Source: Fusobacteriota bacterium
GTDB lineage: Bacteria; Fusobacteriota; Fusobacteriia; JAPLKR01
DNA: 47,534 nt
Direction: 5' to 3'
Assembly: GCA_026387965.1 (NCBI GenBank)
Contig: JAPLKR010000025.1
Span: 1 to 47,534 of the forward strand
Positions 1-47,534 of this stretch are shown here, one piece after another (position 1 is the first letter of the stretch; the number at the start of each line of letters is the position of its first letter). The notes beneath the pieces were generated by a model. The model did no database searches, had not been told where the DNA came from, and was given only the letters and a program-made list of their open reading frames with translations. Both the position numbers and the translations under genes were made by a program.

Positions 1-386
1 ACAGAACTGCTTCGTATACCCCCCAAGATAGTTCTCAAGCTACTTTCTGTGGGTATATTGAAAAAGAGCACCAACATATTAACTTTATGCATTCCACTAA
101 AAAAATTCAAAATATTGTCAGAACTTTCTCGCCCGCTCCAGGGGCATTTGTATTTTTAAATGGAAAGAGAGTTAAAATTTTCTCAGTACAAGAGTGCTGC
201 GAAAGTTCACATTTAGAGGGAGTCCCTGGGACTGTCACTGGTATTGCACCTAAACTTGGATATATTGTGAAAACGGGTTCCTCAAGCGTTATTTTAACAA
301 CTCTGCAACCTGAAAATAAAAAAATCATTTCAGGAATTGACTCTTTAAATGGCAATCTTTTTTTTATAGGTGAACATTTTAGTTAA
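1..386 (+). CDS. fmt: methionyl-tRNA formyltransferase, C-terminal part (5' end outside window)
   Basis: The frame is open from the window edge to TAA 384-386. The translation (..QATFCGYIEKEHQHINF..IQNIVRTFSPAPGAFVFLNGKRVKIFS..LQPENKKIISG..) resembles the Fmt C-terminal domain. Recognised from memory of the family, not from a search. Confidence 0.6.
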   Translation, partial: RTASYTPQDSSQATFCGYIEKEHQHINFMHSTKKIQNIVRTFSPAPGAFVFLNGKRVKIFSVQECCESSHLEGVPGTVTGIAPKLGYIVKTGSSSVILTTLQPENKKIISGIDSLNGNLFFIGEHFS

Positions 387-399
387 CTTATATTATTAT

Positions 400-427
400 T
401 TGATTTCAAAATTTATTTAGCTATAAA
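400..427 (+). promoter_or_regulatory. candidate sigma70-type promoter for folD (TTGATT-16 nt-TATAAA)
   Basis: Hexamers read directly at 400-405 and 422-427, about 55 nt upstream of the folD start. AT-rich background makes chance matches likely. Confidence 0.3.
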
Positions 428-480
428 TTCTCACACTAATCTTAATACTATAGCGTTTTGCGTATTTTAAAGGAGGATTC

Positions 481-1326
481 TTGACAATAAAGCTCGATGG
501 AAAATCTGTGTCAGAAAATATTTTTACTAAACTTAAATCCCATATAGCCTTGCTTGCTTCAAAGCCCACATTAGCGGTCATCATTGTCGGTACTAATGCT
601 GCCTCTCAAGTCTATGTGAAAAATAAAATCAAAGCGTGTGAAAAAATTGGTATTATTTCCAACCATATTCATTTAGATGCAAGTGTTTCGCAAAACGACC
701 TCCTTCAAATGATTGAATCTCTAAATGCAGATCACACAATTAATGGAATACTCATCCAGCTACCTCTTCCTTCACACATCAGTGAAAAGAAAATTATTCA
801 AGCGATACATCCAAAAAAAGATGTTGATGGATTTCATTATTCCAATATTGGAGCTCTCTCGATAGGGCTACCTAAATTCATCTCTTGCACACCTCTGGGA
901 ATTTTAACACTACTTCAGCACTACTCTATCGAAATATCTCAAAAGCATGTTGTAATTGTTGGACGAAGTAATATTGTTGGTAAACCGCTTGCTATGCTTC
1001 TGACCAATCACGACGCAACAGTTACATTGTGTCACTCTAAAACGCCTTCATTAGAAAATTTCACTACCCAAGCAGATATACTCATCTCTTGTGTTGGTAA
1101 ACCAAATTTTATCACTCTGTCAATGGTAAAAGAGGGGGCCGTTGTTGTAGATGTTGGTATCAATCGCCTTGATAATGGTACTCTAGTAGGGGATGTTTCT
1201 TACGAAACAGTTTCCAAACTGGCAAGTTTTATTACCCCTGTACCTGGTGGGGTGGGTCCAATGACCATCGCATCATTGATGGAAAACACCCTTAAAGCTT
1301 ATAAAATACAAACCCCTTGCATGTAG
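481..1326 (+). CDS. folD: bifunctional methylenetetrahydrofolate dehydrogenase / methenyltetrahydrofolate cyclohydrolase
   Basis: TTG start just after AGGAGG (471-476). 281 aa. Hallmark FolD segments: MTIKLDGKSVS, NGILIQLPLP, VVIVGRSNIVGKPLAMLL, ATVTLCHSKT, PVPGGVGPMT. Confidence 0.93.
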   Translation: MTIKLDGKSVSENIFTKLKSHIALLASKPTLAVIIVGTNAASQVYVKNKIKACEKIGIISNHIHLDASVSQNDLLQMIESLNADHTINGILIQLPLPSHISEKKIIQAIHPKKDVDGFHYSNIGALSIGLPKFISCTPLGILTLLQHYSIEISQKHVVIVGRSNIVGKPLAMLLTNHDATVTLCHSKTPSLENFTTQADILISCVGKPNFITLSMVKEGAVVVDVGINRLDNGTLVGDVSYETVSKLASFITPVPGGVGPMTIASLMENTLKAYKIQTPCM

Positions 1327-1337
1327 CAAGGGGTTTG
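1309..1337. terminator. bidirectional hairpin between convergent folD and the OMP gene
   Basis: Perfect 12-bp stem CAAACCCCTTGC / GCAAGGGGTTTG with loop ATGTA. The folD stop codon (1324-1326) spans the loop and the first base of the 3' arm. A T-rich tract follows on the minus strand. Confidence 0.6.
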
Positions 1338-1339
1338 TA

Positions 1340-1984
1340 TTAGAATGTGTATCCGAGTTGTAGGCCAGTAGTGAATATGTTTGTGGTGTCATTCGATGTG
1401 TTGTTATTGAAACTCAGGTGGTCTGTTAATTGATAGTAGTTTGCATCGAGTTCTGCATAAAAATTATTAGTGATATATATGCCAGCCCCTACGCCTAAGT
1501 ATAATCCTGGATCAATTGTTTCACTCGTATTAAACCACCCATCAGCATTTGAAAAACGGCTAATATTCATACCTATTCTTCCTAATACAAACGGAGTCAT
1601 CGAGCTCCCTTGAAATTCGTATTTATCTTCAAAATATATAGGAATTGATGTTAGTGAATTAAGGGAACTTCTAGAAAAATATGCTTCTTCAAAAATTTTA
1701 TATGCATTCGTAGGAGAAGCATTAAGAGTAGCTACACCTAATCCAATTCCCATCTCATTATTGTTTGCCACTCCATAAAGTAGTGCTGCATTCAGGACAT
1801 ATCCTGCGCTCACTGAATTGTTCCTGTTCATGTCCAAGCCATTGTTGAATCCTGATTCACTGTAACTAACAGGAATATTAATGCCACCACTTAAATCTGT
1901 ATGAAAGCCACCCTGAACGATACTACAAAAGGCAAATTGTGCTCCTACGACAGTTAACGCCCCTACTAATAATATTTTCTTCAT
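1340..1984 (-). CDS. small outer-membrane beta-barrel protein (paralog A)
   Basis: Signal peptide MKKILLVGALTVVGAQFAF. Alternating hydrophobic/Gly-rich beta-strand pattern. C-terminal beta-signal ..GLQLGYTF with terminal Phe. ATG at 1984 (GGAG 10 nt upstream) is preferred over GTG at 1993. Confidence 0.75.
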   Translation of the reverse strand: MKKILLVGALTVVGAQFAFCSIVQGGFHTDLSGGINIPVSYSESGFNNGLDMNRNNSVSAGYVLNAALLYGVANNNEMGIGLGVATLNASPTNAYKIFEEAYFSRSSLNSLTSIPIYFEDKYEFQGSSMTPFVLGRIGMNISRFSNADGWFNTSETIDPGLYLGVGAGIYITNNFYAELDANYYQLTDHLSFNNNTSNDTTNIFTTGLQLGYTF

Positions 1985-2126
1985 CTTTTCCACTCCACTT
2001 TTTTAATATTTTTTTTATATCGTTATATTAACTATCATTATATGTGATTTGTCTATATTTGTCAAATTGTTACTCAAACAATTTTCGAAAATTTTAACAC
2101 GTTCTACAAGTCTATCACAAAGAAAC

Positions 2127-2148
2127 CCCCTTGCAAAGTATGCAAGGG
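2127..2148 (-). terminator. rho-independent terminator downstream of OMP paralog B
   Basis: Stem CCCCTTGCA / TGCAAGGG with loop AAGTA. Followed on the minus strand by TTTCTTTGTG. Shares the CCCTTGCA/TGCAAGGG core with the hairpin at 1309-1337. Confidence 0.55.
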
Positions 2149-2155
2149 AGGGTAA

Positions 2156-2839
2156 TTAAAATGTGTATCCGAGTTGTAGGCCAGTAGTGAATATATTAAT
2201 ATTATCTGTTGTTGTAAAATTACCCACAAAAGGTCCATTGAACGTGAGGTTCGCGCTAGATTGGTAATAATTTATGTCCGCTTCTGCAAAAATATTTTGT
2301 GTAATATACGCGCCTAATCCACCACTTATATATAATCCATCTCCGTATGTTTCACTAAATGAGTCTCCATTAGAATCATATATAAAATTTTGTTTAGGAT
2401 TTGTTGAGAACGCGTACCCTGCTTTTGCAACAACAAAGGGATTCATCTGATATTTTGAAAATTCCTGCTTAAACTCCACATAAATTGGAACAATATTCAT
2501 TTGACTAGGTGTGCTAAACTGTCCAAGCGTAACACTCTTTACGGCATTATCGAATGCACTGTTCACTGTTGGGGTTAATGTTAGAACTCCAATTCCTAAT
2601 CCAATACCTGTGCCATTCGCAATTCCATATACTGAACTAACATTTAAATCAGCTCCTGTTGACATCGAGTTATATGCTTTCATATTGTTTCCATAAAAAG
2701 AAACCCCCGATTCACTATATGAGATCGGTATATTTACTCCAGCACTGACGCTTGTTTCCAATCCCCCTTGAACAATATCCGCAAATACAAATTGCGCTCC
2801 AACTGCTACCAATACACCTATCAATAATATTTTTTTCAT
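2156..2839 (-). CDS. small outer-membrane beta-barrel protein (paralog B)
   Basis: Signal peptide MKKILLIGVLVAVGAQFVFA. Same N- and C-terminal blocks as paralog A (IVQGG.., NIP.SYSESG, NIFTTGLQLGYTF). 227 aa. Confidence 0.75.
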   Translation of the reverse strand: MKKILLIGVLVAVGAQFVFADIVQGGLETSVSAGVNIPISYSESGVSFYGNNMKAYNSMSTGADLNVSSVYGIANGTGIGLGIGVLTLTPTVNSAFDNAVKSVTLGQFSTPSQMNIVPIYVEFKQEFSKYQMNPFVVAKAGYAFSTNPKQNFIYDSNGDSFSETYGDGLYISGGLGAYITQNIFAEADINYYQSSANLTFNGPFVGNFTTTDNINIFTTGLQLGYTF

Positions 2840-3153
2840 TTCTATTCTCCATATTAATTTATTTTTTTCTCAGCTATATTGTTTCATTATACACTTTATT
2901 TTCACTCTCTTCCATTATGAAATGCTCAAAATAACATTAACAAATCTTACTTATTTATATGTTTATCTCCAAATATTTCAAAAAATTTTCTCTTCTTGGG
3001 ATGATTTATCCTGAAAATTTGAATATTAACCACTTAAATACAAAAAAAAACGTCATTTGCAAGAAGTATTTTCAACTTTTTAACTATTCAATCACACTAT
3101 TTTTTGTTAAAATAGAAGTGAACATAATTCTCAATTTAAAGGAGTCTATAATT

Positions 3154-3987
3154 ATGATAAATTTTACAAAATATCATGGTCTTGGTAATGATTTTATTAT
3201 ATTAAAAGATAAATATTTGAGTGGATTTGACTACAGTGCACTTGCTAAAAAAATCTGCAACCGTCATACTGGAATTGGTGCCGATGGATTTATCGTCGGT
3301 ACTTATAACGTTCGACCTGAAATGGCTTTTTATAACTCAGATGGAAGTCGAGCTGAAATGTGTGGAAATGGAATTCGTTGCTTTGCAAAATTTTTACACG
3401 ACGAGAAAATTATGACAGAGAACCAATTTTCTATTGATACCCTAGCAGGTCCACAACTTATTAATATTCAATCGCTCTCCCCTTTCTCTGTAACAGTTAA
3501 TATGGGGAAACCAGATTTTAAACCCAAAAATATTCCAGCCAACACAAAAAATGGAAAACATAAAGAAAGAATCACCAATGTTCCCCTCATCGTAAATAAT
3601 CAAACTTTCTATATCTCATCGCTCCTTATGGGCGTTCCCCATTCTGTCGTTAGAGTCAATTCCCTGCAAGAGACGGATCTGAATCTTGTTGGAAAAGCCA
3701 TTGAATCTCATGAGTGGTTCCCTAATAGAACTAATGTTGATTTTATTGAAGTGATTACTCATAGCCATATCAAAATGCAAACTTATGAGCGTGGTGCAGG
3801 GCTTACTCTTGCATGTGGAACAGGTGCATGCGCAAGTGCAATTATGGGAAACTATTTAGGCTATCTTAATAAGGAAATCACTGTTGAACTCCCACTTGGA
3901 AACCTCGAAATTCGAATTGATAGTGATAATTCCGTATACATGACTGGACCCGCTGTGAAAATTTGCGAAGGAGTGTTTCATGAGTAA
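3154..3987 (+). CDS. dapF: diaminopimelate epimerase
   Basis: ATG 3154 preceded by AAAGGAG (3139-3145). Begins MINFTKYHGLGNDFIIL. Contains both catalytic Cys motifs (MCGNGIRC and ACGTGACA). The longer ORF from 2959 adds an implausible AT-rich leader. Confidence 0.9.
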   Translation: MINFTKYHGLGNDFIILKDKYLSGFDYSALAKKICNRHTGIGADGFIVGTYNVRPEMAFYNSDGSRAEMCGNGIRCFAKFLHDEKIMTENQFSIDTLAGPQLINIQSLSPFSVTVNMGKPDFKPKNIPANTKNGKHKERITNVPLIVNNQTFYISSLLMGVPHSVVRVNSLQETDLNLVGKAIESHEWFPNRTNVDFIEVITHSHIKMQTYERGAGLTLACGTGACASAIMGNYLGYLNKEITVELPLGNLEIRIDSDNSVYMTGPAVKICEGVFHE

Positions 3988-4981
3988 TAAGAATTCAATT
4001 GCAATTGTTGGTGCTAGCGGTATGGTTGGACGAAAGTTGCTCGAAGTATTAGAAGAAATTGACTTAAATATTGAAAGACTATACCTTTTTGCCTCAAAAA
4101 ATTCTGCGGGGGATAAGCTTACTTTTAAAGATGAAGAGATTACAATTTTAGAGCTCACTGAAGAAAATATTAAATCACGTCATATAGATTTTGCACTTTT
4201 TAGTGCTGGTGGGGCTGTAAGTTTAGAATACGCCCCCATATTTGTACGCTATGGTGCAGTTGTCATTGACAATAGCAGTACATGGAGAATGAATAGTAAT
4301 ATTCCTCTTATCGTTCCTGAAGTTAACCCTCAAGCTGTCCTCGCGCATTCTGGGATTATTTCAAATCCAAACTGTTCAACCATTCAATGTGTCCTTCCTC
4401 TTCAAGTATTAAAAAAATATGGATTGAAATCTGTTAGTTACACTACCTATCAAGCAGTTAGTGGAAGTGGTATGAAGGGAAATGCTGATCTTATACGTAC
4501 TCAAAAAGGTGAGAGTCCTACTTTTTATCCCTATTCTATCTACAATAATATCTTGCCTCAAATCGATATTTTTCTTGATAATGGCTATACAAAGGAAGAG
4601 ATGAAAATGGTTGAAGAGACAAGAAAAATTCTCGAACTTGAAGATTTAGAAATTTCTGCAACGTGTTGTCGCGTTCCTATTTCAAATTGTCACAGTGTAT
4701 CTATGCATATAGAACTTGAAAAACCTTTCAAAATTGAGGAAATCATGGAGGATATGCGTAATTTCCCAGGAATTATCTTACTCGATAACGTTTCTGAAAA
4801 AGTATATCCCCTTGCGAGTATTGCAAATAATAAAAACGAAGTATTCATTGGTAGAATTCGGAAAGATTGCTCAAATCCTAAAAAAATTCAACTTTTTTGT
4901 GTAGCGGATAACATTCGAAAAGGAGCCGCTACTAATACCATACAGATTGCAAAACTATTAATTGATAGTAAAACAACTTAA
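3980..4981 (+). CDS. asd: aspartate-semialdehyde dehydrogenase
   Basis: IAIVGASGMVGRKLLEVL N-terminus, active-site block NPNCSTI, C-terminal DNIRKGAATN. 8-nt overlap (ATGAGTAA) with dapF. Confidence 0.9.
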   Translation: MSNKNSIAIVGASGMVGRKLLEVLEEIDLNIERLYLFASKNSAGDKLTFKDEEITILELTEENIKSRHIDFALFSAGGAVSLEYAPIFVRYGAVVIDNSSTWRMNSNIPLIVPEVNPQAVLAHSGIISNPNCSTIQCVLPLQVLKKYGLKSVSYTTYQAVSGSGMKGNADLIRTQKGESPTFYPYSIYNNILPQIDIFLDNGYTKEEMKMVEETRKILELEDLEISATCCRVPISNCHSVSMHIELEKPFKIEEIMEDMRNFPGIILLDNVSEKVYPLASIANNKNEVFIGRIRKDCSNPKKIQLFCVADNIRKGAATNTIQIAKLLIDSKTT

Positions 4982-5038
4982 TATAGGATAGGATTTCACT
5001 GCTATATCCTAATACTATATTGAAAAAAGGAGATAATT

Positions 5039-5914
5039 ATGTTTAAAGGAAGCATTGTTGCACTCATTACACCCTTTACGTCAAATGGGGAAATAAATTA
5101 TCCAAAATTTTCACATCTGATCGACTATCACATACAAAATAAAACAGTGGCTATTCTTATTTTAGGAACGACAGGTGAATCCCCAACCGTCACGGATGAA
5201 GAGCGTGAAAAAATCATTAAATTTTGTGTAACTCACGCAAACAAACGTATTCCTATTATTGTAGGGACGGGATCAAACTCAACATCAATTGCCATAGAAA
5301 AAAGCATTCAAGCACAAAATCTCGGTGCAGATGCTTTACTTCTTGTAGCGCCATACTACAATAAAGGTAATTTAACGGGGATCATCAAACACTATGAAAC
5401 CATCGCTTCATCCGTAATTTTACCTTGTATTTTATATAATGTACCTGGAAGAACGGGGGCATTTATTCCCGTTAAAGCTGTGGAAGTTTTATCAAAACAC
5501 GTAAATATTATTGGGATTAAAGAAGCCAGTGGGGATTTAGGATACTCTATTAAAATAGCAAAATTCCTATCGCATACTTTTTCTATGTGGTCTGGAAATG
5601 ACGATATGGTTGTTCCACTCCTCTCCATCGGGGCCATTGGGGTTATTTCAGTGAGTGCAAATATCATTCCAGTTCAAACACAAGAAATGGTTGAAGCGTT
5701 TTTCAAAGGGGAAATTGAAAAATCTCGCGAGATTCAACTTCACTATTTAGAACTTATTAATGCGCTTTTTTCAGAAGTTAATCCAGTACCTATTAAAGAG
5801 ATTATGAATATTATGGGAATGAATGTAGGAGGCTATCGACTGCCTCTTGACCAGCCAAGTGATGATACTAAAGCAAATTTAGCCACTCTTGCAAAATCTT
5901 TTAACTTAATTTAG
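5039..5914 (+). CDS. dapA: 4-hydroxy-tetrahydrodipicolinate synthase
   Basis: GSIVALITPF, GTTGESPT, YNVPGRTG and IIGIKEASGD (Schiff-base Lys block). RBS AAAGGAG upstream. Confidence 0.92.
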   Translation: MFKGSIVALITPFTSNGEINYPKFSHLIDYHIQNKTVAILILGTTGESPTVTDEEREKIIKFCVTHANKRIPIIVGTGSNSTSIAIEKSIQAQNLGADALLLVAPYYNKGNLTGIIKHYETIASSVILPCILYNVPGRTGAFIPVKAVEVLSKHVNIIGIKEASGDLGYSIKIAKFLSHTFSMWSGNDDMVVPLLSIGAIGVISVSANIIPVQTQEMVEAFFKGEIEKSREIQLHYLELINALFSEVNPVPIKEIMNIMGMNVGGYRLPLDQPSDDTKANLATLAKSFNLI

Positions 5915-5921
5915 GAGTAGA

Positions 5922-6644
5922 ATGAATATATTACTTATTGGCTATGGAGCCATGGGAAAACGATTAGAAACCATTATTGAAACGTCAAATCATACTCTTA
6001 TAGGGATTATAACTTCTCAAACGACAAAATACCCCAATCACTTTGAAAAAGTCCTTATCCCTGACATCATCATTGATTTTTCTCACTACGCAATATTAAA
6101 TAAAACTTTAGAGTATGCAAAGCTTCATCATATTCCTCTTATTATTGCTACAACAGGCCACTCAAATGAAAACCTTGAAAAAATAAGAAGTGTTTCTCAA
6201 GCGATTCCCCTACTTTTAACAACCAATACTTCTTATGGTGTTTCAGCAATTGTGAAGCTTCTTAAAGTCGCTACCCCACTCCTCAAAAATTGGGATATTG
6301 AAATCATTGAGAAACATCATAACAAAAAAATGGATGCCCCAAGCGGTACTGCTCATACGCTTGTTGAAACTATTGAAAGTTCGAGTGGGTTTGCACACGA
6401 AAAAATCTTTGGTCGTTCAGGCTTAAGAAAACGAACCAAAAATGAAATATCTGTTCACTCTGTTCGAGGAGGAACCATCATTGGAGAGCACTCTATTCTT
6501 TTTTGTGGCCAAGATGAAGTGATTGAAATAAAGCACTCTGCACTCTCTAAAGATGTTTTTGCTTATGGTGCCCTTAAAATGGCTGAATTGTTAGTTGATA
6601 AACCATCGCAACTTTATACAATGCAAGATTTAATACAAATTTAA
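5922..6644 (+). CDS. dapB: 4-hydroxy-tetrahydrodipicolinate reductase
   Basis: IIDFSH, ATTG, EIIEKHHNKKMDAPSGTA and HSVRGGTIIGEHSILF are typical DapB blocks. 240 aa. Confidence 0.88.
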   Translation: MNILLIGYGAMGKRLETIIETSNHTLIGIITSQTTKYPNHFEKVLIPDIIIDFSHYAILNKTLEYAKLHHIPLIIATTGHSNENLEKIRSVSQAIPLLLTTNTSYGVSAIVKLLKVATPLLKNWDIEIIEKHHNKKMDAPSGTAHTLVETIESSSGFAHEKIFGRSGLRKRTKNEISVHSVRGGTIIGEHSILFCGQDEVIEIKHSALSKDVFAYGALKMAELLVDKPSQLYTMQDLIQI

Positions 6645-6659
6645 AATAGGAGTTACCAC

Positions 6660-7358
6660 ATGAATTCATATGAAATAATAAAATATATCAGTAATGCAAC
6701 GAAAGTTACCCCTGTAAAACTCTATGTGAATGGCAATATTGCCGATATAACATGGCCTAATTGTAAAGTATTTGGAAGTTGTAAAAGTAAAACTATTTTT
6801 GGAGACTGGTCAGATATCGAACCCGTATTAGAAGCTCATAAAAACAATATCACAGACTTTATCGTCGAAAACGGTTGTAGAAATTCAGCTATTCCTATGC
6901 TTGACCTTAAAAACATTAATGCGCGAATTGAACCTGGAGCTATCATACGCGAACATGTAACAATTGGTAATCAAGCGATTATAATGATGGGCGCAATTAT
7001 CAATATTGGAGCAAGTATTGGGGATAAAACCATGATTGACTTTAATGCTGTACTCGGAGGACGTGCTACTGTTGGAAACAACTGCCATATTGGGGCTGGA
7101 GCTGTCCTTGCAGGGGTAATTGAACCTCCAAGCGCCGATCCCGTTGTTGTTGAGGATAATGTACTTATAGGGGCAAATGCCGTCATTCTAGAAGGGGTTC
7201 GTATTGGTAAAAATTCAGTTGTGGCTGCAGGTGCGGTGGTAATTGAAAATGTCCCCGAAAACTGTGTCGTAGCAGGGATTCCAGCAAAAATCATTAAAAT
7301 ACGGGATCTCAAAACAGACAGTAAAACACAGCTTATCGAATCACTCAGAAATCTGTAG
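6660..7358 (+). CDS. dapH: 2,3,4,5-tetrahydropyridine-2,6-dicarboxylate N-acetyltransferase (acetylase-branch DapH type)
   Basis: 232 aa with left-handed beta-helix hexapeptide repeats ([34 protein letters not shown]..). Size and N-terminal domain match Bacillus-type DapH rather than DapD succinyltransferase. Sits in the dap operon. Confidence 0.8.
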
Positions 7359-7388
7359 TGCTTCAAAATAATACTTAGAGAGGATTTT

Positions 7389-8333
7389 ATGAAAGCACTT
7401 ATTATGCCAATTGGGATCGTAATTAGTATACTTTTGGGACTACTTTTCCCAAATATTGCTACTTTTCTCACTCATAATAGTATTGATAATTTAATGATTG
7501 TCGTAATGTTTATCATCTATGGGATCAAAATTAATTTTAAAGATTTTGATTTTTCTCCAAGCCAAATTAGAATTATTATCCTTGCGATTATTCTTAATTT
7601 AATTGTTGCTCCATTCATATGTAAATTTATAGGTAGTTTTGGACTATCAACTTATTTTTTATCAGGACTACTTCTTGTGAGTCTAACGCCACCTACACTC
7701 GCGAGCAGTGTACTGTTTTCTGAAGCTTCTGGTGGAGAAGTTCCAACAAGTATTTTACTTACAGTAATACTTAACTTTGTTTCCATTATTACCATTCCCA
7801 TTATGCTTGGAATTATTATTCCCGTTAGTAAAGGGCACTCCGTTTCAATGTTTTTTATGTTTGTTACTTTAGTTGTACTGATATTAATTCCTTATGTCGC
7901 TGGTATGATATTTGCAAAAATAAAGAAACTCAAAACCCGCAATATTTTCATTAAATTTGGTCCGATGGTTGCTCTTTTTATTATCGTATTTGCAAGTTTA
8001 GGTTCATCTAAATCATCCATTTTCCAGCTTAGGATTTCAGAACTTCTTTGGTTAATTTTCATGGCTCTAATTATTAACTTAGCTTTTTTCCTCATAATTT
8101 TTCTTGTGACGAATATTCTTAAGGTTCCCACTAAAGCAAGTAAAGCACTTATCTTCAGTTGTGGAACTAAAACACTGCCGATGTCACTTATCCTAATTGG
8201 ATTAATGGCCTTTCCTAACGCTGATGCCATAGTTGCTGCAATTGTATATTATTTTACACAGCTTATTTCTGGGTCAATTGTGGCTGCTCTGCTCCATAGA
8301 TATAAGAAATTCAAAAGAATTATTCACAATTGA
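7389..8333 (+). CDS. bile acid:sodium symporter (BASS/SBF-like) family transporter
   Basis: 314 aa with about 9-10 TM helices. LTPPTLASSVLFSEASGGE resembles the SBF-like core. Substrate unknown. Confidence 0.55.
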   Translation: MKALIMPIGIVISILLGLLFPNIATFLTHNSIDNLMIVVMFIIYGIKINFKDFDFSPSQIRIIILAIILNLIVAPFICKFIGSFGLSTYFLSGLLLVSLTPPTLASSVLFSEASGGEVPTSILLTVILNFVSIITIPIMLGIIIPVSKGHSVSMFFMFVTLVVLILIPYVAGMIFAKIKKLKTRNIFIKFGPMVALFIIVFASLGSSKSSIFQLRISELLWLIFMALIINLAFFLIIFLVTNILKVPTKASKALIFSCGTKTLPMSLILIGLMAFPNADAIVAAIVYYFTQLISGSIVAALLHRYKKFKRIIHN

Positions 8334-8798
8334 AAAAGTTTAAAATTTCAATGTAACAATATGTTGTGAGATTTGTGGTGAAATTTTATAAATAACACAT
8401 TTTAGAAATTTCATGGATTTTTTTATTTATACTGGGATCTTTAATATGTTCTTTGAACTGATTGAGATTATTAACATGGCAATGCCTCTAATTCTCTTTC
8501 AGGAAAAGGAAAGAAAAACTGCTCCCATCTCTGTCCAAGTGGCTCTTTTCTAACAAAATTTATGAATAAAGTGAGTATGAATTTGTTGTATCCATTTGTT
8601 TAACGGGTAGCAATATCGAAAAAATAAGTATTGTCATTTTTAAAATAATTGTTATTACCTCTGTCATTGCTGTCGTGATTAGAATAATATATAAACCTCG
8701 TAATTGGTATCAGTGTGTTTGATGGAACAATTAAGTGGAAAGCTTACACATTATACGAATAAAAAGAAGAGTGAAAAACTTTATTTTGTGAGGAACAT

Positions 8799-9887
8799 AT
8801 GCTAATATTAAAGAGAATTTTTTTTGAACCTATCTTATATAAATTAATTATTGGGCTTTTTATTATTATGACAATTGATACTGTTTTATTTCACAATAAC
8901 ATCTATTCAAGATATTACTATGCCGATGTTGTCATTCTATACAGTTTTATTTCAAGCAGTGTTATTCGCTCCCTCTATGTTGCTAAAGAGCGTGTTATAT
9001 ACTCTCTCTCTGCTGTATTTGTCGGTCTCATCTGCTTAACACTTTTTAATAACAATATTCTTTTAAGTTATTATGTCGGAGCTTTTTTTCTCTATTTCCT
9101 CGCTTCAAAACTTGGGAATCCGACATTTATACGTGGGCTTGGACTCTATGGTGTTGTCATTGTTATTCACAACAACATACACTCTCTTGGGCAATCATAT
9201 GCCATGTATACTTTCGACAGAACCTATCAAACTCTTATCGGGGCTGCTGTTGTCGTTTGTGTTGAATTTGGTTATATTATTCTTCTGAGATACTTTCAAC
9301 ACAAGAAGCGTCTTAAATTAGGCACACTTTATAAAATTTCAAATCCTTCTAGTATTTTAAAGCCTAAACTCTCTTTTTTATCTTCATTTATCAAACCATT
9401 TAAAGATAAAAATTTTATTTTCATGTGTTTTACAATTTTGATAATCTCTTTAATCCTGCACTATGTACTGGGACTCTCCTATAATGTCTACGGCCTTGCC
9501 CTTATATTTGCACCAGGTATCTGCAAACTCAATTCAAAAGATTATTTTATCAATGTAAAAAAGTTTGGAAAGTCCATTGCCCTTTCAGTTATTGCGCTTG
9601 TTGTAATTTATGTCCTTCCATTAAATCATTCGAATTTTAATCTAACTATATTAATTGCTGTCATTGTTGTACATTTTGTCCCTTTTATCATACCATTTTT
9701 TAAAGATGAGGATAAACGGTTAGCCTATCGTATCATTATCATCTATTTTCTACAAGGATACCTGTTAAATCAAGATTACTCAATTGCACTAAGTTGGGTT
9801 ATAGCATTTATGTCCGTCTTTGTTGTAACGGGCATCATACTTTTCACTTATCTCTCCCTTACTACTAAATCTAAAATAATTTCATAA
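8799..9887 (+). CDS. polytopic integral membrane protein, function unknown
   Basis: 362 aa with about 10 hydrophobic segments. RBS GAGGAA before the ATG. No diagnostic motif recognised (possibly FUSC/ArAE-like). Confidence 0.45.
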   Translation: MLILKRIFFEPILYKLIIGLFIIMTIDTVLFHNNIYSRYYYADVVILYSFISSSVIRSLYVAKERVIYSLSAVFVGLICLTLFNNNILLSYYVGAFFLYFLASKLGNPTFIRGLGLYGVVIVIHNNIHSLGQSYAMYTFDRTYQTLIGAAVVVCVEFGYIILLRYFQHKKRLKLGTLYKISNPSSILKPKLSFLSSFIKPFKDKNFIFMCFTILIISLILHYVLGLSYNVYGLALIFAPGICKLNSKDYFINVKKFGKSIALSVIALVVIYVLPLNHSNFNLTILIAVIVVHFVPFIIPFFKDEDKRLAYRIIIIYFLQGYLLNQDYSIALSWVIAFMSVFVVTGIILFTYLSLTTKSKIIS

Positions 9888-9920
9888 TAAAAGTCTATAA
9901 TTCATTTTAAGGAGTGTCCT

Positions 9921-10499
9921 ATGGCAATAGAACGATGTGAATGGTGTTTGAAATCCCAAATTTATATTAATTACCACGATAATGAATGGGGAACCCCAAT
10001 GCATAATGAGAAACAACATTTTGAATTTTTTCTCCTAGAAACCTTTCAAGCTGGACTCTCATGGCACACTATTTTACAAAAAAGAGAGGGCTTTCGTGAT
10101 GCCTTTGCTCAGTTTGAAGTTGAAAAAGTGGCAGCGTTTTCAGATGATAAAGTTGAAGAACTTATGTTAAATCATAATATTATCAGAAATCGCCTTAAGA
10201 TTCAAGCTGCTACTGTTAACGCGCAAAAATTTATCGAAATTCAAAAAGAATTTGGGAGTTTTGATGCTTACATCTGGGGATTTACTTCTGGAAAGCCTAC
10301 TGTGAATCACTGGAAAGCTCTCTCTGAAGTGCCCGCAACTACTGTGCTCTCAGATACTATCTCAAAAGATTTGAAAAATCGGGGGTTCAAATTTATTGGT
10401 AGTACAACCATCTACGCTCATCTACAAGCAATAGGTATCGTAAATGATCATTTAATCAGCTGTTTTAGACATCCCAATAATCAAAAAAGCTCAACATAA
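9921..10499 (+). CDS. tag: DNA-3-methyladenine glycosylase I
   Basis: CEWC..YHDNEWGTP, FEFFLLETFQAGLSW and the ..IGIVNDH block. RBS AAGGAG upstream. Confidence 0.9.
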   Translation: MAIERCEWCLKSQIYINYHDNEWGTPMHNEKQHFEFFLLETFQAGLSWHTILQKREGFRDAFAQFEVEKVAAFSDDKVEELMLNHNIIRNRLKIQAATVNAQKFIEIQKEFGSFDAYIWGFTSGKPTVNHWKALSEVPATTVLSDTISKDLKNRGFKFIGSTTIYAHLQAIGIVNDHLISCFRHPNNQKSST

Positions 10500-10516
10500 T
10501 GTTGGGCTTTTATTTT
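10488..10516. terminator. bidirectional terminator between tag and the crotonase-family gene
   Basis: AGCTCAACAT / ATGTTGGGCT hairpin (one G-U pair) with the tag stop codon at its apex. Flanked by an A-run on one side and CTTTTATTTTTT on the other. Confidence 0.6.
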
Positions 10517-10517
10517 T

Positions 10518-11306
10518 TCACACTCCCATAAAATTTGGTTTTCGTTTCTCACAAAAAGCTTTAATTCCCTCTTGATAATCTTGACTTTCATATACTTCTT
10601 GGCGCATACGTTCTATTTTTTTCCTTAAATGCGGTGATACCTCTCCACAAGAAAGAAGCACATCTATTTCAACTTTAACCAGCTCAATATACAAGGGGGA
10701 CTTTTCACAAATAGTAATTGCAATTCTCTTGGCAAACTCTAAACTCTCTTCTTTATCAACAATATGATTAACGATTCCATATTCCATAGCTTTGTGACAG
10801 TTAATAGAACTAGCGGTATATAACATTTCTTTTAAATGATGAACACCTATGATACTCAGCATACTTTTTATGCCCTCTAAAGGATACGCCAGCGTGAAAT
10901 TGGCCGGGGTAATGGCAAAAAGACAATCGGGAGTTGCAATTACAATGTCTGTTAATAAAACAAGCTCAAAAGCACCGCCATATACACCGCCATTTACCAC
11001 TGAAATGATTGGCTTGGAAAAGTTTTTTATTTGATTAATAACACTTCTGAAATTACTACTTTCCCCCAGAGGATCTCCAAAAATATCTTTGAAATCTTTA
11101 ATACTATGGCCTGAAGAAAACATTTTACACTCTTTCGAAGCTTTTAATATTACACAGTGTGAACTGCTCTTTGAAATTTCATCAAAAATATCTGAAATTT
11201 CCGAAAGCATCTGTTTATTCAAGTAGTTATGTTTTGATGCGCAATTTAACTCGACAATAGAAATCAATCCCTCTTGATAATAATTTATCATTTCGTATTT
11301 TTTCAT
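10518..11306 (-). CDS. crotonase-superfamily enzyme, methylmalonyl-CoA decarboxylase (YgfG/ScpB)-like
   Basis: 262 aa. FSSGHSI, KPIISVVNGGVYGGAFELVL and the C-terminus YESQDYQEGIKAFCEKRKPNFMGV closely parallel E. coli YgfG as I recall it (..YDSEDYQEGMNAFLEKRKPNFVGH). Confidence 0.7.
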   Translation of the reverse strand: MKKYEMINYYQEGLISIVELNCASKHNYLNKQMLSEISDIFDEISKSSSHCVILKASKECKMFSSGHSIKDFKDIFGDPLGESSNFRSVINQIKNFSKPIISVVNGGVYGGAFELVLLTDIVIATPDCLFAITPANFTLAYPLEGIKSMLSIIGVHHLKEMLYTASSINCHKAMEYGIVNHIVDKEESLEFAKRIAITICEKSPLYIELVKVEIDVLLSCGEVSPHLRKKIERMRQEVYESQDYQEGIKAFCEKRKPNFMGV

Positions 11307-11324
11307 CGTTCCTCCAAAGTCAAT

Positions 11325-11353
11325 AAAAAAAGGTGATTAATCACCTTTTTTTA
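11325..11353 (-). terminator. rho-independent terminator ending the 5-gene operon
   Basis: AAAAAAAGGTGA ttaa TCACCTTTTTTT, a palindromic hairpin with A/T flanks immediately after the stop at 11354. Confidence 0.65.
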
Positions 11354-11923
11354 TTATTTAAGATTTTTTCTATTTTTGAATTTTGAGCAATAGTTTTCAG
11401 TTTCTGATTTAAATAATGATAAGCCATTTGGTTCAAGCCCTCTTTTAGGGATAATGAAGGCATTTACTTTCCCAAAAAAAAGTAGCAATTGATCTTTTGT
11501 CTCTACAACCTCAGTGATATTATCCCACAAAATCAACTTAGGACTCTCCTCAGATACTACATGTAGGCCTTTTTTTGTTGAGGTAATTTCAATTGGTATG
11601 TCTTTATTGCCGCGGCTTTCACTAATTTTCTTCTTAACAAGCTTCATATAACTTTTTTCAGTAATACTTTTTACAATGTGCGATATTGCGTATCCAAGTA
11701 TCGCTCCAATAATAGCCGTAATAACTATAGAGGTAAATTCAAATGTTTTGGTTTTCCACCAAGTGCATACAACTGCTACCACCATAATGACAATAGTAAA
11801 TAACATTCTATTTTTTTTAATCGTATTCATAACCACTTCATCACTGCCCATAAGATATTTATGATACGTTATTTGATCCTCAACTTTTAACACATACTGC
11901 AATGTAATAATTTCTTTTGCCAC
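11354..11923 (-). CDS. YcxB-like membrane protein (two TM helices plus C-terminal PH-like domain)
   Basis: 189 aa with two central hydrophobic helices. The C-terminal W..I..V.E......LF......A.IIPKR pattern is typical of the YcxB-like family. Confidence 0.5.
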   Translation of the reverse strand: MAKEIITLQYVLKVEDQITYHKYLMGSDEVVMNTIKKNRMLFTIVIMVVAVVCTWWKTKTFEFTSIVITAIIGAILGYAISHIVKSITEKSYMKLVKKKISESRGNKDIPIEITSTKKGLHVVSEESPKLILWDNITEVVETKDQLLLFFGKVNAFIIPKRGLEPNGLSLFKSETENYCSKFKNRKNLK

Positions 11924-11932
11924 CGTGCACTC

Positions 11933-12430
11933 CTACTTTTTCTTTTTTTGATTAGGCTTTATTTTAATGTTTTTATGCGTTATCGAGGAGGTTTTCGCCG
12001 ATTTGTTTTTAAAATTATTACCTTCGTTAGGCTTCTCGAACACCGCTTTAAGTATCTCCCGGTTAGTATAATAATTAGCGTGCATAAAAATATTATAAAC
12101 TAAAAAAATAATACAAATAATTAGTCCATACACTGAGATTACAGGCATTTTAAATCCTTGGCTTAAAACAACTAAAAGCATAACCACACCAATCAGTGTT
12201 GCTATCCAAATATATATGTGTTCCATCAAAGTATTCCTCATTAATAGCAAAGTCGTCACTATCGCATATACAACAGCTAAAATAATAATTAAAACCATTC
12301 CAACAGTAGCTATTGTCTCAAAAAAATAGTTATAAATCATTACTGCATATACAATCATAATTATAGCCACAATATAACTTAGTCCCAGTGTAACTGGAAA
12401 CATCCCTTTTATTTCCTTACTCATCATCAC
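11933..12430 (-). CDS. small polytopic membrane protein with Lys-rich tail
   Basis: 165 aa with 4 hydrophobic helices and a C-terminal ..KNIKIKPNQKKKK. No family recognised. Confidence 0.45.
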   Translation of the reverse strand: MMMSKEIKGMFPVTLGLSYIVAIIMIVYAVMIYNYFFETIATVGMVLIIILAVVYAIVTTLLLMRNTLMEHIYIWIATLIGVVMLLVVLSQGFKMPVISVYGLIICIIFLVYNIFMHANYYTNREILKAVFEKPNEGNNFKNKSAKTSSITHKNIKIKPNQKKKK

Positions 12431-12453
12431 TCCTAATTTAACTTCAAAAATTT

Positions 12454-13110
12454 TTACATAAATTTCCCATTTTTTAAAAATTGATCCACATATGAAACCG
12501 TTCTTGTTTTGTAATGAATCTCTTTGTGTCCATATGGAAGTACCTTAAAGTCAGCAAGACCAATCATATACACTGAAAAAATCGAAACCAACCCGTCGTT
12601 GATACCTTCTTCATATTTTCCAATCGCTAAATTACATTTATTACCCGCTAATGCTCCAGCTTCAATTTTAAATTCAAAATGCCTCTCTTTCGCAAGCTCT
12701 GTAGTAGTTTTAAGTGATTTGACTGTCTTAAAAAGTCGTGTGAATATTTTTATTTTGCTATCCGCTTTATCAGCTAGTGTAATTCCGTGATTTGGCGTTG
12801 CAATCATAACAATTCGAGCTACATGTAGTTGATTTTCTTCGCTTTTCTCAAGATACCGTCTAATTACCAACCCACCTGTACTGTGTCCTACCATATTAAC
12901 CTTTGTTCCAAAAGGAAGCTTTTCATATATTTCATTCATCTGTTTTTCAAAAATATTTTCAGCGTTCTCCACGGTTTTAAATCGTAGTGGTAAATTAGCA
13001 TAATATATTTCATACCCTAACTTTGATAACTCAAGTCCAAAATACTTCATATCACTTTTAGTCTTATTATATCCATGAATTAACACAACAACGTTACTAA
13101 TTTTTTCCAT
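12454..13110 (-). CDS. alpha/beta-fold hydrolase (lipase/esterase-like)
   Basis: VVLIHGY oxyanion region, nucleophile elbow VGHSTGG, later INDGLVS (Asp) and GHKEIH (His). No signal peptide. 218 aa. Confidence 0.7.
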   Translation of the reverse strand: MEKISNVVVLIHGYNKTKSDMKYFGLELSKLGYEIYYANLPLRFKTVENAENIFEKQMNEIYEKLPFGTKVNMVGHSTGGLVIRRYLEKSEENQLHVARIVMIATPNHGITLADKADSKIKIFTRLFKTVKSLKTTTELAKERHFEFKIEAGALAGNKCNLAIGKYEEGINDGLVSIFSVYMIGLADFKVLPYGHKEIHYKTRTVSYVDQFLKNGKFM

Positions 13111-13118
13111 TTGACCAC

Positions 13119-13832
13119 CTAAAAGTGTAATTTTTTCTTCATGCTCTCTTTAAGCTCTTCTGCCATATCATGATGGAAATAGAGGCAAAGAGCAAAAAGT
13201 CCCAGTAGGGGTATTAGCGTATATATGGAAAACGTAAAACGAAATCTCTCATAGAGATAAATTCCTACGGTTACATCAACGAAAAAGATAAGAATTTGTG
13301 CCATAATTAAATACAAGGCTCCCACTAAAAATATATTTCTAACTCCAAGACGTTTATAAAAATATATCGCTACTAAAGTAAATACATAGAAAAATATGAG
13401 TAAGGTCAGTTCAAAGGTCAGTTGAATATTAAATACCCCATCTTTCAAGTCAAGCAAGACAAAAAACAGAACTATGAGTACAAAATATTGTGTCGATATC
13501 CAATACTCTTTTCCTTTTGTGTAAAAAAGGGCAATAAGTATCCCAATCCATACTAAAGCCAGTGATATATCAGCAGGTTTAGACCAGCTAAATTGATGAC
13601 TTGTGCTTATATCTGATACAAAAAACGTTAATATTAGTAAGATAAATATAATTGATGTGATTATTCCAAGTCTAAATTTTCGTTTTCGAACTCTTTCTTT
13701 ATAAGATGTTTTTGCAACTGGAAACTTGTACTCTGTCTCTTTTATTAGCTCTTCTGGTACTTTAAAGTGGCAAAGTGGGCAAAACTTTTTATTTTCTTCA
13801 AGTTTAACACCACATTTTGAACAATACGACAT
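13119..13832 (-). CDS. zinc-ribbon N-terminus plus polytopic membrane domain protein
   Basis: N-terminal CSKCG..N11..CPLCH zinc ribbon followed by about 6 TM helices. The ATG lies 1 nt after the upstream stop, with a GGGGG SD inside the upstream gene. Confidence 0.6.
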   Translation of the reverse strand: MSYCSKCGVKLEENKKFCPLCHFKVPEELIKETEYKFPVAKTSYKERVRKRKFRLGIITSIIFILLILTFFVSDISTSHQFSWSKPADISLALVWIGILIALFYTKGKEYWISTQYFVLIVLFFVLLDLKDGVFNIQLTFELTLLIFFYVFTLVAIYFYKRLGVRNIFLVGALYLIMAQILIFFVDVTVGIYLYERFRFTFSIYTLIPLLGLFALCLYFHHDMAEELKESMKKKLHF

Positions 13833-13833
13833 T

Positions 13834-15114
13834 TTACCCCCTATTACTCTCTATTTTAACGTTTATTCCTAATTGAACGAGTTTTCTAAAAAAACGTCTT
13901 TCTATCTCTGTGTCATCACATAAACTTCCAAAAGAAATCGCCAGTATTCCTTTAGTTGCAATGAGGCCAACTTTAATTTTATTTAGATCACTTGGTGGTG
14001 GATAAAATTCAATCGTATCAATTAATTTTTCTGCTTTTAAATCAAACTTTTGTAGTCCAAGATTAGAAAACCCACTCGTATAATTTCCTTCCCCAATTCT
14101 GCTGTATAGTATGGGTAGAACGATATCCTTAATAACAAGAGGTACCAATCTATTGAAAATATTGTTACTATGTGCTATTACCTGCTTCAATTCTGAATTT
14201 AAAAATCTCTTGTGTAACCTAGATTTAAAGAAATACTTCACATAATCAATAATCTCATCAAATTCATAATATCCATATTTTGTTTCAATCGTTGGAACAA
14301 GTGAGATAAAAAAATTCCACATAGTTGCATTTGGATAGAACCTTCTAAGATCAACAGGAATATTTATTGAAACTGGACGTTTTGTCAGAAGTTTACGCTT
14401 TAAATAAGGCTGCTCTTTAATATAATCAAACACTGTTTCAAAATAGAGAGCAAGTAGAAACTCTGAAATTGTAGTTTCATATTTTAGCGCTTCGCGTTTT
14501 ATCTCTTCTACTGACAAATACCCAGTAGTGACAAAGTATACTCCTTTGTTATTCTTTTTATAAGGGAAATGCATTGCTTTTTTTAATTTCTGTGATGGTA
14601 GATGAAACATTTTTATGTGATTTTTGATAAATCCATCTTCCACTTCCCTTTCATCAATTTTCAATTCAAATAATGTGCTATATTTTTCATAATTTAAATC
14701 AAAGTCAGAAATTAAATTAGCATATATCTCTAAAAGTAATTTCAGAAATGTTGTTGCGCCAATACCATCTGTAAGCCCATGCATAATTTCAAGGGATATT
14801 CTTGAGTTGTAATAGATTAGATTCAGGGGAAAAAAACCTTTATCCTTATGAGTACACGGATAAAATATTTCAAGTTCTGCTGTCCTAATTTCTTTACATT
14901 TTTCAAAATAGTTCCAAAAAAAACCTTTTTTTCTCACTACATTAAAATAAGGAAAGCGCTTCAATGTAAGTTCGAATGCACTGTTTAAACACGGTACATC
15001 TACAGAAGTGTTTAGTGTAACAGAAAATCTATAAAAAGTTGTTGTACGCTCAGAAATTACAGAACCATATAATTTCCCAGCATTCTCCATCCTGAACCAC
15101 TCTCTTTTGTTCAT
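13834..15114 (-). CDS. condensation-domain / alcohol-acetyltransferase-like acyltransferase (HxxxDG)
   Basis: 426 aa. N-terminal W.RMENAGKLY..FR.SV.L...VD...L..A...TLKRFPYF..V.+KGFFWNYFE pattern. Catalytic-type motif MHGLTDGIG (H-x3-D-G). AGGAG 5 nt before the ATG. Confidence 0.65.
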   Translation of the reverse strand: MNKREWFRMENAGKLYGSVISERTTTFYRFSVTLNTSVDVPCLNSAFELTLKRFPYFNVVRKKGFFWNYFEKCKEIRTAELEIFYPCTHKDKGFFPLNLIYYNSRISLEIMHGLTDGIGATTFLKLLLEIYANLISDFDLNYEKYSTLFELKIDEREVEDGFIKNHIKMFHLPSQKLKKAMHFPYKKNNKGVYFVTTGYLSVEEIKREALKYETTISEFLLALYFETVFDYIKEQPYLKRKLLTKRPVSINIPVDLRRFYPNATMWNFFISLVPTIETKYGYYEFDEIIDYVKYFFKSRLHKRFLNSELKQVIAHSNNIFNRLVPLVIKDIVLPILYSRIGEGNYTSGFSNLGLQKFDLKAEKLIDTIEFYPPPSDLNKIKVGLIATKGILAISFGSLCDDTEIERRFFRKLVQLGINVKIESNRG

Positions 15115-15169
15115 CCATGCTCCTTATTTTGTATAGCTAATTATTAAATACGTCTTATTTCTCTCTAAT

Positions 15170-15178
15170 ATTATATCA
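15170..15178 (-). promoter_or_regulatory. extended -10 element (TGATATAAT) for the 5-gene operon
   Basis: Reverse complement of 15170-15178 reads TGATATAAT, about 55 nt upstream of the ATG at 15114. Confidence 0.45.
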
Positions 15179-15185
15179 AAAAATA

Positions 15186-15222
15186 TGGAAAAGGACTACT
15201 CTAATTACTGAGTAGTCCTTTT
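15186..15222 (-). terminator. strong hairpin (13-bp stem), probable minus-strand terminator
   Basis: AAAAGGACTACTC taattact GAGTAGTCCTTTT. On the minus strand it is followed by CCATATTTTTT. Confidence 0.55.
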
Positions 15223-15234
15223 CTCAAAAAAAGT

Positions 15235-15489
15235 TTATTGTATAATGTTGTATTTTCGTTCTGAGTTGGCTCTGTAGAATCGTTTAGAATAAAACATAGC
15301 AATTTCTAAAATTTCTTTCAACCTTACTCTTTCAAGTTGCACTAGAAAAATTGCCACTATCCGCGGTTTTTTGATTCAATACTGTAATGTGTCTGATTTT
15401 TTAAACTTTAAGTCGACTATTACACGCCAATTGTATCTCTCATTTGCTGTTTTCCCGAGAGATTCGCTCATTTTAATTTTTCCTACCAT
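15235..15489 (-). pseudogene. small ORF (about 84 codons) interrupted by one in-frame TGA; unknown product
   Basis: My own translation of the minus strand gives MVGKIKMSESLGKTANERYNWRVIVDLKFKKSDTLQY*IKKPRIVAIFLVQLERVRLKEILEIAMFYSKRFYRANSERKYNIIQ*. It lies just upstream of the hairpin at 15186-15222. It is below the ORF-track cutoff, so coding status is uncertain. Confidence 0.25.
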
Positions 15490-15536
15490 GAAACTATATT
15501 TTTATGATTTATTAGATTTTTAAAAATGAACTTGCA

Positions 15537-16580
15537 CTACTCACTCCATTTTCGAAGAATTGCACGCACAGGGCTGCCATCACCATCTTCAATTTTTAGA
15601 GGAAGTGCAATCAACTCATAAACACCTTCTGAAACATTTTCTAAATCAAGGCCTTCTAATGCTCTCATATCGTATTTTGCAATTGCATGGTGTGCACTAA
15701 ATCCAGTCTTTTCATTGTCAACACTTGGTGTATCAACACCTATCAAAACAACATCTTTAAAATAGAGATATTCAATTGCTTCACGTGAAAGAGCGACAAA
15801 GCTATTTTCAAATTTTTCTTTATTGAGTGCACTATTGGTTTTAAGTAAAATTCTTGGTGCATGAACATAGTATTGCTTTAATATCTCAACTGAAATAATA
15901 CCATTCTTTAAGGATTCATCACTAATGTCTAAAACTTGCGCTTTACCAATATAAAAATTCAAACTATCATTTTCAAAGCTATTTTTACACTTCATAAAAT
16001 GCGAACGCGAATCTACATGTGCCCCTAAATGCAGTGCCGTCTCAACACTAGAAAGATTTAACATGTCACCCTTTTCCATACTACTTGAAACAATTCTTTT
16101 AAAAGGTACATCTGTTGGGTATACTGCCGTTCTTTCACTGATGGTCGGTGTTATGTCAAACAGAATTTCCTGTTTACTATTTTGTAAAAAATCATGTGCA
16201 TCTCTCAAAATATTCATAGCGCTCATATATGTTAAAAGCGAAATAGCTTCTTTATATGAAACCCATTTTATTTCAAGAACCTCCTCAACTTGAACTTTAA
16301 TGTCATCGCTTAAAGCTTTTGCAAGAAAAAAAGTAACAGTTTTATTTGAATTTGCTTTAGGGGAATACTGTACTCTACGACTAAAGTCAGGCATTAAATC
16401 AACTTTCAATCCAGTTTCTTCATAAATTTCCCTTTTGGCCGCAGTAATATTTGATTCTCCTTCCTCTAAATGTCCTTTTGGAAAATCCCAATGCCCACCA
16501 TTTTTATGTATTATGACTAAATATACAATAATAGTTTTTAAACGATATACTACTGCTCCTGCAGAATACTCTATTTTCAT
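15537..16580 (-). CDS. Nudix hydrolase fused to a putative cyclase / kynurenine-formamidase-like domain
   Basis: Perfect Nudix box GHLEEGESNITAAKREIYEETGL in the N-terminal ~140 aa. The C-terminal ~200 aa carries the cyclase-family metal motif HLGAHVDSRSHF and IGVDTPSVD..SAHH. ATG 16580 is preferred over TTG 16583. Confidence 0.75.
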   Translation of the reverse strand: MKIEYSAGAVVYRLKTIIVYLVIIHKNGGHWDFPKGHLEEGESNITAAKREIYEETGLKVDLMPDFSRRVQYSPKANSNKTVTFFLAKALSDDIKVQVEEVLEIKWVSYKEAISLLTYMSAMNILRDAHDFLQNSKQEILFDITPTISERTAVYPTDVPFKRIVSSSMEKGDMLNLSSVETALHLGAHVDSRSHFMKCKNSFENDSLNFYIGKAQVLDISDESLKNGIISVEILKQYYVHAPRILLKTNSALNKEKFENSFVALSREAIEYLYFKDVVLIGVDTPSVDNEKTGFSAHHAIAKYDMRALEGLDLENVSEGVYELIALPLKIEDGDGSPVRAILRKWSE

Positions 16581-16588
16581 CAATTCCC

Positions 16589-17065
16589 CTATTTAATTTC
16601 AATTTCTATTACTGGCTCAACTACTACCTCTTTCTTATTTATGGTTACAGTTAAAAGTCCATTTTTATACTCCGCACCAACACTTTTTTCATCTCCTAAA
16701 AGTGGCATCGGAATAACTTTGAAAAACTTACCATAATCTCTTTCTTCAAAATAAATTTCTTGAATCGTATTTTGAGCTTTTTTCTCGCCTCTAATCGTGA
16801 TGCTCTCTTTTCCTAGTGTTAATGCAATATCTTCTTTTTCAACACCAGAAAGCTCAATTTCAATAACAAATCCTTTTTCAGTTTCATACATATCCATTGC
16901 AGGTTCAAAACCCGTTTCTACTCCAGAACACGCCTTCTTTGAAATGGAATTTTGAATTTTTTGAGAAACAGCATTTACTTTTTCCTCTAACTGTCCTCTA
17001 ACTTCTTCAATATGTCCCTTAACACCTTCTAAATGCTCTTTTAAATGTGATGTAATATTTTTCAC
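16589..17065 (-). CDS. Hsp20/alpha-crystallin family small heat-shock protein
   Basis: Alpha-crystallin domain PAMDMYETEKGFVIEIELSGV..ITIRGEKK..F.R.IP.P....K..A.YKNGLLTVTI. GTG start after GGAGG. Heptad-like N-terminal extension. Confidence 0.85.
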   Translation of the reverse strand: MKNITSHLKEHLEGVKGHIEEVRGQLEEKVNAVSQKIQNSISKKACSGVETGFEPAMDMYETEKGFVIEIELSGVEKEDIALTLGKESITIRGEKKAQNTIQEIYFEERDYGKFFKVIPMPLLGDEKSVGAEYKNGLLTVTINKKEVVVEPVIEIEIK

Positions 17066-17084
17066 GTTTCCTCCTACTAAAATT

Positions 17085-17900
17085 TTATATTATATGCAAA
17101 CCAAACAAGACTAAAATCACGATCCCAAGTCCAATTCGGTAATACCCAAATCCTTTAAAACTGTTGTTTTTAATAAAACCCATAAATGCTGATATAACAA
17201 TAAGAGCAACCACAAATGAAACAATAAACCCAATAGCTAAAAGTCCTAATTCAGGATGTGAGAATTTAGCCCCATGTTTCAAAACCGTATACCCCGAAGC
17301 TAAAATCATCGTTGGAATAGCTAGAAAAAAAGAAAATTCTGCAGCCACTTCACGACTTCCTCCTAAAAGCATCCCCCCGATAATTGTACTTGCGGATCGT
17401 GAAGTCCCAGGAATCATCGCAAAACACTGTATCCAACCAATAGCAAAAGCTTTTCCAAGTGATAAATCTCTTAATTTTACAATTTTAACTTCTCGCTTCT
17501 TTCCTTCAAGTACGATTAATACAACTCCCCCAATAATCAGCATAATGGCTACAACAATCGAGTTAAAAAGATAGTGTTCAATTATATTGCCAAAAAGTAG
17601 TCCTAAAATTATGGCTGGAATAACAGCTACAATTATTTTAGACCAAAGTGAGATAAATGTTCCCTCTTTTTCATTTATAATAGGGTTTTTTCTAGGAATG
17701 AGTTTTTTCCAAAAATACACAATTACTGAAAGAATCGCCCCCAATTGAATCACAACATCAAATGACTCTGTAAAATTCGTTCCAAAATGTACCCAATGGT
17801 TCACAATAATCAAATGCCCTGTTGATGATATGGGCAAAAATTCTGTTACCCCCTCAACTATTCCAAGAATTACTGCGTAAATGATATGTATAATTACCAT
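17085..17900 (-). CDS. uppP: undecaprenyl-diphosphate phosphatase
   Basis: GIVEGVTEFLPISSTGHL and IPGTSRSASTI(IGG) motifs. 271 aa with about 8 TM helices. Confidence 0.9.
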   Translation of the reverse strand: MVIIHIIYAVILGIVEGVTEFLPISSTGHLIIVNHWVHFGTNFTESFDVVIQLGAILSVIVYFWKKLIPRKNPIINEKEGTFISLWSKIIVAVIPAIILGLLFGNIIEHYLFNSIVVAIMLIIGGVVLIVLEGKKREVKIVKLRDLSLGKAFAIGWIQCFAMIPGTSRSASTIIGGMLLGGSREVAAEFSFFLAIPTMILASGYTVLKHGAKFSHPELGLLAIGFIVSFVVALIVISAFMGFIKNNSFKGFGYYRIGLGIVILVLFGLHII

Positions 17901-17971
17901 ATTCTATCTCCCAAAAAATATTCTTTTACCTATTATTTATTATAGGACATTTCAAGAAAAAAGTAAACTGT

Positions 17972-18000
17972 TTGAAATTATTTGAAAAATATTCTATAAT
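17972..18000 (+). promoter_or_regulatory. sigma70-type promoter TTGAAA-17 nt-TATAAT
   Basis: Hexamers at 17972-17977 and 17995-18000. The predicted TSS near 18007 favours the ATG at 18029 (AGGAG at 18019-18023) as the start of the HAD gene. Confidence 0.55.
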
Positions 18001-18028
18001 ATAATAAATGAAAATTTTAGGAGCGCAA

Positions 18029-18832
18029 ATGAATTCATATTCTGTACATATTTTTGACTTAGATGGTGTAATCTATCTTGGAAATACCGCTATTCCTCAT
18101 GCAATTGAGTACCTGAACCATCTCTCAATAAAAGGCGATAAAGTCTATTTTTTTACCAACAATTCTTCCAAAACACGACTTTCTGTGGCCGAAAAAATTT
18201 CAAAACTCGGATATACCACAAATGAAGAACAAATTATTAGCAGCTCATCCATTGCGAATGAGTATTTTGCAACTAAAAACTATAAAAGTGCATTTTTATT
18301 TGGAGAGCTTGGCGCACGCAATGCTCTTTTTGACAATGGAATTCAAATCATTAACGACTCAATACCACTCGAAACCATTTTAGATAATGATTCTATAAAA
18401 TGTGACATTGTGCTGGCTGGAATTTTTCGAACTGCAACTTACTCGCATGTTGCCGCCGCATCTCTCCTTTTACAGCGCGGCGCAAAATTCATTGTAACAA
18501 ATACTGACCCTTCTATTCCAATCGAACGTGGACTATTCCCAGGGGCTGGTGCTATGATTAAAGCTATTGAAACGGCGTCTGGTATTGTCCCTGAAATCAT
18601 ATTTGGAAAGCCTAGTCCTATCGGAATTTTGAGCCTCATTAGTAATTTAAATCTTCCAGAAACGAATTTCATTATGTATGGAGACAGAATGGATACTGAT
18701 ATCCTATGTGGGTATAATGCAAACATTAGTACCGCGCTGATGCTCACTGGCGCTATGACACGCGAAGATGCTAATTCTTATCCCTTTAAACCAACATATA
18801 TCTACAATAATTTTTTAGAGTGTATGCAATAA
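18029..18832 (+). CDS. HAD-IIA (NagD-like) sugar-phosphate phosphatase
   Basis: FDLDGVIY (motif I), FFTNNSS (motif II), GKPSP and GDRMDTDI (motifs III/IV). Alternative upstream ATG at 18008. Confidence 0.8.
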   Translation: MNSYSVHIFDLDGVIYLGNTAIPHAIEYLNHLSIKGDKVYFFTNNSSKTRLSVAEKISKLGYTTNEEQIISSSSIANEYFATKNYKSAFLFGELGARNALFDNGIQIINDSIPLETILDNDSIKCDIVLAGIFRTATYSHVAAASLLLQRGAKFIVTNTDPSIPIERGLFPGAGAMIKAIETASGIVPEIIFGKPSPIGILSLISNLNLPETNFIMYGDRMDTDILCGYNANISTALMLTGAMTREDANSYPFKPTYIYNNFLECMQ

Positions 18833-18910
18833 TTTAGATTTCACGAAAATACCTTCTGTGTTGAAGTTTCAGTGCATGAAATTGCTTGTAACCTCATCAA
18901 GAAGGTTTTT

Positions 18911-20071
18911 TTATCTAGTCACTTGATTGATTATTGGCAAAATAATTTGAGATGTATTATACCCGACTGTGGCATTTTCACTACCCTCTGCTTGCTCAAA
19001 CCCTATCAAGAAGGCTGAAGTATTCACTACATTATTTTGAGACACATACACTGTAAGTGACGTAGAACGAAATGCCACTGCAGATGAATTTCCACCATCT
19101 ATTCCTATAATTCCTTTTCCTCCGGTATCATCTGGTGTCTTATTTCCTAAGCTATTACCTTTAAGAGTCACAGTCCCTAATATATCTGCAAAATTAGAAG
19201 CTCCAGCATAAAAAATTATAAAATTATTACTGAGTGGCACTGAGGGACCCATCACTGTATTATTTTCAAATATTAGATTAAACTGCCCTGTTGCTCCGCT
19301 CCAATTATCTTGATTATAAAATTGAAAATATGGACCCGTTATAACACTATTTCCGGTTATAGTTAAGGTTCCAGTATATTTTTCAGTCGTATTATACCCA
19401 GAATTTGTTGAAGTTAAATATATAAACCTTGGGTGAATTCCATTTATACTGCTGTTTATTAAACTATTACCACTAATATTACAGTTTCCAGATACAGCAT
19501 ATATACCCATAGGGTAAAACTTTTGATTTGATAAAGTTGAGGTATATTCAAACGTATTTTTCGAGATATTCCAACTCCCCGCACGCATTACAATTCCAAA
19601 TTCTACAATACCTATAGTGCAATTATTGATATTTATATTCGTCAACAAGTCCCCCGAATTATTTGGATTGGAAACTACTATTGCTGATTCTACTGATGTA
19701 TTTGTCGATTTCCGATTCAAAATTGTTAGTTTAGAAAGTTGTACATTGCTCATTATAATATTAAATATTTGAATGGGATCACTTGCTGTCCCGGCCGTTT
19801 CAAATATAACACCATTTTGCGTCTCTCCAACGATATTTACTGGTTTTGAAACCACAATAGTAGAATTTACAGTATATGTCCCATTATATACTAAAATATT
19901 TGAACCACTTACCACTTGAGAGCTCGCTAGCGCTTCTTGAAGTGTTGCAAAATCACCCCCGCTACCAACGGTCCAATATTTAATTGATTGTTGAGTATTT
20001 GCTGACTTCATACATCCAAAAAGTCCGATAATAATTACAATAACCACTGTAGTAATAATAATTTTTTTCAT
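18911..20071 (-). CDS. lipoprotein with right-handed parallel beta-helix (pectin-lyase-fold) repeats
   Basis: MKKIIITTVVIVIIIGLFGC lipobox. Body is rich in repeated N/G/S/T-I/V turns (NISGNSL, ITGNSV, LKGNSLGN). Start at ATG 20071 is preferred over 20119. Confidence 0.6.
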   Translation of the reverse strand: MKKIIITTVVIVIIIGLFGCMKSANTQQSIKYWTVGSGGDFATLQEALASSQVVSGSNILVYNGTYTVNSTIVVSKPVNIVGETQNGVIFETAGTASDPIQIFNIIMSNVQLSKLTILNRKSTNTSVESAIVVSNPNNSGDLLTNININNCTIGIVEFGIVMRAGSWNISKNTFEYTSTLSNQKFYPMGIYAVSGNCNISGNSLINSSINGIHPRFIYLTSTNSGYNTTEKYTGTLTITGNSVITGPYFQFYNQDNWSGATGQFNLIFENNTVMGPSVPLSNNFIIFYAGASNFADILGTVTLKGNSLGNKTPDDTGGKGIIGIDGGNSSAVAFRSTSLTVYVSQNNVVNTSAFLIGFEQAEGSENATVGYNTSQIILPIINQVTR

Positions 20072-20196
20072 TTCATTCCCCTTTTTCTGTATTTTGGTAT
20101 GCTGAAACACACAAGTCAAGTCAAATAAAGTAAAATGGCCTATGCATTTATACCTTGAACGGGATTTTTCACAATAATTATTTCAATTTTTATTAT

Positions 20197-20754
20197 TTAA
20201 CTTTTTGAAAAAATATAGCCCATTTGAATAAAGGATAAACCTAAAATAAATGGCCCTGCAATTGATAAAACCACCGAAGCAAAGGTTACACCAGAAAAAA
20301 AGAGTATTACCCCATATAGTGCAAATAGCTTTCTATACGAATTCCCCACTTTTGATTTAGCAAATTTAACCATTTTAACACCTAAAATCACTAGAACAAC
20401 ACCAAAATATATCGAGACACATACAAGTATCATTGCCACTGTTAACATGCCTAAATCATACCTATACAGTGAACGTATTATTAAAATCATTACAACCGTT
20501 GCCACATAGCCAACCACCATTAATGTTATCCAAAAAGTCATATCTACTTGATAATTTTTCTTAATACTCTTATTAAACCTAAACATGAAGAAAATAAAAA
20601 GCCCTAATATCACAACATCTACCATTCCTGTGATTATAGTATATACAATTGGCGCAAAAATCATGTAATTGCTCATGAACAATAATGCTGTTGGATAAGC
20701 AATCATAATAATCCCAAATATATAATTTGTTACAGAATATTTTAGCAAATCCAT
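20197..20754 (-). CDS. polytopic membrane protein, unknown function
   Basis: 185 aa with 5-6 hydrophobic helices. Starts 8 nt after the upstream stop. Confidence 0.45.
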   Translation of the reverse strand: MDLLKYSVTNYIFGIIMIAYPTALLFMSNYMIFAPIVYTIITGMVDVVILGLFIFFMFRFNKSIKKNYQVDMTFWITLMVVGYVATVVMILIIRSLYRYDLGMLTVAMILVCVSIYFGVVLVILGVKMVKFAKSKVGNSYRKLFALYGVILFFSGVTFASVVLSIAGPFILGLSFIQMGYIFSKS

Positions 20755-20762
20755 AATAACTC

Positions 20763-21776
20763 CTAACTTCCAATATATTTTTGAAATTTTTTGGTTTTGA
20801 GTAGTGCGAAAAAAATATGAAGGTAAAAATTAGCCCATTTCCCTTTTCTTTTAAGACTTGCAAGCCCTTTTTCTTGCCTTTTTTTAAATTCTAAGATCTT
20901 TTCAATTTCGTTTTTTTTTGAAACCCCCTCTATAATTTCACGTCCTACGATACTACCACTTTCAAGTGCGTAACCAATGCCTTCTCCCGTAGTAAGCGAG
21001 GTGAATCCTGCAGCATCACCTATCAAATAGATTTGTTTAAACTTGTAACCCAGATATTCACAATTGATTGGTGCTCCATAGAGCTTCAAGGAAGAAATAT
21101 CTATATGGGAATAATTTTTTTTCATATATTCATGTAATTGAGCTCTCGCTTTTTCATGAGATAAATATTCCAGTTCATAATATATTCCTACAGTAACTTT
21201 ATTAATTTGAGGAAATTCCCAAATATAACCAACACCATAATTTTTACAATCAAAATTCCATATAAGTTCACTTCTTTTTTCTTCAATTTCATAATATTGA
21301 CCATAACTCATGAGACTCTTTAGTTTTAAATACCTTCTAACTCTTGAATTACTTCCATCAGCTCCAACGAGTATGTCATAGTTGTATACACCTTTTGTTG
21401 TTTCGATATTTCTATCTGAAATTTCAATAACTTTTTCACCTTTTATAAAGGTGAAATTTTCACTTTGCTCAAGTTCTTTTTTTTGAAATTCTCCTAAATC
21501 TTTTCTGTTCATAATATAAATTGGACTCGAAAGAACCAGTTTTCTTCTAATTTTTCCAATTTTCACAACTTGTTTTTGAAATGCTAGTGCTCTACTGCTT
21601 TTTGAAAGGTCTACAACGCTGTTTTGCCCTGTAACCCCTCCAGCACAAATTTTTGGGCCAATAATTTCATTTTTTTCAATAATGAGAACTTTTTTATGAC
21701 TATTTTTTAGCTCTTTTGCGCAAGCAAGCCCCGCTGGTCCTGCCCCCAAAATAATAACATCAAAATGCGTTTCCAT
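20763..21776 (-). CDS. FAD-dependent oxidoreductase, geranylgeranyl-reductase family
   Basis: DVIILGAGPAGLACA dinucleotide fold, ICAGGV, LVGADGSNSRVR, LIGDAAG. 337 aa. Confidence 0.7.
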   Translation of the reverse strand: METHFDVIILGAGPAGLACAKELKNSHKKVLIIEKNEIIGPKICAGGVTGQNSVVDLSKSSRALAFQKQVVKIGKIRRKLVLSSPIYIMNRKDLGEFQKKELEQSENFTFIKGEKVIEISDRNIETTKGVYNYDILVGADGSNSRVRRYLKLKSLMSYGQYYEIEEKRSELIWNFDCKNYGVGYIWEFPQINKVTVGIYYELEYLSHEKARAQLHEYMKKNYSHIDISSLKLYGAPINCEYLGYKFKQIYLIGDAAGFTSLTTGEGIGYALESGSIVGREIIEGVSKKNEIEKILEFKKRQEKGLASLKRKGKWANFYLHIFFALLKTKKFQKYIGS

Positions 21777-21783
21777 ATTTCTC

Positions 21784-22677
21784 CTATTTTATCTTAAATC
21801 TATAGGGCTGCTTCATTAAATATTCCTTAAAAACTGTAATAGATGATCGAATTACCCCTCTGTGCGGTCGCTTCTCAAGATGCCCATGATAATTCATATG
21901 AATTTTTCCATCCTTTGAAGTAATAATCGTATTAAATATATCTTGTAGTGTACTTGACGGCGAAGTAACTTCTAAGTAATTTCCTAGCTCACTAAAATGG
22001 TGTGCATCACTTCCCACCGCGATAAATTTTAAGTTGTGAATGTGATAGTCATATTCGGGAACCACCATACTTTTTTGCAACTTAAAACGATGTTTTTTTG
22101 ACACTTTTCTTGAAATTATTTGGGCATTATCAAGTTGATGTAAAAATTTAATAACATGTTGCATCCCACCAACGCTCACAATTTCAAGAGACCCAAGCCG
22201 CTTCACATAATATTGAAATTTTTCATACCCAAGGTTCTTAATAATGCCTGTCTTACTTGGAACATATGGATGCGTGACAAATCCATATATATCTTCATGC
22301 GTTTCGATGAAGGCAATCGCCTCTTCATACGTCAAATTATAGGGGGTTAATTCAGGATAGTCATAGATTGAATCACTCCTAGAAAACATAATCAGATCAA
22401 CACCCTCTGAAGTGAGATACTCAAGTCCTGGAAAACAATACATCTCTTCTGGTTGAGTGCTTTTCATTATTTCATACGCACGTTTAGGATTTTTATATAC
22501 ATGCTCTGTAACAAGGAGTGTATTAACCCCTACTTCCCTAAAAGTTTCCCACCATTTATGTGCCATTTCTATAGCTTTTGTCTCATCTGTTTTTAAATTA
22601 GGATGAAAATGGTAGTCTACTCTCAACTCCATTAATTCTCTAAATTTCATTTCCATTACTGCCACACTTTCTGACAT
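21784..22677 (-). CDS. PHP-domain metal-dependent phosphoesterase
   Basis: VDYHFHPN, VTEHVY, THPY and VGSDAHH metal-ligand blocks. The true start may be an internal Met (M8, M10 or M16 of the ORF). Confidence 0.6.
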   Translation of the reverse strand: MSESVAVMEMKFRELMELRVDYHFHPNLKTDETKAIEMAHKWWETFREVGVNTLLVTEHVYKNPKRAYEIMKSTQPEEMYCFPGLEYLTSEGVDLIMFSRSDSIYDYPELTPYNLTYEEAIAFIETHEDIYGFVTHPYVPSKTGIIKNLGYEKFQYYVKRLGSLEIVSVGGMQHVIKFLHQLDNAQIISRKVSKKHRFKLQKSMVVPEYDYHIHNLKFIAVGSDAHHFSELGNYLEVTSPSSTLQDIFNTIITSKDGKIHMNYHGHLEKRPHRGVIRSSITVFKEYLMKQPYRFKIK

Positions 22678-22766
22678 TTATTTATATTATAGCAAACCAC
22701 ACTGAAATTGTGGAGAAAATTCTATATTTTAATAAATAATTTTTATTATCCCAATTTCAATTTTTT

Positions 22767-22786
22767 TGATATAATAGTGTTATAAT
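22767..22786 (+). promoter_or_regulatory. two tandem extended -10 elements (TGATATAAT and TGTTATAAT) upstream of gloA
   Basis: Read directly at 22767-22775 and 22778-22786, 20-35 nt before the AGGAGG/ATG of gloA. Confidence 0.5.
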
Positions 22787-22804
22787 ATATTTTTAGGAGG
22801 TACT

Positions 22805-23194
22805 ATGCGATTTGCACATGTTATGATTAGAGTTAACAATTTAGATGAAAGTATTGAGTTTTATTCCACTGTTCTAGGAATGAAACTTCAAGATGTTGTG
22901 GTCAATGATGAGTATCAATACACCATCGCATTTTTAGGATATGGTGATGATCGACACAAAGAAACATGCCTTGAACTAACTTACAACTGGGGAAAGTCGA
23001 GCTATGAAATAGGGACGGCATTTGGCCATCTTGCCATTGCTGTAGTGGATGTTTACAAAGCTTGTGAAGAGGTCTCTGCAAAAGGAGGAAGTGTCACACG
23101 CCCTGCTGGTCCTTTAAAAGGAAAGCCTGATTCTATTATTGCCTTTATTAAAGACCCAAATGGATATCAAATTGAGCTTGTTACACAAAAATAG
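22805..23194 (+). CDS. gloA: lactoylglutathione lyase (glyoxalase I)
   Basis: 129 aa, near-collinear with E. coli GloA as recalled: HVMIRV.NLD.SI.FY..VLGMKL, ELTYNWG, GTAFGHLA, AFIKDPNGYQIEL. Confidence 0.9.
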   Translation: MRFAHVMIRVNNLDESIEFYSTVLGMKLQDVVVNDEYQYTIAFLGYGDDRHKETCLELTYNWGKSSYEIGTAFGHLAIAVVDVYKACEEVSAKGGSVTRPAGPLKGKPDSIIAFIKDPNGYQIELVTQK

Positions 23195-23845
23195 ATGTTT
23201 AATATTACCTATTTATCTGCTTTCATCGCAGGTATTTTAAGTTTTATTTCTCCTTGTATCCTACCTTTACTACCAATGTATCTTGCTTTTTTTGCACGCT
23301 ATGAAAAGAAAAACAAGTTCACGTTAATTTTAAATATCATCGCTTTTATCTTAGGTTTTGGAACTATCTTTATCCTAATGGGCCTTACTTCTGCAATGCT
23401 GATTAACCAATTTATATCATTTAAACTATATATTCGAATCATTGGATCCCTTATTATGATGGTCATGGGTCTATATATTTTGGGCGTATTGAAAATCCGC
23501 ATTCTTTCTAAGGAAAAACGCTTTCATCCTATATTTAAAAAATCCACTTGGCTGGTTTATCTTATTGTAGGAATGACCTTTGCTGCAGGATGGACTCCCT
23601 GTATCGGTCCCATTCTTGCCTCTATTCTCTTTATGGCGGGTATGCAAGGTGATATCTTTCATAGTTTAATGCTTCTGATATTTTACACTCTTGGGCTTGC
23701 CATTCCTTTTATACTGATTGGGATTTTTGAGCAGTGGATGATGAATTTCTTAAAACGCTCACGCATTATACTTTTTTTTATTTATAAACTTGCCGGAATT
23801 GTTTTAATTATTATGGCATTTATTTTACTTCTCAAAGGTTATTAA
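23195..23845 (+). CDS. ccdA: cytochrome c biogenesis / thiol-disulfide transporter CcdA (DsbD core) family
   Basis: SPCILPLLPMYL and GWTPCIGPIL Cys motifs with 6 TM helices. The ATG immediately follows the gloA TAG. Confidence 0.85.
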   Translation: MFNITYLSAFIAGILSFISPCILPLLPMYLAFFARYEKKNKFTLILNIIAFILGFGTIFILMGLTSAMLINQFISFKLYIRIIGSLIMMVMGLYILGVLKIRILSKEKRFHPIFKKSTWLVYLIVGMTFAAGWTPCIGPILASILFMAGMQGDIFHSLMLLIFYTLGLAIPFILIGIFEQWMMNFLKRSRIILFFIYKLAGIVLIIMAFILLLKGY

Positions 23846-23858
23846 TCAGGAGGTATCT

Positions 23859-24296
23859 ATGAAAAAAATTTTATTAGTCTTAGTAGCCCTATTTTTAGTG
23901 CTACTTGCATTTGCCGAGACAACTTCAAGCACACCTAACCAAAAGGCATCAACTATTCGATGGCAGCCCTATTCTCAAGCTTTTGCCCAAGCACAAAAAC
24001 AAAATAAACTTGTCTATGTATATATTGGTAGCGACACGTGTTACTATTGTAAAAAAATGGAACAGGAGACTTTTACTGACAAGAATGTTATCTCCGTGCT
24101 AAATAATAACTATATTGCAACAGAGATCAACATAGATAAAAATCCCTCGCTAGCTTCACAATTTAATGTACAAGGAACTCCTGTTTCTGTTTTTATCACA
24201 CCGAATCAAAAAATAATAGGACAAATCCCAGGATACCTTCCTTCAAAGGATTTTATCAGTGCACTTAACTATGTTACTAAAAAGTATACGCCATAA
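23859..24296 (+). CDS. secreted thioredoxin-fold protein (CxxC = CYYC)
   Basis: Signal peptide MKKILLVLVALFLVLLAFA. YIGSDTCYYCKKME active-site region, and the cis-Pro region GTPV. Confidence 0.75.
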   Translation: MKKILLVLVALFLVLLAFAETTSSTPNQKASTIRWQPYSQAFAQAQKQNKLVYVYIGSDTCYYCKKMEQETFTDKNVISVLNNNYIATEINIDKNPSLASQFNVQGTPVSVFITPNQKIIGQIPGYLPSKDFISALNYVTKKYTP

Positions 24297-24331
24297 AAAA
24301 AGGTCTGAAGCATGTGTTTCAGACCTTTTTT
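24295..24331. terminator. bidirectional rho-independent terminator
   Basis: AAAAAAAGGTCTGAA gcatgtgt TTCAGACCTTTTTT, a 9-bp stem with A/T flanks between convergent genes. Confidence 0.75.
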
Positions 24332-25382
24332 ATTTTATATCAATAAGTAAAAATTCTGTTTTTCCTCCACCCGTTCTGTAAGGTGAGTAGGAAGTGTCAA
24401 ATCCTGAAGATACAATGATATCTGTATTTTTAATACGTTTATATCCATAGCATGGGCGATAAATGAATTTGTAAAATAGACTGAGGGGGAAAAGTTGTCC
24501 TCCATGAGTATGTCCAGAAATTTGTAGTTGAATATTTTCTTGAGTACTTTCTTTTGTAAGTGGGCGATGTTCAAGTAGAATTTTTATCGGTGTTCTAACA
24601 ACCGTCAACATCTCTTCTAAACTTTTTCTGTCTCTTTGGCACACATCAGTACGTCCTAAGAAAGATATGTCATCATTGATCTCTAAGACTTCATCAAGTA
24701 AAAGTTGTATCCCGCTATTTTGAAGAAACTTCATATTCTCATCAATATCCCCATAAAACTCATGATTTCCTAGTATTCCGTATACGCCTAAAGGCGCATC
24801 AATTTTTTTCAATACATTTTGAATTTCAGGCTTCACACTACTTGCAAAAGCATCAATTACATCTCCAACAAATACTACTATTTCAGGGTTTTGCTTATTA
24901 ATACTTGATACTAGTTTTTCCACTCTTGAAGCTTTGGTTTGTACATTCAAATGTACATCTGTTACGGCTACAAACCTAAAGGGTACCCTTGAACCATAAT
25001 TAAATTCTCTTTTAAAAATGAAAATGTTTCGGTATATCAAGTGAGCTCTTAAACTATAAATTGCATAAAATACGACAAATATTATGGTAAGTAGCAATAT
25101 GTTCTTTTCTATGAAAGCATTGATATTCACAACAAAATGTAGCAGTAAAACCATTAAAAATAAAAAAAGTAGCAACATATACATCATAACAAAATGTCCA
25201 GAAACTTTCATAATATATTTTTTTAAATGGTATTCATTGTGTTCTGTAATTAAAAGTATTATGAGTAGCAAAAATAAAAATTCAAAAATATTTTTTAATT
25301 GATAATTATAAAACTTCTCAAGATAGTGCGTTATGTATAACGTTGGTAAACAATATAGAACTAATAATATTATTCTTTGCAT
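24330..25382 (-). CDS. membrane-anchored metallophosphoesterase (YkuE-like)
   Basis: N-terminal about 4 TM helices, then VAVTDVHLN, GDVID, GNHEF and SGHTHGGQ phosphoesterase motifs. Confidence 0.8.
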   Translation of the reverse strand: MQRIILLVLYCLPTLYITHYLEKFYNYQLKNIFEFLFLLLIILLITEHNEYHLKKYIMKVSGHFVMMYMLLLFLFLMVLLLHFVVNINAFIEKNILLLTIIFVVFYAIYSLRAHLIYRNIFIFKREFNYGSRVPFRFVAVTDVHLNVQTKASRVEKLVSSINKQNPEIVVFVGDVIDAFASSVKPEIQNVLKKIDAPLGVYGILGNHEFYGDIDENMKFLQNSGIQLLLDEVLEINDDISFLGRTDVCQRDRKSLEEMLTVVRTPIKILLEHRPLTKESTQENIQLQISGHTHGGQLFPLSLFYKFIYRPCYGYKRIKNTDIIVSSGFDTSYSPYRTGGGKTEFLLIDIK

Positions 25383-25430
25383 TCAAACCTCTATTAATTA
25401 TTTTCTCATCTAGTATTATACCACAAAAAT

Positions 25431-25464
25431 AAAAATGAGAGTAGTTTTTTCTACTCTCATTTTC
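25431..25464 (-). terminator. rho-independent terminator after the PfkB-family kinase gene
   Basis: AAAAATGAGAGTAG tttttt CTACTCTCATTTT, a 10-bp stem. Confidence 0.7.
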
Positions 25465-26400
25465 TTAAAACCGTGTATATTTAATTTTACCTAAATATTC
25501 TTTTACTTTTTCATAACTCGGAAATTGTGTCCCATCAAGTGTTACGGTTGCGGCCCCTGTTGCTGCCGCCAAAACTGCCATTTGGTCAATTTCATACCCA
25601 TTAGCTTTAGCAAAAGCAATTGCTGCTACCATAGCATCTCCTGCACCCACCGTACTTTGAACTTCTACATTTAACCCTTCTACTTTCAATGCAAAATTTT
25701 TATCGATAAAATATGACCCTTTTTCACGATTAGAGATCACTACAAGTTCAATGCCTTTTTGAATCAATTTTCTGCCATAAAAAATAATCTCTTCATCATC
25801 ATTGGTATCAATTTCAACATCAAAATGCCTTTGCAACTCATAAAGATTAGGCTTTATAATATTTGGAAGCCCTTTTATGCCTTCATCGAATGCTGGGCCC
25901 GAGCTATCTAGGATAACAAATTTGCTTTGTGATTTTAATAGGGATACTAATTCAAAATAAATTTTTGGGGATACGCCCTTTGGAATGCTTCCAGAAATAA
26001 TATGGATTGAATTAGGACTTTTTTTCAATATTTCAATTAAATTCTTAATATCCTCCTCTGAAGGGGTAGGCCCTATTTCATTTAATTCGGTAATCAATTT
26101 TGATGTTTCGTCAACAATTTTAACATTAGTGCGCGTCTCTCCATCAATTTCTACAAAATAGTTTTGAATTCCATTTTTTTCTAAATCATAGACTATTTTC
26201 ATTCCACGGGTACCAGCAATAAAGCCCGTAGCCCTTGAATCCATTCCAAAATTCTTCAACATTTTAGATACATTGAGTCCTTTTCCACCCACGTCCTCTC
26301 TCGAATGCGAGACAATATTTAACTCGCCCGGAATAAATTTATGTGTTGTAAGTGTTTTATCTACAGCTGGGTTTAGTGTAATGGTTGTAATCATTTTCAC
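25465..26400 (-). CDS. 1-phosphofructokinase-family (PfkB) hexose-phosphate kinase
   Basis: ITLNPAVDKT N-terminus, GGKGLNVS, C-terminal GAGDAMVAA. 311 aa. No fru/lac PTS partner is adjacent, so the substrate is not assigned. Confidence 0.75.
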   Translation of the reverse strand: MKMITTITLNPAVDKTLTTHKFIPGELNIVSHSREDVGGKGLNVSKMLKNFGMDSRATGFIAGTRGMKIVYDLEKNGIQNYFVEIDGETRTNVKIVDETSKLITELNEIGPTPSEEDIKNLIEILKKSPNSIHIISGSIPKGVSPKIYFELVSLLKSQSKFVILDSSGPAFDEGIKGLPNIIKPNLYELQRHFDVEIDTNDDEEIIFYGRKLIQKGIELVVISNREKGSYFIDKNFALKVEGLNVEVQSTVGAGDAMVAAIAFAKANGYEIDQMAVLAAATGAATVTLDGTQFPSYEKVKEYLGKIKYTRF

Positions 26401-26474
26401 CTCTCAAATAAAGTATTTATTTTATAAACATTTTATCATCATTATTGACATGTGTCAACAGATGATATTAATTT

Positions 26475-27059
26475 TCAATAATTTTCTGGAAAGAGTTCTC
26501 TTTCTAGGGCTTCAATTACAATATGAAGAATCATCATGTGTACTTCTTGAATTCTATCAGAAGTTTTACCCTCTACAATAAATTCATAATCACACAGACC
26601 TTTGATTTTTCCACCATCTTTACCTAAAACCCCAACGGTTGACATTCTCAAAGATTTAGCCTTTTTGATAGCTAGTTCAATATTTTTAGAATTCCCACTG
26701 GTAGAAATTCCTATAAACATATCTCCTTCACGACCATAAGCTTCAACTCCACGCTCAAAAATAGCATCAAATCCAAAATCATTTCCCACGCAAGTGATGT
26801 GTGATGCATCTGCTAAAGCAAGAGCCCCGAGTGCTTTTCTATTCCCTCTAAATCTCCCAGTTAACTCTTCTGCAAAGTGCATAGCATCGCAACAGCTTCC
26901 GCCATTTCCTGCAATAAGAATTTTCCCACCTAATTTATAAATTTCAACCATAGACTTTGCCAATTTAGCAATTTCGTGGAAATTTTTTTCATTTTCAATA
27001 AAGTTTTTCAAAATAAGCTCCTCTTCTAAAAACGAAGCTTTAATTTCATTAAACATCAA
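26475..27059 (-). CDS. gmhA: D-sedoheptulose-7-phosphate isomerase
   Basis: GNGGSCCDAMHFAEELTGRFR, CVGNDFGFD, GISTSGNS and DRIQEVH are near-identical to the E. coli GmhA blocks as recalled. Confidence 0.88.
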   Translation of the reverse strand: MMFNEIKASFLEEELILKNFIENEKNFHEIAKLAKSMVEIYKLGGKILIAGNGGSCCDAMHFAEELTGRFRGNRKALGALALADASHITCVGNDFGFDAIFERGVEAYGREGDMFIGISTSGNSKNIELAIKKAKSLRMSTVGVLGKDGGKIKGLCDYEFIVEGKTSDRIQEVHMMILHIVIEALERELFPENY

Positions 27060-27144
27060 AATCCTCCTTTATTTAAACTATTATATACATTATACTCTCT
27101 ATTTTTGAACATTTCAAGGCAACAACGGTATTTTGGTCAATTTG

Positions 27145-28035
27145 TTAGGTTTTAACATGCCGCTTTTGAAACTGATTTAAAAACTCTATCTTTGAACTGC
27201 TCCAAATTGGTGCAATCAAACATCTTTTGTCGGGATCACTGCTCAATCGGTGTACCACTATATCGGCTTCTATTGTTTCTATACTTTGAATAAGAATTTT
27301 CATGTAGTGCTCTTCACTCAAGAGTTCAAAAGGTGAACTCTCATACAAAGTGGCAAGTGCCGTTCCTTTTGCTACATAAAAATGGTGAAATTTCACCCCC
27401 CATATTTTTTGTGAATTGAGAAAACGAACGCTCTCAAGCATCTCCTCTCTGCTCTCTCCTGGTATCCCAAAAATCAAGTGGGCCACTACCTCTATTCCCC
27501 TAGTTTTTAAACTATTTACAGCCCATTTAAATATTTCGATAGAGTACCCTATTTCAAGCCACTCTCTACTTTTAGTGTGGATGCTTTGAAGCCCAATCTC
27601 AATGTAAACAAATATCTTTTTACTTAGTTCTTCAAGTACGCCTAAAATATCTTCATGAATACAATCAGCTCGTGTTCCAATTGAAATCGCTACAATCTCT
27701 TCAAATTCGAGCAAACTCACATAACTGCTTTCAAGATATGCAACATCACCATAGGTATTAGAAAAGTTTTGAAAGTAGGCTACAAATTTTTTAGCCTTAG
27801 GATGTTTTCGCTTCACTCTCTTGATTTGGAGTTGTACTTGCTCGTGAAGAGTCCCACAGTTTAAAAAATCTCCACTCCCATTTTCACTACAAAATATACA
27901 CCCCTTAGTTGAGAGCGTCCCATCACGATTAGGACACGTTGCATATAGAGTAAGAGACAATTTATGAACTTTTTCTCCAAATCTCTCTTTAAAAAAGCTG
28001 TTCAAATCCAAATATCCCTTATCCATTATACCCAC
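27145..28035 (-). CDS. radical SAM protein, TIGR01212 (YtqA/Elp3-like) family
   Basis: CPNRDGTLSTKGCIFC cluster motif, FQNFSNTY, IEIGLQS. 296 aa. Confidence 0.75.
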   Translation of the reverse strand: MGIMDKGYLDLNSFFKERFGEKVHKLSLTLYATCPNRDGTLSTKGCIFCSENGSGDFLNCGTLHEQVQLQIKRVKRKHPKAKKFVAYFQNFSNTYGDVAYLESSYVSLLEFEEIVAISIGTRADCIHEDILGVLEELSKKIFVYIEIGLQSIHTKSREWLEIGYSIEIFKWAVNSLKTRGIEVVAHLIFGIPGESREEMLESVRFLNSQKIWGVKFHHFYVAKGTALATLYESSPFELLSEEHYMKILIQSIETIEADIVVHRLSSDPDKRCLIAPIWSSSKIEFLNQFQKRHVKT

Positions 28036-28655
28036 TCACTTATAAAATTATCTAAAAATTGGCGTAAAAAGGCATCCTTCTCTATTGCTAATGCTCGCCC
28101 ACTTTCACTGTTCATCAGCGTCTTAACTTTTAATAGTTTTTCATAAAAATGATTAATAGTTGTTCCTTCAACTGCTTTAATATAAGCTAAATACGACTCT
28201 TCACTCTCAAATTTTTGTGGAAGCTTTTTAGGATTGTGCATCTCTTCTCCAAAATGTCCCGCATAATAAAAAGCCCGTGCTATCCCTATTGCTCCAATGC
28301 TATCGAGTCTATCTGAATCTTGAACAATTTTACCCTCCAGAGTTCTGAGTGGCTTAGAATGCCCTCCTTTAAATGAGATATTTTCAAGATCGAAAATGAT
28401 CTCTTCACACTCTGAAATGCTAAATTTTGTTGATATTAGTTCTAAAACTTCTCTCTTAGCACGCTCTTTTTGCTCTACAAATTTATAGTCAAGTGCTTCA
28501 TGTAGCCATGCCATCACTGCAATTTTATTAATGCTTCCACCTTCTTTTTTAGCAAGTTTTCTAGAGAGTAGTTCGACCCTTTGTATATGGTCAAGACCAT
28601 GACCACTTTTGTCACTTTGCATTTTACTTGTTGCATAGTGAATAATCTTTTTCAT
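28026..28655 (-). CDS. HD-domain phosphohydrolase (YedJ-like)
   Basis: GHGLDHIQRV..LHEALD..QDSDRLD HD motifs. ATG 28655 is preceded by GAGGAG. Its 3' end overlaps the radical SAM start by 10 nt. Confidence 0.7.
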   Translation of the reverse strand: MKKIIHYATSKMQSDKSGHGLDHIQRVELLSRKLAKKEGGSINKIAVMAWLHEALDYKFVEQKERAKREVLELISTKFSISECEEIIFDLENISFKGGHSKPLRTLEGKIVQDSDRLDSIGAIGIARAFYYAGHFGEEMHNPKKLPQKFESEESYLAYIKAVEGTTINHFYEKLLKVKTLMNSESGRALAIEKDAFLRQFLDNFISEWV

Positions 28656-28799
28656 ATTAAACTCCTCATACCTAAAAATTAAACCACACACATGGATGAC
28701 ACTTAAAAACTCTATTGCAAAATAGAAAAGCGAAATATTTTTACCAACATATTTTTGTAAGATTTGTTAAAATTTAGTCCGTGTCGAAAAAATATTATC

Positions 28800-30716
28800 T
28801 TAACCTTTTAATATTTTTAAATGCCCAAGTAGAAGCTTTTTTTCATTCATCTTAGGGTTTTTCCAAACGTACTCCACACACGCCTGAAGTGCTTCTCCTA
28901 TCTCTTTTCCTTGATATGTTTCAACTAAATCACTTCCTGTTAGCGCTAGATCAAAAAGTGTTATTGGCTCTTTCTTCATCAGAATATCCTCAATCATATC
29001 CTCAATTTCACAAAACAGTTTGAAACAGTGAGGCTTTGATTTTCCATAGACGTCTGCTCTAAAAAGATGAAGTAAATTACGATATTTTTCTAGAGATAAC
29101 TCAGAGATTGCCCTTTTGATATCCACTCTCTGATAAGCTCTCCACGACGAGTGATATCTAATATACTCCATACTCTCTTTAGCCACTACATTACTTACTT
29201 TAAGGCGCGCAAATATTACTTCACTCATTTTTGCACTTAACTCGGCATGTCCCGAGTATTTTGCAAATCCATCCTCTCTCATCACCTGACAATGGGGCTT
29301 TGAAATATCGTGAAGCAGTGCAGAGAGTCGAAGCGGCAAATGCACTGGGGTATGCTCTACAACGGCAAAAATATGTTCGTGAAGTTCATAACATTGGTGT
29401 TTTGCACGCTGATTAAATCCTATACAAGCATTAAATTCTGGAATTATAATGGATAAAACACCGCTTTCACATAGTAGTTCTAACCCTCTTCTCACATTAT
29501 TACTGAGTAGTATCTTAAAAAACTCAATAGCAACCCTTTCGCTTGAAAGGGTTGCTATCCCCTCTTTTAATACTTTCATCGCTTCAAGGGTATTCTCTTC
29601 AATCTCAAATTTCAACTCCGTAGCATGACGTAGACCTCTAAGTATTCGTAAATAATCCTCTTGAAAACGGAGTTTTGGTTCTCCTACTGCCACAATTTTC
29701 CCCTCAAGCAAAGCACTCACACCTTGATATGGGTCCACGAGTCCCTCTTTTAAGTTGTAGGCAAAAGCATTCATGGTAAAATCTCTACGAGATAAATCTT
29801 CAACAATATCACTTACAAACTCAATATTCTTAGGATGTCTCCCATCTAATATTCCCCACTCTTTCCTATATCTAGCTATATCAAAGAGATAATCCCCCAT
29901 TTTTATTTGAACAATTTCGAAGGATTTTCCTACAATAATTGGATGATACGCTTCAAATATTTCACATATTTCAGCGCTTGAAAGAGTGGTTGCAAAATCA
30001 TAATCCCTAGGTGAAATATTTAAAAGTAAATCTCTGACACTTCCTCCCACCACATACCCCGTGCCCTTTAAATTAAGTTTTTCGAGTACGTACTCAACTT
30101 CAGATGGCAAAACTATCCTCTCAAGCTTTGAGTATAAACAACCGCAATAATCTTGTCGATATACATTATACTCTTTTGAGAGTTCTACACTCGCTCTAAA
30201 TCCGTTTTGTTTTTTAAAATCCGCTACGAGAAATTTCACCCCGTAAATCTTTTCAAAATGCCGCCCCAATTCATTAATCCATTTAGAATTTTTATGAGGA
30301 CTTACCGAAATAGATGTTGAAAAGTACTCATACCCACGTGCCTTCGCTTTTTTCGCGCTCTCTCGAAGTCGAATAGCAAAGCACCTCTTACAGCGGGGTC
30401 CACCCTCTCTCTCTTCACTATGGATACGTGTAATTTGATTAAACTCTTTTGGGTCGAAGGGGGCTACTATGACATTTTCCTTATATCCCCTTCCTTTAAC
30501 ATACTTTTCAACTGCTTCAGAGCGAAGAGAATACTCGCTTTTCGGAAAAATATTCGGATTATAAAAAAATAGTGTCACATCAAAAAGTTCTCTTAATTTT
30601 TCTAGCACTGAGGTTGAACAAGGCGCACAACATACATGTAGAAGCAGTTTGGGTTTGCTCTCTAACCTCTTTATCGATCCCATCGTTTCTATATATTCTT
30701 GATAATCATTTACCAT
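28800..30716 (-). CDS. fusion protein: epoxyqueuosine reductase QueH (DUF208) + class II tRNA nucleotidyltransferase (CCA-adding, with HD domain)
   Basis: Residues ~20-200: LLLHVCCAPCS, FFYNPNIFP, GPRCKRCFAIRL, VSPHKN, YRQDYCGCLYS (QueH). Residues ~215-638: GGSVRDLLLN..DYDFAT, RRDFTMNA, EDYLRILRGLR, then HD-type LHDISKP. A single uninterrupted 638-aa ORF. Confidence 0.8.
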   Translation of the reverse strand: MVNDYQEYIETMGSIKRLESKPKLLLHVCCAPCSTSVLEKLRELFDVTLFFYNPNIFPKSEYSLRSEAVEKYVKGRGYKENVIVAPFDPKEFNQITRIHSEEREGGPRCKRCFAIRLRESAKKAKARGYEYFSTSISVSPHKNSKWINELGRHFEKIYGVKFLVADFKKQNGFRASVELSKEYNVYRQDYCGCLYSKLERIVLPSEVEYVLEKLNLKGTGYVVGGSVRDLLLNISPRDYDFATTLSSAEICEIFEAYHPIIVGKSFEIVQIKMGDYLFDIARYRKEWGILDGRHPKNIEFVSDIVEDLSRRDFTMNAFAYNLKEGLVDPYQGVSALLEGKIVAVGEPKLRFQEDYLRILRGLRHATELKFEIEENTLEAMKVLKEGIATLSSERVAIEFFKILLSNNVRRGLELLCESGVLSIIIPEFNACIGFNQRAKHQCYELHEHIFAVVEHTPVHLPLRLSALLHDISKPHCQVMREDGFAKYSGHAELSAKMSEVIFARLKVSNVVAKESMEYIRYHSSWRAYQRVDIKRAISELSLEKYRNLLHLFRADVYGKSKPHCFKLFCEIEDMIEDILMKKEPITLFDLALTGSDLVETYQGKEIGEALQACVEYVWKNPKMNEKKLLLGHLKILKG

Positions 30717-30725
30717 TGTTATCTC

Positions 30726-31598
30726 CTAATACTCAACTTTATACTTATCTAAAAAGTGTAAAAAGAGCTTCAATTCACGCGCCGACTCCTTTTCACTGCA
30801 ATAAACCACCTGATAACCTACTTGATACTCCTTTAAATCCACCAACGATTTCAGCTCTCCAAGAGCAATTTCTCGTGCTACACAGTGAAATGGAAGTATC
30901 GCAAATCCGAGTCCTTCTTTCACGAGATTTTTGACTGTTTCAATGCTTCCTTTTACTACCATTTTCTTATTTAGATGAATTTTATGTTCTACTTCAATGT
31001 AACTTTTACATTTATCTTGAAGAATACTGTCATCTCGACCTATTAAAGTAAATGCTTCTAGCTTTTTCAGATCATCAATCTCATTTTTAGAAACTAAAAC
31101 ATAAGGGTAATCAGCTATTTTTTTTACTGTAAGTATTGGGTTTGAAATCGTAAATTCTCCCATAAGTAAAATATCAATTTCTCCAAATAGAAGCATTTTT
31201 ATCGCAATATCTCTTTCCAACACATGAATTTCAAACTCTATCTGTTGATGCTTTCTAGAAAATTCACTAATGAGTTTAGGCAAAATGGGTTCCCCTACCA
31301 TATGTGTTGCTCCAACAATGATTTTGGCATGATTATTTTTTATCACACGTTCAATTTCATCTTCTGCACGGCTTACTTTTTCAAATATTTCGCGCGCTAG
31401 AGTGAATAGTCTTTCCCCTGTATACGTCAGTTGAATTTGCTTTGCCTCGCGGTTGATAAGTTGGGTCTTCAGTTCGCCTTCAAGTTTTTTAATTTGTATT
31501 GAAACTGCAGATTGATTAATAAAAAGCTTCTCTCCAGCTTTTGTAAAACTCTTCTCTTTAGCCACTTCATAGAATATTTTTAAATAGTGCAGATCCAT
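30726..31598 (-). CDS. LysR-family transcriptional regulator
   Basis: MDLHYLKIFYEVAKEKSFTKAGEKLFINQSAVSIQIKKLE HTH. ATG 31598 follows AAGGAG. Divergent from amtB and only 9 nt upstream of the queH-cca fusion gene. Confidence 0.85.
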   Translation of the reverse strand: MDLHYLKIFYEVAKEKSFTKAGEKLFINQSAVSIQIKKLEGELKTQLINREAKQIQLTYTGERLFTLAREIFEKVSRAEDEIERVIKNNHAKIIVGATHMVGEPILPKLISEFSRKHQQIEFEIHVLERDIAIKMLLFGEIDILLMGEFTISNPILTVKKIADYPYVLVSKNEIDDLKKLEAFTLIGRDDSILQDKCKSYIEVEHKIHLNKKMVVKGSIETVKNLVKEGLGFAILPFHCVAREIALGELKSLVDLKEYQVGYQVVYCSEKESARELKLFLHFLDKYKVEY

Positions 31599-31707
31599 AA
31601 TACTCCTTAAGTTATAATATTTACCACAGGAACACAAAGTACAGTGACTCTCAATATTCAGAATTTTATGGTCTTCAAATTGATTATATTTTCCTAACCT
31701 TATTATA

Positions 31708-31726
31708 CCATATATTTTATATATGG
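31708..31726. promoter_or_regulatory. perfect inverted repeat CCATATAT-N3-ATATATGG in the lysR/amtB divergent region
   Basis: Read directly; 8-bp arms. Candidate operator, binding protein unknown. Confidence 0.35.
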
Positions 31727-31758
31727 CACTTAGAAAAACTATATATTTGCTTTATCTT

Positions 31759-31803
31759 TTCATAAGATTTATACTAATTTTATAGTAAATATATAAAACT
31801 ATA
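31759..31803 (+). promoter_or_regulatory. candidate amtB promoter (TTCATA-16-TATAGT) overlapping a TATAGT-N11-ACTATA dyad (LTTR-type T-N11-A)
   Basis: Hexamers at 31759-31764 and 31781-31786. Dyad at 31781-31803, just upstream of the AAAGGAGGAG RBS. Confidence 0.35.
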
Positions 31804-31826
31804 TCAAGAATTTAAAGGAGGAGACT

Positions 31827-33143
31827 ATGCAAAAAATTAGAGGCTCTCGTTTATATCTACTTTTTATGATGTTTTTTGGACTTGGCTATGTAGCACTTGC
31901 TGATAGTCCGGAAGTGCTCACTGCTGAAGTTGTACAAACCAATTTAGATTACACATGGACTCTTATCGCAGCTGCTATGGTATTTTTTATGCAAGCGGGA
32001 TTTGCAATGCTAGAGATAGGATTTACAAGAGTAAAAAATGCAGGAAATGCTGTAATGAAAAATGTCATGGATTTTTGTGTTGGAATGCTCGTATACTCCG
32101 CGGTTGGCTATGCCTTTATGTTTGGAACGGGCGGCGTTATTGGAAGCTCAAACTTTTTTCTTGATGGACTCACTGGTTGGGATTGGACTTTTTTCCTTTT
32201 TCAGGCGATGTTTGCTGCCACTGCTGCTACCATTATGGCCGGGGCAATTGCTGAGAGAACTAAATTTTCAAGCTATCTTGTAGCAAGTATTGTTCTTACC
32301 GCCATTATTTATCCTCTCTATGGGCATTGGGTTTGGGCAAATGGAGGTTGGCTAAAAGCGTTAGGTTTTACTGATTTTGCTGGTTCTGCTGTTGTACACT
32401 CGGTTGGAGGGTGGTTTGCGCTTGCTGGAGCAATTATGGTCGGACCGCGAATTGGAAAATTTGTATGCAAAAGAGCTACGGCTATCCCAGGCCACAATAT
32501 TCCCATGGCGGCACTTGGCGTATTCATACTCTTTTTTGGATGGTTTGGATTTAACGCTGGAAGTGTGACAAAAGGAATTTCTGATATTGGCCCCATTGCA
32601 GTTAATACCTGTATTGCAGGCTCTGCCGGTGGCGTTGCAGCAATGATTTTCTCCTATTATATCTTTAAAAAAATGGATATTGGAATGACTTTAAATGGTA
32701 TCCTTGCTGGACTAGTAGCGATTACAGCTGGATGTGCTAGCATGCCAACTTGGGCAGCTTTTGTGGTAGGAATTATTGGAGGAGTCTTAGTTGTCTCTTC
32801 TGTTTTATTTTTTGATAGAATCGGTGTAGATGACGCAGTAGGTGCCGTCTCTGTTCATGGTGTAACCGGAACTTGGGGAACCCTCGCTGCAGGAATATTT
32901 TTCTCTGACCGTATGTTTGATTTTCACGTAATTGGAATTCAAATTCTAGGAAGTGTTGTGGCATTCATAATGGGGTTTGGTGGCGGTTTAATCATTCTTT
33001 ATATCTTAAAAAAAACTATGGGACTTCGTGTAAGAAGAGAAGAAGAACTAGAAGGATTAGATATGGCAGAACATGGAAGTGTTGCTTATCCTGAATTTCA
33101 ACCCAAAAGCGAACTCAGCATTATTTTAAGTGTGAAAAAATAG
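31827..33143 (+). CDS. amtB: ammonium transporter
   Basis: 438 aa with N-terminal signal-like segment. DFAGSAVVHSVGGW and GFNAGS motifs, GVHGVTGTWG. Followed by a PII gene. Confidence 0.92.
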   Translation: MQKIRGSRLYLLFMMFFGLGYVALADSPEVLTAEVVQTNLDYTWTLIAAAMVFFMQAGFAMLEIGFTRVKNAGNAVMKNVMDFCVGMLVYSAVGYAFMFGTGGVIGSSNFFLDGLTGWDWTFFLFQAMFAATAATIMAGAIAERTKFSSYLVASIVLTAIIYPLYGHWVWANGGWLKALGFTDFAGSAVVHSVGGWFALAGAIMVGPRIGKFVCKRATAIPGHNIPMAALGVFILFFGWFGFNAGSVTKGISDIGPIAVNTCIAGSAGGVAAMIFSYYIFKKMDIGMTLNGILAGLVAITAGCASMPTWAAFVVGIIGGVLVVSSVLFFDRIGVDDAVGAVSVHGVTGTWGTLAAGIFFSDRMFDFHVIGIQILGSVVAFIMGFGGGLIILYILKKTMGLRVRREEELEGLDMAEHGSVAYPEFQPKSELSIILSVKK

Positions 33144-33169
33144 ATTTACTACCCATTTGGAGGTGTGAA

Positions 33170-33508
33170 ATGAAAAAAATAGAGGCAATTATTCGCCCAA
33201 GTGTTATCCATGCAATCAAAGAAGCTCTTGTGGCAGAAAATATTTTAGGCATGACGCTTACTGAAGTAAGGGGCTTTGGTAAACAAAAAGGTCATACTGA
33301 ACTTTTTCGGGGGATTGAATTTCAAGTGGAATTTGTAAATAAAGTAAAAGTTGAAATTATTGTGAGTGATGATAAGCTAGAAAGGGTTATCTTTATTTTT
33401 CTCACACATGCACGTACGGGAAAAGTAGGTGATGGAAAAATTTTCATCTATCCTGTTGATGATGTCATCCGTGTGAGAACTGGAGAGCGTGGAGATAGTG
33501 CTATTTAA
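33170..33508 (+). CDS. glnK: nitrogen regulatory protein P-II (GlnK type, amtB-linked)
   Basis: 112 aa, collinear with E. coli GlnB/GlnK: MKKIEAIIRP.., T-loop GFGKQKGHTELFRGIEF, TGKVGDGKIF. Confidence 0.92.
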   Translation: MKKIEAIIRPSVIHAIKEALVAENILGMTLTEVRGFGKQKGHTELFRGIEFQVEFVNKVKVEIIVSDDKLERVIFIFLTHARTGKVGDGKIFIYPVDDVIRVRTGERGDSAI

Positions 33509-33522
33509 CTTCTTTCTTCTAT

Positions 33523-33562
33523 AAAAAACTGAGTGAACTCTTATTGAGCACACTCAGTTTTT
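33523..33562. terminator. bidirectional terminator between glnK and the family III CoA-transferase gene
   Basis: AAAAAACTGAGTG ..15-nt loop.. CACTCAGTTTTT. Confidence 0.6.
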
Positions 33563-33570
33563 ATTTGAAA

Positions 33571-35013
33571 TTATTTCCAGCTCGGAGGGTGATATCCTGC
33601 TGGAACACTCTCTTTTTCCCAATAGGCTTTGGTTAATGAATAGTGAACCGGGGACCCAAAATATTCTAAAAATCCATGGCCAGAGTGCCCTGAAAGCATA
33701 TAATCGGGAAGTACACTCATATCGAGTGTAACACCTTCTATCTCTGATTTTGAAAATTTACCAAAACTTTGAAGCCACATAGCTGTTTGAGCGAGTGAAA
33801 CCTTAACGATATAGCTCCCACCCTCTTTTTCACGCTTAATAAGTGCCGCTAACGTCCCAACTGCTGCAAGATAACCTGTAATATAGTCATTTGGGAAAGT
33901 TGGAAGCATTGCAGGTACCCCATTTTCACCTTGTTCGATATCAAGACCTGTTGCCGTTTGAGCTAACTGCTCCCATCCTGGAAAATATTTCCACGGTCCA
34001 TGATGACCATAACAGTTGATAGAAATATAGATTATCCCTTTTCCTTGCTTTGAGAGACGATTTGCAATATCTTGAGCGCCAAACCCATATTTATCAAATG
34101 TTTTTGGTCTAAAACTCTCTGAAAAAATATCTGCCCCCTCCTCTATGAGTTTCCACATAGTGTTTTTACCCCGCTCATCTCTCAGATCGATCATTGTATT
34201 TCTCTTCCCTTGGCTTGTATCCATAAGAAAGGGAAGTATATAAGGAACATGGGGAGGGTTAATTCTCATAACATTTGCGCCTTGCTCAGCAAGCATCATC
34301 CCGCAGGTTGGTCCAGCAAGTACATGGGTTAGATCAAGCATCTTAACACCACTTAAGGGTCGAAGTTCCCCCTCTTCTTGCGCAGTAAAAGGCTGTGGAT
34401 TCCCATCTGCAATTTTCTCAATTTCTATAGGCATTAATAGGCCATCTTTCATGTGTGTTTCTTGAAGCACTTTGCCCTGTTCTGTTTTATCCCACTCCTC
34501 ACGGGTTCGACATACCACACAACACAGATGTGCATTTTGCACTGTTTTTTCAAGTTCAAAAGCGTCCCACTCTTTTACTGCATGTGCAATATCCTCATGG
34601 TTGTCTGCACATTGTAAAATTTTCAAAAGTCCTCTTCGGAGCTTTGGAAATCCCCCATTAATAAAGACCCATTTCCCCCCTTTAGCTTCATAAAGTCCCA
34701 CACATGGGTACTCTATATCAGGAAAGGGAATTTCATACCCATTATTTCTCATAAAGGCGCATCTCAGCGTTGAAAGTGCCGCAACATTAAGATCAATCTC
34801 AATCGTTTGCTGATGCTTTTCTCCACTGCGAATATCATATATTTTTGAAATAAGGGCTGCCATTGCAGAGAGTGCGGTCGCTGAAGCCTCTCCAATATGC
34901 CACGGTGACGGAGATACTGGCTCGCATCCAGTGATTTTAATCTCAACTCCCTCTGTGCTTAACCCTAAGTGTTTCAGAAGATGATCGTAATGCCTTTGCA
35001 TAACTTCATTCAT
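33571..35013 (-). CDS. family III (CaiB/BaiF-type) CoA-transferase with ~220-aa N-terminal extension
   Basis: The canonical N-terminal fingerprint GVKMLDLTHVLAGPTCGMMLAEQGANVMRINPP starts only at residue ~221. The catalytic-Asp region is PNDYITGYLAAVGTLAAL. 480 aa. Confidence 0.7.
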   Translation of the reverse strand: MNEVMQRHYDHLLKHLGLSTEGVEIKITGCEPVSPSPWHIGEASATALSAMAALISKIYDIRSGEKHQQTIEIDLNVAALSTLRCAFMRNNGYEIPFPDIEYPCVGLYEAKGGKWVFINGGFPKLRRGLLKILQCADNHEDIAHAVKEWDAFELEKTVQNAHLCCVVCRTREEWDKTEQGKVLQETHMKDGLLMPIEIEKIADGNPQPFTAQEEGELRPLSGVKMLDLTHVLAGPTCGMMLAEQGANVMRINPPHVPYILPFLMDTSQGKRNTMIDLRDERGKNTMWKLIEEGADIFSESFRPKTFDKYGFGAQDIANRLSKQGKGIIYISINCYGHHGPWKYFPGWEQLAQTATGLDIEQGENGVPAMLPTFPNDYITGYLAAVGTLAALIKREKEGGSYIVKVSLAQTAMWLQSFGKFSKSEIEGVTLDMSVLPDYMLSGHSGHGFLEYFGSPVHYSLTKAYWEKESVPAGYHPPSWK

Positions 35014-35044
35014 TTTATACCCTCCATAAAAATTAGATAAATTC

Positions 35045-35075
35045 AGAAAAAATGCTACTTAAAAAGTAGCATTTC
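35045..35075 (-). terminator. rho-independent terminator after the ter gene
   Basis: AAATGCTACT taaaaa AGTAGCATTT, a 10-bp stem followed on the minus strand by TTTTTT. Confidence 0.7.
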
Positions 35076-35082
35076 TTTGTTA

Positions 35083-36160
35083 TTAGTAATTTAATTTAGC
35101 CAGTGCATCCACATTAATGGGGATATCATAGTCAATGTTTGAAAAACCAAATCCATTAAGTTCTAAGAACTCTTGCATAAACCCTTCGATATCTGAACAG
35201 CTATGTAGGTTTTCGTTTGATACTTTAGACATTAACGCTTCCACTTCTGCTTGCACAGCTGGAACCATCTCAAGATTATCCCCTCTTACTCGTCCTTTAG
35301 CATCTACCACACGCTTATCACCATACACCATATCTACAACCAATCTTTCGATTTGTCCGATACAATCTTCGTGAATTTTGTTCTCTTTCATTACTTTATA
35401 CAAAATACTGCAATAGATTGGGAATAGTGGAATATAAGCGCTTGCTTTTGTTACGAGCGCTTTACACACTGAAACAAAACCTTCTCCATCTACTTTTTTC
35501 ATTAAATCATTAATTTCAAATGCTTTTTTTTCTAAATCTCTTTTTGCTGCACCAATTGTTCCACCTTCATAGATTGGATACATAGCTTTTGGTCCTTCAT
35601 AAGAGTAAGCTGTTGTAATACACCCTTCAGCTAGAACACCTGCTTCTAGAAGCATTTTCATCCAAAGCTTCCAATCTTCTCCACCCATAACTTTTACAGT
35701 ATTGAAGATATCTTCCTCAGTGGCTTTTTCCATTTTTCCAGCAACGATTGTCCCAGTTGTAAGGTCGATAGTATTTGCTTCAATAGCGCCATCGATGCTT
35801 TTAAGAGCTGACATATATGTTTTTCCATCAATTGGGTCTGTTCTTCTACCTGAAGCAAGTGAATATACCACTAAATCCACTTTACCACCAAACACCTCTT
35901 TGATGTAGTCAATAACAGCTTTTTTCATTTCCATTCCAAAAGCATCCCCTACGAAGTTTTTAGCCAGTAATCCTTTTTTTTCTGCAAACTCTTTTACCCA
36001 AATGTTATTCCACCATCCAGCCGTTCCAACTCTTTTATCAGAAACACCTAGTTCAAAAGAGATTCCAATCGTATCCGCTCCACATCCAAATGCTGAAACA
36101 ATACGCGTTGCGGTTTTTTGATACTGCACCTTTAAATTCTGGTTTAATAATCATTTCCAT
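35083..36160 (-). pseudogene. trans-2-enoyl-CoA reductase (Ter/FabV family), apparently disrupted
   Basis: The long frame (GTG 36129) matches Ter/FabV from ..RIVSAFGCGADTIGISFE.. through VMGGEDW, YSYEGP, KALVTKASAYIP to the C-terminus. The SD-preceded ATG at 36160 encodes MEMIIKPEFKG (FabV-like N-terminus) in a different frame and stops after 35 codons. The frames meet at an A6 run (36113-36118). Confidence 0.7.
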
Positions 36161-36161
36161 T

Positions 36162-36533
36162 TTACAAAATCTCCTGATTTTCTGATTTGGGGGGTATTCC
36201 TGTTGCTAGCCCTCTCGCTAATACTGCATTGTTTTGATTCTTGCACTCAATTTTAATTTTAGCGAGTTTAAATACTCTTTTTTCTTGAATTTCTGCGATT
36301 TCAACCCTTAACGTCAATACATCATTTACGTGAACTTGAGAAAAATACTCTGTTTCTTGTTCTCTGTATATTGCACCATCACCGAGTAACTTTCCAATTG
36401 CTGATGAGACCATCCCTTGCACAAAAAATGCGGTTATTACGCTTGGAATCGCTTCATTTTCGATATTTAATAGAGTTTTAACTTGATTTATATCGCTTGC
36501 TTTGATTTCTAATTCTAACATAAAATTATTCAT
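36162..36533 (-). CDS. MaoC-like hot-dog protein 4 (hydratase motif absent)
   Basis: 123 aa. No D-x-N-P-x-H motif. C-terminal half is paralogous to protein 2 (KIKIECKNQNNAVLARGLATGIPP versus KIKIECYNQDEELVATGTATVIPP). Confidence 0.65.
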   Translation of the reverse strand: MNNFMLELEIKASDINQVKTLLNIENEAIPSVITAFFVQGMVSSAIGKLLGDGAIYREQETEYFSQVHVNDVLTLRVEIAEIQEKRVFKLAKIKIECKNQNNAVLARGLATGIPPKSENQEIL

Positions 36534-36546
36534 ACATTCTCCTAAA

Positions 36547-36942
36547 CTATGTCAATTTTGATAAAATTTCAACATCACATTTCCAAATCATAAGTTGCTG
36601 ACCCGATGCATTGAAACATCTACCAATAAAGTTTATATTATTTCCCTCGAATGCTAAAACTTCAATTTTTGAAGTAAATTTTTCATTCATTTTTAGAGGT
36701 ACTTTGAAAATTGTTGACTCTTTACATAGTTTAAAATTTTGCTTAATAATTCTTTGAAGATCACTGGTTATAGTTGCCACAATAAGCATACCATGAACTA
36801 TTTTATCCTCTATCTTGTCACCTTTACTTGCATCTACAAGATGAATAGAATTAAAATCTGTACTCAATTTTGCATATGTTTCCACATCACTTTGACTAAT
36901 CATATGTTCGAATTCAAAAATTTTTCCTACCTTCATTTTCAC
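36547..36942 (-). CDS. MaoC-like hot-dog protein 3 (Asp/His of hydratase motif retained)
   Basis: 131 aa. YAKLSTDFNSIHL with downstream VHGML. Confidence 0.65.
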   Translation of the reverse strand: MKMKVGKIFEFEHMISQSDVETYAKLSTDFNSIHLVDASKGDKIEDKIVHGMLIVATITSDLQRIIKQNFKLCKESTIFKVPLKMNEKFTSKIEVLAFEGNNINFIGRCFNASGQQLMIWKCDVEILSKLT

Positions 36943-36947
36943 CTCAC

Positions 36948-37364
36948 TTATTCAATGGTTGGGGGTATCACAGTAGCTGTTCCTGTAGCCACCAACTCTT
37001 CATCTTGATTATAACATTCTATTTTGATTTTTGAAATAATAAAATTCTTTTTCTCAATAATTTTTTCAACGATGGCTTTCACAATAACCGTATCATTTGC
37101 AAAAACATTCTTTAAAAATTGTGTCTCTTGCTCAAGATAAATTGATCCAAAACCCGGCATTTTTGCGCCTAGCGTTGCAGAAATAAGCCCCTGAATATAA
37201 ATATTTTGAACAAGTTTTTTTGTAAAACCAGCTTCTTTCCAGTAGAGTTCATTGGTACATAGAGGGTTTCTATCTCCTGTAATACTTTCAAAATTATACA
37301 CATCACCATCCGTTATTGTTCTAATATAGTAAGCGGTTTGTCCAATTTTAAGATTAGTTTTCAT
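36948..37364 (-). CDS. MaoC-like hot-dog protein 2 (catalytic His replaced by Cys)
   Basis: 138 aa. FESITGDRNPLCTN where canonical enzymes have ..NP[LIV]H. Overlaps protein 1 by 11 nt. AGGAG RBS. Confidence 0.65.
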   Translation of the reverse strand: MKTNLKIGQTAYYIRTITDGDVYNFESITGDRNPLCTNELYWKEAGFTKKLVQNIYIQGLISATLGAKMPGFGSIYLEQETQFLKNVFANDTVIVKAIVEKIIEKKNFIISKIKIECYNQDEELVATGTATVIPPTIE

Positions 37365-37818
37365 ACAATGCTCCTTCGCCTACTAAATTTGGTATCAGCG
37401 TTTCAACGCTCCCCTCTGTAACAATCACACCCTCTTGATTAACACATGTGGTGTTTAACGTTATTTTAAGTCCCTCTATTTTAATAATTTCAAGATTAAC
37501 TGTAATACTATCTCCTACAAATACAGGCTTTTTAAATTGTATATGTTGTTTTGTCACAATGGTTCCAAGCCCAGGAAGTTTTTGAGTAATAGCCCCTGAA
37601 ATATACCCTGCACAAATCATCCCATGCATAACACGATGCTTAAACATCCCATCCTTTGAATGCTCTTCATCAATATGTGCTGGATTAAAATCACCCGTAA
37701 TTCCAGCAAATAAATATATGTCAAATGTTTCTACTGTTTTAGTAAACATTCCTTTATCTCCAACCTTTAACTCTTTTGGTACGCTATCTCTAAGTATCTG
37801 TCTAATATCAAACATCAT
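37354..37818 (-). CDS. MaoC-like (R)-specific enoyl-CoA hydratase 1 (canonical motif)
   Basis: 154 aa. FAGITGDFNPAHIDEEHS plus VMHGM, a full hydratase-2 motif. Confidence 0.75.
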   Translation of the reverse strand: MMFDIRQILRDSVPKELKVGDKGMFTKTVETFDIYLFAGITGDFNPAHIDEEHSKDGMFKHRVMHGMICAGYISGAITQKLPGLGTIVTKQHIQFKKPVFVGDSITVNLEIIKIEGLKITLNTTCVNQEGVIVTEGSVETLIPNLVGEGALYEN

Positions 37819-37827
37819 ATTTCCCCC

Positions 37828-38613
37828 TTATCTCATGTTCCAACCGTGCGATACGATTAAATCTTGTCCTGAATAAGCATTAGATTTTGCGCTAGCAAAA
37901 AACAAAACTGCCTCCGCTACTTCTTCAACTGTTGTAAATTCTCCATCGATGGTGTTTTGAGTCATAGATCTAAGAACTTCCGCTTCTGATATATTCTCAA
38001 GCTTAGCTCTCTCAGGAATTTGTTTTTCGACAAGTGGTGTTAATACAAATCCTGGTGCTACTAGATTACATGAAATATTATGAGGACCGCCTTCAATAGC
38101 TATCGTTCTTGTTAGCCCAACCACTGCATGTTTTCCTGCAACATAAGCTGCTTTATCTGTTGAAGCCAGAAATGAGTGAACTGATCCAATATTTACAACC
38201 CGCCCAAAACTATTTTTTTTCATGATTTTAAAACATTCACGTGACATATAAAAACTACCATGTAAATTGATATTTAAAAGTGAATGCCACTTTTCGGAAG
38301 TAAAATCTTCAAACTTCTCAATAATTTGAATACCTGCATTATTTACTAAAATATCTATTTGTCCATGTTCTTTTTCCATTTGAGTGATAAACGCAATAAC
38401 CTCTTGCTCGTTTGAAATGTCAAGTTTGTGTCCAATAACTTCTACACCACACTCAAGAGAGATATCCTTAGCGGCTTGTACGCATATTTCCTCTGTTGGC
38501 AGACCAACCACTATTACTTTACCTCCTGCATTAGCAAGTGCAACGGCAATTCCTTTACCAATTCCTGAAGTTCCACCTGTTACAATTGCAACTTTTCCTG
38601 TTACTGTCATCAT
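37828..38613 (-). CDS. SDR, 3-hydroxybutyrate dehydrogenase-like
   Basis: GKVAIVTGGTSGIGKG, NNAGIQ, S..x..AYVAGKHAVVGLTR, PGFVLTPLVEKQI, C-terminal HGWNMR. These parallel D-beta-hydroxybutyrate dehydrogenases as recalled. ATG 38613 (AAGGAG 10 nt upstream) is preferred over 38640. Confidence 0.72.
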   Translation of the reverse strand: MMTVTGKVAIVTGGTSGIGKGIAVALANAGGKVIVVGLPTEEICVQAAKDISLECGVEVIGHKLDISNEQEVIAFITQMEKEHGQIDILVNNAGIQIIEKFEDFTSEKWHSLLNINLHGSFYMSRECFKIMKKNSFGRVVNIGSVHSFLASTDKAAYVAGKHAVVGLTRTIAIEGGPHNISCNLVAPGFVLTPLVEKQIPERAKLENISEAEVLRSMTQNTIDGEFTTVEEVAEAVLFFASAKSNAYSGQDLIVSHGWNMR

Positions 38614-38636
38614 TTTGCATGCTCTCCTTAACTTTT

Positions 38637-40208
38637 TCATAGGGTAAGTCCCATTTTTTCTATCTTAAACAATCTAGAATCCATAAGTTTTAGCTCTTTA
38701 GAAATATTGGGTTTAAAACTCATATGTGCTAAAATATCACGTTCTAAATCTACGCCTGGAGCTATTTCTATAAGCGTAAATCCTTCGTTCGTAATTTTAA
38801 AAACCGCTCTCTCCGTAACGTAGTGAACAATTTGTCCTTTTTCTCTCGCATATTCACCACTAAAAGTAATCTGCTCTACAAAATCAATAAGCTTCGGAAC
38901 ATTTCCATCCTTAATTATCTTAAACGCACCATTACCTGTTTCAAACTGCATCTTTCCAGCCATAAATGTTCCACAAAATACTACATTGTGCGTATTTTGT
39001 GAAATATCAATAAATCCACCGCATCCTGCAATTTTCGGTCCAAATTTAGATACATTTACATTTCCAAAGATATCACACTCTGCCATACCTAGAAAAGTAA
39101 TATCAAGTCCACCACCATCATAAAAATCAAACTGGTATGCATGGTCTAAAATGGCTTGTGGTGCACGTAGTGCTCCAAAACTCAACCCCCCGGCCGCGAT
39201 TCCACCTATTCCACCTGGCTCAACCGTTGGCGTGAAATTATCCGATATCCCCTCTTCTTCAATAACTTGCGCCACAACTTCTGGGAGGCCTATTCCAAAG
39301 TTTAATACTTTCATCTCTTTTTGTAAAAACATCGCAGCACGTCTTGCAATAATTTTTCTTTCATTTAGAGGATAAGGAAAAAAATCATCTTTTTCAATAG
39401 GCTTTGAACTAATATATTCTGGATTAAAATCCTCTGCAAATGTTTGCATGTGATTCTTCATATCTTCTACTTCTACAACAAAATCAACGCATATCGATGG
39501 GATAACAACACTTTTTGGATCGAGTGTTCCATTAGGAACAATTTTCTCAACTTGTACAATCACTTTCCCTCCTGAATTTCTTGCAGCCATCGCCATAGGA
39601 AGATTTTCTATTTTTAACGCTTCTTTTTCCATACTGATATTTCCATATTCATCTGCATAAGTCCCTCGAAGTATCACAAAATCAAATCGCCCCGTTTTAT
39701 AAAGAAGAAAGTCCTGTCCATCTATTTGTGTTTTTTTCACTAAATCTTGTTGAGTTTTCGAATTAAGTTTCCCCCCTTCTAGATCTGGATCTACAAACGT
39801 GTGCATCCCTACTTTACTAATAGCGTAGCCCTTTTTTCCCGCAATAGTTCTAAGAAGTTGATTAAGTATCCCTTGTGGAAAATTGTATGCTTCAATTTTA
39901 TTTTCTGCAACCAATGCTTGAAGCCTTGGCGAAAGGCCATAATGTGCGCCAATTGTTCTTTTCAGTAACCCTTCATAGGCAAAACGTGAAAGTCCTTTTT
40001 CTGCACCATTCCCTTGCCCTGCAACAAAAAACAGGGATAAATCTCTGGGGCTCTTAGTTTCTAAAAACCGTTTTTCAATAGCTTTATAAATTTCTTCTGC
40101 AACCGCTATTCCCACGAACCCACCAATACCCACTCTAGCACCATCAAATATCATCTCTGCAGCTTCAACTGCTGTAATTTTTTTCACTAATATTATACTC
40201 CTATACAA
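38637..40208 (-). CDS. family I acyl-CoA:acetate/3-ketoacid CoA-transferase (fused alpha-beta, YdiF type)
   Basis: 523 aa. Catalytic-Glu block TVEPGGIGG and C-terminus EIAPGVDLERDILAHMSFKPNISKELKLMDSRLF match E. coli YdiF as recalled. The start is TTG 40208 or GTG 40187. Confidence 0.8.
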   Translation of the reverse strand: MYRSIILVKKITAVEAAEMIFDGARVGIGGFVGIAVAEEIYKAIEKRFLETKSPRDLSLFFVAGQGNGAEKGLSRFAYEGLLKRTIGAHYGLSPRLQALVAENKIEAYNFPQGILNQLLRTIAGKKGYAISKVGMHTFVDPDLEGGKLNSKTQQDLVKKTQIDGQDFLLYKTGRFDFVILRGTYADEYGNISMEKEALKIENLPMAMAARNSGGKVIVQVEKIVPNGTLDPKSVVIPSICVDFVVEVEDMKNHMQTFAEDFNPEYISSKPIEKDDFFPYPLNERKIIARRAAMFLQKEMKVLNFGIGLPEVVAQVIEEEGISDNFTPTVEPGGIGGIAAGGLSFGALRAPQAILDHAYQFDFYDGGGLDITFLGMAECDIFGNVNVSKFGPKIAGCGGFIDISQNTHNVVFCGTFMAGKMQFETGNGAFKIIKDGNVPKLIDFVEQITFSGEYAREKGQIVHYVTERAVFKITNEGFTLIEIAPGVDLERDILAHMSFKPNISKELKLMDSRLFKIEKMGLTL

Positions 40209-40267
40209 AATGAGACATGATTCATTTTACAATATTCGTGTGAAGTTTGTGCGATATAAACTATGTG

Positions 40268-41392
40268 TTACAATTTGTTTTTTGTCCCACTTTCTAAAAA
40301 CTTTAAAACTTTTTTATACAGTGTGTCAGAATTTTTTATCAACTTCGTATAGAACATATCAATCCCAGCATAATGACTGATTCCAACCATAATGCAAGAT
40401 ATTAATAGCTTCTCTTCGATACTGTAAGATGTAGTCTCAAGCACCCTCATAAAGAGCCTTTTTATCCTATCATATCTTTCACTAAAAGTTTTGAAATGAA
40501 ATTCTGCATCCCTAATAATTCTATATTGTTCCGGGGTGATCGAAAAATAAGACTGTATCAAATACAACATTTTCAGTGTATTGGTAAATTTATCTTCATA
40601 TTTGAACGTATTCTCATATACAATTTCTTCAATTTGAGAATCAAATAATTCTAAAATAACTTTCAGAACTTCCTCTTTATTTTGAAAACAGTGATAAAAT
40701 GACCCTGTACTATACCCAAGTTCTTTCATAATCACTTCGATTTTAACATTAAAATATCCCATTTTTCCAAAAAGTTCTGTGGCCTTTCTCACTATTTGCA
40801 TTTTTTTTGAAAGTGTTAAGGGAGTTTTTAGAAAACAGTCACTGGCTTCAATAATTTTATTTAAATCACATTGGCTTTTTTCATTAAATCCTTCAAGAAT
40901 AAACCGTACCAAGAACTCACAATCTAGTTTTTCATTTAATCTAAAATATGCAATAGAGGTATAACGAATAGCTGCCATAACAATAACATATTGGTACTCT
41001 GAAATTTCGCATTTATATACTTTTTTCAAAGTTTTAATATAAATATCACGAATAGCCAGTTCATATTCAATAAATGTATACTGGGCTTCTCTAAATAATC
41101 GTACCAAATTGTATTCGTTTTCAATAACTTCATAATTTAATTCTATAAATTTTTTCAACCGATGTTCAACATTAGCACCATCTATAACTTCAAATTTTAT
41201 TTTATGTTTATCAAGAAGACTGTTTACCAGAGCTGAAAAAATATCCCGCTTACTTGAAAAATAGTTATAAAATACACCATTTGATACTTTTGCATGTGAT
41301 GTGATTTGTAAGACCGAAACTTCATCATATGGTAGAGTTGAAAAAATTTCAATTGCTGATCTTATCAGTTTATTTTCAATATTATCTTTCAT
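40268..41392 (-). CDS. TetR-family regulator with two tandem TetR modules
   Basis: 374 aa. HTH 1 at ~9-55 (IRSAIEIFSTLPYDEVSVLQITSHAKVSNGVFYNYFSSKRDIF). HTH 2 at ~198-245 (IVRKATELFGKMGYFNVKIEVIMKELGYSTGSFYHCFQNKEEVL). Confidence 0.8.
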   Translation of the reverse strand: MKDNIENKLIRSAIEIFSTLPYDEVSVLQITSHAKVSNGVFYNYFSSKRDIFSALVNSLLDKHKIKFEVIDGANVEHRLKKFIELNYEVIENEYNLVRLFREAQYTFIEYELAIRDIYIKTLKKVYKCEISEYQYVIVMAAIRYTSIAYFRLNEKLDCEFLVRFILEGFNEKSQCDLNKIIEASDCFLKTPLTLSKKMQIVRKATELFGKMGYFNVKIEVIMKELGYSTGSFYHCFQNKEEVLKVILELFDSQIEEIVYENTFKYEDKFTNTLKMLYLIQSYFSITPEQYRIIRDAEFHFKTFSERYDRIKRLFMRVLETTSYSIEEKLLISCIMVGISHYAGIDMFYTKLIKNSDTLYKKVLKFLESGTKNKL

Positions 41393-41412
41393 TTGCCTTC
41401 CTTTCTAACGCA

Positions 41413-41441
41413 ATGATACAATTCATCACCTTAATTGTCAA
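41413..41441 (-). promoter_or_regulatory. sigma70-type promoter TTGACA-17-TATCAT with embedded ACAATT-N9-AATTGT dyad
   Basis: Minus-strand reading gTTGACAattaaggtgatgaattgTATCAT, then AGGAAGG and the ATG of the TetR gene. Confidence 0.55.
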
Positions 41442-41443
41442 CT

Positions 41444-41472
41444 AAAAAATCTAGTGTCTCCACTAGATTTTT
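41444..41472 (-). terminator. rho-independent terminator after the FAD-oxidoreductase gene
   Basis: AAAAATCTAGTG gaga CACTAGATTTTTT on the minus strand. The stop codon lies inside the stem. Confidence 0.7.
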
Positions 41473-42848
41473 GATTTTAAATAATATTTTGCTATTTCTT
41501 TTGGATAACCTCTTCTAACGGCAATAGCTTCTGCAACTTCTTCTATTTTGCTGGATTCTGTTTTTAATGGAACTATTTCTATAGTTTCTCCCAATATTTT
41601 TTCTATAATTTTTCTTGCAATATTAATAATTGAGGAGTATTTGACTAGCTCAATACGAATATAGTTTTCAGAAAAATCCACGCCCCCTGTACGCTTAGAA
41701 ATTTCACCTTTAGAAATTTTTTGAATACCAAAAAATGGCTTATATACCACATTACCTATGTCAAAAATTTTAATATATTTACCAATTTTTGAAACGGCAC
41801 TATAAGTTCTTCTTTCTAGTTCTTCTTTACTAAACCCTTGTATCAAAATATTTTCAACTACGCTATTTAAACTTAGTTTTTCATCACTACATGAGTGGCT
41901 TATCCCATTTTCAAAAAGAGTGGATTCGTGCGTCATTGAGTGAAGCTGAAAATAATTACCACATTGTGGTGTCAATTGCCCCATTCCTTTTGTCGTGCCT
42001 CGAATGCCGTGAAAAATTATTTCAGGTATCGTTTTTAATTGCGTACAGTTAACCAGATAGGCTGCTTTAAACTCAACCATCTCCTCTTCATAAATACCTA
42101 ATAATTTATCAACGGCACCACTTTGATATCCTGCAGCATTTACTACGAAGTCTACTTGAATAAAATGCTCACATTCTTCACACTTTAAAAGTAACTCTAA
42201 CGTCTCTTCTTTCATACAAATACCTAATACCTGACTATTTAAATGTACTTTTACAGAACTATTTTTCAATTCTTCTTCGATTAGTGCTGCAATGCGAAAG
42301 AGTGCGATTCCAGGTTCATTGATCATCATGATTGGAAATTTCAGTGTATCTAGTACAAGCTTTTCAACAACATTTCCTAACCAATCACTATGAGTTATTG
42401 GCTCTTCTACATAAGGTTTATCAAGCAGCTTTGCTACATCATCTTCATAATAAAGTGTATAGTAGTTATCGGGGAGGCCTAAAACTTCATTTCTTAGGTC
42501 TTGTGAAATAAGTTCAAAGTAATATTTTTTTAGCTCTTGCGCCTTATCTATAAGCTCTTCTAATTCGAATGGAATATCTTTTGGAACACACAAAAGTGTC
42601 GGCCTATGATTGATTCCAAGAGGATATCTTCTTGCAAATTCTATTGATTCACGTAGTAATTCTTTCGCATCCTCTACTGGTATTTCTGGATATAAATTAC
42701 CCCCTGCATGTAAATGACATGCAGGAGGGCCATTAACGACTTCATTCCCTTTTTCAATCAAATGAACTTTCATCCCATATTTTTCAAGTTCGAGAGCAAC
42801 AGTAGTTCCTGAAATTCCTGCTCCAATCACCGCAACCGTCTTACTCAC
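41463..42848 (-). CDS. FAD-dependent oxidoreductase (DAO-like), substrate unknown
   Basis: GTG 42848 lies 6 nt after GGAGG and gives VSKTVAVIGAGISGTTVALEL..VHLIEK (GxGxxG plus acidic end of beta2). 461 aa. The annotated longer ORF (to 42920) overlaps the upstream gene by 80 nt. Confidence 0.65.
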   Translation of the reverse strand: MSKTVAVIGAGISGTTVALELEKYGMKVHLIEKGNEVVNGPPACHLHAGGNLYPEIPVEDAKELLRESIEFARRYPLGINHRPTLLCVPKDIPFELEELIDKAQELKKYYFELISQDLRNEVLGLPDNYYTLYYEDDVAKLLDKPYVEEPITHSDWLGNVVEKLVLDTLKFPIMMINEPGIALFRIAALIEEELKNSSVKVHLNSQVLGICMKEETLELLLKCEECEHFIQVDFVVNAAGYQSGAVDKLLGIYEEEMVEFKAAYLVNCTQLKTIPEIIFHGIRGTTKGMGQLTPQCGNYFQLHSMTHESTLFENGISHSCSDEKLSLNSVVENILIQGFSKEELERRTYSAVSKIGKYIKIFDIGNVVYKPFFGIQKISKGEISKRTGGVDFSENYIRIELVKYSSIINIARKIIEKILGETIEIVPLKTESSKIEEVAEAIAVRRGYPKEIAKYYLKSKI

Positions 42849-43185
42849 TTTTGTCCTCCGTAATGACTGAATTTTGAAGCCCTGGACACTCTTCATGTTG
42901 CCATTCCCAAGGGAAATCACTACACTGTTTAGGTCTTACAGCATAAATTTGACACTTTTTTGACTCTACATCGTAATAGATGCACGTTCCATTTTCAGGT
43001 TCAGTTAAAGCTAATCCTTTTCGACTTGGGGCAAGAGTGGTGAAATTTTCAATATAATTCGCTTCACTCATTTTTAAAAAACTTGAAATGGCCTTAATAT
43101 CTTTTCTAGTGATAAAAACAAACCCCTTCCATTCACAACACTTTCCGCATAAAGTGCAACTGAATTTCTCGAAATCGTATCTCAT
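42841..43185 (-). CDS. YkgJ/UPF0153-family Cys-cluster (zinc/iron-chelating) protein
   Basis: CTLCGKCCE N-terminal motif and C-terminal CxxF..ECP-type cysteines. 114 aa. Confidence 0.6.
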   Translation of the reverse strand: MRYDFEKFSCTLCGKCCEWKGFVFITRKDIKAISSFLKMSEANYIENFTTLAPSRKGLALTEPENGTCIYYDVESKKCQIYAVRPKQCSDFPWEWQHEECPGLQNSVITEDKSE

Positions 43186-43210
43186 TATCGCTCCCTTTTA
43201 AGCATTATTT

Positions 43211-43936
43211 CTACTCTTGCAAGTCAATACCACCCGCTAACTTATTTAACCTTTCTCTACGCTCATGCCAATCAGGCATCAGTGTTGTTAAAAATTGATA
43301 ATAGTCCTTGCTATGGTTTGCATGTCTTAAATGGGCTAATTCATGCATCACTACATACTCGATCAAACTATCTTCAAAATGAATCAAATGAGTTGAAAGA
43401 GTTACTATTTTCTTCATAGGAAGACAACTTCCCCAACGACTTTTCATAAAGCGAATCTTTAAACTCGGCATCTCTATACCGTAACGACTCGCTACTGTAA
43501 AAGCATTGTTTAACACTTTTGGGTATACAAAGAGTGCTTGATCATACAAAAACTTCTTGAAAACTCCCTTTTTAAGCTCACCATTTTCAACATCATCAAC
43601 GCAAATGTAAAGCGTTTTATTTTGAAGATAAGCAGATTTTTTCTTTGAGCTTATCACCTCTAAGGGATAGATTTCCCCAAGAAGTGATACTTTTTCACCA
43701 CTGACAAAGTTCAACTCACTCTTACTTCCCCCTTGAGCCTCTTGCATTTTAAGTTTTGACACAATCCATTTACTCTTTTGGTAAATAAACTGCTCAATTT
43801 GAAAAATTCCCACTCCTTTCGGAGCAGAAATTTTTAGTATTAGCGCTCTATCAATTTTTATGATGATATGTCGAATATCTTTAAACTCAACACTATATTC
43901 AATCTTTTGCCCACTCAGCGCAATAATTCTCTTCAC
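43211..43936 (-). CDS. YgjP-like (DUF45/M48-like) metal-dependent hydrolase
   Basis: RWGSC and VMHELAHLRHANH (HExxH) blocks. GTG start abuts the upstream stop. Confidence 0.7.
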   Translation of the reverse strand: MKRIIALSGQKIEYSVEFKDIRHIIIKIDRALILKISAPKGVGIFQIEQFIYQKSKWIVSKLKMQEAQGGSKSELNFVSGEKVSLLGEIYPLEVISSKKKSAYLQNKTLYICVDDVENGELKKGVFKKFLYDQALFVYPKVLNNAFTVASRYGIEMPSLKIRFMKSRWGSCLPMKKIVTLSTHLIHFEDSLIEYVVMHELAHLRHANHSKDYYQFLTTLMPDWHERRERLNKLAGGIDLQE

Positions 43937-44461
43937 TTAAATCCCCATAAGTTTTGATTGATAGCACACTCTTTGAGCCTCTAGATCACTATCACTAATT
44001 TCTAGTGCACCATAAGTAACAAAAGCATCAAGATAGATAAGCCCGCATAATTTTGCCAATTGGCAAAGTGGTTTTGTTAACTCTTCCACTGTTGTAGAAT
44101 TATATCCTTCAGGGGTGTAGGTATCTTTCGGTCCGCCCGTTGTGATTGCAAAAAGCACTTTTTTGCCTTCAAGTGCTTTTCCTTGACTTCCATAAGCAAA
44201 ACCATGTGTAAGCACATCATCAAACCATTTTCTGAGTAGCGGAGTTGTTGAGTACCAGTGAAAAGGAGTTTGAAAAATAATAGTATCATGTGCTAGAAGT
44301 CGACTTTGCTCTTTTTTGACATCAATCTGAAAATTCCCATACTCATCATAAAGATAGACAATCGTTACATTTTTAAGTGTTTCTATTCCCTTTAATAAAG
44401 CTTTGTTGAGTCTTGAATTCTCCCAGTTAGGATGTGCAATATAGATGATTTTTTTACTCAT
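43937..44461 (-). CDS. flavodoxin-like-fold NAD(P)H dehydrogenase (quinone) (YwrO/KefF-like)
   Basis: IIYIAHPNWENSRLNK, FQTPFHWYSTPLL.KWFDDV. 174 aa. Confidence 0.7.
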   Translation of the reverse strand: MSKKIIYIAHPNWENSRLNKALLKGIETLKNVTIVYLYDEYGNFQIDVKKEQSRLLAHDTIIFQTPFHWYSTTPLLRKWFDDVLTHGFAYGSQGKALEGKKVLFAITTGGPKDTYTPEGYNSTTVEELTKPLCQLAKLCGLIYLDAFVTYGALEISDSDLEAQRVCYQSKLMGI

Positions 44462-44499
44462 AATTATTCCCTTTATTTAAATTTTATTTATTTTATACT

Positions 44500-47037
44500 T
44501 TATCGCTTCAAGGTGAAATTTTGCTCCTTTAATCTCTCCGAAAGCGTAGTGAAATCAATACTTTTACTGTGATCAATTGTGACTCTTTGAGTTTCAAGAT
44601 CGACAACTACACGCATTATTCCTTCACTCACCATAATAGCGTCCGTTACTTTCTTCACACAACTCTGGCAATTCATTTTAGTTATCTCGACTACTGTTTC
44701 AAAAGTATTCTCTTCAATCCTAGCGTTGCTTAAATTAGTAACTTTCAAAGTAGCGACTGTTTTATTTAGTCCACTCTCTAGACTGTGATTGATTTCACAC
44801 AGTTCAACGTTCACTATCGCTCTATCTCTGTTTGTGTTACCTTTTTCCAAATTATTCTCTCTAAAATTTATTTGGTTTAACCTAAGAGCATTCGCCACTA
44901 CGCAGAGTGAACTAAAGGCCATTGCAAAAGCCGATATCATAGGGCTGAGTTTCCAATGAAGAGAGTAAAAGAATACCCCAGCAGCTATTGGAATTAAGAG
45001 TATATTATAAAAAAAAGCCCAAAACAGATTCTGCTTGATATTTACAATACATTTTCTACTTAGTACTATAGCATGAATCACACCATAAAGTGAACTCCTC
45101 ATGAGGACTACGCCTGCACTTTCAACAGCAATATCTGTCCCACTCCCAATCGCAATCCCAACATCACTTAAAACAAGTGCGGGTGCATCATTAATTCCAT
45201 CTCCAACAAAAGCTGTACATCCCTCATTTTTATATCTCTCTATTACACGCCCTTTTTCACTCGGAAGCATATTACACATCACGTCATCAACACCCAAAAA
45301 GGCTCCAACAGCCTCACCAACTTTTTGATTGTCACCCGTTAATAAAGTAGTCTTTATCCCCATCGCTTTTAAGCTTGAAATTACGCTCTTTGCCTCGACT
45401 TTTACGGTATCTTCTAAATATATCGCTCCAACACATACTGCATTCACAACTACAAATGAAACTGTCGCTATCTTATTTTCATCAAAATCAACTTTTATAT
45501 TTAAACGTTCCATTAATGCTTTGTTCCCAACGATAACCGTATACATACCTAGAGTACCCTCAATACCTAACCCTTGATGTACTTTTACATCTTCGTAAGG
45601 GAAAAACTCTACGCACTCCCTCTCACAGTATGAAACAAGTGCTTTGCCAAGAGTATGTTCAGAATATTTTTCCAAGCTTCCCACTAACGACAATAGTAAC
45701 TTTATGTCGATATGTGTAGAAATGTGAGTGATCTCTATTTTTCCCGTTGTAAGTGTTCCAGTCTTATCAAATACCACCCGTTTGACTTTATGAAGACTTT
45801 CTAAGACCTCGCCATTTCGAATCAAAACACCAAAACGCGCTCCAACACCTGTTGCCACCATAATGGCTGTAGGAGTTGCTAACCCCAATGCGCAAGGACA
45901 TGCCACGACCAAAACAGCTATGACCATCATCAATGAAAAGTTTAAACTATGGCTAGTTATTCCCCAATACGTTCCCACTACAACTGCAATAAGCAGTACT
46001 ATCGGAACAAAATACTCTGATATTTTATCCGCTATTTTAGCAATAGGAGCTTTCGACCCTTGAGCGGATTGAACAAACTTTATTATTTCAGAGAGGAGGG
46101 TATTTTCAGGTGATTTTGCCACCTCTACTTCCAACACACCCGTAAGATTAAGTGTCCCTTCAAAAACTTCTGCCCCTTTGGATTTCATTATGGGAAAACT
46201 CTCCCCAGTCAACATTGCCTCATCAATTTCTGACGTACCCGTGACTATTATCCCATCAACAGGGATTTTTTCCCCAACCTTAATTTGTACATTATCACTT
46301 AGAACAATTTGAGATATATCGCACAGCTGATACTCACTGCCGACTTTTTTATATACTTTTTGACTTTTCAGATTTAAGAGTTTTGAAATTGCTGCCCCTG
46401 TTTTACCTTTTGCACGCTTTTCAAGTTGTTTGCCCAAAAATATTAGCGTTATAATGACCCCACTCGATTCAAAATAGAGTTCGTGCACAAAATGACTATT
46501 GCCATTAGCTATCTCAAAAAGAGAAAACAGAGAGTAAACAAGGGCTGCCCCAGCCCCCATAGCGACTAAACTATCCATATTTGGATGGCGTCTTACAAAA
46601 TGCTTGAAACCATTAATAAAAAATCCTCTTCCTACATAAAGAATGGGAATAAGTAGAATAAGCTCAAGCAGCGCATACCACAGCGCATTTGAAGAAATGA
46701 TTGAAGTCAGTTTTGTACTCATCATTGGAACCATGGCAATACATACCAATACTATACAGAAAAAAATAGCTATCCATAGCATGTAACTATTTGACTTTTC
46801 TTCGTTACTATCCCTAAGCGAATCCTTCAATGGGTGTAACTGATATCCTGATTTTTCAACTTTTCCAAAAAAAATCTCTTCATCAATTTCTTTTTTCGCT
46901 TCAAAAGAGAGCGTTTCGGAGGCAAAATTCACACTTACCTTTTCAATACCTTCCATTTTTATAACTATTTTTTCAATAGTGTTTGCACACACCGCGCAGT
47001 GCATTCCTTTAACTTTATACTGATACTTATAAGCCAT
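44500..47037 (-). CDS. copA: copper-translocating P1B-type ATPase with N- and C-terminal HMA domains
   Basis: N-terminal GMHCAVC, TGES, CPC (ACPCALGLATP), DKTGTLT and GDGINDAP. An extra C-terminal HMA domain (KMNCQSCVKKV) follows the last TM helix. GGAGG RBS. Confidence 0.9.
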   Translation of the reverse strand: MAYKYQYKVKGMHCAVCANTIEKIVIKMEGIEKVSVNFASETLSFEAKKEIDEEIFFGKVEKSGYQLHPLKDSLRDSNEEKSNSYMLWIAIFFCIVLVCIAMVPMMSTKLTSIISSNALWYALLELILLIPILYVGRGFFINGFKHFVRRHPNMDSLVAMGAGAALVYSLFSLFEIANGNSHFVHELYFESSGVIITLIFLGKQLEKRAKGKTGAAISKLLNLKSQKVYKKVGSEYQLCDISQIVLSDNVQIKVGEKIPVDGIIVTGTSEIDEAMLTGESFPIMKSKGAEVFEGTLNLTGVLEVEVAKSPENTLLSEIIKFVQSAQGSKAPIAKIADKISEYFVPIVLLIAVVVGTYWGITSHSLNFSLMMVIAVLVVACPCALGLATPTAIMVATGVGARFGVLIRNGEVLESLHKVKRVVFDKTGTLTTGKIEITHISTHIDIKLLLSLVGSLEKYSEHTLGKALVSYCERECVEFFPYEDVKVHQGLGIEGTLGMYTVIVGNKALMERLNIKVDFDENKIATVSFVVVNAVCVGAIYLEDTVKVEAKSVISSLKAMGIKTTLLTGDNQKVGEAVGAFLGVDDVMCNMLPSEKGRVIERYKNEGCTAFVGDGINDAPALVLSDVGIAIGSGTDIAVESAGVVLMRSSLYGVIHAIVLSRKCIVNIKQNLFWAFFYNILLIPIAAGVFFYSLHWKLSPMISAFAMAFSSLCVVANALRLNQINFRENNLEKGNTNRDRAIVNVELCEINHSLESGLNKTVATLKVTNLSNARIEENTFETVVEITKMNCQSCVKKVTDAIMVSEGIMRVVVDLETQRVTIDHSKSIDFTTLSERLKEQNFTLKR

Positions 47038-47068
47038 ATTGGACCTCCAGACATTATTTATACTTTAT

Positions 47069-47097
47069 ATCATACTTCATGAAAACTCAAATGTCAA
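47069..47097 (-). promoter_or_regulatory. sigma70-type promoter TTGACA-17-TATGAT upstream of copA
   Basis: Minus strand reads TTGACAtttgagttttcatgaagTATGAT. The spacer contains the 8-bp palindrome TTCATGAA (47076-47083). Confidence 0.5.
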
Positions 47098-47146
47098 CAA
47101 CACTTATCAAGAATTATGAGATGAAACAAAGAGCGTCATCTCTTAG

Positions 47147-47534
47147 TTATATTCCATATATAATAGCCATTGTTGTCTGTGTGTTAGTACGACTTTTTTC
47201 TGTTGCTGGTGCAGTTGTACAAATAATTCCATAATTAATTTGCATAGACATATTATCAGTTAATTTTGAAGTTATTGCAAAAAGAGATTGCAAATTGGTT
47301 TGCTGTGCGCCAACCACTGCAGTTAGTGCTTCCGATACAACTGATGTTTTGCTTAAAAAATACTTATAATTAAGCACTGTATTTGCTGCAAGATAGTACG
47401 ATGATAGTGCACCAGGTTGTGGCGGTGATAGACCCACTTTTTGAACACCAGCTGGACCAATCAATGCCGTCAAATTTTGTGTTTTATCGTTTATAATAGA
47501 ACGCCTATAACCTATTGACTCTGTCACAGTATAA
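47147..47534 (-). CDS. C-terminal part of an unknown protein (5' end outside window)
   Basis: The frame is open to the window edge. Composition is T/S/A/N/Q-rich with no motif recognised. It may be a surface protein, but that is a guess. Confidence 0.35.
   Translation of the reverse strand, partial: YTVTESIGYRRSIINDKTQNLTALIGPAGVQKVGLSPPQPGALSSYYLAANTVLNYKYFLSKTSVVSEALTAVVGAQQTNLQSLFAITSKLTDNMSMQINYGIICTTAPATEKSRTNTQTTMAIIYGI

Follow-up and report, generated by a model that had tools for sequence, protein, structure and literature searches.

A TetR-associated operon of a Fusobacteriota bacterium that may handle (R)-3-hydroxybutyrate and acetoacetate

Genes and regulatory features of the cluster

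We analyzed a 47,534-nt stretch of DNA, hereafter the window, in which eight open reading frames (ORFs) run on the minus strand from 40208/40187 to 33571. They encode a YdiF/Pct-type CoA-transferase, a D-3-hydroxybutyrate dehydrogenase, four hot-dog proteins, a Ter/FabV reductase, and a family III CoA-transferase, and are accompanied by a double TetR and a YkgJ/FAD pair. The operon junctions are short (-4 or +23, +9, -11, +5, +13, and +1 nt), in agreement with the compact operon of overlapping or near-abutting ORFs described in an earlier note made from the sequence. Most of the family calls of that note were upheld by profile and structure-sequence matches (Pfam, NCBIfam, and PDB). Every ORF of the cluster except ter is intact and has a ribosome-binding site.

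The family I CoA-transferase (38637..40187, minus strand) is a fused alpha-beta, acyl-CoA:short-chain acid enzyme of the YdiF/Pct type, which matches E. coli YdiF (PDB 2ahu) with an E value of 2e-128. Its Glu323 aligns with Glu333 of YdiF and is invariant in 35 homologues. The family had been named correctly, but the proposed start at TTG 40208 was not retained; the most likely start, judged from the AGGAG ribosome-binding site that precedes it, is GTG 40187, giving a protein of 516 aa (P0001).

The short-chain dehydrogenase/reductase (SDR; 37828..38613, minus strand) was previously described as 3-hydroxybutyrate-dehydrogenase-like, and this call proved sound. The protein matches solved D-3-hydroxybutyrate dehydrogenases with E values of 5e-63 to 6e-52, scores 302.8 against a cut-off of 258 for NCBIfam NF009093, and is 89% identical to its orthologue in the related locus L001. 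Translation probably begins at M10 or M11 of the longest ORF, and the orthologue in the same-species contig L175 is called as 261 aa. The protein shares the motifs NAGIQ, SVHS, K..Y...K, and PLVEKQI with all solved free-acid 3-hydroxybutyrate dehydrogenases, and we take these positions to bind the carboxylate, as assigned from the P. fragi enzyme. By family, the SDR is a free-acid 3-hydroxybutyrate dehydrogenase (Bdh) and not FabG.

The four hot-dog proteins, HD1 to HD4, had all been called MaoC proteins. The call is strong for HD1 (71 bits against MaoC_dehydratas) and weaker for HD2 (38 bits) and HD3 (32 bits, E value 1e-7), whereas all Pfam matches of HD4 fall below the cut-off. HD1 (37354..37818, minus strand) appears to be the catalytic subunit of a PhaJ-type (R)-specific enoyl-CoA hydratase; it matches PDB 5cpg (E value 1e-25) and 1iq6 (2e-21) and retains GDFNPAH and HGM. 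HD2 (36948..37364, minus strand) is a non-catalytic partner of a class that we call HDb, with Cys in place of the catalytic His and QN in place of the HG motif, and is 57% identical to the L001 HDb; in the related locus L002, the orthologue is part of a fusion with Ter. When the four lineages were aligned, neither the catalytic His nor the HG motif was present in the HDb of any of them. HD3 (36547..36942, minus strand) is a divergent MaoC protein, 25-26% identical to HD1 and to the catalytic HDa of relatives, which keeps the Asp, the His, and the HG motif (TDFNSIH...VHGM). HD4 (36162..36533, minus strand) belongs to the HDb class, with 47% identity to the L001 HDb over its C-terminal 90 aa and with the hydratase-motif region deleted; the gene is also found in the same-species contigs L175 and L085. 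On this alignment, the four proteins read as two pairs, each with a PhaJ-like catalytic subunit and a partner without catalytic His and HG motif, and the second pair, HD3/HD4, as divergent and degenerate, HD4 having lost the motif region. HD1 and HD2 would form a heteromer.

The family III CoA-transferase (33571..35013, minus strand, 480 aa) is accessory to the cluster: L001 (82.5% identity) and the related locus L173 have it, and the related loci L088 and L002 do not. Residues 220-417 match positions 1-205 of Pfam CoA_transf_3 (E value 7e-49), and residues 41-176 weakly match positions 166-299; this unusual arrangement of domains resembles a circular permutation. Asp376 aligns with Asp175 of Rv3272 and is retained in at least 90% of 60 family members; the AF2 model has a pLDDT of 96. 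The gene was said to be separately terminated downstream of the operon, and we found, in the interval separating it from ter, an AT-rich hairpin followed by a T-run (35050..35074, minus strand; three G-C pairs in the stem), a candidate weak terminator or attenuator, and a terminator-like hairpin on its 3' side.

Upstream of the operon lies the gene for a single-chain double TetR of 374 aa (40268..41392, minus strand), in which Pfam detected two TetR_N stretches, in line with the two modules noted earlier; each module has an HTH and a ligand part. The protein is 60% identical to its L001 orthologue and weakly similar to the structures of the acyl-CoA-responsive Bacillus FadR (3whb and 5gp9). 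The sigma-70-like promoter assigned to this gene, TTGACA-17-TATCAT (41413..41441, minus strand), matches at 11 of 12 positions, and its TTGACA is conserved in L001. In the spacer between the TetR and CoA-transferase genes, a perfect inverted repeat, AAAATGA-N8-TCATTTT (40207..40228), falls in the block best conserved with L001 and is a candidate TetR operator.

Further upstream, the YkgJ/FAD pair was found as described. The YkgJ-type CxxCxxCC zinc- or iron-chelating protein (42841..43185, minus strand; PF03692, E value 8e-13) is 81% identical to its L001 counterpart over 74 aa. It is followed by a DAO-type FAD-dependent oxidoreductase identified by Pfam (41463..42896, minus strand, start uncertain), with 50% identity to that of L001 and no PDB relative found by sequence. 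The oxidoreductase gene is a separate upstream unit with a hairpin after it (41440-41477), and of the loci read, only the window and L001 have it on the 5' side of the TetR gene; L173 has only a partial ORF at that place.

An internal deletion in ter

The ter gene (35083..36160, minus strand), assigned to the trans-2-enoyl-CoA reductase/FabV family by the FabV profile and by alignment with relatives, is disrupted. Alignment with L085, L175, and L001 revealed a 119-nt internal out-of-frame deletion at 36112|36111. The long ORF, 35083-36129, covers only positions 56-393 of the 398 positions of the FabV profile. The true start, ATG 36160 (MEMIIKPEFKG), lies in a different frame and now heads an ORF of 35 codons, while the residual frame has 348 codons from GTG 36129 and no ribosome-binding site. 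Strand β1 and the glycine-rich loop for NADH are lost with the deletion, and the missing peptide is PHPFGCKES...KKALIIGSSSGYGL. What remains of the protein is 93% identical to the L001 Ter and 98% to P0121. Two same-species contigs, L175 and L085 (99.4-99.6% nucleotide identity), carry an intact ter of 398 aa, as do more distant relatives.

Read as it stands in the window, ter could not yield an active enzyme. This means either a nonfunctional reductive branch in the strain or an assembly error at the site. The family call of the earlier note stands, although the gene is not intact, and the complete route from a 3-hydroxyacid to a saturated acid that it proposed is not encoded intact here, due to the frameshift in the gene of the last enzyme.

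These observations bear on the possibility that the cluster is a decaying remnant without current function, or that Ter is in fact a FabV that serves fatty-acid synthesis alongside FabG- and FabZ-like partners. The broken ter, the absence of acetoacetate decarboxylase (Adc), the internal deletion of HD4, and the strong divergence of HD3 fit decay. For the second variant, the FabV subfamily model accepts the Ter sequence, and close Ter homologues (64-77% identity) are stand-alone genes. However, the remaining ORFs are all intact with ribosome-binding sites, and ter is intact in the conspecific contigs, whose differences from the window are mostly synonymous (for L175, about 12 of 16 coding differences, with 3-4 non-synonymous). 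Moreover, the SDR is a free-acid dehydrogenase rather than FabG, and two CoA-transferases are present with no ACP or ketosynthase. We consider this explanation highly improbable.

Orthologous operons in relatives

The cluster is real and recurs in a few uncultured relatives. For Asd, the top-scoring matches with a name, from Fusobacteriaceae and Clostridium, reach only about 60% identity. In a synteny check on the CoA-transferase-SDR-MaoC-Ter set, the full gene set proved rare and was found in only four narrow lineages, within which the gene order is conserved. In L001, L173, L088, and L089, the order is family I CoA-transferase-Bdh-Adc-HDa-HDb-Ter. The Adc of these operons, with a score of 376 bits (cut-off 150) and a match to PDB 3bgt (E value 3e-87), is a genuine acetoacetate decarboxylase. 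In L002-L004, the CoA-transferase is followed by HDa, an HDb::Ter fusion, a class I PhaC, and a thiolase, and a Bdh and Adc pair lies 3.7 kb further on, on the opposite strand. In Vibrio fluminensis (L026), the CoA-transferase and Ter recur independently with a thiolase, a PhaB/FabG-like SDR, and MaoC, and in L117 with a thiolase; in more distant loci, Ter is near the CoA-transferase in 2 of 160. The same-species contig L175 has the four-hot-dog order of the window, and Adc is missing from this species, although it anchors the C4 argument in the relatives.

No thiolase, PhaC, or Adc was found anywhere in the 47-kb window, and neither the operon nor the window contains a 3-hydroxybutyrate transporter or Pta/Ack. 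The earlier statement that the cluster lacks thiolase and crotonase holds, for thiolase even in the whole window, but some 24 kb from the cluster there is a crotonase-family ORF (10518-11306). A stretch of 47 kb is too short to support the proposal that the route is independent of thiolase, Hbd, and Bcd, and a thiolase adjoins the module in L002, L026, and L117.

This adjacency favors an alternative in which the cluster is a redox sink for de novo synthesis of butyrate (and, in relatives, acetone) from acetyl-CoA, not a substrate-utilization operon. A thiolase encoded elsewhere would make acetoacetyl-CoA, and the CoA-transferase and the free-acid dehydrogenase would substitute for PhaB/Hbd (acetoacetyl-CoA + 3-hydroxybutyrate -> acetoacetate + 3-hydroxybutyryl-CoA; acetoacetate + NADH -> 3-hydroxybutyrate), with PhaJ and Ter finishing the path to butyryl-CoA. 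The pairing of Adc with a CoA-transferase in the relatives mirrors clostridial CtfAB-Adc, the operon has no uptake gene, and Ter is irreversible (PMC4700068). On the other hand, a dedicated FadR-like repressor is commoner for catabolic, substrate-induced clusters, and the window has no thiolase. In Vibrio L026, a PhaB/FabG-like SDR takes the place of Bdh, so a de novo role does not depend on the Bdh shuttle. We regard this alternative as unlikely.

The conserved heteromeric design with a His-less partner raises the question of whether the substrates are (R)-3-hydroxy acids of greater length or bulk, for example PHA monomers of C5-C8 or other 3-hydroxyacyl units, for which the non-catalytic partners would open the acyl pocket and HD3/HD4 would widen the range. 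The heteromeric hot-dog hydratases HadAB and ChsH1/2 act on bulky substrates, and HadAB is among the matches. The best structural match of HD1 is the P. aeruginosa-type PhaJ 5cpg, and both hot-dog pairs are intact in the conspecific contigs. Against such substrates, Bdh and Adc belong to families specific for C4, the dehydrogenase has the full 3-hydroxybutyrate signature, and the module is associated with a class I (short-chain) PHA synthase; the extension to bulkier acids seems quite doubtful.

Proposed function and comparison with known systems

From the families, active-site residues, and conserved gene order, we infer the substrates and the direction of flux. With a probability of roughly 0.6, the cluster is an operon under TetR control, from a small and little-sampled clade, whose substrates are the C4 "ketone bodies" (R)-3-hydroxybutyrate and acetoacetate. 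The former is the monomer of the bacterial storage polyester PHB, and the latter is the oxidation product of that monomer. In this scheme, the SDR would use NAD(H) to convert free (R)-3-hydroxybutyrate to acetoacetate and back, and the YdiF/Pct-type transferase would move CoA from acetyl- or butyryl-CoA to either acid. A heteromeric PhaJ-type hydratase of catalytic HD1 and non-catalytic HD2, with HD3/HD4 as a second, divergent pair, would dehydrate (R)-3-hydroxybutyryl-CoA to crotonyl-CoA. An intact Ter would then reduce crotonyl-CoA irreversibly to butyryl-CoA with NADH, and the transferase would release butyrate and recycle CoA. A point against this reading is that Ter and FabV are not distinguishable by sequence. 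Together with a thiolase encoded elsewhere, the module could support the dismutation of two 3-hydroxybutyrate to two acetate and one butyrate, and in the sister operons acetoacetate decarboxylase would provide an acetone outlet. Such a route would be stereochemically suited to (R)-monomers derived from PHB, with no need for Hbd, crotonase, or Bcd-Etf.

In the chemistry put forward in the earlier note, free 3-oxo and 3-hydroxy acids are interconverted, activated by CoA transfer, dehydrated with (R) specificity, and reduced at the enoyl stage with NADH, and CoA is then recycled; this agrees with the families found. The C4 reading of the note is strengthened by the Adc gene between Bdh and the hydratases in the orthologous operons and by the class I PHA synthase and thiolase neighbors in one lineage.

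The gene order had not been recognized as a described pathway, and the searchable literature yielded no described natural pathway that uses these genes together. Both the physiology and the chemistry are already known. The dismutation of two 3-hydroxybutyrate to two acetate and butyrate has long been known from Ilyobacter, according to PMC10096456, which cites Stieb & Schink 1984 and Janssen & Schink 1993. PhaB-PhaJ-Ter, in which PhaJ and Ter are combined, is a standard engineered route (PMC4700068), and the module described here is analogous to it in being (R)-specific and Ter-dependent.

Enzyme families and signals in the cluster

Eleven ORFs, all on the minus strand, lie between 43185 and 33571 of the window, which has a G+C content of about 34%. 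For the intact form of this operon, the most far-reaching possibility, to which we give a probability of about 0.4, is a natural and dedicated fermentation in which the (R)-3-hydroxybutyrate (3HB) monomers of PHB would be converted to butyrate without Hbd, crotonase, or Bcd-Etf, and in which a hydratase-reductase complex would channel crotonyl-CoA. Profile and structure-database searches upheld most of the family assignments made in an earlier note on this DNA, but not the intactness of the enoyl reductase gene (ter) or the assignment of four MaoC proteins. The short coupled junctions described along the operon were recovered at -4 or +23, +9, -11, +5, +13, and +1 nt.

The family I CoA-transferase (38637-40187, minus strand) is a fused alpha-beta protein that matches E. 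coli YdiF (PDB 2ahu, E 2e-128) over residues 4-515, a full-length YdiF/Pct similarity. Its start is most likely GTG 40187 behind AGGAG, which gives the 516-aa protein found in databases. Glu323, within TVEPGGIGG, is invariant in 35 homologues and aligns with YdiF Glu333, which we take to be the catalytic glutamate, the residue forming the enzyme-CoA thioester. The matches listed include thousands of homologues with identities of 51-58%.

The next gene (37828-38613, minus strand) was classified as a D-3-hydroxybutyrate dehydrogenase (Bdh) by model NF009093 (302.8 bits against a cut-off of 258), and it fell below the cut-offs of the stricter models NF009931 and TIGR01963. Its best PDB matches were all 3HB dehydrogenases (4trr, 6zzo, 3v2h, 2q2q, and 1wmb; E 5e-63 to 6e-52). 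Alignment with five solved enzymes showed that the motifs NAGIQ, SVHS, DKAAYVAGKH, and PLVEKQI are all kept, together with the Ser-Tyr-Lys catalytic set and the Gln/His/Lys/Gln positions. The latter correspond to Q94, H144, K152, and Q196 of the P. fragi enzyme, which are presumably the residues that bind the carboxylate of free 3HB. From this alignment, the window enzyme appears to keep every position that binds the free-3HB carboxylate in the solved enzymes. No open paper listing these carboxylate-binding residues was found in the literature searched, and an exact-sequence look-up of the window SDR returned no match.

The earlier note had counted four MaoC hot-dog proteins (HD1-HD4). The four genes are present, but they do not encode four hydratases; they rather form two pairs drawn from two classes. 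The window proteins were aligned with their orthologues in three further lineages and with PhaJ of A. caviae. In the first class (HDa: HD1 and its orthologues), the catalytic Asp and His are kept in GDFNPAH, as is a downstream HG; the equivalent A. caviae residues are D31 and H36, which we take to be catalytic. In the second class (HDb: HD2 and its orthologues), His is replaced by Cys or Ser and HG by QN or PN, and since this pattern holds in every lineage, HDb is read as a conserved non-catalytic partner. HD1 (37354-37818, minus strand) is a PhaJ-type (R)-hydratase (5cpg, E 1e-25; 1iq6, E 2e-21) that carries the hydratase-2 motif as GDFNPAH plus HGM; HD2, HD3, and HD4 gave weaker hot-dog matches in the profile search. 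The motif is lost in HD2 (His to Cys, HG to QN) and in the HDb-like HD4, where the region is deleted. HD3 keeps the catalytic residues in a degenerate motif (TDFNSIH plus HGM) and is 25-26% identical to HDa. Thus, judging by these motifs, HD1 and possibly HD3 would be the only catalytic MaoC/PhaJ members.

The heteromeric design of the hydratase could also mean that the module serves longer or bulkier substrates. We regard this as quite unlikely, given the C4-specific Bdh of the window and the C4-specific acetoacetate decarboxylase (Adc) and class I PHA synthase of related loci.

The family III CoA-transferase (480 aa; 33571-35013, minus strand) was recognized in the profile search by the N-terminal half of the family III domain. 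Profile positions 1-205 correspond to residues 220-417 and positions 166-299, weakly, to residues 41-176, so that the halves are swapped relative to the canonical one-chain domain order. Asp376 aligns with Rv3272 Asp175, which, like Frc Asp169, we take to be the catalytic aspartate of the family. Among 60 relatives, Asp376 shows a conservation of 90% or more. The protein aligns across the junction of tandem-domain (duplicated) relatives of about 750 aa. In a Foldseek comparison with canonical family III enzymes, only about 210 residues of its AF2 model (pLDDT 96) superpose in sequence order. The protein appears to have been circularly permuted through duplication and truncation, a notable feature given the interlocked dimers of canonical family III enzymes. 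Its family is large and uncharacterized, with 712 representatives at E < 1e-30.

Upstream of the transferase gene, the two-module TetR regulator (40268-41392, minus strand) carries two TetR_N stretches in one chain, as predicted. The modules begin at residues 3-9 and 194-202, and the unit of HTH plus ligand domain is present twice. Its proposed promoter, TTGACA-17-TATCAT at 41441-41413, matches at 11 of 12 positions. The protein may weakly resemble acyl-CoA-sensing FadR regulators. Where the spacer 5' of the transferase gene is best conserved, it contains a perfect inverted repeat, AAAATGA-N8-TCATTTT (40207-40228), an obvious candidate operator. Single-chain double TetRs (about 370 aa, two HTH-plus-ligand modules) also adjoin YdiF-type CoA-transferase genes, at 34-37% identity, in Fusobacteriota loci (Fusobacterium, Cetobacterium; L008, L019, L034, L035, and L096). 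This recurrence suggests that the regulator-transferase pairing is conserved across distant taxa.

Further upstream, the profile search agreed with both families named for the YkgJ CxxCxxCC protein (42841-43185, minus strand) and the DAO-type FAD flavoprotein (41463-42896, minus strand). Membership of the pair in the pathway was not supported, as it has its own terminator-like hairpin and is absent from two orthologous loci (L088 and L002).

Other genes of the window were also recorded. A 262-aa ORF of the crotonase family (ECH_1; 10518-11306, minus strand), some 24 kb away from the cluster, indicates that crotonase-type enzymes are not absent from this genome region. The amtB-glnB pair (ammonium transporter and P-II; 31827-33508, plus strand) is convergent with the cluster and accounts for the local GC-skew reversal at 32-34 kb. 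The 638-aa protein at 28800-30716 (minus strand) belongs to the CCA-adding/poly(A) polymerase family and matches it only from about residue 207, which leaves an N-terminal extension of about 200 aa. In one ORF (15537-16583, minus strand), a NUDIX hydrolase domain is joined to a 'putative cyclase' domain (PF04199). The lysine/diaminopimelate biosynthesis block is complete (2959-7358, plus strand; dapF, asd, dapA, dapB, and a DapH-type acyltransferase). Its Asd is at most about 60% identical to that of any named organism (nearest: Fusobacteriaceae, Hypnocyclicus, and Clostridium), and the source lineage is therefore poorly sampled.

Disruption of the enoyl reductase gene

The ter ORF (35083-36129, minus strand) contains a full-length catalytic domain (PF12241, E 8e-97), in which the sequence ...PIYEGGTIGAAKRD... 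fits Tyr-X8-Lys, which we take to be the catalytic pair of Ter/FabV. The protein scores above the cut-off of the FabV subfamily model NF010177 and just misses that of the FabV equivalog (392 versus 400). However, the intact Ter/FabV reductase described earlier was not borne out. The ORF covers only positions 56-393 of the 398 of the FabV profile, and the N-terminal NAD(P)H-binding domain (PF12242) is represented by positions 55-76 of 79 alone, with 22.1 bits against a cut-off of 23.4. Three-frame translation placed the authentic start, MEMIIKPEFKGAVSKN, at 36160 in another frame, 1 nt past the HD4 stop, and the frame opened there reaches a stop after 35 codons.

DNA alignment with two other contigs located the cause. 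Relative to L085, a near-identical metagenomic contig of the same species that encodes a 398-aa Ter (98% aa identity), and to the orthologous locus L001, the window is without 119 nt between 36112 and 36111. A loss of this length, not divisible by three, shifts the frame. The lost segment encodes PHPFGCKES...KKALIIGSSSGYGL, that is, strand β1 and the glycine-rich dinucleotide loop. Across the breakpoint, a second conspecific contig from a different run (L175; 99.6% identity over 4285 nt) encodes ...SKNPHPF. The absence is either a strain-specific deletion or an assembly fault. A short functional Ter starting at GTG 36129 was rejected, as this codon lacks a ribosome-binding site and the product would lack strand β1 and the Gly-rich loop. 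Programmed frameshifting was likewise discarded because the 119 nt of coding sequence are physically absent. As written, the window ter is a disrupted family member that, on its reading frame, would yield no functional enoyl reductase. A gene-list pathway prediction would over-call butyrate formation here owing to the broken reductase gene in this genome.

The broken ter, together with stand-alone FabV-like relatives, could be taken to mean that the cluster is decaying or that Ter acts as FabV in fatty-acid synthesis. The conspecific alleles are intact, and the operon encodes a free-acid dehydrogenase and two CoA-transferases, all of which make this explanation highly improbable. It is the gene context that argues for CoA, rather than ACP, as the putative carrier of Ter. 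The comparison of the window with L175 revealed 16 coding differences, about 12 synonymous against three to four non-synonymous, the call at the ter 5' codon being ambiguous. HD3 contributed three synonymous and one non-synonymous difference. The predominance of synonymous differences hints that the second pair (HD3/HD4) may still be under constraint.

Orthologous operons and the wider background

The orthologous loci L001 and L173 (CoA-transferase 90% identical to that of the window) have the order TetR–CoAT1–Bdh–Adc–HDa–HDb–Ter–CoAT3, where CoAT1 and CoAT3 are the family I and family III CoA-transferases and Ter has 398 aa. The upstream neighbors in L001 are those of the window (Cu-ATPase, KefF-like flavodoxin, YgjP, YkgJ, and the FAD protein). 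At 69% identity, L088 and L089 carry CoAT1–Bdh–Adc–HDa–HDb–Ter without TetR and CoAT3. The Adc of L001 is genuine (NF002614, 376 bits against a cut-off of 150; PDB 3bgt, E 3e-87) and keeps WGFPKK, the Lys-Lys active-site motif. In the species of the window (window and L175), Adc is absent and HD3/HD4 are present instead; no remnant of Adc, PhaC, or thiolase was found in the window.

In a third group, L002-L004 (75% identity), the order is CoAT1–HDa–HDb::Ter–class I PHA synthase–thiolase–ferredoxin, with a Bdh and Adc pair on the other strand. Here, HDb and ter form an in-frame fusion that encodes 535 aa, and by the Rosetta-stone argument this fusion indicates that HDb works with Ter; it suggests a hydratase-reductase complex. 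The fusion lies at L002:12017-13624 and also in L003 and L004 (P0123, P0125, P0126, and P0511), next to the PHA synthase, thiolase, and ferredoxin genes. The cluster of the fusion-type Ter includes a protein (RTK99522.1) from a MAG whose label is 'Proteobacteria bacterium'.

Because thiolases adjoin the module in these relatives, it could instead be a de novo sink from acetyl-CoA to butyrate and acetone, with the transferase and Bdh standing in for PhaB. A FadR-like repressor fits such a sink less well, and we consider it doubtful. Within the preferred reading, fermentation of (R)-3HB to butyrate, the PHA synthase/thiolase neighborhood in L002 suggests a further role of the module in turnover of the cell's own PHB.

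For the background, we collected, among the matches listed, 160 loci around more distant CoA-transferase homologues (51-58% identity), with genomes and metagenomes contributing 80 each. A PhaJ-like gene lay near the CoA-transferase in about 44 of the 160 loci, Ter in only two, and Adc in none; thiolase was near in 23 of the 80 metagenome loci, the set to which this screen was applied. Neither the genome scan nor the metagenome scan held a close relative among the matches listed, the latter lacking the L001 contig as well, and none of the genome-collection loci among these matches contained the full cluster. In Vibrio fluminensis (L026:6634-15674), a divergent cluster combines a thiolase, a PhaB/FabG-like SDR, and LysR with CoAT1–MaoC–Ter–MFS transporter–esterase. 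In this gammaproteobacterium, the (R)-specific, Ter-based C4 module is independent and more complete. Another locus (L117) has the order Ter–CoAT1–thiolase–acyl-CoA dehydrogenase. The combination of CoA-transferase, SDR, MaoC, and Ter, whose recurrence the earlier note had proposed to check, does recur, but these loci confine the full set to a narrow clade and indicate that the CoA-transferase/PhaJ/Ter combination arose more than once.

Ter homologues at 64-77% identity are stand-alone genes. Two of them, on unrelated contigs (L086:6285-7283, 77%; L177:6966-7961, 64%), lie downstream of a GGGtGRT-family protein, as the immediate neighbor in L177 and two genes away in L086. This neighborhood may be a different conserved partnership for FabV-like genes.

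Proposed route and known systems

As far as the sequences tell, the conserved enzymes all indicate (R)-stereospecific chemistry on C4 ketone bodies. The substrate of Adc is free acetoacetate, those of YdiF/Pct-type transferases are short acids, and PhaJ makes or uses (R)-3-hydroxyacyl-CoA. Ter catalyzes the NADH-dependent, irreversible reduction of crotonyl-CoA (PMC4700068). The simplest scheme would be a dismutation of (R)-3-hydroxybutyrate through two branches. The oxidative branch (Bdh, the transferase, and a thiolase whose gene lies elsewhere) would yield acetate and ATP; in the reductive branch, the transferase, HDa/HDb, Ter, and the transferase again would yield butyrate. Adc would provide an acetone outlet in the sister operons. 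The scheme would need no epimerization of the (R)-monomer for (S)-specific Hbd/Crt, and it would reproduce the stoichiometry of 2 3HB to 2 acetate and butyrate known for Ilyobacter (PMC10096456). We infer the substrates, flux direction, heteromer formation, and regulation from these genes. For the 3-hydroxyacid-to-saturated-acid route proposed at the outset, the observation was partly confirmed and the interpretation partly supported: most families and the gene order were upheld and a C4 substrate gained support, but the window encodes no intact route, as ter is broken.

To our knowledge, bacterial Ter is a metabolic-engineering workhorse whose natural role is poorly defined. A conserved Ter operon with 3HB dehydrogenase, Adc, PhaJ-type hydratases, and a Pct/YdiF transferase would give it a physiological context. 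If the most far-reaching possibility, with its channeling complex, is true, Ter gains a defined physiological role, and the 'synthetic' PhaJ-Ter driving-force design is already natural. The operon would also be a gene-level candidate for anaerobic 3HB/PHB fermentation, with relevance to anaerobic bioplastic degradation and carboxylate recovery.

Three systems were rejected as matches, namely bile-acid (bai), lysine fermentation (kal), and CLA saturation (CLA-DH/DC/ER). None of the genes that define these systems is present, and the SDR and Adc are clearly orthologous to 3HB dehydrogenase and acetoacetate decarboxylase. The clostridial pathway from acetyl-CoA to butyrate and acetone consists of Thl-Hbd-Crt-Bcd/Etf and CtfAB-Adc. 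It shares the C4 acyl-CoA intermediates, a CoA-transferase for acetoacetate, and, in the sister operons, a genuine Adc; however, the stereochemistry here is (R) and not (S), the hydratase is MaoC/PhaJ-type and not crotonase, Ter replaces the electron-bifurcating Bcd-Etf, and no thiolase or Hbd lies in the operon. Aerobic 3HB/ketone-body clusters join bdhA with scoAB/atoDA-type CoA-transferases and send acetoacetyl-CoA to thiolase for respiration. They likewise pair Bdh with a family I CoA-transferase for acetoacetate but, unlike the window-type operon, have neither hydratase nor enoyl reductase and hence no reductive branch.

The hydratase itself resembles M. tuberculosis HadAB/HadBC and ChsH1-ChsH2, in which the Asp/His pair is kept on one subunit and lost on the other, and the non-catalytic hot-dog subunit probably shapes the acyl pocket. 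The similarity is distant (E 1e-6 or weaker), and the substrates of HadAB/HadBC and ChsH1-ChsH2 are very long or steroid acyl chains, in contrast to the C4 context of the operon.

The engineered butyryl-CoA pathway for butanol and butyrate production (thiolase/NphT7, PhaB, PhaJ, and T. denticola Ter; PMC4700068) is alike in its (R)-3-hydroxybutyryl-CoA intermediate, PhaJ-type dehydration, and irreversible NADH-dependent Ter in place of Bcd-Etf. In contrast, the combination here is natural, operonic, and regulated, with a predicted heteromeric hydratase; 3-oxo reduction is assigned to a free-acid dehydrogenase and CoA-transferase rather than PhaB, and the terminal step to a CoA-transferase rather than an aldehyde dehydrogenase. 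The 3HB fermentation of Ilyobacter polytropus/delafieldii, known through physiology and enzyme assays (cited in PMC10096456), shares the overall conversion and the ecological link to PHB breakdown. In the literature searched, we found no gene-level description of 3HB fermentation using PhaJ and Ter, and in the searchable literature, which does not cover all journals, no natural operon joining a Pct/YdiF transferase, Bdh, Adc, heteromeric PhaJ, and Ter. The chemistry (engineered PhaB–PhaJ–Ter, PMC4700068) and the physiology (Ilyobacter) are already known, and the chemistry overlaps that of the clostridial butyrate/acetone pathway and the aerobic bdh–sco clusters. The window cluster is a variant in which Adc is lost, the second hydratase pair is degenerate, and ter is disrupted.

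Follow-up and report, generated by a model that had tools for sequence, protein, structure and literature searches.

Two putative catalytic/non-catalytic MaoC hot-dog pairs beside a trans-2-enoyl-CoA reductase gene in a Fusobacteriota bacterium

We describe four consecutive MaoC-type hot-dog genes, P1 to P4, found within a window of 47,534 nucleotides (the whole stretch of DNA that was analysed) from a Fusobacteriota bacterium. The comparative evidence supports a reading of these genes as two copies of one conserved unit, in which an enzyme subunit is followed by a catalytically dead partner. We consider it probable (at roughly 0.6) that P1 with P2, and P3 with P4, make up two heteromeric (R)-specific 3-hydroxyacyl-CoA dehydratases/enoyl-CoA hydratases; heterodimer formation, the 1+2 and 3+4 pairing, the substrates and the direction of flux are what we infer from sequence. 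MaoC dehydratases that combine an active with an inert subunit have so far been characteristic of lipid and steroid metabolism in actinobacteria, in which the inert subunit provides space for very large substrates. Short-chain PhaJ-type enzymes seem to have given rise to this architecture independently, here in the setting of low-GC, anaerobe-like genomes and a ketone-body/3-hydroxybutyrate operon tied to a trans-2-enoyl-CoA reductase (TER). If so, the subfunctionalisation of a homodimer into a one-site heterodimer would be a recurrent event and no actinobacterial peculiarity.

The locus and its catalytic residues

An earlier note on this DNA had placed four open reading frames at positions 36162-37818, and all four, together with every peptide it quoted, were found there, on the minus strand: P1 (37354..37818, 154 aa), P2 (36948..37364, 138 aa), P3 (36547..36942, 131 aa) and P4 (36162..36533, 123 aa). 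Its junction sizes were likewise right, P1 and P2 overlapping by 11 nt and gaps of 5 nt and 13 nt separating P2 from P3 and P3 from P4. Every one of these junctions is out of frame, and a scan for terminator-like sites on the coding strand inside the four genes found none. Only 1 nt lies between P4 and the TER/FabV-type reductase gene (35083..36160, minus strand; Pfam Enoyl_reductase, 323.7 bits), which is broken in this assembly, and a family III CoA-transferase (33571..35013, minus strand; Pfam CoA_transf_3, 167.4 bits) is the last gene of the cluster. Upstream of P1 in the same operon lies a 3-hydroxybutyrate dehydrogenase-type SDR (37828..38640, minus strand; NCBIfam PRK12429, 302.8 bits against a cutoff of 258). 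The operon's first gene encodes a YdiF/FadX-like family I CoA-transferase (38637..40208, minus strand; Pfam CoA_trans; NCBIfam FadX 412.8 bits, under the cutoff of 750), and a double-module TetR regulator with two stretches matching Pfam TetR_N (40268..41392, minus strand) precedes the operon.

Three of the four proteins exceed the 27-bit gathering cutoff of Pfam PF01575 (MaoC_dehydratas), with 71.4 bits for P1, 38.3 for P2 and 31.9 for P3. P4 has no PF01575 match, its best Pfam score being 19.6 bits for FAS1_DH_region (cutoff 22), and it is therefore assigned to the hot-dog fold by phylogeny and structure. P1 matches the PDB entry for PhaJ1 (5cpg) at E=1e-25, and a profile of the non-catalytic proteins reaches PhaJ at E=1e-18.

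Residues were numbered on Aeromonas caviae PhaJ from an alignment with it, the catalytic dyad of that enzyme being Asp31 and His36 (PMC4823750). The alternation of intact and destroyed motifs described in the earlier note is borne out by this alignment. P1 and P3 read D H H G at positions 31, 36, 53 and 54, so that both marks of a hydratase-2/PhaJ catalytic subunit are intact, the dyad and the His-Gly that opens the central helix (TDFNSIH and VHG in P3). P2 reads D C Q N (GDRNPLC, with HG replaced by QN), and P4, whose active-site housing has lost 12 residues, reads I I T A. A relocation of catalytic residues within P2 or P4 was considered and rejected, since P2 has no histidine in its entire length and the sole histidine of P4, H68, is absent from its ortholog. 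The proposed paralogy of P2 and P4 also held, the two sharing 41% identity over 87 aa and a common two-residue insertion.

Complementary decay, phylogeny and predicted folds

Where two MaoC protomers dimerise, each housing is set opposite the pocket of the other protomer; in ChsH1-ChsH2, as in the pseudo-heterodimeric double hot-dogs (MFE-2 hydratase 2), a single site is built from the housing of one protomer and the pocket of its catalytically inert partner (PMC11321319). The sequences here have decayed in a manner that matches this published geometry. All members of the catalytic clade (P1, P3 and their counterparts at metagenomic loci L016 and L018) keep D-H-H-G and have lost Tyr76 (V/V/I/L) and Gly78 (K/K/R/K). 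The pocket loop of P1 itself reads GTIVTKQ where GxIYLGQ is expected, and that of P3 is destroyed (IIKQNFKLCKE). The non-catalytic clade (P2, P4 and the L013, L016 and L018 members) shows the converse, with C/I/C/T/S at position 36 and QN/TA/TS/PN/QN at 53-54, and with G71, G73, Y76 and Q79 retained throughout; the loops PGFGSIYLEQ in P2 and GDGAIYREQ in P4 are both kept. Loss of the pocket in one subunit and of the housing in the other fits one active site per heterodimer. Each pair would thus be built like a PhaJ dimer with a single working site, part of which would be the acyl pocket of the non-catalytic subunit (its central helix, PGxGxIY loop and beta-sheet), and the reciprocal site would be dead on both sides.

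The same residues bear on the view that each of the four proteins forms a homodimer of its own, with P1, and perhaps P3, acting as an ordinary PhaJ-type hydratase, and with P2 and P4 having another job such as acyl-CoA binding or carriage, thioesterase activity or regulation. P1 is indeed a near-canonical PhaJ whose pocket loop is largely preserved (LPGLG), so that activity of a P1 homodimer is also conceivable. P4 is a minimal hot-dog whose predicted structure also resembles YbgC-type thioesterases, at a lower TM-score of 0.47-0.61, and it gives weak Pfam matches to 4HBT and FabA. However, the position of the lost histidine varies across the non-catalytic clade with no substitute acidic or nucleophilic residue conserved, and what the clade does conserve is the canonical MaoC pocket. 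Judged by the known dimer geometry, loss of Y76 and G78 would also cripple a homodimer of the catalytic subunits (PMC11321319). The strict order of catalytic gene, non-catalytic gene and TER recurs, moreover, and with two CoA-transferases already in the operon a thioesterase would be superfluous. We therefore regard independent homodimers as unlikely.

Two positions within the pocket suggest that the pairs are not equivalent. Chain length in PhaJ is set by Leu65 and Val130 (PMC4823750); P2 has Leu and Val there, bulky residues that imply short-chain specificity. The corresponding residues are Ile(Val) and Gly in P4 and its ortholog, which share the glycine at position 130. P1+P2 and P3+P4 thus probably differ in chain length preference, and two diverged pairs within one operon would, if the pairing is right, offer a clean system for studying how a pocket donor controls substrate specificity.

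In the tree, P2 and P4 fall in the non-catalytic clade (support 99/96) and P1 and P3 in the catalytic clade (88/97). In one and the same hairpin, every non-catalytic member has gained two residues and every catalytic member has lost two. P1 is 56% identical to the catalytic gene of L018 and 49% to that of L016; P2 is 56% identical to the non-catalytic gene of L016 and 48% to that of L018. Between lineages, identities therefore span 48-56% for non-catalytic and 49-56% for catalytic genes, consistent with equally slow change in both. The earlier note had proposed two catalytic/non-catalytic pairs produced by duplication of a pair. The pairs themselves fit the clades, gene order, rates and complementary decay; on their origin, AU topology tests lacked power and rejected no alternative, whether other pairings or in-situ duplication as against acquisition of a second pair. 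In the maximum-likelihood tree P3 and P4 both join nearest the L018 pair, with weak support, and the placement of P3 depends on a very long branch (4.76; AU p = 0.27 for placement elsewhere). Our preferred reading would have an ancestral two-gene unit directly upstream of TER, of which this lineage has a second version, strongly diverged in both genes.

Such divergence could also mean that P3-P4 is a decaying, redundant duplicate and that only the P1-P2 pair, or P1 alone, matters. No other member has diverged nearly as far as P3 and P4 (branches of 4.76 and of 1.96+0.79), the dN/dS values of these two relative to L013 (0.21 for P3, over 71 codons, and 0.28 for P4) are 5-7 times the 0.04 of TER, and the adjoining TER gene is broken here. 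The P3 value comes from its only ortholog, a C-terminal half at L013 in which the N-terminal half with the Asp/His region is absent; the P4 ortholog (P0002) is about 58-60% identical. Against decay, both open reading frames are intact in two lineages at a dS of about 1.4-1.9, and dN/dS well under 1 indicates purifying selection. Both proteins also fold in AF2 models with pLDDT of about 90: P3 at pLDDT 89, with a TM-score of 0.87 and an rmsd of 2.2 Å to PhaJ (1iq6), and P4 at pLDDT 92 as a hot-dog with a TM-score of 0.77 to the same structure, a central helix at residues 30-50 and a housing shrunk to one helix (H12-21). What the pair model requires is kept, namely Asp, His and His-Gly in P3 and the pocket loop in P4, and the P4 glycine at the V130 position is conserved. 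Mere decay of the second pair is, in our judgement, very unlikely.

Linkage to the reductase and distribution

Two unrelated metagenomic lineages share the order catalytic, non-catalytic, TER. At L018-L023 the genes run CoA_trans, SDR, ADC, MaoC(cat), MaoC(non), TER, and the SDR and family I CoA-transferase of our operon are 63% and 69% identical to their L018 counterparts. At L016, L017 and L024, from three independent assemblies, the catalytic gene is followed by an in-frame MaoC(non)::TER fusion of 535 aa. Adjacent dyad-bearing and dyad-less genes that are co-inherited under purifying selection, the genomic signature of a heteromeric enzyme, are therefore seen here as synteny in three lineages, similar ortholog identities and dN/dS of 0.21-0.28 for P3 and P4. 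A limited literature search turned up no account of a natural operon in which TER has its own catalytic/non-catalytic MaoC pair, nor of any hot-dog::TER fusion.

We found the complete four-gene layout in this genome only, the short contig L013 carrying the C-terminus of P3 followed by P4 and TER. Word-indexed homolog searches returned one ortholog for P4, none for P3 and two canonical MaoCs for P2. Of two scans of genome contigs, the first found none and the second the fusion-bearing MAG and two canonical MaoCs. Canonical MaoC homologs, at most 44% identical to P2, were all that 60 relatives and the phylum's full set of 190 genomes contained, and the ten of these loci whose context was read are single genes; the cluster is thus not a phylum trait. 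The module was also absent from 80 relatives of the fusion-bearing MAG. Two loci from a scan of metagenome contigs with the P4 profile (L014 and L015) proved spurious or canonical, and two motif-less MaoC matches (P0011 and P0059) are solitary genes in unrelated contexts that fall outside this family.

Taken with its neighbours, the locus points to a new short-chain heteromeric dehydratase feeding TER in a 3-hydroxybutyrate-to-butyrate operon. In the pathway we envisage, acetoacetate and (R)-3-hydroxybutyrate would be interconverted by the 3-hydroxybutyrate dehydrogenase, a CoA-transferase would convert (R)-3-hydroxybutyrate to its CoA ester, the hot-dog pairs would dehydrate (R)-3-hydroxybutyryl-CoA to the enoyl-CoA, TER would reduce this, and a CoA-transferase would release the saturated acid. 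In this assembly the pathway may be decaying, because DNA alignment with the intact L013 ortholog showed that TER has lost 119 nt and with them its nucleotide-binding loop, and about 55 N-terminal positions of the Pfam Enoyl_reductase profile are missing. PhaJ and TER have already been combined artificially in butyrate and butanol engineering; a natural dehydratase-reductase module, including its fused form, would, if confirmed, be of interest there and for reverse beta-oxidation. Against the heteromeric reading, a C4 substrate has no obvious need for a pocket-shaping partner.

Beyond donating a pocket, the non-catalytic subunit might also serve as an adaptor that docks the dehydratase onto TER, so that the enoyl-CoA is handed over directly and the unfavourable dehydration of (R)-3-hydroxyacyl-CoA is pulled forward. 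The invariant order of non-catalytic gene and TER, the in-frame fusion in one lineage and the complementary +2/-2 hairpin indels all fit this idea, which we hold to be tentative and on balance doubtful. Were it true, the pair duplication would have given one reductase two interchangeable front ends, differing by Val and Gly at PhaJ position 130.

The linkage to TER is also relevant to a further arrangement, in which P1 to P4, perhaps together with TER, assemble into a single larger hetero-oligomer, or in which the pairs are crossed (P1 with P4, P3 with P2). The four genes are co-transcribed and tightly coupled, the fusion implies that the hot-dog unit works physically beside TER, and here the neighbour of TER is P4, not P2. 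Yet a single pair suffices in other lineages, gene order and translational coupling favour pairing of nearest neighbours, and the shared, if weakly supported, affinity of P3 and P4 for the L018 pair suggests joint inheritance. A larger or crossed assembly thus appears quite unlikely, and we retain two separate heterodimers, P1+P2 and P3+P4, as the preferred reading.

Relation to known MaoC systems

A. caviae PhaJ (1IQ6) and P. aeruginosa PhaJ1 (5CPG) are closest in sequence and fold, sharing with our proteins a single hot-dog domain of about 130-150 aa and a full-length central helix. The PhaJ homodimer has two active sites, whereas here every second gene lacks the dyad, every first gene has a degraded pocket loop, and a complete site is predicted only in a heterodimer.

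The earlier note had likened the locus to mycobacterial HadAB and to ChsH1-ChsH2, a comparison that stands as a functional analogy and fails as family membership. HadAB, HadBC and HadBD likewise consist of single hot-dogs from adjacent genes, with catalytic HadB and non-catalytic HadA, C or D forming heterodimers of one active site each, and Had chains resemble the P3 and P4 models in structure. However, the scores against the NCBIfam families for HadA, HadB and HadC (NF040624, NF010246 and NF010244; cutoffs 180, 203 and 221 bits) are far lower, at 32.6 bits for P1 and 18 bits for P3 (both HadB) and 17.8 bits for P2 (HadA), and at E<0.01 the non-catalytic profile retrieved no Had chain from the PDB. 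The substrates of Had enzymes are very long acyl-ACPs, for which HadA opens the pocket; those here would be CoA esters, and the central helix keeps its full length. ChsH2, for its part, has a 9-residue central helix together with an auxiliary domain and a DUF35 domain for holding the steroid (PMC11321319). P2, in contrast, aligns without a gap through the PhaJ central helix, the helix of P4 spans residues 30-50, neither has extra domains, and the sequence relationship of ChsH1-ChsH2 to P2 and P4 is remote. The pairs thus appear to have an independent, PhaJ-derived origin outside the Had and ChsH families.

The downstream partner, as in the Treponema denticola- and Euglena-type TER pathways, is a reductase of the TER/FabV family, scoring 392.2 bits against the FabV equivalog (cutoff 400) and 447.8 bits against the NCBIfam FabV subfamily PRK13656 (cutoff 403).

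A catalytic and a non-catalytic type of hot-dog protein in one cluster

The genes for the four hot-dog proteins, P1 to P4, belong to a single tightly packed minus-strand cluster. This runs from a TetR regulator (41392-40268) through a family I CoA-transferase (40208-38637), an SDR of the 3-hydroxybutyrate-dehydrogenase type (38640-37828; NCBIfam PRK12429, 302.8 bits against a cutoff of 258), P1 (37818-37354), P2 (37364-36948), P3 (36942-36547), P4 (36533-36162) and a TER/FabV-type trans-2-enoyl-CoA reductase (TER; 36160-35083) to a family III CoA-transferase (35013-33571). The successive hot-dog genes are spaced by -11, 5 and 13 nt, and 1 nt separates the P4 stop from the TER start. On rereading, the coordinates, peptides and spacings reported for these four genes in the earlier note were all correct. 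In-frame joining of the P1-P4 genes is impossible, and a sequence scan of the coding strand saw no terminator-like sites inside them. At the cluster's two ends, the TetR regulator carries two HTH modules (two Pfam TetR_N stretches) within one 374-aa chain, and the Pfam match of the family III CoA-transferase begins only at about residue 220 of 480, leaving a long N-terminal extension.

In A. caviae PhaJ, Asp31 and His36 are catalytic, and Leu65 and Val130 set the chain length (PMC4823750). We read the residue states of P1-P4 from an alignment with PhaJ, PhaJ1, HTD2 and canonical relatives. At PhaJ positions 31/36/53/54, P1 and P3 both have D H H G, P2 has D C Q N and P4 has I I T A, with 12 residues of the active-site housing deleted. 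This bears out the earlier reading of a full motif in P1, a retained Asp and His in P3, a destroyed motif in P2 and none in P4. As a preset refutation check, we considered whether P2 and P4 might keep catalytic residues at shifted positions; P2 has no histidine in the entire protein and H68, the sole histidine of P4, is not conserved in the P4 ortholog, and this possibility is therefore ruled out. Pfam MaoC was found above threshold in P1, P2 and P3, and was not found above threshold in P4. The AlphaFold2 models of P3 and P4 are both confident hot-dogs (pLDDT 89 and 92; TM 0.87 and 0.77 against PhaJ 1iq6); in P4 the three-helix housing has shrunk to one helix, and the long central helix spans residues 30-50. 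P1-P4 are PhaJ-type proteins by sequence and fold.

Complementary decay and two predicted heterodimers

[quoted passage not shown] Here, the non-catalytic members have lost the dyad and the His-Gly, and what replaces the histidine varies (C/T/S/I/C), so no residue has assumed its function. Their pocket loop retains G71, G73, Y76 and Q79. The catalytic members keep the dyad and have replaced Tyr76 (V/V/I/L) and Gly78 (K/K/R/K), and the PGxG loop is entirely gone in P3 and in the catalytic protein of the metagenome locus L018. The two subunit types show exactly complementary decay. A homodimer of either type would have no complete site, and a heterodimer would have exactly one; we infer this one-site heterodimer from sequence and the published geometry. 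We give roughly 60% probability to the model of two heterodimers, P1+P2 and P3+P4.

A tree of 39 sequences (LG+C20) recovered a non-catalytic clade (support 99/96) of P2, P4, the P4 ortholog on contig L013 and the non-catalytic proteins of L016 and L018, and a catalytic clade (88/97) of P1, P3 and the catalytic proteins of L016 and L018. The P3 branch is very long (4.76), and AU tests rejected none of the alternatives, namely P1 and P3 as sisters (p=0.38), P2 and P4 as sisters (p=0.32) or P3 with the non-catalytic clade (p=0.27). However the tree is read, one beta-hairpin sets the two types apart from canonical MaoCs: every non-catalytic member has a common insertion of 2 residues there, and every catalytic member, including P3, a common deletion of 2 residues. 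These indels may reflect a compensating contact between the subunits of the dimer or with TER. Non-catalytic orthologs are 48-56% identical between lineages and catalytic ones 49-56%, that is, conserved to the same degree. Clade membership and the clade-specific indels assign to each window pair one catalytic and one non-catalytic member, in the ancestral order. Such a make-up is what whole-pair duplication, or acquisition, predicts; the earlier proposal of two heterodimers derived from a duplicated pair draws comparative support from clades, indels and gene order, with duplication or acquisition as the source of the second pair.

The earlier note had compared these proteins to HadAB and ChsH1-ChsH2, which the architecture here would resemble in its way of working. 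Membership of the Had or ChsH families was rejected: NCBIfam Had models score far under their cutoffs, the PDB structures matched by a profile of the non-catalytic proteins are all catalytic ones of the PhaJ/HTD2 type, and the non-catalytic subunit has a full-length helix and no extra domains. The architecture seems to be of independent origin from both. A literature search in a limited library found no MaoC pair coupled to a TER and no hot-dog::TER fusion.

A module conserved with the reductase

Word-indexed searches returned a sole P4 ortholog, P0002 (58-60% identity), on L013, a 1.5-kb metagenome contig which reads C-terminus of a P3 ortholog (its N-terminal part is missing), P4 ortholog, intact TER. 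Against L013, dN/dS is 0.21 for the P3 C-terminus, 0.28 for P4 and 0.04 for TER (dS 1.3-1.9), which indicates that P3 and P4 are constrained genes, but more loosely so than TER. An exhaustive HMMER search of 1.84 billion representatives with a P4 profile gave only 88 matches, the best two being P0008 and P0007. P0008 (137 aa, dyad lost) is encoded on six contigs, L018-L023. The longest, L018 and L019, carry genes for a CoA-transferase, an SDR, an acetoacetate-decarboxylase-family protein, a MaoC (134 aa, dyad intact), P0008 and TER, and the shorter ones carry portions of this order. The L018 operon (1339-6571) is a one-pair counterpart of the window operon with a clear acetoacetate/3-hydroxybutyrate theme. 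The two operons share 69%, 63% and 75% identity in CoA-transferase, SDR and TER, respectively. In P0007 (535 aa), a complete TER continues in frame from a non-catalytic hot-dog, and a catalytic MaoC gene (143 aa) precedes this fusion. The fusion lies in three independent assemblies (L016:10001-11608, L017:3335-4942, L024:7029-8636), namely two Logan assemblies and the GenBank MAG 'Proteobacteria bacterium AWTP1-29' (RXKA01000136.1), whose copy has one amino-acid difference.

Thus, at least three lineages conserve a module in which a catalytic gene, a non-catalytic gene and TER follow one another. The module was not found in 60 relatives or in any of the 190 genomes of the phylum to which the window belongs; these have only canonical MaoC homologs (single genes in the ten loci inspected). 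As 80 relatives of the MAG with the fusion lack it too, the module is patchily distributed. The complete four-gene layout was found in this MAG only.

Proposed function and the TER genes

In the proposed pathway, an (R)-acid made or used by the 3-hydroxybutyrate dehydrogenase would be activated by a CoA-transferase, an (R)-specific dehydratase would form crotonyl-CoA, TER would reduce it and a CoA-transferase would release butyrate. A putative (R)-specific hydratase fits this operon logic, and the acetoacetate-decarboxylase-family gene at L018 reinforces the ketone-body theme. The fusion provides Rosetta-stone evidence that the hot-dog unit would work physically beside the reductase. At the chain-length positions (PhaJ 65/130), P2 has Leu/Val as in PhaJ, whereas the corresponding residues are Ile(Val)/Gly in P4 and in the P4 ortholog, which suggests that the second pair (P3+P4) may take longer or bulkier acyl chains.

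The operon TER (35083-36160, minus strand) has a 119-nt frameshifting deletion relative to the intact L013 ortholog, which removes about 40 codons, including the GSSSGYG nucleotide-binding loop. The break directly follows an A-run (TCAAAAAACC) and is a deletion rather than a one-base slip. Because the remainder is well conserved (dN/dS 0.04), the deletion must have arisen very recently, belong to a strain variant or stem from the assembly. A second FabV/TER-family gene, intact (396 aa) and standing alone, lies on another contig of the same genome (G000:C50:19000-20190, minus strand). Its product shares 56% identity with the operon TER and could have a role in the synthesis of fatty acids or replace the broken enzyme.
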